32,000 nucleotides of DNA from contig NZ_CP011391.1 in NCBI RefSeq assembly GCF_001564455.1, positions 1,590,001-1,622,000 on the forward strand, given 5' to 3'. Position numbers and translations under genes: made by a program. The notes beneath the pieces are model-generated. The model made no database searches, was not told where the DNA came from, and saw only the letters and a program-made list of their open reading frames with translations. Position 1 is the stretch's first letter. Each line of letters opens with the position of its first letter. Positions 1-32,000 of this stretch are shown here, in pieces. Source of the stretch: Faecalibaculum rodentium. Lineage in GTDB: Bacteria; Bacillota_I; Bacilli_A; Erysipelotrichales; Erysipelotrichaceae.

Positions 1-337
1 CCAGCATGGCGCTGAGTTCCAGCATCTTGTCACGTTGACAAACGATGGCCACCGCATACAGGCCAATGGTGAGGACCAGTGTCGATCCCAGAATGAACAG
101 GTATTTTTCCTGCACATACTGTCGCCGGGTGAAGGGCAGCGTGAAGAGAAACCGGCTGTTTTCAGCCCGCAGGTTCCATTCCAGGGTCCTCAGCAGGAGC
201 ATCTGGAAAATCACCGAGAGAAACAGCACCATGGTTCCGTCTGTGACCAGGTACAGGATAGTCAGGGCTGTCAGGATCATCAGCAGTTTTTTCTGGCCCT
301 TGAGCCAAGTCAGGTCATACAAAGCAAGTCCCTTCAT
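1..337 (-). CDS. ABC-2 type transporter permease, partial (3' end lies beyond window start)
   Basis: Absent from the ORF track because it runs off the window. Manual translation from ATG 337..335 (2 nt after the ATPase stop at 342..340) gives MKGLALYDLTWLKGQKKLLMILTALTILYLVTDGTMVLFLSVIFQMLLLR... This is a typical N-terminus and hydrophobic profile for the ABC-2 permeases that follow YtrA-type GntR/ATPase pairs. The frame is open to position 1. Confidence 0.6.
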   Translation of the reverse strand, partial: MKGLALYDLTWLKGQKKLLMILTALTILYLVTDGTMVLFLSVIFQMLLLRTLEWNLRAENSRFLFTLPFTRRQYVQEKYLFILGSTLVLTIGLYAVAIVCQRDKMLELSAML

Positions 338-339
338 GA

Positions 340-1281
340 TCAGCGGGTCTCCTTTCCCTTTCGCGTGATCTCTGTTTCCGGATTCCGGTCAATCACCGCA
401 TCGGCACCTTCAAACAGCAGCAGTGCCTCATCCACACCACCGCGCTCCACCAGCACATGCGGGTAGTTGTCCAGATAAAACTGCCGGTCGCTCACCAGGG
501 CTTCTATGGACCCGTCAGGGTTTGTCTTTCGGCAAACCACACCTTTCAGATCCACGGATCTGGCCAGACTGGCAGGCACCTTCACATACCCATATTCGTC
601 CCGGAGCACATCCATGTCCTCTGCCAGCAGGATGCGGCCTCTGGAAATCAGCCGGAAGGAGTCGCAGAGGTTCTCAAGATCCGAAGCAATGTGCGAGCTG
701 ATCAGGATGCTGCGGCCGGGTGTCTCCATGTATTCCCGCAGCAGGTCCAGGATCTGGTTGCGCGCCACAACATCCAGTCCCGCGGTGGGTTCATCCAGCA
801 GCAGGATCCTCGGGTGGTGGCTGATGGCGGCAATCACGCGCAGGCGGGCTTTCATGCCGGTGGAAAATGTCTCCAGGGCCTTGTCTGGCGGAATGGAGAA
901 CCGCTTCACCAGGGCATCGAAATATTCAGGATCAAAGCCGTTGTAAAAAGCCGCCAGGATCCTTTTGACATCCCGGGGTGTAAACACCGCCGGAAATCCG
1001 GTATCCGCCAGAACCACCCCAATCTGTTCCTTTACGGACACTGGCAGAGTGTCCGCAGCCTGTCCGAGCATCCGGCAGCTTCCGTCATCGGCTTTGGCCA
1101 GCCCAGTCAGCAGCCGGAAAAGCGTGGTCTTTCCCGATCCGTTAAGACCCACGAGTCCCACAATGGTGTTTTCAGGCACCGTCAGCGTGACATCAAGCGC
1201 AAAATCCGGATAGTGTTTACACACGGCAGCGCATTCGATCAGTGGTCTGCCACTGTCTTCAGTTCTCGGTGATTCCATCAT
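340..1281 (-). CDS. ABC transporter ATP-binding protein
   Basis: 313-aa ORF with Walker A GLNGSGKTT, an ABC-signature-like FSTGMKARL, and Walker B ILLLDEPTAGLD. Its start overlaps the GntR stop (ATGATG/TGA at 1278..1281). Confidence 0.93.
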   Translation of the reverse strand: MMESPRTEDSGRPLIECAAVCKHYPDFALDVTLTVPENTIVGLVGLNGSGKTTLFRLLTGLAKADDGSCRMLGQAADTLPVSVKEQIGVVLADTGFPAVFTPRDVKRILAAFYNGFDPEYFDALVKRFSIPPDKALETFSTGMKARLRVIAAISHHPRILLLDEPTAGLDVVARNQILDLLREYMETPGRSILISSHIASDLENLCDSFRLISRGRILLAEDMDVLRDEYGYVKVPASLARSVDLKGVVCRKTNPDGSIEALVSDRQFYLDNYPHVLVERGGVDEALLLFEGADAVIDRNPETEITRKGKETR

Positions 1282-1655
1282 CTGTATTCCTCCATGAGCA
1301 TCCGGACCAGGTCCAGGATCTCCTCCTCTGTCATTTTCATGGCCCTCGCCTTTGCCAGTGCCTGCAGAAACTGGGATTCCAGCTGCTTCTGCAGTTCTTC
1401 CTGGACGGTATTGGCAGAGATCTCCGCCACATAGGTGCCCTTCCCATGGACCGTATGGACGAATCCTTCTTCCTCCAGCAAGTCGTAGGCTTTTTTCACG
1501 GTCAGCGCCGACACCCGGTATTCCCGGGCAAATCCCCGCACGGAAGGCAGCGGATCCTGTGCCTGGAGGGTTCCTTCCCGGATCTGCAGCCGGATCTGGC
1601 CCGCAATCTGTTCGTAGATTGGTTCCATGGAAGTGTGTGATATCTGGATTTCCAT
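1278..1655 (-). CDS. GntR family (YtrA-like) transcriptional regulator
   Basis: Start trimmed to ATG 1655, which is preceded by GAGAGGAGG. The N-terminal winged HTH reads PIYEQIAGQIRLQIREGTLQAQDPLPSVRGFAREYRVSALTVKKAYDLLEEEGFVHTVHGKGTYV, followed by a short C-terminal helix region typical of the YtrA subfamily. Confidence 0.9.
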   Translation of the reverse strand: MEIQISHTSMEPIYEQIAGQIRLQIREGTLQAQDPLPSVRGFAREYRVSALTVKKAYDLLEEEGFVHTVHGKGTYVAEISANTVQEELQKQLESQFLQALAKARAMKMTEEEILDLVRMLMEEYR

Positions 1656-1703
1656 GGGACGCCTCCTCTCTGCCGGTCCATTGAGGGCCAGTTTCTTCGC
1701 GAA

Positions 1704-1759
1704 AACAGTATACAACAGCTAGGCACAGTGTGTAAACACCATATAACAGTAAAATACAG
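1704..1759 (-). promoter_or_regulatory. Candidate promoter and operator repeats of the GntR-ABC operon
   Basis: On the minus strand: TTTACA (1736..1731), an 18-nt spacer, then TATACT (1712..1707). Two 15-mers match at 12/15: plus-strand AACAGTATACAACAG (1704..1718) and AACAGTAAAATACAG (1745..1759). They start 41 nt apart; one overlaps the -10 and the other lies upstream of the -35. Confidence 0.3.
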
Positions 1760-1813
1760 ACAGGGGTGCCGATGGTGGCTTCGACTGCCGGCTGTATAGG
1801 TTTCCGGGAACAG

Positions 1814-1852
1814 AAAAGGCAGCCCTTCCTGGTGTGAACCGGCTGCCTTTTT
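1814..1852. terminator. Bidirectional Rho-independent terminator-like hairpin
   Basis: AAAA-GGCAGCC (1818..1824), a 16-nt loop, then GGCTGCC (1841..1847)-TTTTT. It lies directly after the stop (1855..1857) of the 87-aa gene. Confidence 0.6.
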
Positions 1853-1854
1853 CG

Positions 1855-2118
1855 TCACGTTTCCTGTATATAGAGCTGTGTGCTGCGTGGAAATTCCCGG
1901 GCAAAGGCTTCCTTCAGCGCTTTCTTTGCGGAGGCAGTTACGAGGGTGGTCTGGCTGTTCACAAAACCGGATTCCGTCAAAACCCACTCGCCACCTGTCT
2001 GCTCCAGTTTCACCCAGCGGTCTTTCTTGAAGGTCCACAACGTGATGGATACCAGATCCGCCCGCCGCAGGGCCGCCAGCCACTTCACCTGCGCCTGTCG
2101 CAGAGGGATCCGTTTCAT
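1855..2118 (-). CDS. Hypothetical protein (87 aa), second gene of a coupled pair
   Basis: ORF MKRIPLRQAQVKWLAALRRADLVSITLWTFKKDRWVKLEQTGGEWVL... Its ATG overlaps the upstream gene's stop (ATGA at 2115..2118), and a terminator follows immediately. I recognise no family. Confidence 0.6.
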   Translation of the reverse strand: MKRIPLRQAQVKWLAALRRADLVSITLWTFKKDRWVKLEQTGGEWVLTESGFVNSQTTLVTASAKKALKEAFAREFPRSTQLYIQET

Positions 2119-2453
2119 GCGCCGGCCCCCTTCAGGAACGACTCCAGTTCCTGGGTGAAAGCTTTCTTGAGGAGGGTCCTTGTCAGGTATATTACACAGA
2201 TCCGGGTTCCTTCCCTGGTGAATGCGACCCGGACACTGCCGGCGGAGGGATCATTGACACGGCATTCCAGGATCGGCAGCCCCTTCCATTTCTGTCTCGA
2301 GGCGTACTTGGTCTTGAAGAAGTCGTGGTCTGCCTGTCGGGTGATGGTGTCCGTCACTGACAACTCCAGCGTATCGTGTTTCTGCAGGAGCTTTCGGCAG
2401 CCGCGTTTTTCGAAGGTGAAGTGCAGACCGCTGGCCTGATTGTTTGCATCCAT
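2115..2453 (-). CDS. Hypothetical protein (112 aa), first gene of a coupled pair
   Basis: Start trimmed to ATG 2453 (MDANNQASGLHFTFEKRG...), because GGAAAGGAGA sits 7 nt upstream. The longer ORF start at 2486 has no RBS. I recognise no family. Confidence 0.6.
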   Translation of the reverse strand: MDANNQASGLHFTFEKRGCRKLLQKHDTLELSVTDTITRQADHDFFKTKYASRQKWKGLPILECRVNDPSAGSVRVAFTREGTRICVIYLTRTLLKKAFTQELESFLKGAGA

Positions 2454-2571
2454 GACATTGTCTCCTTTCCGGGTCACCGCCATCATCGTGGCATCTGCAT
2501 GTTGCGGGATTCAACCGGAATGCCTGTCTTCGGATTGGCGTGCAGATGCCGTACAGTCTTCTGGGCCATCG

Positions 2572-2605
2572 AAAAAAACTCCCCGGAGCAATCGCTGCAG
2601 GAAGT
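2572..2605 (-). terminator. Rho-independent terminator of the small membrane ORF
   Basis: Minus-strand ACTTCCTGCAGC-GATT-GCTCCGGGGAGT forms a roughly 12-position stem with one mismatch and some G-U pairs, followed by TTTTTTT. Confidence 0.65.
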
Positions 2606-2627
2606 TCACTGTCATGATTCAGCTGTG

Positions 2628-2804
2628 TCAGACTGCAGCTGCCAGTCCGGTGATGGCCCACCAGATCAGGGCCACAATGACCAGGAACAGAACCACGGAC
2701 AGAATGATCCGGGCGCTTCCTTTCGCAAACCGCCAGATAGCGGGAAGGCCTCCAATCAGGAGCAGGGCTCCAATCACAATGATCAATATTTGCTGCCAGT
2801 TCAT
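2628..2804 (-). CDS. Small hydrophobic membrane protein (58 aa), not in ORF track
   Basis: Manual translation gives MNWQQILIIVIGALLLIGGLPAIWRFAKGSARIILSVVLFLVIVALIWWAITGLAAAV*. A CCCAGGAGG RBS lies 7 nt upstream of the ATG at 2804, and there are two predicted TM helices. It has its own terminator (2572..2605) and a TATAAT box (2913..2908). Confidence 0.55.
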   Translation of the reverse strand: MNWQQILIIVIGALLLIGGLPAIWRFAKGSARIILSVVLFLVIVALIWWAITGLAAAV

Positions 2805-2968
2805 AAGTATACCTCCTGGGAACGGTCAAGGGTTCCGGGTACGTATGCCGGCCGCAGAAATCCTGCCAGGCACAGTCCGAATCCAATGATTCCTGAACTC
2901 TATCTGAATTATATATCAAAACACTCGGTTTTCTTTCCCAGGTGCTTCTCTGGCGTCTCCGGCAGCTC

Positions 2969-3823
2969 TCAGTCTCCTGTGCGGTCAGGACCGATATTGC
3001 CGCTGCCCAGGGATTCCCGATTCTCCAAAGGCAGCCAGGTCCGGATCACATTCTCAATGGCGCGGTCCCAGAAGTCCCATTCATGCGCACCCGGCCCGGG
3101 TTTCCAGACGACATCATATCCCAGATCCTGCAGCGTTTTCGCAAATGCCTCATTTACAGAATACAGCTCATCGTCAACGCCGCAGCTGAGGTAGAATACC
3201 GGCAGGGGCTGCCCGCTGTCTGCGAGCCTCTTTGCCTGGACCACCGGATTCTTGTCACTCTCCTTCAGGTTTTTCACATCCCCGAAGATCGTGGACAGAA
3301 ACGTCCTGCCAAAGGGATAGCAGTCCGGGGTTTCCGGAATATCCTCCATTGTCTCCAGCGTGGTGGGAAAATGCAGGGCGCTGGACAGGCCAATGATCCG
3401 GGAAAACAGATGGGGATACCGCAGTCCGTTGGTGATGGCTCCATAACCGCCCATGGACAGGCCGCCAACGAAGGTGTCTTTCCTGTCATGAGAGAGTCGG
3501 AACATGTCCCGGGTCACATAAACCAGTTCTTCGATGAACGCTGCATAGTCTTCGCCGTTTGCCTTGTTGTAAGTGTAAAACCGGTTGTCGCCGCTTGGCA
3601 TGATGACAGCCAGGCCGTAGTCCGTGGCCCAGCGCAGGATCCGGGTCCCTGTGATCCAGTCGGTATAGTTGCCGAAAATGCCATGGAGCAGGTAGAGGGT
3701 TTTGAACGGTGTGTTTTCTTGCCGCTTCCCGTCAAATCCTGTCTTGTCACAGGGAAGGATGGCGTAAAACGGAACCGTACGCATGAGAGTCTGAGAAAAG
3801 AAGTTCACTTCAGCCAGTGCCAT
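2969..3823 (-). CDS. Alpha/beta-hydrolase esterase (esterase D / tributyrin-esterase-like family)
   Basis: Start trimmed to ATG 3823 (MALAEVNFFSQ...), preceded by AGGAGG. Family motifs include YLLHG, the nucleophile elbow GLSMGGYGA, and a C-terminal GAHEWDFW. Confidence 0.9.
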   Translation of the reverse strand: MALAEVNFFSQTLMRTVPFYAILPCDKTGFDGKRQENTPFKTLYLLHGIFGNYTDWITGTRILRWATDYGLAVIMPSGDNRFYTYNKANGEDYAAFIEELVYVTRDMFRLSHDRKDTFVGGLSMGGYGAITNGLRYPHLFSRIIGLSSALHFPTTLETMEDIPETPDCYPFGRTFLSTIFGDVKNLKESDKNPVVQAKRLADSGQPLPVFYLSCGVDDELYSVNEAFAKTLQDLGYDVVWKPGPGAHEWDFWDRAIENVIRTWLPLENRESLGSGNIGPDRTGD

Positions 3824-3851
3824 GGATCTGTCCTCCTGTATGTTCAGAAAA

Positions 3852-3880
3852 ATTGTCTGTGGCGGATGCAGGAATGTCAA
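3852..3880 (-). promoter_or_regulatory. Candidate sigma-70-type promoter for the esterase gene
   Basis: Minus strand: TTGACA (3880..3875), a 17-nt spacer, then GACAAT (3857..3852). Confidence 0.35.
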
Positions 3881-3962
3881 ACACAGCCGAGGTGTAGTGA
3901 TGGCTTTCCGAAGCAGCATGTACTTTGCCAGCCCCCTGCAGGCATCGGTGTTCAGAAATTTC

Positions 3963-3991
3963 TTGCGTCATCTTTCCTGGTTTGGTAAGAT
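3963..3991 (+). promoter_or_regulatory. Candidate promoter for tRNA-Leu
   Basis: TTGCGT (3963..3968), a 17-nt spacer, then TAAGAT (3986..3991), about 30 nt upstream of the tRNA 5' end. Confidence 0.4.
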
Positions 3992-4024
3992 AAACAGGCA
4001 GTCAGCAACTGCAGCAAACAACAT

Positions 4025-4109
4025 GGGGTCGTGGTGGAATTGGCAGACACGCTATCTTCAGGCGGTAGTGAGGCAACTCGTGTGCGTTCGAGTCGCATCG
4101 ACCCCACCA
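4025..4109 (+). tRNA. tRNA-Leu (anticodon CAG), class II with long variable arm, CCA encoded
   Basis: Hand-folded. Acceptor GGGGTCG/CGACCCC; 3-bp D stem GTG/CAC with a GG loop; anticodon stem CTATC/GGTAG with loop TT-CAG-GC; variable arm GAG-GCAA-CTC; T stem GTGCG/CGCAT with loop TTCGAGT; discriminator A followed by CCA. Confidence 0.95.
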
Positions 4110-4120
4110 TCTTGAAACTT

Positions 4121-4151
4121 ACCCGGCGGGATTTCCTGCCGGGTTTTCATT
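4121..4151 (+). terminator. Rho-independent terminator after tRNA-Leu
   Basis: ACCCGGCGGG-ATTT-CCTGCCGGGT forms a 10-bp stem with one G-U pair, followed by TTTCATTTTC. Confidence 0.7.
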
Positions 4152-4226
4152 TTCATGATATAGCCTGCAATCAGAATCGTTATTTGCTCCTGAAACTGAC
4201 TTTAGATGTTAGCAGAAGGAGAAAAT

Positions 4227-4828
4227 ATGCTCAAAACCTATGAAATGCTGAAACAGGATCTGACTGCGTATAAAGCACTTGATATGAAAATAAAGAGAAT
4301 GGCAGACCGTCGTGAAGTCATCAAGCTGAAAAAGAATCTGTATAAGACCGGTCCGACAGTTTCCGGTTATCTGGAAGCGGCAGCGATCTGTACACCGTCA
4401 TATTTGTCTTTTGATTATGCCCTTTCCTGCCATGGACTCATACCGGAGAGGGCAAAAATCTATACGAGTGCAACATGCCGGAAAAGAAAGAAAAAAACCT
4501 TCAGGAACTGGTTCGGTACATATTTTATCAGGATGTCCCGCTGTCTGTTTTTCCATACGAAATTGAAATATGCTACGAAAATGAAAGACCTTGTTTGATG
4601 GCTACGCCCGAAAAAGCTGTATGCGACAAGCTCTGCACCGTCAAGCCCATACGCTCCAGAAAGCATCTGCAGCAGCTGCTTTTTGACGACTGAAGAATAG
4701 ATGAAGACGCATTCAGCAAACCGGACTTTTCTGTGCTCAGGGAATTGTGTCCTCTATATAAATCGACAACTTTGACCATGCTGTTAAAACTGACCGGTAC
4801 CTGGCAATCCGATGATTCATCACTCTGA
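4227..4828 (+). pseudogene. AbiEi-family (type IV TA antitoxin-like) gene disrupted by a frameshift and an in-frame TGA
   Basis: ATG 4227 follows an AAGGAG RBS. Frame 0 reads ...PSYLSFDYALSCHGLIPERAKIYTSATCRKRKKKTFRNWFGTY. Homology then continues in another frame (FYQDVPLSVFPYEIEICYENERPCLMATPEKAVCDKL...), switching at the T4 run 4523..4526; restoring one T joins the frames. An in-frame TGA at 4691..4693 interrupts ...LLFDD*RIDEDAFSKPDFSVLRELCPLYKSTTLTMLLKL, which ends at 4828. The repaired length is about 200 aa, as expected for this family. Confidence 0.7.
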
Positions 4829-4870
4829 GCTGTCTGAACGTTCCTGGACCGGTTTTCTTCGCATTCACAC

Positions 4871-4930
4871 AAAAGCGTCTCATCCCATACCGCTGTATTC
4901 ACACCGGTCATGCAGGATGAGACGCTTTTT
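4871..4930. terminator. Long bidirectional terminator-like hairpin between convergent AbiEi remnant and helicase
   Basis: Perfect 15-nt arms AAAAGCGTCTCATCC (4871..4885) and GGATGAGACGCTTTT (4915..4929), with A/T tracts on both sides. The 29-nt loop contains an inner ACCG/CGGT stem. Confidence 0.6.
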
Positions 4931-4975
4931 CCTGTTCTTTATTGCCTCGGTTTCGTATTGGGCAGTCCATGTCCT

Positions 4976-7357
4976 TCAAAGTCCCGGCAGTTCTCTGATC
5001 CCTTCCTGCCCCTGTCTGCCATCATCGGCATCCTGAACGGCTTTCCAGCTCAGGACGCGCTTCTTCATGCCCTCCACATCCAGGACCCCGTGGGCGAAGC
5101 CCTTGCGGACAAGTTCCTCCGGCACGAATTCATCGTATTTCTCGAACACCGGCACTTCCCCGGGATACACCAGATCCAGCGGATCGAATTCCTTCGCGGC
5201 TTCCTCCAGCACGATACGATAGAACTCTGCTTCACTCACCTTCATGGTGAAGGTGATGTAATACGGCCTGGTGGGGCTCAGACCCCGAAGCTGCAGACGC
5301 TCGCCGCACTTGAGTTTCAAAAACCGCTCCATGGCCAGGAAGGCATAGGAGCCCAGCCAGGGAAACAGCACCCACATGTTGCCCCCGAGGTGCACAAGGG
5401 GTTTTGTCAGCATGCCGGAATTCCGGAAGTTCTCCCGGGCCTGGCCAAGCCTGGCCACCGCATGCTTCATGAGATAGGGATAGGACCTCTCCTCTCCCAT
5501 CACCTTGTACATCCTTTCCAGGATCCGCGTGTGGATGTCCCCGGCGCAGTCCCCAAAGTATGCAGGGATGTGTCCCTTGACCCGCCGGCAGTAGACTTCG
5601 TGCTTCTTGTGATCCACTTCCTCCACCAGCCAGACCCGGCCGGCAATGGCAATCTTGTCCCCCACCGGAGGCGGTTTGCAGATGGTGCCCAGTTCTTCGC
5701 TCTCCGCCCTCACGGCATATTCCACGTTTTCCTGGAACACCGCAAAGAACTTGTAGCTGTTCACGATGCGCTCTCCTGTCAGCCCCACGATCAGGCCCCC
5801 GGTTTCCGTCCTGGCAATGTGGTCGATTTCGAGCAGGTGCAGCAGCAGCATCCGGAAATCCTCCTGGGAGATGCGATGAAAGGGCGAGAGGGTCAGGACC
5901 CGGGTGGCGAGTTCCGCCGGGGTCATTTCCCCGCAGGAGGCCAGGGTACTCATGGTCTGGTGATAGAGCAGGCTGAAGGGCAGCCGGTCCATCCGGGGTT
6001 CTTCCACAAACCGCTCCTCGATGTACAGCTGCACCAGGGCGATGCCCTGAATGAGATACCAGGGCAGGATCTCCGGCAGCATGGCCCTTGCCTCTGCGTG
6101 TTCTTCCCGCATCACAAACCACATCTCCGAAGGGTCGCCCCGCCGGCCTGTGCGCCCCATGCGCTGCAGGAAGCCGGACACCGTAAATGGCGCATCGATC
6201 TGGAAGGCCCGCTCCAGCCGCCCGATGTCGATCCCCAGCTCCAGGGTCGCCGTGGCACACACCGACTGCAGGGAGTCGTCATCCTTCATTTCCTCCTCCG
6301 CGCTCTGGCGGTAGGAAGCCGAGAGATTGCCGTGGTGGATCAGAAACCGCTCCGGTTCATGGCGGATTTCGCAATACTGGCGCAGAAACTGGCACACCGA
6401 CTCGCATTCTTCCCGGGAGTTGGTGAACACCAGGCACTTCTTGCCCCGTGTGTGCTCAAAGATGTATCCCAGTCCCGGATCGGCGGCCTTCGGCGCCTGG
6501 TCCGTGGGCCCGTCAAGCTCCTCCATGGGCGGCTGATCCTGTGTCAGGGAGCCGATGCCGGCCTTCAATGCACGCCGTTGCCTCTCCCACTGTGGCTGCT
6601 CCTGACCGGACTGCCACTGCAGGACGGGATGACCCGCACCCGCATCCGCCTGGGCACCGGTATTGTAAAAGTGCTCCATGGAGATCCGCCACACTTCCTT
6701 CGGGGCTTCAAACTTCGGGATCACACAACCCCGGCCGCTGCCCGCAGAAAGAAACTGACCCGCTTCCTCCGGGCTGCCGATCGTCGCCGACAACCCAATG
6801 CGCCGGGGACTGCAGCCGGCGGTCCGGGACATCCGCTCGATGAGGCTGAAAGTCTGCAGTCCCCTGTCTCCGCGAAGCAGGAAGTGAATCTCGTCGATCA
6901 CGATGAAACGCAGGTCGTGAAACAGCGACGGGATCTCCATGTGTTTGGTGATCATGAGGGACTCCAGGGACTCCGGCGTGATCTGCAGGATCCCGGCGGG
7001 TTTCTTCAGGAGCCGCTTTTTCTGGCTCTGGGGCACATCCCCATGCCAGCGTGTGACCCGGATTCCCGCTTCCTCGCACAGGTCGCTCAGGCGCCCGAAC
7101 TGGTCGTTGATCAGGGCCTTCAGCGGCGCTATGTACAGGACTCCCACGCTCTGGGGCGGATCTTCGTCCATGAGTGTCAGGATCGGGAAAAACGCGGCTT
7201 CGGTTTTTCCGGATGCCGTGGAAGCCGTGAGCAGGACGTTGTCCTCTGTGTTGAAAATCGCATCTGCCGCTGCATTCTGGACCCCGCGCAATGTCTGCCA
7301 CCCGGAGGTGTAGATGTAATCCTGAATGAACGGCGCATAGCGTGCGAAGGCGTTCAC
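4976..7357 (-). CDS. DExH-box helicase, Lhr/BrxHI-like (Shango SngC-like)
   Basis: 793-aa ORF with motif I ASTASGKTEAA, motif II VIDEIH, SAT (GLSATIG) and motif VI QRMGRTGRR. The C-terminal region is about 380 aa. The GTG start overlaps the upstream stop (GTGA, 7354..7357). Confidence 0.92.
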   Translation of the reverse strand: MNAFARYAPFIQDYIYTSGWQTLRGVQNAAADAIFNTEDNVLLTASTASGKTEAAFFPILTLMDEDPPQSVGVLYIAPLKALINDQFGRLSDLCEEAGIRVTRWHGDVPQSQKKRLLKKPAGILQITPESLESLMITKHMEIPSLFHDLRFIVIDEIHFLLRGDRGLQTFSLIERMSRTAGCSPRRIGLSATIGSPEEAGQFLSAGSGRGCVIPKFEAPKEVWRISMEHFYNTGAQADAGAGHPVLQWQSGQEQPQWERQRRALKAGIGSLTQDQPPMEELDGPTDQAPKAADPGLGYIFEHTRGKKCLVFTNSREECESVCQFLRQYCEIRHEPERFLIHHGNLSASYRQSAEEEMKDDDSLQSVCATATLELGIDIGRLERAFQIDAPFTVSGFLQRMGRTGRRGDPSEMWFVMREEHAEARAMLPEILPWYLIQGIALVQLYIEERFVEEPRMDRLPFSLLYHQTMSTLASCGEMTPAELATRVLTLSPFHRISQEDFRMLLLHLLEIDHIARTETGGLIVGLTGERIVNSYKFFAVFQENVEYAVRAESEELGTICKPPPVGDKIAIAGRVWLVEEVDHKKHEVYCRRVKGHIPAYFGDCAGDIHTRILERMYKVMGEERSYPYLMKHAVARLGQARENFRNSGMLTKPLVHLGGNMWVLFPWLGSYAFLAMERFLKLKCGERLQLRGLSPTRPYYITFTMKVSEAEFYRIVLEEAAKEFDPLDLVYPGEVPVFEKYDEFVPEELVRKGFAHGVLDVEGMKKRVLSWKAVQDADDGRQGQEGIRELPGL

Positions 7358-8682
7358 AGGGTGAACTCCGCAAACGCCGTCGCTGCATCATCGGACACCG
7401 CTTCGGATTTCGTGTACGTGAATTCATCCGAAGCCAGGAGGTCCGCCAGCTTCATCTCCGGATGCTGGTACATCAGGTCCAGCACCTCGATGAAGTCCCG
7501 GATCACTTCCCGCGGCGTGATGTTGCTGTCGGCACCCACCCGGCTGAACTCGATTTTGATGAACTCCGCCAGGTCTTCATCCGTCACAGACTGGGAATAG
7601 CCATACAGCCCGGCGTGCATGGCAGCCAGCTTATCGCAGAGCACCAGCATCTCCGCTGCCGTCAGCGGCTCCAGCCGGATCACCGGAGCCAGCATGTCCC
7701 GGGCCCCGGGTCTGGAAAACTTGCCTTCCGCCAGACGGGAGCGCAGGGCTTCATAGCCGTAGACTCCGCGCCGTCTGTCTTCCACCGCCTGCGGTGTGGC
7801 CCCCATGATGATGCCCAGGTACTTCGCCTTTCCCTGCAGCGTATCATTGTACATCGTCAGCATTTTTTCATAGTTGTACTGTCGCGTGATGCTGTTGGGT
7901 ATCTTGTAGATGTTCACCAGTTCATCGATCATGATCATCATCCCGGCATACCCCGCCAGGCGGAAGAACACCGCAAAGAGCTTCAGGTAGTCATACCAGT
8001 CGTCATCTGTGATGATGATGTTCACCCCCAGCGCTTCCTTTGCCTCGCGCTTCAGGGCATATTCGCCGCGGAACCACCGGATGACCTTCATCCTGGTCTC
8101 GTCGTCCTGCTCGATATACGCATGGTAGTACTTCGAGAGCAGGGTCGCAAACTCGAATCCGTGCACCAGCTCGCTGATTTGTGATGTCAACGCGACAATT
8201 TTGCGGTCCACCGCTGCAGACAGGGCCGGATCTCCGGGCTGAAGACCGGTTTCCTGCGCGGCCTGTGCCTGCACCGAACTGATCCAGCGGTCGAGAATCA
8301 GGGTCAGGGCGCCCCCTTCGGGCCGGGTTTTGGTCGCCAGGTTGCCGATCAGTTCCCGGTATGTGGCCAGCCCCTGACCCCGGGTGCCCTGGAGCCGACG
8401 TTCGGGTGACAGGTCTGCATCCGCCACGATGAATCCTTTGTCCATGACATAGTTGCGGATGGTCTGGATCAGGAAGCTCTTGCCTGATCCATAGCGCCCC
8501 ACGATGAAGCGGAACGAAGCCCCGCCCTCCGAAATGATGTCCACGTCATGGAGCAGCGCCTCGATTTCACTTTTGCGTCCCACGGTGACATAGGGCAGGC
8601 CGATCCGCGGCACAACCCCGCCCTTCAGGGAATTCAGGACCGTCCGGGCGATCCGTTTGGGCACTTTGTTCTGTTCATTCAT
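7354..8682 (-). CDS. P-loop ATPase of the DUF2791/BrxD-like family (Shango SngB-like)
   Basis: 442-aa ORF. The N-terminus ...VLNSLKGGVVPRIGLPYVTVGRKSEIEALLHDVD... is followed by Walker A GRYGSGKSF and Walker B MMIMIDELV. Its ATG overlaps the upstream gene by 8 nt (8675..8682). Confidence 0.9.
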   Translation of the reverse strand: MNEQNKVPKRIARTVLNSLKGGVVPRIGLPYVTVGRKSEIEALLHDVDIISEGGASFRFIVGRYGSGKSFLIQTIRNYVMDKGFIVADADLSPERRLQGTRGQGLATYRELIGNLATKTRPEGGALTLILDRWISSVQAQAAQETGLQPGDPALSAAVDRKIVALTSQISELVHGFEFATLLSKYYHAYIEQDDETRMKVIRWFRGEYALKREAKEALGVNIIITDDDWYDYLKLFAVFFRLAGYAGMMIMIDELVNIYKIPNSITRQYNYEKMLTMYNDTLQGKAKYLGIIMGATPQAVEDRRRGVYGYEALRSRLAEGKFSRPGARDMLAPVIRLEPLTAAEMLVLCDKLAAMHAGLYGYSQSVTDEDLAEFIKIEFSRVGADSNITPREVIRDFIEVLDLMYQHPEMKLADLLASDEFTYTKSEAVSDDAATAFAEFTL

Positions 8683-10768
8683 GTTTCATACCTCCCAGGA
8701 TGTCCATGACGTCCTCTCTGTAGTCTTCCACCAGCGCAATGCTGTCTCCGTCGCATTCCATGGCATTGTCCCCGATTTCGTCAAACAGTGCCTCGTTGAT
8801 GGCATCCGTCACCACCGACGCCAGCAGGTGGTGTTCCCGGATCAGCGGTTGTGCGGATTTGCCTGCCAGCAGCGCTTCGAGGATCTGGCGGTGCACAGGA
8901 TCCAGGTCCATGCCCGATTCACCACCGGTGTCTGCCGGCAGGATCTCCGGCGGCCGTTCCTCATCGTCTGTCTGCCCTGGTTCGCCGATGGTGTCTGCCT
9001 CAAGGGCTGCGGATTCCGGCTGTGTCCTTGCTTCTGTGTCCGGGTCATCCAAAGCCGCAGGCTCAACGGGCGGAAAGTGCGCGGGTCGCGGGACTTCAGG
9101 TGTCCTCTCCTCTGTTTCTTCCTCTGTCAGCAGGCTGTCCCGGGTTGCGATCGCATCCTGACGGATTTTCGAAAGAGAGGAGAAATCGATCTGCACGCTG
9201 TCCATGGCGGCCCTGCGCTCTGCCTCCCGTTTCCTGGCTTCCCGTTCCTGTCTGTCCCGTTCCACGGTTTCCAGGATGAAGGGTTCGACCCAGGCTTCTT
9301 CGGGACGCTTCTGCAGGCTGCCCCGGATCCCGGCTTCTTTGCGCAGCAGGCGTTCCATCGCCCGGACAATGACCTGCAGCCGGTCCAGGTTGAAATACAG
9401 GGATTCATACCGGGATTCGTGCCAGATTCCCTTGTGCCGCGACCAGGACCGGATGGGACTCAGGTGATACTCTCTGTCCTTTCCCTGCTCAGGATCCATC
9501 CAGACTGCATTGGACAGCGGATACCAGCGATAGGACTGGGCCGTGCCGAAACAGGCTTCAAACACCGTCTGGCCAGTATCCTGCCATTTGTGGTCCACCA
9601 GGTCGCGCCAGGCCTGTGCAAACAGGGCCGGCCCCCTGCCCGAGCTGTCCCGCACGACCTTTCCCTGCTTCTGCCACCGGGGTGCAAACTGCAGCAGGGC
9701 ATCGCAGATTTCCCGGTCGGTGCGGTTCTGCGGTTCCTTCAGGATCGACAGTGCCTCGTCCCGCCTGGCAGTTTCCGGATGCATGTAGCGGACGGTGACC
9801 TCCGGGGGCATGTCGTGGACAATGCTGAATTCATACATCCACCGCCGCAGGTTCAGGTGCATCTGCTCATCCCCGTATCCCGCATCCAAAAAGCCGGTTT
9901 CAAAGGCTTCCAGCTTTTCCAGCGTATCCTTTGGCGAATCCGCACCGATGCCATTGAGCAGTTCATAGAGATACAGATACGCCAGCGAAGAATTGGCGTC
10001 CTGGAATATCCCGTTGCGGATTTCCGTCCGCCAGGTGAAGTATCCCCGCAGCTGGCGGACATTCAAGTCATGATAGGTGGGAAACCGCTGCCGGATCCAG
10101 CCGTTCCAGGGCAGATGGTCCGTGGCGTTCTCCATGAACCGCCCCTGCCGGACGAAGTTTCTCGCCGCATGCCCCGATTTGCGGTCATTGTAGTCATACA
10201 GGTCCATCATGTCGATGTACTGCTGCGGCAGGGCGTCTGTCGCCCGGAAGAAACTGTCAGTAATTCCTGTCCCTCCCCTGGCTGGTGTCTGTCTGGAAGC
10301 AGCATCCGGGGCCGGAACCGGTGCAGAGTTGCCGCTTTTCCAGTCCCCGAAATCCAGTGGCACGTCCTGAAACACACGTTCCTTCGCGGTCTCCGGTGCC
10401 GGATTCTCCAGCACGATGGCTTTCGCCGGCGGATTCCCCAGCCGGATGGCCTGGTCAAACAGGCGCAGAACCACACCCCTGTCTGTCTCGTCCGTAAACC
10501 GGACGCCGATCCAGTTGGTCCCCTTCATGCGGAATGGCCCGGACAGCCACTCAGGCGAGCGCTCAGAGAGAACGACATGGCCGCTTTTCAGGTCGCAGAC
10601 TTCCTGCATTTCCCCCGCATCAGGATCCCACTGGCGCATAAGCAGCGCCACCCACTTCCCGGTCTTTGGATGACAGAGGACAGAAAAACCGGGAAACTGT
10701 GTCCACTTGTATTCTTCCCGGATTCCGTATTTGTTCAAGGCATACACCGTCAGGCCCTCCAGCAGCAT
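8675..10768 (-). CDS. YjbR/MmcQ-like + TerB-N + TerB-C multidomain protein (Shango SngA-like)
   Basis: Start trimmed to ATG 10768 (MLLEGLTVY...), because AAGGGAGGGG lies 5 nt upstream. The track's start at 10786 is a GTG inside that RBS. aa 1-112 resemble MmcQ/YjbR (GKWVALLM, CDLKSG, FRMKGTNWIGVRF). aa ~185-330 are TerB-N-like (YHDLNVRQLRGYFTWRTEIRNG...LAYLYLYELLNGIG). An acidic, low-complexity linker follows. aa ~525-697 are TerB-C-like (LDPVHRQILEALL...DAINEALFDEIGDNAME). Confidence 0.85.
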   Translation of the reverse strand: MLLEGLTVYALNKYGIREEYKWTQFPGFSVLCHPKTGKWVALLMRQWDPDAGEMQEVCDLKSGHVVLSERSPEWLSGPFRMKGTNWIGVRFTDETDRGVVLRLFDQAIRLGNPPAKAIVLENPAPETAKERVFQDVPLDFGDWKSGNSAPVPAPDAASRQTPARGGTGITDSFFRATDALPQQYIDMMDLYDYNDRKSGHAARNFVRQGRFMENATDHLPWNGWIRQRFPTYHDLNVRQLRGYFTWRTEIRNGIFQDANSSLAYLYLYELLNGIGADSPKDTLEKLEAFETGFLDAGYGDEQMHLNLRRWMYEFSIVHDMPPEVTVRYMHPETARRDEALSILKEPQNRTDREICDALLQFAPRWQKQGKVVRDSSGRGPALFAQAWRDLVDHKWQDTGQTVFEACFGTAQSYRWYPLSNAVWMDPEQGKDREYHLSPIRSWSRHKGIWHESRYESLYFNLDRLQVIVRAMERLLRKEAGIRGSLQKRPEEAWVEPFILETVERDRQEREARKREAERRAAMDSVQIDFSSLSKIRQDAIATRDSLLTEEETEERTPEVPRPAHFPPVEPAALDDPDTEARTQPESAALEADTIGEPGQTDDEERPPEILPADTGGESGMDLDPVHRQILEALLAGKSAQPLIREHHLLASVVTDAINEALFDEIGDNAMECDGDSIALVEDYREDVMDILGGMKHE

Positions 10769-10916
10769 TCTGTCCCCTCCCTTCACATTTTGTTCTCAGA
10801 GTTCATGTATGGTTATTGTACTATAGACCCGCTTTTGATTCAGCAGGGAGTTTTCGGCTGCCGATGGTGAATGACAGGTATACAGAGAAACGCAGGGGGC
10901 CTTGAGCGGATTCGTC

Positions 10917-10942
10917 GAAAAAGCCGGACTTTTCACCCGGCT
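10917..10942 (-). terminator. Rho-independent terminator of the XRE gene
   Basis: Minus-strand AGCCGG-GTGAAAAGT-CCGGCT followed by TTTTTCG. It separates the XRE gene from the TerB/ATPase/helicase operon. Confidence 0.65.
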
Positions 10943-10997
10943 GTAACAGTTAAGCTGCCAGAATGGAACCTGCGTCGCGCCATCGGCAAATCAGATG

Positions 10998-11597
10998 TCA
11001 TCCTCCAAGGAACCCGGCCACCCAAATGGCAAGCGCAGCCAGCAGCACTCCCACAGCAGCGCTGGCCAGTACTTTGAACACCGCCTGATACGGCCGCTTG
11101 CCTCTCTCTTCGGCGGCTTCCAGTTCCTCCAGAGTGCGGCCTTCGCTGTAGGCCACGATTTCCCGGTAGGTATGCAGGTTGTGATTTTTCTTCAGCTTCT
11201 CCACCCGGAAGGCTTCATGCATCGTGACTGCGTACATGATCGCCCACAAAGCAATGGCCCACCACTGGTCACGGGCCAGGGCCAGAGCAGCCAGCGGAAT
11301 GAAGGTCACGGCAGATACAATACACATGACGGCAAATATCCGGCTTTCCCGGTTGAAGCTGTCCACCGCTTCCTGACTGATTTCCTGTTTCATGGTTTCC
11401 AGGTCTCCTTTGATCAGCTGGTCCACAGACACACCAAAGAGCTGGCTGAGAAGCAGCAGCGACTGAATATCCGGATAGCTTTTGCTGTTTTCCCAGTTGG
11501 ATACGGTTTGACGGGTGACAAAGATTTTGTCTGCCATGTCCTTCTGGGAAAGTCCGGATTCTGTACGGTGTTTTCTGATCTGCACGGCAATTTCCAT
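10998..11597 (-). CDS. XRE-family HTH regulator with C-terminal transmembrane segments
   Basis: Start trimmed to ATG 11597 (MEIAVQIRKHRTESGLSQKDMADKIFVTRQTVSNWENSKSYPDIQSLLLLSQLFGVSVDQLI), preceded by GGAAGGAG. Three hydrophobic stretches follow: IFAVMCIVSAVTFIPLAALALA, WWAIALWAIMYAV and VLASAAVGVLLAALAIWVAGFL. Confidence 0.88.
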   Translation of the reverse strand: MEIAVQIRKHRTESGLSQKDMADKIFVTRQTVSNWENSKSYPDIQSLLLLSQLFGVSVDQLIKGDLETMKQEISQEAVDSFNRESRIFAVMCIVSAVTFIPLAALALARDQWWAIALWAIMYAVTMHEAFRVEKLKKNHNLHTYREIVAYSEGRTLEELEAAEERGKRPYQAVFKVLASAAVGVLLAALAIWVAGFLGG

Positions 11598-11701
11598 TTT
11601 CTGCTCCTTCCTGCCTGCGGGTGTTCCGTGTCCTGGATCCATTGTGGCAGGCGGCTGCTGGAAGCATACAGCAAATTCCGTTGTCATGACCAGAAATCCC
11701 G

Positions 11702-11719
11702 TGTCAAAACTCTTTGACA
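11702..11719. promoter_or_regulatory. Perfect palindromic operator-like site upstream of the XRE gene
   Basis: TGTCAAA-ACTC-TTTGACA: 7-bp perfect inverted repeat arms with a 4-nt spacer. It sits about 105 nt upstream of the XRE start, in the divergent intergenic region. The TTGACA within it could also serve as a -35 element. Confidence 0.4.
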
Positions 11720-11875
11720 TGCGTATTTCTGCGTCACTGTCTGTATAAGTTCAAGGAATATGCGTAAATTAAGATAAATCTTTCAATTCAGCATTATGTT
11801 CTGGTTTTGTACATCAGGCCATGGCACGGTAACAAAAACGGCCGGGAATCAGTCTGGAGAGGAAAGGAATGGAGA

Positions 11876-12484
11876 ATGAAGAAATCACTTGTGCTGATGA
11901 GGCATGGAGAAACGGTGTTCAACAAACGCAAACGCATCCAGGGCTGGGTGGATTTGTCTCTGACTGCTCTGGGAAAGGAGCCGGCAAAGTAATCTGCTGC
12001 CTGGATCAGAGCGCTGGGATTTGAAATCGATCATGCCTTCTGTTCCACTTCGGAAAGAGCCAGCGACACGCTGAAACTGATGACTTTCCTGTCCTATGAG
12101 CGTAAAAAGGGTTTGAAGGAATGGAATTTCGGCAAGCTGGATGGAGAGCCGGAGTACCTGAATCCACCGTTGGATCAGTATGATGCCTTTTTTCGGGGCA
12201 ATGGCGGCGAAGGAAGGCAGGAACTTATCGACCGCATGAATGAGACCCTGACGGAAATCATGAACCGCAAGGATGTGCAGAATGTACTGGTGGTGTCCCA
12301 CGGGGCAGCAATCCGGAATTTTCAGCGGTTCTGGTGTCCCGATGACAGGAAGCTGATTCCAGGCAGATTGTATACCTGTACGGTTCTGGTCTTCGAATAC
12401 AATACCGGTGATCAGCGCTTCACTCTGCAGGAAGTGTACAATCCGAATTATCAGGGAATGACATCCAGTCCGGCGGCTGGCTGA
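11876..12484 (+). pseudogene. Histidine phosphatase (phosphoglycerate-mutase-like) family gene with a single in-frame TAA
   Basis: ATG 11876 begins MKKSLVLMRHGETVFNKRKRIQGWVDLSLTALGKEPAK. TAA lies at 11990..11992. The same frame then continues SAAWIRALGFEIDHAFCSTSERASDTLKLMTFLSYERKKGLKEWNFG...VVSHGAAIRNF. The RHG, SxxxRAxxT, E and SHG catalytic motifs are all intact. Confidence 0.75.
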
Positions 12485-12515
12485 AAGCCGAAGACCCGTC
12501 AGAATCAAAACAAGA

Positions 12516-12548
12516 GACCTGTCACCGCAATCCGCAGGTCCCGTTTTC
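12516..12548 (+). terminator. Candidate terminator of the histidine phosphatase gene
   Basis: GACCTG (12516..12521), a 13-nt loop, then CAGGTC (12535..12540), followed by CCGTTTTCAG. Confidence 0.4.
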
Positions 12549-12578
12549 AGCTTTCAAGGCGCTGACTCAACTCAGTGA

Positions 12579-12611
12579 GTGACCTGTATGATCACAGATC
12601 ATACAGGTCAC
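12579..12611. repeat. Perfect 33-nt palindrome (15-bp arms, 3-nt loop) overlapping the xpt stop codon
   Basis: GTGACCTGTATGATC-ACA-GATCATACAGGTCAC. No U-tract follows on either strand. The right arm contains the xpt stop (12608..12610). Confidence 0.8.
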
Positions 12612-13186
12612 TGGTCTGGCTCATCCCAGACAATGCCGTCTTCGGACATGGATTTGACAGATGCCAGAACATACAGCGGGATTCCCAGATCCCGGATCGT
12701 TTTCCGGCCGTGCTGCCAGGATTTCTCAATGCAGATCCCGGCCCCGGCCAGATGGGCCTGTGCCTGGTCCAGCAGGGTCAGAATGCCTTTGAAAGCATCG
12801 CCGTTGGCAAGGAAATCGTCGATGAACAGGACATGGTCCTCTGCCTTGATCAGGCCCTGTTCCACACACAGTTCATAGTCCCTGTTTTTGGTAAAGGAAT
12901 GCACGGTGGCAGTCAGCGGTGCAGTCATAGTCACCGGTCTGGCTTTTTTCACAAATACCATCGGGACGCCGAGATGCATGGCTGTGGCAAGCGCGGGTGC
13001 AATGCCGCCGCTTTCGATCGTGATCACTTTGGTGATTCCGTCATCCCGGAAGTGACCGGCGAAATCCCGGCCGATGTGATCCATGAGCACCGGATCTACG
13101 GAGTGATTCAGAAAGCTGTCTGTTTTCAGTACCTGGTCAGACAGCACCTTTCCTTTTTCTTCTATGATCCTCTTCAGTTCTTCCAT
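12608..13186 (-). CDS. xpt: Xanthine phosphoribosyltransferase
   Basis: Start trimmed to ATG 13186 (preceded by AGAGGAAA). The protein reads MEELKRIIEEKGKVLSDQVLKTDSFLNHSVDPVLMDHIG...VITIESGGIAPA...VLFIDDFLANGDA. It aligns end to end, by memory, with Bacillus Xpt, including the PRPP-binding motif. Confidence 0.95.
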   Translation of the reverse strand: MEELKRIIEEKGKVLSDQVLKTDSFLNHSVDPVLMDHIGRDFAGHFRDDGITKVITIESGGIAPALATAMHLGVPMVFVKKARPVTMTAPLTATVHSFTKNRDYELCVEQGLIKAEDHVLFIDDFLANGDAFKGILTLLDQAQAHLAGAGICIEKSWQHGRKTIRDLGIPLYVLASVKSMSEDGIVWDEPDQ

Positions 13187-13324
13187 GGTGTTTCCTCTTT
13201 TCACGCTGCATGCCTCCGGCTGTTTGCTGCTTTCTCCGGAGCCGTCACTGCAAGCATACACCATTTCTGTCCCGGGATTTGAGGTTGCAGTCTGTTCCGG
13301 GCCGCAGCCGCCGCCCAGACCCTT

Positions 13325-13765
13325 TCAGGAAGCTGCCTCTTTCTTCTGCTTCCGGTATCCTGCCAGAGTACGAGCCACGCCGGCGGCAATCAGGCATCCG
13401 GCAGCAATCCCGGCACCCTGAAGAAATGTGATTCTGGCCCAGCCTCCAGCATCCGCATAGTCCAGGATCCAGCAGCGGATGGTTTCGAATATCCCCTTTC
13501 CCGGAACAAGCGGAATCAGGGCACAGACCAGGTAGGCGGTAACCGGACTGCAAAAGATCCTGGCCAGAAGTTCTGCAAGCAGTGTCACTGTCAGGGACGC
13601 TGTGGCCATGGCAGCAAATTCGTTCCAGTCTGCAGCTTTCGTGAGAACATAGACGATCTGGCCCATCATGCCGTTGAAAGCCGCCAGCCACAGGTTACGG
13701 CCGGAGAGATTGTACATGCAGGCAAATCCCAGGGCTCCTGCAAAAGCCCCGATGATGCCAGTCAC
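13325..13765 (-). CDS. Threonine/serine exporter family protein, small subunit (YjjB/DUF3815-like)
   Basis: GTG start at 13765 overlaps the upstream stop (GTGA), with GGAGG just upstream. The 146-aa polytopic protein reads MTGIIGAFAGALGFACMYNLSGRNLWLAAFNGMMGQIVYVL... Confidence 0.8.
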   Translation of the reverse strand: MTGIIGAFAGALGFACMYNLSGRNLWLAAFNGMMGQIVYVLTKAADWNEFAAMATASLTVTLLAELLARIFCSPVTAYLVCALIPLVPGKGIFETIRCWILDYADAGGWARITFLQGAGIAAGCLIAAGVARTLAGYRKQKKEAAS

Positions 13766-14604
13766 AATGCCTCCAGAATCAGCAGTGTGCCGATGTTTCC
13801 CAGAGCAATGGCTGCAGCAGTGAGTATCGCCATAGAAAGCCGGATCTGACCGGACAGGGTATCTCCGGCGATGCAGTCGCGAAGGGCGGTGGTAAAAAGC
13901 ATTCCCGGGACCAGAATCATCAAAGCTGCCAGGATCACCACATTGGCACGGATGCTGAAAAGACCGCCGGCTGTCACCCCGGCAAGAGTAATCAGGGAAC
14001 TTCCCAGAAGTGTGCGCAGGGAAGGGGTGCAGAAGTCCAGTTTTTCCAGCAGCAAAGTGCAAAGCGCTGCACTGACCGCAGCTGCGGCGGTTTCGCAGAC
14101 TGTGCCCTGGAACACCAGGGCAAATCCGGCGCCGGCTGCAGCGGCTCCTGAAATCATGCGTAGAACAGAGGCCCCGGGTTCTTCCTGGATCCTGCACAGG
14201 CTGCGGTAGCAGTCTTCCAGTGTGATCTCTCCGGACTGCAGCTGTCTGGACAGGGCGTTGACCTGTTCGATTCTGCCCAGATCGGTACCGGACTGGGCGA
14301 TCCGTTTCATGTTGTGGATCATCTGGCCATGCCAGGTAAAGGAAATCATCAGCATGCCTGGTGTTACGTAGGAGTCTGTCACTACGGCGCCGCCTGCCTG
14401 ACAGATCCGACTCATGGTGTCTTCTGTACGGCCTGTCTCTGCTCCGCTTTCCAGAAGGATCCGTCCTGCCAGCACTGCGGTTCTGGCCAGCAGGGTTCCC
14501 GGATCTTTCCGGGAAAGTTCGTCATAGACCTGCAGTTCGCTGCAGGCTGGTTTTTTCCGGTGTATGCGGCCGGGTACCCAGCTTCCCTGTCTGTTGTGTT
14601 TCAT
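13762..14604 (-). CDS. Threonine/serine exporter family protein, large subunit (ThrE/YjjP/DUF1212-like)
   Basis: 280-aa ORF with a GAGGAGGGG RBS. It has a soluble N-terminal region (AVLAGRILLESGAETGRTEDTM) followed by a membrane domain typical of this family. Confidence 0.88.
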   Translation of the reverse strand: MKHNRQGSWVPGRIHRKKPACSELQVYDELSRKDPGTLLARTAVLAGRILLESGAETGRTEDTMSRICQAGGAVVTDSYVTPGMLMISFTWHGQMIHNMKRIAQSGTDLGRIEQVNALSRQLQSGEITLEDCYRSLCRIQEEPGASVLRMISGAAAAGAGFALVFQGTVCETAAAAVSAALCTLLLEKLDFCTPSLRTLLGSSLITLAGVTAGGLFSIRANVVILAALMILVPGMLFTTALRDCIAGDTLSGQIRLSMAILTAAAIALGNIGTLLILEAL

Positions 14605-14666
14605 CCATTCCCCTCCTCTGTTCTGTCTGACTGTATTTTATACACCGGTCTTCCAGGCATCAGTAC

Positions 14667-14711
14667 AGCGGCGCCTTTCCCTGCTGGAAAAGACGCCGCT
14701 CTGCTTTTTTT
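14667..14711. terminator. Strong hairpin after the yhf-like cluster; its U-tract lies only on the plus strand
   Basis: AGCGGCGCCTTTCCC-TGCT-GGAAAAGACGCCGCT forms a stem of about 15 bp, followed on the plus strand by CTGCTTTTTTT. On the minus (coding) strand the A-tract precedes the stem. Confidence 0.4.
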
Positions 14712-14716
14712 ACTGT

Positions 14717-22700: not shown

Positions 22701-23633
22701 TCAGTAACTGGCAATGAGCTTTCCTTCCATGACCAGCTGCTGGTTTTTCAGCACCACATCTGCATCGATCAGACTGCCGATGAGAGAAACAAGCTCTTTT
22801 CTGTCCTTTTTTACGACAATCACAGCTTCGGTATCTTTTTCCTGCTTGAAATCCAGGATCCTGTAGCTCATATCATAGAGCTTGTCCCGGATCTCATCCA
22901 TGTTCCATACCGCTGCGTCCACTTCCCCGGACAGGACTTTCTGCAGCACCTGGGTGTATTCCACATTGATGTAGTCCACCTCTTTGCCCCGGCAAGCCCA
23001 TTCCGTCATCTCCTTCTGATCCACGGAAGACTGATCCACACCGATTTTCATTCCATCCTGCACATCTTTGCAGCGTCTGTCGTGAAAAACCATGATGTGA
23101 TTGGACAGATAGGAGTGCAGCCCGAAACTTTTCACGATCCGGATGGGCATCCCGCCATCAATCATTCTCTGAGCTGCATACCGGGAAATCACGGCAAAAT
23201 CATACCGGTCACACAGAACCATGGAGACCCGGTTTCTGGATCCTCTCATAAATGCCAGAGAGATGGGAATGTCATAGCTGTTTTCCATACTGGCTACCAG
23301 TCCTGTGGCCAGTCCTTCGTATCTGCGGGAATAGGGCAGCGGCATGACTCCAAGAATGTTGGTGATGCCCGCAATCTCCAGCAGTTTCTTCACGTCTCTT
23401 TTTTTCAGGATCGTTCCTGACTTGCCATGGGATTCCAGCTCCACCGCTCCGCACTGCTGCAGAAGCTTGATGGCATTCTGCACCGTTCCCCGGGCCAGCT
23501 GAATCTGATCATTGAGCTCCGTGACGGTGGGGATCCGGTCTCCTTCCTGGAATGCGAGAAGAAGATTGGCGAGTTTGCGGGTGGAAAGCCCGTTTTTGCT
23601 GAAGAGAAGTTTCTGAATGCCCATAGAATTCAA
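22701..23633 (-). CDS. yhfZ: YhfZ-like transcriptional regulator (N-terminal GntR-like wHTH + periplasmic-binding-protein-like C-terminal domain)
   Basis: 310-aa ORF. The HTH reads STRKLANLLLAFQEGDRIPTVTELNDQIQLARGTVQNAIKLLQQCGAVELESHGKSGT. The TTG start at 23633 has GGAAAGG 6 nt upstream. The alternative ATG at 23624 has poorer RBS spacing. Confidence 0.85.
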   Translation of the reverse strand: MNSMGIQKLLFSKNGLSTRKLANLLLAFQEGDRIPTVTELNDQIQLARGTVQNAIKLLQQCGAVELESHGKSGTILKKRDVKKLLEIAGITNILGVMPLPYSRRYEGLATGLVASMENSYDIPISLAFMRGSRNRVSMVLCDRYDFAVISRYAAQRMIDGGMPIRIVKSFGLHSYLSNHIMVFHDRRCKDVQDGMKIGVDQSSVDQKEMTEWACRGKEVDYINVEYTQVLQKVLSGEVDAAVWNMDEIRDKLYDMSYRILDFKQEKDTEAVIVVKKDRKELVSLIGSLIDADVVLKNQQLVMEGKLIASY

Positions 23634-23674
23634 CCGGTTCCTTTCCAGCCAGATGGCGAAACAGTGATATCGGT

Positions 23675-23699
23675 ATTATAGTACATTGTTTTGTATATT
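23675..23699 (-). promoter_or_regulatory. Candidate yhfZ promoter -10 with overlapping operator-like motif
   Basis: Perfect TATAAT on the minus strand (23680..23675). A copy of the 14-mer motif (TTGTTTTGTATATT, 23686..23699, 12/14) occupies the spacer just upstream. No good -35 element is visible. Confidence 0.4.
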
Positions 23700-23746
23700 A
23701 TGGATGCACAAGACAATCCGAAGATTCTGAATTACATCTTCTGTTC

Positions 23747-23774
23747 CAGAAAAGGCAGCCTGGTTCCGGTTGCC
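23747..23774 (-). terminator. Candidate terminator of the PNPOx-family gene
   Basis: Minus-strand GGCAACC-GGAACCA-GGCTGCC forms a 7-bp stem with one mismatch, followed by TTTTCTGG. Confidence 0.5.
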
Positions 23775-23803
23775 TGCACAGGGAAAGGATCCGCTCTTCT
23801 ACC

Positions 23804-24313
23804 TTATCCGTTTTCCGTTCTCTCTTTCTGTCTTACCAGCTCAATGGCTTCCTTGCCCGTGACATGGTCAATGGTCATCTTCAGCATGCAAAGCGGTATC
23901 CAGTCCTTCCGAATGAATTCCTCCCGGTTTTCCACCGAATCTGCAGGGGCATATTTCTCAGCCAGTTTTTCAATGGCTGTCCGCTTTTCCTGTTCATCCT
24001 CCAGGATTTCCATGGTGCCATATACGATCACGCTGCGAAACCAGGTGGTATACGCTTCCGGGTGGATCTGGTCCTGGTCCACCACGCAGAAGGAAGCCTT
24101 CGGGTTCTGCCTGATCAGGTCCAGCTTGTGCCCGCTTCTTGCACAGTGAAAATACAGCACATCCCCATCCTGCACATAGCTGATGGGCACTGCATAGGGA
24201 TACTCTTCGTCCCCGGACAATGCCAGGACTCCATTGGTCCCATAATGCAGGATCCGGTCGATTTCCGTCCGGTCAAGCGCCTGTTTCTTTCGTCTCATTT
24301 CCCTGAACATCAT
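23804..24313 (-). CDS. Pyridoxamine 5'-phosphate oxidase family protein (NimA-like flavin-binding split-barrel)
   Basis: 169 aa with an AGGAGGAGAA RBS. MRRKKQALDRTEIDRILHYGTNGVLALSGDEEYPYAVPISYVQDGDVLYFHCARSGHKLDLIRQNPKASFCVV is the characteristic N-terminal pattern of this family. Confidence 0.88.
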   Translation of the reverse strand: MMFREMRRKKQALDRTEIDRILHYGTNGVLALSGDEEYPYAVPISYVQDGDVLYFHCARSGHKLDLIRQNPKASFCVVDQDQIHPEAYTTWFRSVIVYGTMEILEDEQEKRTAIEKLAEKYAPADSVENREEFIRKDWIPLCMLKMTIDHVTGKEAIELVRQKERTENG

Positions 24314-24431
24314 TTCTCCTCCTTTTGCTGACTAAGGTTTTTCTGCGGTTGCAGGATACAGCTGTGCATTTCCGTCCTCAAGCAGAATATCTGTTCTGCC
24401 TGTTTTCCGGCAGGCAGAATAGCTGACAGGC

Positions 24432-24459
24432 AATAAAAAGGAACAGCCGCAGCCATTCC
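24432..24459 (-). terminator. Rho-independent terminator of kdpE
   Basis: Minus-strand GGAATGGC-TGCG-GCTGTTCC forms an 8-bp stem with two G-U pairs, followed by TTTTTATTG. It lies 20 nt after the kdpE stop. Confidence 0.65.
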
Positions 24460-24478
24460 CTCATATTCTGTATCCCTG

Positions 24479-25171
24479 CTACAGTCCGGCTTCCGGTTCT
24501 TCCCGGACCATCTTGTATCCGACACCGAAACTCGTTTCGATGAACCGGTGATCGAGCTTCTTGCGCAGCATCGTCATGTAGACCCGCAGGTTGGTCATGT
24601 CCGAACTCCAGGAGCTGTTCCAGATCTGCGTGGTGAGGAAATTGCGCGTCAGCACCTTCCCCGCATTCCGGGAAAACAGCACCAGGATCCTGTACTCCAT
24701 CGGCGTCAGATGCAGCAGCTTTCCATCCAGGCGCACTTCCTGCTCCTGGTACCGGATCTCCAGTCCCCCGTTCACAAACACATCCGACTCCGGCAAAGTG
24801 CCTGTCTGTTCCAGACGCCGGCAGATCACCCGGATCCGTGCCAGCAGTTCATCCACCGAAAAAGGCTTGGCCAGATAGTCATCTGCACCCAGGTCCAGCG
24901 CCTCGATCTTGTCCGCCGGCTCGCTTCTGGCCGACAGAACCAGGATCGGTGCCTGGGAAAAACCCCGGATCTTCCGGATCACCTCCAGGCCATCCAGATC
25001 CGGCAGACCCAGGTCCAGGATCACCAGCTCCGGTTTCTCCGAGAGAAACATCGACAGAGCTTCCTTTGCGCTTTTGGCCTGGATCAGGGGATAGTCGGAC
25101 AGCTCAAACACCGTCCGCAGCAGACTGGTCATCTGCAGGTCGTCTTCCACACTTAGTATCAATGGCTTCAT
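24479..25171 (-). CDS. kdpE: KdpE response regulator (OmpR family)
   Basis: Start trimmed to ATG 25171 (MKPLILSVEDD...), with AGGAGAG 5 nt upstream. The receiver domain (ILDLGLPDLDG, VLSARSEPADKIEALDLGADDYLAKPF) is followed by a winged-helix output domain (LTPMEYRIL...GVGYK). Confidence 0.93.
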   Translation of the reverse strand: MKPLILSVEDDLQMTSLLRTVFELSDYPLIQAKSAKEALSMFLSEKPELVILDLGLPDLDGLEVIRKIRGFSQAPILVLSARSEPADKIEALDLGADDYLAKPFSVDELLARIRVICRRLEQTGTLPESDVFVNGGLEIRYQEQEVRLDGKLLHLTPMEYRILVLFSRNAGKVLTRNFLTTQIWNSSWSSDMTNLRVYMTMLRKKLDHRFIETSFGVGYKMVREEPEAGL

Positions 25172-27773
25172 CCGTCTCTCCTGTACATGGCAGCTTGATG
25201 CAGAAGCAGGCACCGGGGGCATTGTCCCGGTAGGAAATGGAACCGCCGTGAGCCTCGACAATGCTGTGCACCAGAGACAGGCCCAGTCCCATGCTTCTGC
25301 AGCTGTCCGCTATTGTAGTGGATTTCCGGCAGAAAGGCTCAAAGAGATGCTCCCGGACTTCCTTTGGGATCCCCGGACCGTCATCCGCGACCTCCAGGAC
25401 CACCTTGTCTCCCTGTTTCCGGCCGCTCACCATAATGGCAGTCTGTGCGGGGGTATGGGCCATGGCATTGCCAATGAGGTTCACGAACAGCTGCACCATG
25501 AGCCGGCCGTCAAGGAAAGCGCTGCAGTCCGGGGCGATGTCGATCGTCACGGGATGGTCAGTCTGTCTGGTGCCCGTGTGCTGCAAGGCCTGCACCGCCG
25601 CTTCCTCCAGCTCCACTTCCTGCCGGTTCAGGTGCACTGCTCCCTCGTCGAGCCTGGTCAGCGACAGCAGGTTTTCCACGGTAGCCCGCAGCCAGAGAGA
25701 TTCCTGGCGGATGGAGGCAGCCAGCGACCTCTGCTGGTCCTCGCGCAGACCCGGATGCGTCAGAAGATCCGCACTGGCGCCAATGGTGGTCAGCGGGGTC
25801 CGCAGGTCGTGGGAAATGGACCGCAGCAGCGAGGTCTTCATCCCCTGCTGCTGGGCCTTGAGCGCTTCCTGTTCCCGCAGTCGCGCATTCTCGTTGTTTT
25901 CCAGCGCCAGCCCGGCCTGTCCCAGCAGCGACAGGACCACCACGTTTTCCGCTGTGGACAGCCGGTCCCTGCCCAGGTCGATCCCCAGTACCCCGAAAAT
26001 GTGCTGCCGGTGCCGGAGGGCCAGATAGAGACCCCTGGCCCCCTGCAGCGTGTCGGTGGAGGCCCCGGCCCGCCGGTTGTTTTTCAGCGTCCACAAGGCC
26101 ACCGCCTGTTCCCTGGCCGCCAGCAGCCCTGCGGGATCCCCCGCATACAGCGGTTTTCCCAGACTGCCGGACCGGTTGGGATAGAACACCACAGGCCGGT
26201 CCAGGTAGCGTGAAATTTCCTTGGTGATATACGCCGCGATGTCCGCATCCTGTTCCAGGGACTGAAGACTCTGCCCCGCTTCATACAGCAGGGCATTCTG
26301 GGCCGCGGCCTGGGCCGATGCACTGGCCTGGCTGCGAAGGCGGATCGCCAGGCGGGACACGACAACGGAGATCACCAGCATGGCCGCAAAGGCCATGAGG
26401 CAGCCTTTGTCGAAAAGAACCACGGACATTACCGGGTGGGCAAACCGGTACCCGAAGAGGATCACGCAGGCAGCGCAGGAAAGCACGGACTGCCAGATGT
26501 GTCTGGCATACAGCGCACCTGCCAGGCTCCCGAAAATGAAGACCGCCAGCAGGTTGGCCTGGGAAAACCCGAGGCGCTCCCCCGCCCATGCCAGGACAAA
26601 GGTGGCGGCCACGACCAGGAGCTGCAGTCCCAGTCCCGACATGTCTGTCGCCCTGCGCTTCAGTCCTCTGTTCTGATTCCGGGTGCCGGTACCGGCTGCC
26701 GTATCCGCCTCCGGATCCGGAATGATGAAGATCTCCGAATCCGGGGCCGCTTCGGCCAGCTTCTGCGCAAAGGACACCGGGCCGAAGACACTCTTTCGCC
26801 CCCGGCGGCCGATCACGATTTTCGTCACATGAGTCTGGCGTGCAAAGATCCCGATCTGCCCGGCAATGTCTTCCCCCGAGGCCGATTCGATCTGTGCGCC
26901 CAGCCGGTTGGCCAGCCGCATGTTTTCCTGCAGCCGGGCCTCGTCCGCCGCCTCCAGGTCCCGGTTGTCCGCTGTCTGGATATAGAGTGCCGAAAACCGG
27001 GCATCGAAGGCTCTTGCCATGCGGGCCGCAGACCGGATGATCCGGGCATTGGAGGGTGAAGCCGAAAGACAGACCAGCACGTGATCCCGGGCCCAGGTTT
27101 CCGGCGCAATGCGGTTGAGCCGGTCGGCACACCGCCGCATGGCGATTTCCCGCAGTGCCACCAGATTGTCCTCCGTGAAGAAATTCTGTGCCGCCAGCCG
27201 GGCCTGATCCGCGTGATAGATCTTTCCTTCCCGCAGCCTGTCGAGCAGTTCCGGGGCCTCGATGTCCACCAGCTCGATCTGGTCCGCCAGGTCGAAGACA
27301 TCATCCGGGATCCGCTCCCGGACCAGGATCCCCGTAATGGCTGCCACCTGGTCCTGCAGGCTTTCCAGATGCTGGACATTCAGGGTCGTATAGACATCGA
27401 TCCCATGCACCAGCAGCTCCTGGATGTCCCGGTACCGCTTCCGGTGGCGCGATCCGGCTGCGTTGGTGTGGGCCAGTTCATCCACCAGGGCGATCTGCGG
27501 GGCACGGGCGATCACCGCATCGGTATCCATCTCCCGGAGCTTCAGCCCCTTGTGGTCCAGCACCCGGCAGGGCACGGTTTCCAGACCCTCTGCCTTCCGG
27601 CTCGTATCCGGCCGGTCATGGGGTTCCAGATATCCAATGACCACATCCGCGCCTTTCTCCCGCGCAGTTTTTCCCGCCTCCAGCATGGCCCAGGTCTTGC
27701 CGGTTCCGGCCGCATACCCGAAAAAGATTTTCAGCCGGCCGCGCTTGTTACATGTGTTTCCTGCATCAGACAT
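25104..27773 (-). CDS. kdpD: KdpD sensor histidine kinase
   Basis: Start trimmed to ATG 27773 (MSDAGNTCNKRGRLKIFFGYAAGTGKTWAML, the KdpD N-terminal P-loop domain). A Usp-like region, TM segments, the H-box SHDLRTPLT and an HATPase domain (DDGPGIP...GLGLS) follow. Length 889 aa. Confidence 0.93.
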   Translation of the reverse strand: MSDAGNTCNKRGRLKIFFGYAAGTGKTWAMLEAGKTAREKGADVVIGYLEPHDRPDTSRKAEGLETVPCRVLDHKGLKLREMDTDAVIARAPQIALVDELAHTNAAGSRHRKRYRDIQELLVHGIDVYTTLNVQHLESLQDQVAAITGILVRERIPDDVFDLADQIELVDIEAPELLDRLREGKIYHADQARLAAQNFFTEDNLVALREIAMRRCADRLNRIAPETWARDHVLVCLSASPSNARIIRSAARMARAFDARFSALYIQTADNRDLEAADEARLQENMRLANRLGAQIESASGEDIAGQIGIFARQTHVTKIVIGRRGRKSVFGPVSFAQKLAEAAPDSEIFIIPDPEADTAAGTGTRNQNRGLKRRATDMSGLGLQLLVVAATFVLAWAGERLGFSQANLLAVFIFGSLAGALYARHIWQSVLSCAACVILFGYRFAHPVMSVVLFDKGCLMAFAAMLVISVVVSRLAIRLRSQASASAQAAAQNALLYEAGQSLQSLEQDADIAAYITKEISRYLDRPVVFYPNRSGSLGKPLYAGDPAGLLAAREQAVALWTLKNNRRAGASTDTLQGARGLYLALRHRQHIFGVLGIDLGRDRLSTAENVVVLSLLGQAGLALENNENARLREQEALKAQQQGMKTSLLRSISHDLRTPLTTIGASADLLTHPGLREDQQRSLAASIRQESLWLRATVENLLSLTRLDEGAVHLNRQEVELEEAAVQALQHTGTRQTDHPVTIDIAPDCSAFLDGRLMVQLFVNLIGNAMAHTPAQTAIMVSGRKQGDKVVLEVADDGPGIPKEVREHLFEPFCRKSTTIADSCRSMGLGLSLVHSIVEAHGGSISYRDNAPGACFCIKLPCTGETDEAIDTKCGRRPADDQSAADGV

Positions 27774-27828
27774 GGTCTCATTCTGCCACAAAGGCCCTGC
27801 GCCTGAACAACGCAAAGCCTCTGTTTCC

Positions 27829-28410
27829 TTATTCCTGTCCATCCAGTGCCAGGTTGACTCTGACAACGCTGACGGTCTTTTCGGAGAACACCGTGGGATT
27901 GACGTTCTCCCGGATGATTTCTTCCACCGTGACCTCGTCCATATCCCGGGCTGCAGCAATCCGCGGCACCTGCCACAATGCCGCGTCCAGCGAGAGATCC
28001 GGGTCATTGCCCGATCCGGAATACGTCACCAGCTCCTCCGGCACCGGACCGGCCGCATCGGGATTGGCTGCGGCGATCTGCTGCATCCGCTGCGCCTTCT
28101 GTGCCTGATACTCCGGGCTGCCTGTGTCACTGTTGGCGGGTACACCCACGACATACCAGCTGCCGTCTTCCTTCTGCACCGCCTGCTGCTTCTGCAGCCG
28201 GCCCCAGAGGTGACCTGCATCGCGGAAGTTTTCTCCCGCCAGCAGACTTGTCTTCCCCTGGATGCCGATGGTGAGAGATCCGTCGGCCTGTACCGGAAAG
28301 AACAGGCGGCTGATGCCCAGAACAGCGAAGGAATAGACCAGGCCGGTCAGCACCAGGGCCAGCACCAGGAATTTCAGGGCGCTGACAGACTGCTTCCAAT
28401 AAAGTTTCAT
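27829..28410 (-). CDS. kdpC: Potassium-transporting ATPase subunit C
   Basis: Start trimmed to ATG 28410 (preceded by TAGGAGGAA). The protein starts MKLYWKQSVSALKFLVLALVLTGLVYSFAV and contains SGSGNDPDLS, the typical KdpC SGSxLDPxIS region. Confidence 0.9.
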   Translation of the reverse strand: MKLYWKQSVSALKFLVLALVLTGLVYSFAVLGISRLFFPVQADGSLTIGIQGKTSLLAGENFRDAGHLWGRLQKQQAVQKEDGSWYVVGVPANSDTGSPEYQAQKAQRMQQIAAANPDAAGPVPEELVTYSGSGNDPDLSLDAALWQVPRIAAARDMDEVTVEEIIRENVNPTVFSEKTVSVVRVNLALDGQE

Positions 28411-28421
28411 GCGGATTCCTC

Positions 28422-30452
28422 CTAGATCCAGAGGCTGATCACCATGTCGATCAGCTTGATGCATACAAAGGGTGTCACGATCCCGCCGCAGCCATAGAGC
28501 AGCAGGTTGCGAGCGAGCAGACGGTCAGCCGGCAGTTCCCGGTACTTCACGCCCTTCAATGCCAGCGGGATCAGGGCGATGATGATCAGGGCGTTGAAGA
28601 TCACCGCTGACAGGATCGCCGATTCGGCCGAGTGCAGGTGCATGATGTTCAGCACCTCCAGCCCCGGGTAGATGGCGGTGAACAGGACCGGAATGATTGC
28701 GAAGTACTTCGCGGCGTCATTGGCAATGGAGAACGTCGTCAGCGCTCCCCGGGTCATGAGCAGCTGCTTGCCGATCTTCACGATCTGGATCAGCTTGGTG
28801 GGCGAGGAATCCAGATCCACCATGTTGCCGGCTTCCTTCGCGGCCTGAGTGCCGGTGTTCATGGCCACAGCCACATCTGCCTGCGCCAGGGCCGGCGCAT
28901 CGTTGGTTCCATCACCGGTCATGGCGACCAGGTGTCCTTTCTCCTGATAGTCCCGAATCATGTCCAGCTTGCCCTGGGGCGTGGCTTCAGCCAGGAAGTC
29001 ATCGACTCCCGCTTCCGCCGCAATGGCTGCTGCTGTCAGGGGGTTGTCTCCCGTGATCATGATGGTCCGGATCCCCATCTTCCGCATATCCGCAAACTTC
29101 TCCTGCACCCCCTGCTTGATGATGTCCTTCAGGTGGATCACGCCCAGGATCCGGTCATTCCGGAGCACCACCAGCGGCGTTCCGCCGGATTTTGCGATGT
29201 CCTCGACAATGGCGTCACAGTCCTCGGGCCAGGGCACGCCCTGCCGCAGTGCGAAGCTGCGCACGGAATCCGCCGCCCCTTTCCGGATCGTCTGGTCGCC
29301 GTAGCTGACACCACTCATGCGGGTGGCGGCGGTGAAGGGAATGAACTCCATGGCAGGCTCCGGGGACAAGTCGATCCCGAACTGCTCCCTGGCCAGCTGC
29401 AGCACACTGCGGCCCTCGGGGGTTTCATCCGCCAGCGAGGACAGCACCGCCGCATGCGCCAGATCCCGTTCGCTCACGCCCTTCACCGGGAAAAACGCCG
29501 CGGCCTGCCGGTTGCCCAGGGTGATGGTCCCCGTCTTGTCCAGCAGCAGCACATCCACGTCACCCGCCGCTTCAATGGCCCGCCCCGACATGGCCAGGAC
29601 ATTTTCCTGATTCAGCCGGCTCATGCCCGCAATGCCAATGGCAGAGAGCAGGGCGCCGATGGTGGTCGGGGCCAGGCACACGAGCAGTGCCAGCAGTGTC
29701 GTGATGGAGGCGGGATTGGCCATTCCCTTTTCACGGGAAGCGAACGCCGAGTAGCAGTACAGGGCGATGACCACCAGCACGAAGATCACCGTCAGGGCAA
29801 TCAGGAAGATCTGCAGGGCGATCTCATTGGGGGTCTTTTTGCGGGCGGCTCCTTCCACCATGGCGATCATCTTGTCCAGAAACCCCTTGCCTGGCTCGGC
29901 CGTGACAGACACGACGATCACATCTGACAGCACCGTGGTTCCGCCGGTCACGGCACAGCGGTCACCGCCGGCTTCCCGGATCACCGGAGCCGATTCACCG
30001 GTGATGGCACTTTCGTCCACCGATGCGGCTCCATAGACCACATCTCCGTCCGCCGGAATCATTTCTCCGGCTTTCACCACCACAAGGTCCCCCGCATGAA
30101 GCTCCGTGGAGCTGATGGGCGTGACCTGCTCCAGGGTTTCCACAGACTCGATACGGTTTGCCTCGATGTCCTTCTTTGCCTTGCGCAGCGAATCTGCCTG
30201 GGCCTTGCCCCGGCCTTCGGCGATCGCCTCGGCAAAGTTCGCAAACAGGCACGTGAACCACAGAATCAGTGCCACCGCCAGGGTGTAGCCGGAAGAGGCA
30301 TCCTGCCAGCCGAAGAGGCCGATGATCCAGAGGACTGTCACGGCAATGGCGGACAGATACACCAGAAACATCACGGGGTTTTCCGCCTGTGTCCGGGGAT
30401 ACAGTTTCACAAAGGAATCCCGCACAGCGCGTTCGATCATGGAACGGTTCAT
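28422..30452 (-). CDS. kdpB: Potassium-transporting P-type ATPase subunit B
   Basis: Motifs [16 protein letters not shown] (phosphorylation site), TGDN and [11 protein letters not shown]. The ATG at 30452 is preferred. The track start at 30461 is a GTG only 3 nt from the GGGAGG and overlaps the kdpA stop. Confidence 0.93.
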
Positions 30453-30457
30453 GGTTC

Positions 30458-32000
30458 TCACATACCTCCCAACAGTTCAGCCACAGGTCCCAGGGCCAGG
30501 GCCGGGAAAAAGCTCAGGGCTCCCACCAGCAGGACCACCAGGACCAGCAGGAACACAAACATCGCATTGTCGGTTTTCAGCATCCCCGCATTGTCCGCCA
30601 CCGGCTGTTTCATGCCCAGAGATCCCGCCATCTGCAGCACGGCCATCATCGGCACGAATCTGGCTGCCAACATGAGCAGACCGCCGAGTCCGTTGACCAG
30701 CCATCCCGTAGTGTCATAGCCTGCCATGGCGCTGCCGTTGTTGGCGCCCATGGAGGAGAATGCGTAGAGGATCTGCGTGAATCCGTGGGCGCCGGGATCC
30801 AGGCCGGGCATGGGGTGCAGCGAGGCAATGGCCGAACCGGCGAGAATGCAAACCGGGGTCGCCAGACACAGAATCACCGCCCGTTTCATTTCGTATGGCT
30901 CGATTTTCTTGTGGAGGAACTCCGGGGTGCGGCCGACCATGAGACCGGCAATGAACACGGTCAGGATCACGAAGGCGAGCATTCCGTAGAGGCCGCTGCC
31001 CACGCCCCCAAACACCACTTCCCCGACCTGCATGAGCACCAGGCACACCAGGGCAGAGAGGCTGTTCATGCTGTTGAGGGCGGAGTTCACCGATCCGCTG
31101 GAAGCGGCGGTGGTGCTCACGGACCAAAGGGCACTCTGGGCCACGCCGATCCGGGCTTCCTTTCCTTCCATGTTCATTTGCTGCAGTTCAGGGACCATGG
31201 CAGCGGCCAGTGCCAGGACAAAGAGCACAGCCATGGCCGAAAAGAGGGCGATCCCCTGCCTGCGGTTTTTCACCATGAAGCCGAAGGAGAAGCACAGGGC
31301 CATGGGGATCAGCAGGATCAGTACGTTTTCCAGGACATTGGTCAGCGCGGTGGGGTTCTCAAAGGGATTCGCGGAATTGCCCTGGGTGATCCCCCCGCCG
31401 TTGGTGCCGGCCTGTTTGATGGCGATCTGCGAGGCGGCCAGTCCTGTCGGAATGCGCTGTTCTGTGATCACCACGGCATCGGGCACCGGTTCGTCATTCA
31501 CATATACCGTCCCGTTTTCGATGACTGCCTCTTCCAGGATCGTTCCATCGGCCGTCGCAGCCACAGGTTCGGTCAGGGCGACATACTGCTCGCTGCCGGG
31601 ATTCATGGGCACCCCCTGCCAGGAGAGGATCACACCGGAGACCAGGCTCACGGGAATGAGGATGAAGAGAATGGCACCGGTCATGTCCTGCCAGAAGTTT
31701 CCCAGCGCGGCGGACTGCCGGCCCGTCAGGCCCCGGATCAGGGCGAAGAGCACACAGATGCCCACAGCCGCGGACACAAAGTTCTGGACCGTGATTCCGA
31801 AGGTTTCCGTCACCCAGCCCAGGGACAGCATAGGGTCATAGGACTGCCAGTTGGTGTTGGTGACAAAGGAACAGGCAGTGTTGAACGCCATGACGGGATC
31901 CATCCCGTCCACGAGCAGCATGACGAGCAGCAGGATCAGGGAAGCTGCCGAGAGGGTGAGCACCGCCGCGAGATACTGCTTCCAGTTCATCTCCCGGCCG
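30458..32000 (-). CDS. kdpA: Potassium-transporting ATPase subunit A, 5' end beyond window
   Basis: The ORF begins at an internal MNWKQYL. The frame stays open upstream to the window edge (..[10 protein letters not shown]), and E. coli KdpA has the same ..REMNWKQYL motif about 55 aa into the protein. [10 protein letters not shown] is also conserved. Confidence 0.9.

Follow-up and report, generated by a model that had tools for sequence, protein, structure and literature searches.

We place a complete, intact SngA-SngB-SngC operon of the Shango family on the minus strand of a 32,000-nucleotide window of the Faecalibaculum rodentium genome (contig NZ_CP011391.1, positions 1,590,001 to 1,622,000) with good confidence; it most probably acts against phages or other invading DNA and belongs to an architectural class of gut and rumen anaerobes. 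As a genome annotation the finding is ordinary, since PADLOC-type tools already call Shango, and for this mouse-gut bacterium it extends the known accessory genome by a defense system. Its wider interest lies in a large, horizontally spreading gut-anaerobe Shango class in which the ATPase-helicase pair is almost unchanged, while SngA lacks the anchor and the TerB domain and has in their place a soluble head of a predicted DNA-binding type.

Operon structure and flanking signals

The cassette comprises three intact minus-strand open reading frames (8675..10786, or ..10768 from the preferred start codon; 7354..8682; and 4976..7357). The coordinates and overlaps of an earlier, sequence-only reading were reproduced: sngA and sngB share 8 nt (ATGAATGA, 8675-8682), and sngB and sngC share 4 nt (GTGA, 7354-7357). 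The three genes are translationally coupled. The operon and its flanking signals are as follows.

4871..4929, minus strand: terminator-like hairpin 47 nt past the sngC stop codon, with 15-bp perfect arms and a 29-nt loop, followed by UUUU
4976..7357, minus strand: sngC, 793 aa, Lhr/Ski2-like DExH helicase
7354..8682, minus strand: sngB, 442 aa, BrxC/BrxD-family (DUF2791) AAA+ ATPase
8675..10768, minus strand: sngA, 697 aa, soluble TerB_N/TerB_C protein with an MmcQ/YjbR-like head at the N terminus
10774..10781, minus strand: sngA ribosome-binding site GGGAGGGG, 5 nt upstream of the ATG, read from the sequence
10922..10942, minus strand: weak 7-bp hairpin with U-run after the upstream HTH gene; context, outside the operon

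The start of sngA is most likely the ATG at 10768, because the ribosome-binding site lies 5 nt upstream, gene callers on other assemblies also give 697 aa, and homologues start at the same residue. Insulation had been proposed on both sides of the operon, and the two hairpins differ in strength. For the downstream hairpin (arms 4871-4885 and 4915-4929), the fold energy is -36.8 kcal/mol (z = -7.8), a stability that no shuffled sequence out of 200 reached. The upstream hairpin (10922-10942) folds at -10.2 kcal/mol with z = 0.02, which is no gain over shuffled sequence, and it was not flagged by the terminator scan; insulation on this side is therefore weakly supported.

SngB and SngC match Shango ahead of BREX

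Sng models of PADLOC are the best match for each of the three proteins, in agreement with the Shango-type composition first proposed from the open reading frames. SngB matches the SngB model (PDLC03959) over its full length (4.8e-188) and Pfam BrxC_BrxD (DUF2791, PF10923) at 2.1e-167. SngC matches the SngC model (PDLC03960) at 4.9e-273 (residues 2-766 against profile positions 2-715 of 720) and carries Pfam DEAD (3e-30) and Helicase_C (1e-19) domains together with a weak WH_Lhr match. The BrxC_BrxD, DEAD, and Helicase_C matches, like those of TerB_N and TerB_C in SngA, lie far outside chance expectation. The DUF2791 assignment made earlier holds, and all the ATPase and helicase motifs named then are present. 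In SngB these are Walker A GRYGSGKSF (aa 62-70, 8473-8499) and Walker B MMIMIDELV (aa 248-256, 7915-7941); in SngC, they are motif I ASTASGKTEAA (aa 45-55, 7193-7225), motif II DEIH (aa 155-158, 6884-6895), and motif VI QRMGRTGRR (aa 398-406, 6140-6166). The best solved relatives of SngC are Lhr of Mycobacterium smegmatis (5V9X, 7LHL), followed by YprA and Brr2. No nuclease, toxin, or membrane segment was detectable in SngA, SngB, or SngC.

The same pair of protein families occurs in type 2 BREX. The Sng models, however, outscore the BREX models for both SngB (624 bits versus 161 bits for BrxD, 9.3e-48) and SngC (906 bits versus 408 bits for BrxHI, 1.9e-122), and SngB reaches only 163.8 bits against the NCBIfam BrxD equivalog NF033438, whose cut-off is 350. 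PglX, PglZ, PglW, and BrxC are absent from the large open reading frames of the window scanned with Pfam (all except 30458-31990), which bears out the description of a stand-alone cassette with no PglX or PglZ nearby. The other large frames encode transporters, a yhf-like operon, KdpD, a response regulator, and a KdpB-like ATPase, with no methyltransferase or kinase, and the Pfam-scanned frames likewise hold no family of the Ter stress cluster (TerC, TerD, TerZ, TerA). The higher Sng scores and the absence of PglX, PglZ, and PglW support the Shango reading.

SngA is a soluble protein with an MmcQ/YjbR head

The TerB_N-like and TerB_C-like regions that had been noticed in the first protein were recovered by Pfam (TerB_N 1.6e-18, TerB_C 1.8e-21), although the TerB_N match is partial, covering profile positions 26-132 of 207. 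The PADLOC SngA model (PDLC03958) matches at 9.2e-65 over residues 183-697, numbered on the 703-aa open reading frame (profile positions 64-527 of 528), and leaves the head uncovered. SngA is a soluble five-part protein, with the following layout.

10439..10768, minus strand: residues 1-110, MmcQ/YjbR (PF04237/DUF419) "double-wing" fold, from the clade profile and Foldseek
10235..10438, minus strand: residues 111-178, disordered linker of variable length; pLDDT below 50 at 112-178
9119..10234, minus strand: residues 179-550, body with a TerB_N-like helical region (Pfam 197-314), a middle part of helices and a small beta-sheet, and long helices
8915..9118, minus strand: residues 551-618, acidic, proline-rich disordered linker; pLDDT below 50
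8678..8914, minus strand: residues 619-697, TerB_C core, strongly acidic; Pfam TerB_C

A clade profile searched against PDB sequences identified PSPTO_3016 (2KFP/3H9X) over its full length (E 7e-12). In the AF2 model of SngA (pLDDT 75), the head matched 3H9X by Foldseek (E 8e-7, TMt 0.84, rmsd 2.1 Å, 25% identity), with further matches to 2KFP, 2FKI (YjbR of Escherichia coli), and 2A1V; nothing in the PDB matched SngA beyond this domain. Signature positions of the MmcQ/YjbR family, KW...ALLM...(H/R)M(N/K)..W, are kept in the head. Pfam YjbR on the single SngA gives E 0.019 and 16.0 bits (profile positions 1-86 of 88), below the gathering score of 30.1, so routine annotation misses the domain; at E<=0.05, it matches 14 of 35 SngA members of the clade.

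Of the two linkers, residues 111-178 have a mean pairwise identity of 0.28 and large insertions in homologues, and residues 551-618, with 20 D/E and 12 P in 68 residues, have a mean identity of 0.16 and a within-species pN/pS of 0.87. The body between them is mostly modeled at pLDDT 80-97 and contains the invariant motif QLRGYFTWR...YLYLYELLNG. The TerB_C core has 18 D/E versus 5 K/R and conserves D655, N658, E664, G666, D667, E681, D682, and Y683. The TerB domain proper (PF05099) has no Pfam match in the window SngA, in any of the 35 clade members, or in 8 further representatives. No transmembrane segment was found in the window SngA (maximum KD(19) 0.93, no scan position above 1.6). The MmcQ/YjbR head and the absence of both TerB proper and a membrane anchor had been missed in the sequence-only reading.

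Distribution and evolution of the cassette

Searches of species-representative genomes gave 373 matched stretches related to the cassette, in anaerobes of the gut and rumen that represent several phyla and span Bacillota, Chloroflexota, Spirochaetota, Desulfovibrio, and Victivallales. Identity to the window proteins across the clade is 72-83% for SngB and 72-79% for SngC, with a single locus at 68% for SngB. The order SngA-SngB-SngC on one strand is kept in all 56 complete related loci, and the 4-nt SngB/SngC overlap is kept in 43 of 59 loci. SngA is the fastest-evolving component, its mean pairwise identity in the clade being 0.51, compared with 0.82 for SngB and 0.84 for SngC.

Within F. rodentium, the cassette is missing from MAG L012 and apparently also from the species representative, and strains with an otherwise identical backbone differ by about 3-7% across it. 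Between two F. rodentium alleles, pN/pS is 0.22 for SngA, 0.09 for SngB, and 0.13 for SngC, which indicates purifying selection on the cassette. The SngB sequence is identical in many independent metagenome assemblies, and the C-terminal tail of SngC (residues 771-793) is nonconserved. With its patchy occurrence across phyla, nonconserved neighbors, variable presence, and diverged alleles, the cassette behaves like a mobile accessory module.

Genomic neighborhood

Three features flank the operon.

4025..4109, plus strand: tRNA-Leu(CAG), from ARAGORN
4206..4693, plus strand: AbiEi pseudogene, frameshifted into ORFs 4206-4598 and 4475-4693
10998..11597, minus strand: XRE-type HTH protein with transmembrane helices, 199 aa as called elsewhere; longest ORF to 11720

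Homology to the cassette-free strain L012 stops just past the tRNA, at about 4150. The AbiEi fragments match PADLOC AbiEi at 5.1e-29 (profile positions 4-114 of 192) and 5.7e-15 (86-154 of 192). An intact AbiE toxin-antitoxin system was considered and rejected: AbiEi is frameshifted, its fragments together span no more than profile positions 4-154 of 192, and no AbiEii match was found beside it, where only about 280 nt separate AbiEi from sngC. The HTH protein (Pfam HTH_3 7.5e-14; transmembrane segment KD 2.52) is not a conserved partner, since just 2 of 80 loci in other species have a similar gene beside the cassette. A split histidine-phosphatase gene also adjoins the cassette, and in one F. 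rodentium strain, an element with a Mob relaxase and a serine recombinase abuts the locus.

The tRNA and the decayed AbiEi of the proposed defense islet are both present, but the islet is thin, with the pseudogene as its only defense gene. Homologous loci of the clade lack the defense-island signal on which such calls usually rest: the 150 nearest neighbors at 45 loci of other species are mostly transporters, two-component systems, and regulators, and about 2 of the 150 (SNF2 helicases) are defense-like.

Alternative explanations

The mainly housekeeping neighbors raise the alternative of a DNA-repair or replication-restart module, in which an Lhr-type helicase, an AAA+ partner, and a DNA-binding adaptor would work on damaged DNA of the cell itself or on R-loops, and not on phages. 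Among solved structures and NCBIfam families, those closest to SngC are all DNA-repair helicases (Lhr, the ligase-associated DEXH helicase, and YprA/MrfA), and the cassette contains no toxin or nuclease. We nevertheless consider this unlikely. The NCBIfam repair-helicase matches fall far under their cut-offs (e.g., 207 bits versus 850), the distribution is patchy across phyla while SngB and SngC remain about 80% identical to the window proteins, presence varies within F. rodentium with diverged alleles on an otherwise identical backbone, the adaptor subunit SngA evolves fast, and two components are homologous to those of an experimentally validated defense system.

A Shango-family system aimed at plasmids or conjugative elements instead of phages would fit the plasmid location of most proteobacterial Shango loci (see below) as a case of mobile-element competition, and it would also fit the lack of an abortive-infection effector and the relaxase-recombinase element that abuts the locus in one strain. 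Published tests of the E. coli and Pseudomonas aeruginosa systems show anti-phage activity, however, and the literature searched yielded no plasmid-restriction data; we consider a system aimed at plasmids instead of phages unlikely as well. The two targets are not mutually exclusive.

That the cassette is a decaying, nonfunctional relic like the adjoining AbiEi pseudogene is very improbable: its position beside this frameshifted gene and a split histidine-phosphatase gene, and the nonconserved SngC tail, are outweighed by three intact frames with every catalytic motif, by pN/pS of 0.09-0.22 between alleles, and by the identity of SngB across independent assemblies. The least credible alternative, a BrxD/BrxHI pair left behind by the decay of a type 2 BREX (Pgl) system, draws on the matches of SngB to BrxD (9e-48) and of SngC to BrxHI (2e-122), a linked pair in type 2 BREX, and is effectively refuted by the Sng scores, the missed BrxD cut-off, the absence of PglX, PglZ, PglW, and BrxC from the window, and the TerB_N/TerB_C gene that lies ahead of the pair in all 56 complete loci.

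A tentative mechanism for the Shango operon

The mechanism of Shango was described as unknown in the sequence-only reading, and the literature searched, to 2026, still says so; "membrane surveillance" through a TerB protein is the only published idea. The exchange of the SngA head alongside retention of SngB and SngC makes SngA look like a variable sensor or adaptor and the other two proteins like a conserved engine. We tentatively propose that Shango in general may consist of a conserved SngB-SngC engine and an SngA adaptor with an interchangeable N-terminal sensing head, which would be either an anchor plus TerB (proteobacterial) or a soluble YjbR DNA-binding head (dominant in gut and rumen anaerobes).

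In the operon of the window, SngA would be a fast-evolving sensor and adaptor, a role suggested by its being the fastest-evolving component, also between E. coli and Klebsiella, and by its YjbR fold, a predicted DNA binder. By analogy with other proteins of this fold, the head may contact nucleic acid, which would be invading DNA or an intermediate of replication; for proteobacterial SngA, this role would fall to the membrane anchor, at the DNA entry site. SngA would couple to SngB through TerB_N and TerB_C. SngB may be an ATP switch resembling ORC/Cdc6, by which the SngC helicase is loaded onto the target or activated there, roles modeled on BrxD/BrxHI, a tightly linked dyad of an ORC-Cdc6 AAA+ ATPase and a Ski2-like helicase for which a loader role has been proposed (PMC12839542). 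Unwinding or translocation by SngC might then block phage replication or expose the DNA to host nucleases, although no effector such as a nuclease or toxin is recognizable in the cassette. Protection without cell suicide would be expected, by extrapolation from the protection of P. aeruginosa in liquid culture.

If the head is indeed interchangeable, this class would directly detect, within the cytoplasm, either invading DNA or some feature of that DNA such as a modification or an end; membrane surveillance would then not be a general principle of Shango. The system, being all-soluble, can serve for reconstitution and would in that case be the tractable version of Shango for biochemical study of its mechanism.

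Comparison with validated Shango and other known systems

Protection against phages by Shango has been reported in E. coli and P. aeruginosa (10.1101/2022.05.11.491447; PMC10250203), and the system is listed in the literature for its TerB domain (PMC10952713). These validated systems are proteobacterial, and no phage test of the present SngA class was found in the literature searched. The closest known system is Shango, represented in E. coli by strain KTE113 (Millman et al. 2022) and in P. aeruginosa by PA14 (Johnson et al. 2023): it has the SngA-SngB-SngC order of the window and shares with it a DUF2791 ATPase as SngB, a DExH helicase as SngC, and TerB_N and TerB_C in SngA. The sequence comparison was made with KTE113 (sequences from the supplement of Millman et al.), to which identity is 38.7% for SngB (E 6e-102) and 35.6% for SngC (E 8e-78). 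BLAST finds no similarity between the SngA of the window and that of E. coli (E 2.2), and hhalign recovers only a weak TerB_C match, so that the two SngA types are linked only through Pfam and PADLOC profiles.

The difference lies in the architecture of SngA. E. coli SngA (769 aa) has an N-terminal transmembrane helix at residues 2-18 (KD 2.43), which the window protein lacks, and the SngA proteins of E. coli, Klebsiella, Sulfitobacter, and Burkholderia all reach KD(17) 2.3-2.7 near the N terminus. Klebsiella SngA, the orthologue of the E. coli protein, carries TerB (PF05099) between full-length TerB_N and TerB_C domains, and the Sulfitobacter and Burkholderia plasmid proteins show the same TerB_N-TerB-TerB_C pattern. 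In the window SngA, by contrast, TerB is missing, TerB_N is matched only in part, and the place of the membrane anchor is taken by a YjbR head. Identity between E. coli and Klebsiella is 76% for SngA, 97% for SngB, and 90% for SngC. Most proteobacterial Shango is carried by conjugative plasmids, which account for 542 of the 696 plasmid records.

Bunzi BnzA and Dionysus DinB are linked to Shango by name and are discussed jointly with it in the literature as TerB "membrane surveillance"; they have TerB proper and membrane partners, whereas the window SngA has neither. BrxD/BrxHI of type 2 BREX is paralogous, not orthologous, to the window pair, which has a TerB_N/TerB_C partner instead. Lhr of M. 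smegmatis (5V9X), the best solved sequence relative of SngC, shares the DExH core and a weak Lhr winged-helix match, but outside the RecA-like domains the similarity is not strong, and NCBIfam Lhr-type models score far below cut-off; Lhr acts alone in DNA repair, while SngC always comes with SngA and SngB as coupled partners. MmcQ/YjbR domains are fused to TerB proteins in some contexts and to nucleases in defense contexts, and the fold is a predicted DNA binder from its structural and surface similarity to T4 MotA (PMC7641849). The solved proteins PSPTO_3016 (3H9X/2KFP) and E. coli YjbR (2FKI) have the same fold as SngA residues 1-110; they are stand-alone proteins of about 120 aa and unknown function, whereas the SngA version heads a 697-aa multidomain protein.

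Family assignment and anatomy of the cassette

The three minus-strand genes of the cassette can be assigned with very high confidence to a Shango-family operon:

8675..10786, minus strand, ORF 1 (sngA), longest open reading frame, 703 aa
7354..8682, minus strand, ORF 2 (sngB), 442 aa
4976..7357, minus strand, ORF 3 (sngC), 793 aa

The PADLOC Shango model is the top match for each protein (SngA, 9.2e-65; SngB, 4.8e-188; SngC, 4.9e-273). Pfam searches bear out the domains that the sequence-only reading had proposed, namely TerB_N and TerB_C in the first protein (1.6e-18 and 1.8e-21), a DUF2791 ATPase in the second (BrxC_BrxD/DUF2791, 2.1e-167), and a helicase in the third (DEAD and Helicase_C). 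That reading was right to call the operon Shango, a call at which standard tools would also arrive. A fragment of BREX, whose type 2 systems carry a BrxD/BrxHI ATPase and helicase pair, was considered and rejected. The BrxD (9.3e-48) and BrxHI (1.9e-122) models rank second in PADLOC, clearly behind the Shango models, and the score with the NCBIfam BrxD equivalog, 163.8 bits, is below the cut-off of 350. The reported lack of PglX and PglZ nearby also holds, as neither of these nor PglW occurs in the scanned remainder of the window, which is housekeeping in content (a GntR/ABC transporter unit, an esterase, a ThrE exporter, a phosphoribosyltransferase, a yhf-like operon, KdpD, a response regulator, and a KdpB-like ATPase). 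Together, these results identify a stand-alone Shango-type operon, and we consider it likely that the cassette is a defense system.

The start of sngA had been placed at 10768, inside the longest open reading frame, and this ATG is most likely the correct start: a Shine-Dalgarno sequence (GGGAGGGG) lies 5 nt upstream, gene calls on other assemblies give a SngA of 697 aa, and homologues share the start residue. The overlaps of 8 nt between sngA and sngB (ATGAATGA) and of 4 nt between sngB and sngC (GTGA) were recovered as described, as were all motifs quoted for SngB (residues 62-70 and 248-256) and SngC (residues 45-55, 155-158, and 398-406). The hairpin reported downstream of the operon is strong, with perfect 15-bp arms (4871-4885 and 4915-4929), a folding energy of -36.8 kcal/mol, and a z score of -7.8. 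The terminator proposed upstream is weak, since the stability of 10922-10942 equals that of shuffled sequence (z = 0.02) and the element is absent from the terminator scan. The last 23 residues of SngC (771-793, window 4976-5044, …AVQDADDGRQGQEGIRELPGL) are unconserved across other species (identity, 0.13), and some F. rodentium strains encode a 794-aa version. Divergence between the window and strain sequence L099 peaks exactly at this C-terminal tail and the hairpin, with 69 differences per 200 columns.

A YjbR-like head on SngA

The first ~180 residues of SngA are left unmatched by the PADLOC model. Pfam YjbR remained below threshold on this head alone (E value, 0.019), though the full profile was spanned. 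A profile built from 35 members of the clade of window relatives matched PDB entries 2KFP and 3H9X, both of the PF04237/DUF419 protein PSPTO_3016, over residues 1-109 (E value, 7e-12). The same 35-member alignment was used to build an AlphaFold2 model of SngA (mean pLDDT, 75; head, ~70-89), which Foldseek aligned with 3H9X at a TM-score of 0.84, an rmsd of 2.1 Å, and 25% identity, followed by E. coli YjbR (2FKI) and DR2400 (2A1V). Outside the head, SngA matched neither a solved nor a viral structure in Foldseek. The model places disordered linkers at residues 112-178 and 551-618, the latter very acidic, as is the TerB_C core.

The MmcQ/YjbR family has a "double-wing" fold that resembles the C-terminal domain of T4 MotA and is a predicted DNA binder; its members are fused to nucleases in defense contexts and also to TerB proteins (Bell et al., PMC7641849). 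The fusion of YjbR with TerB as such is therefore not new, and our literature search found no paper tying it to Shango. Among the top 150 cluster representatives, approximately 26 begin after the head domain, a count that is an upper bound because a headless annotation on a Clostridium estertheticum plasmid (NZ_CP086238.1) is a start-codon miscall. SngA is annotated there as 533 aa (L106:5163-7004), and tblastn finds the YjbR head continuing in frame upstream of 5163, which makes an error in the deposited start codon probable. With at least one such annotation explained in this way, a separate class of short, headless SngA is not claimed. A large double-ABC ATPase gene lies 3′ of the cassette on this plasmid.

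Variation at the locus within F. rodentium

The cassette is flanked in F. rodentium by tRNA-Leu and an esterase gene on one side and by an XRE-type HTH gene on the other. The tRNA-adjacent setting and the decayed AbiEi locus noted earlier are both present, the former as tRNA-Leu(CAG) at 4025-4109 and the latter as a frameshifted AbiEi at 4206-4693 that has no AbiEii partner. An Rfam scan of window positions 1-32000 at gathering thresholds returned no matches, not even this tRNA-Leu, which was found by ARAGORN; a filter in the Rfam tool may account for this. The interval 4110-4975 has 44% GC versus 56 to 60% in its surroundings. The HTH gene was rejected as a fourth component because only 2 of 80 loci have a similar gene beside the cassette.

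Strains whose flanks are virtually identical to those of the window (0 to 2 differences per 200 nt over 11100-14700) carry a cassette allele that differs by 3 to 7%, which indicates allelic exchange. The pN/pS ratios between cassette alleles (SngA, 0.22; SngB, 0.09; SngC, 0.13) place all three genes under purifying selection. All contigs that share the ThrE allele of the window carry the cassette. The metagenome-assembled genome (MAG) L012 (GCA_948848815.1) lacks it, and its homology to the window ends close behind the tRNA and its hairpin (4121-4144), at 4150. We rejected L012 as a clean empty site, as everything past window position 4150 differs, making this a rearrangement boundary; wholly different genes (adenine deaminase, SfsA, and a Sel1-repeat protein) lie beyond the breakpoint at L012:9553-9800. 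Other strains break from the window at 11495 (L013) and 11609 (L001). In L013 (positions 1-2826), the cassette borders on a Mob_Pre relaxase and a large serine recombinase (Resolvase/Recombinase/Zn_ribbon_recom/DUF4368), which truncate the HTH gene, and it looks as if a mobile element inserted directly beside Shango. No att-like direct repeat of the 3′ end of tRNA-Leu was found on the flanks of the islet, and the window holds no integrase, so site-specific integration is not claimed.

The yhf-like operon (14717-23633), which encodes a YhfZ-type regulator, YhfT, an amidase, a phosphotriesterase-family protein, YhfS-like and YhfX-like proteins, and a metalloenzyme, is found in the window and in L099 to L104 and is missing from L001 to L008, where a PNPOx gene directly adjoins ThrE; it is a presence/absence polymorphism of ~9 kb within F. 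rodentium. Two plus-strand open reading frames (11807-11992 and 12080-12484) together make up a split histidine-phosphatase gene. The same split into 38 and 134 aa (123 aa in some) is called in most of the other F. rodentium assemblies examined, and thus looks like a fixed pseudogene rather than a sequencing error; MatE genes occupy its position in L001, L003, L009, and L010. The Kdp potassium-uptake regulon (24479-31990) comprises a response regulator (probably KdpE), KdpD, a KdpB-like P-type ATPase, and a 510-aa open reading frame that is probably KdpA. The GC content of this stretch (60 to 65%) is above the window average, so a foreign origin of the Shango cassette cannot be read from its high GC (60%) alone.

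Distribution, evolutionary rates, and genomic neighborhood

With each species represented by a single genome, a scan identified 373 stretches encoding relatives of the window SngA. The best 80 of these belong to Lachnospiraceae, Oscillospiraceae, Erysipelotrichaceae, Chloroflexota (Flexilinea and Leptolinea), Spirochaetales, Victivallales, and Desulfovibrio, and almost all derive from gut or rumen MAGs. The best relative is 43% identical and none is from Faecalibaculum, so the representative genome of the species apparently lacks the cassette; NCBI proteins 93 to 96% identical to the window SngA carry the species name Faecalibaculum rodentium. Searching a cluster library built at 50% identity with the SngA profile yields 1209 representatives at E ≤ 1e-30.

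Gene order is A-B-C on a single strand in all 56 loci that have the three genes, and 43 of 59 loci preserve the 4-nt overlap of SngB with SngC. Identity to the window proteins in related loci reaches 72 to 83% for SngB (68% in one locus) and 72 to 79% for SngC, against 37 to 44% for SngA. Mean pairwise identity over 55 systems follows the same pattern (SngA, 0.51, with folded domains at 0.45 to 0.62; SngB, 0.82; SngC, 0.84). The window type of SngA occurs on 1 of 72,556 plasmids, that of C. estertheticum, while the proteobacterial Shango type has 696 plasmid records, mostly of conjugative plasmids from Klebsiella and Salmonella (conjugative in total, 542). Phage genomes yielded no SngB homologue.

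Enrichment of homologue neighborhoods for defense genes, for which the sequence-only reading had proposed a check, was not seen. PADLOC and Pfam were applied to the two nearest genes on each side of 45 loci in other species (150 genes in all), and these are mostly ABC transporters, two-component systems, solute-binding proteins, and regulators, with about two defense-like SNF2 helicases. The top PADLOC matches (mad3, mad8, and AriA) were rejected as cross-matches of ABC ATPases. The usual defense-island support is thus missing for the clade. Neighbors are indeed mostly of housekeeping type, the setting that reading had named as contrary to a defense role, but none of them is a conserved housekeeping partner, and this speaks against a housekeeping function. 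In this clade, the cassette behaves like a compact mobile unit complete in itself, rather than like a member of large defense islands.

Proposed mechanism

The literature searched, up to 2026, describes the mechanism of Shango as unknown, and membrane surveillance through TerB has been suggested (Millman et al.). In the paralogous BrxD/BrxHI dyad, the ATPase is of the ORC/Cdc6-type AAA+ class and is proposed to load or activate the helicase, which is Ski2-like and has wHTH, beta-barrel, and Lhr-CTD DNA-binding modules (PMC12839542). We hypothesize that SngA would serve as sensor and adaptor, a role suggested by its fastest evolution, its putatively interchangeable head, and the DNA-binding-type fold of the head found here. 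SngB may act as an ATP-dependent switch or loader, and SngC as an effector helicase on invading DNA, whose action would block replication or expose that DNA to host nucleases. Our confidence in this specific scheme, drawn from the anatomy of the operon and from BrxD/BrxHI, is low. Pfam and PADLOC detected no nuclease or toxin domain in SngA, SngB, or SngC, and this absence is the main gap in any mechanism.

Comparison with the tested proteobacterial Shango

The validated Shango of E. coli KTE113 consists of SngA (769 aa), SngB (438 aa), and SngC (732 aa) (Millman et al. supplement, 10.1101/2022.05.11.491447, file 11). Klebsiella plasmid CP056521.1 carries the same type, with SngA, SngB, and SngC that are 76%, 97%, and 90% identical to those of KTE113, so the asymmetry in rates recurs in the proteobacterial class. 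The window SngB and SngC are 38.7% (E value, 6e-102) and 35.6% (E value, 8e-78) identical to their KTE113 counterparts. BLAST found no similarity between the SngA proteins (E value, 2.2), and hhalign of the clade alignment against Klebsiella SngA recovered a weak TerB_C match alone; direct alignment of the two SngA classes was dropped for these reasons. A DNA-level search of E. coli genomes gave no match. The PADLOC SngB and SngC models score the two types about equally, which places both inside the Shango family as currently defined.

The Shango of Sulfitobacter plasmid NZ_CP069001.1 has genes annotated as "ABC-three component system" directly 3′ of it (L107:6641-8614); these form a second candidate defense system beside Shango, unlike in the gut-anaerobe clade. 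In proteobacterial SngA (E. coli/Klebsiella, Sulfitobacter, and Burkholderia), one or two hydrophobic helices at the N terminus (KD, 2.3 to 2.7) precede a full-length TerB_N, after which come TerB PF05099 and TerB_C. The window SngA, by contrast, has no hydrophobic segment and only a partial TerB_N match, and TerB PF05099 is absent from it, from the 35 clade members, and from 8 further representatives. Beyond the tool call, these sequence comparisons show that the cassette is not of the tested Shango kind but belongs to a widespread class, in which a very conserved SngB/SngC pair is coupled to a SngA that is YjbR-headed, TerB-less, and predicted to be soluble.
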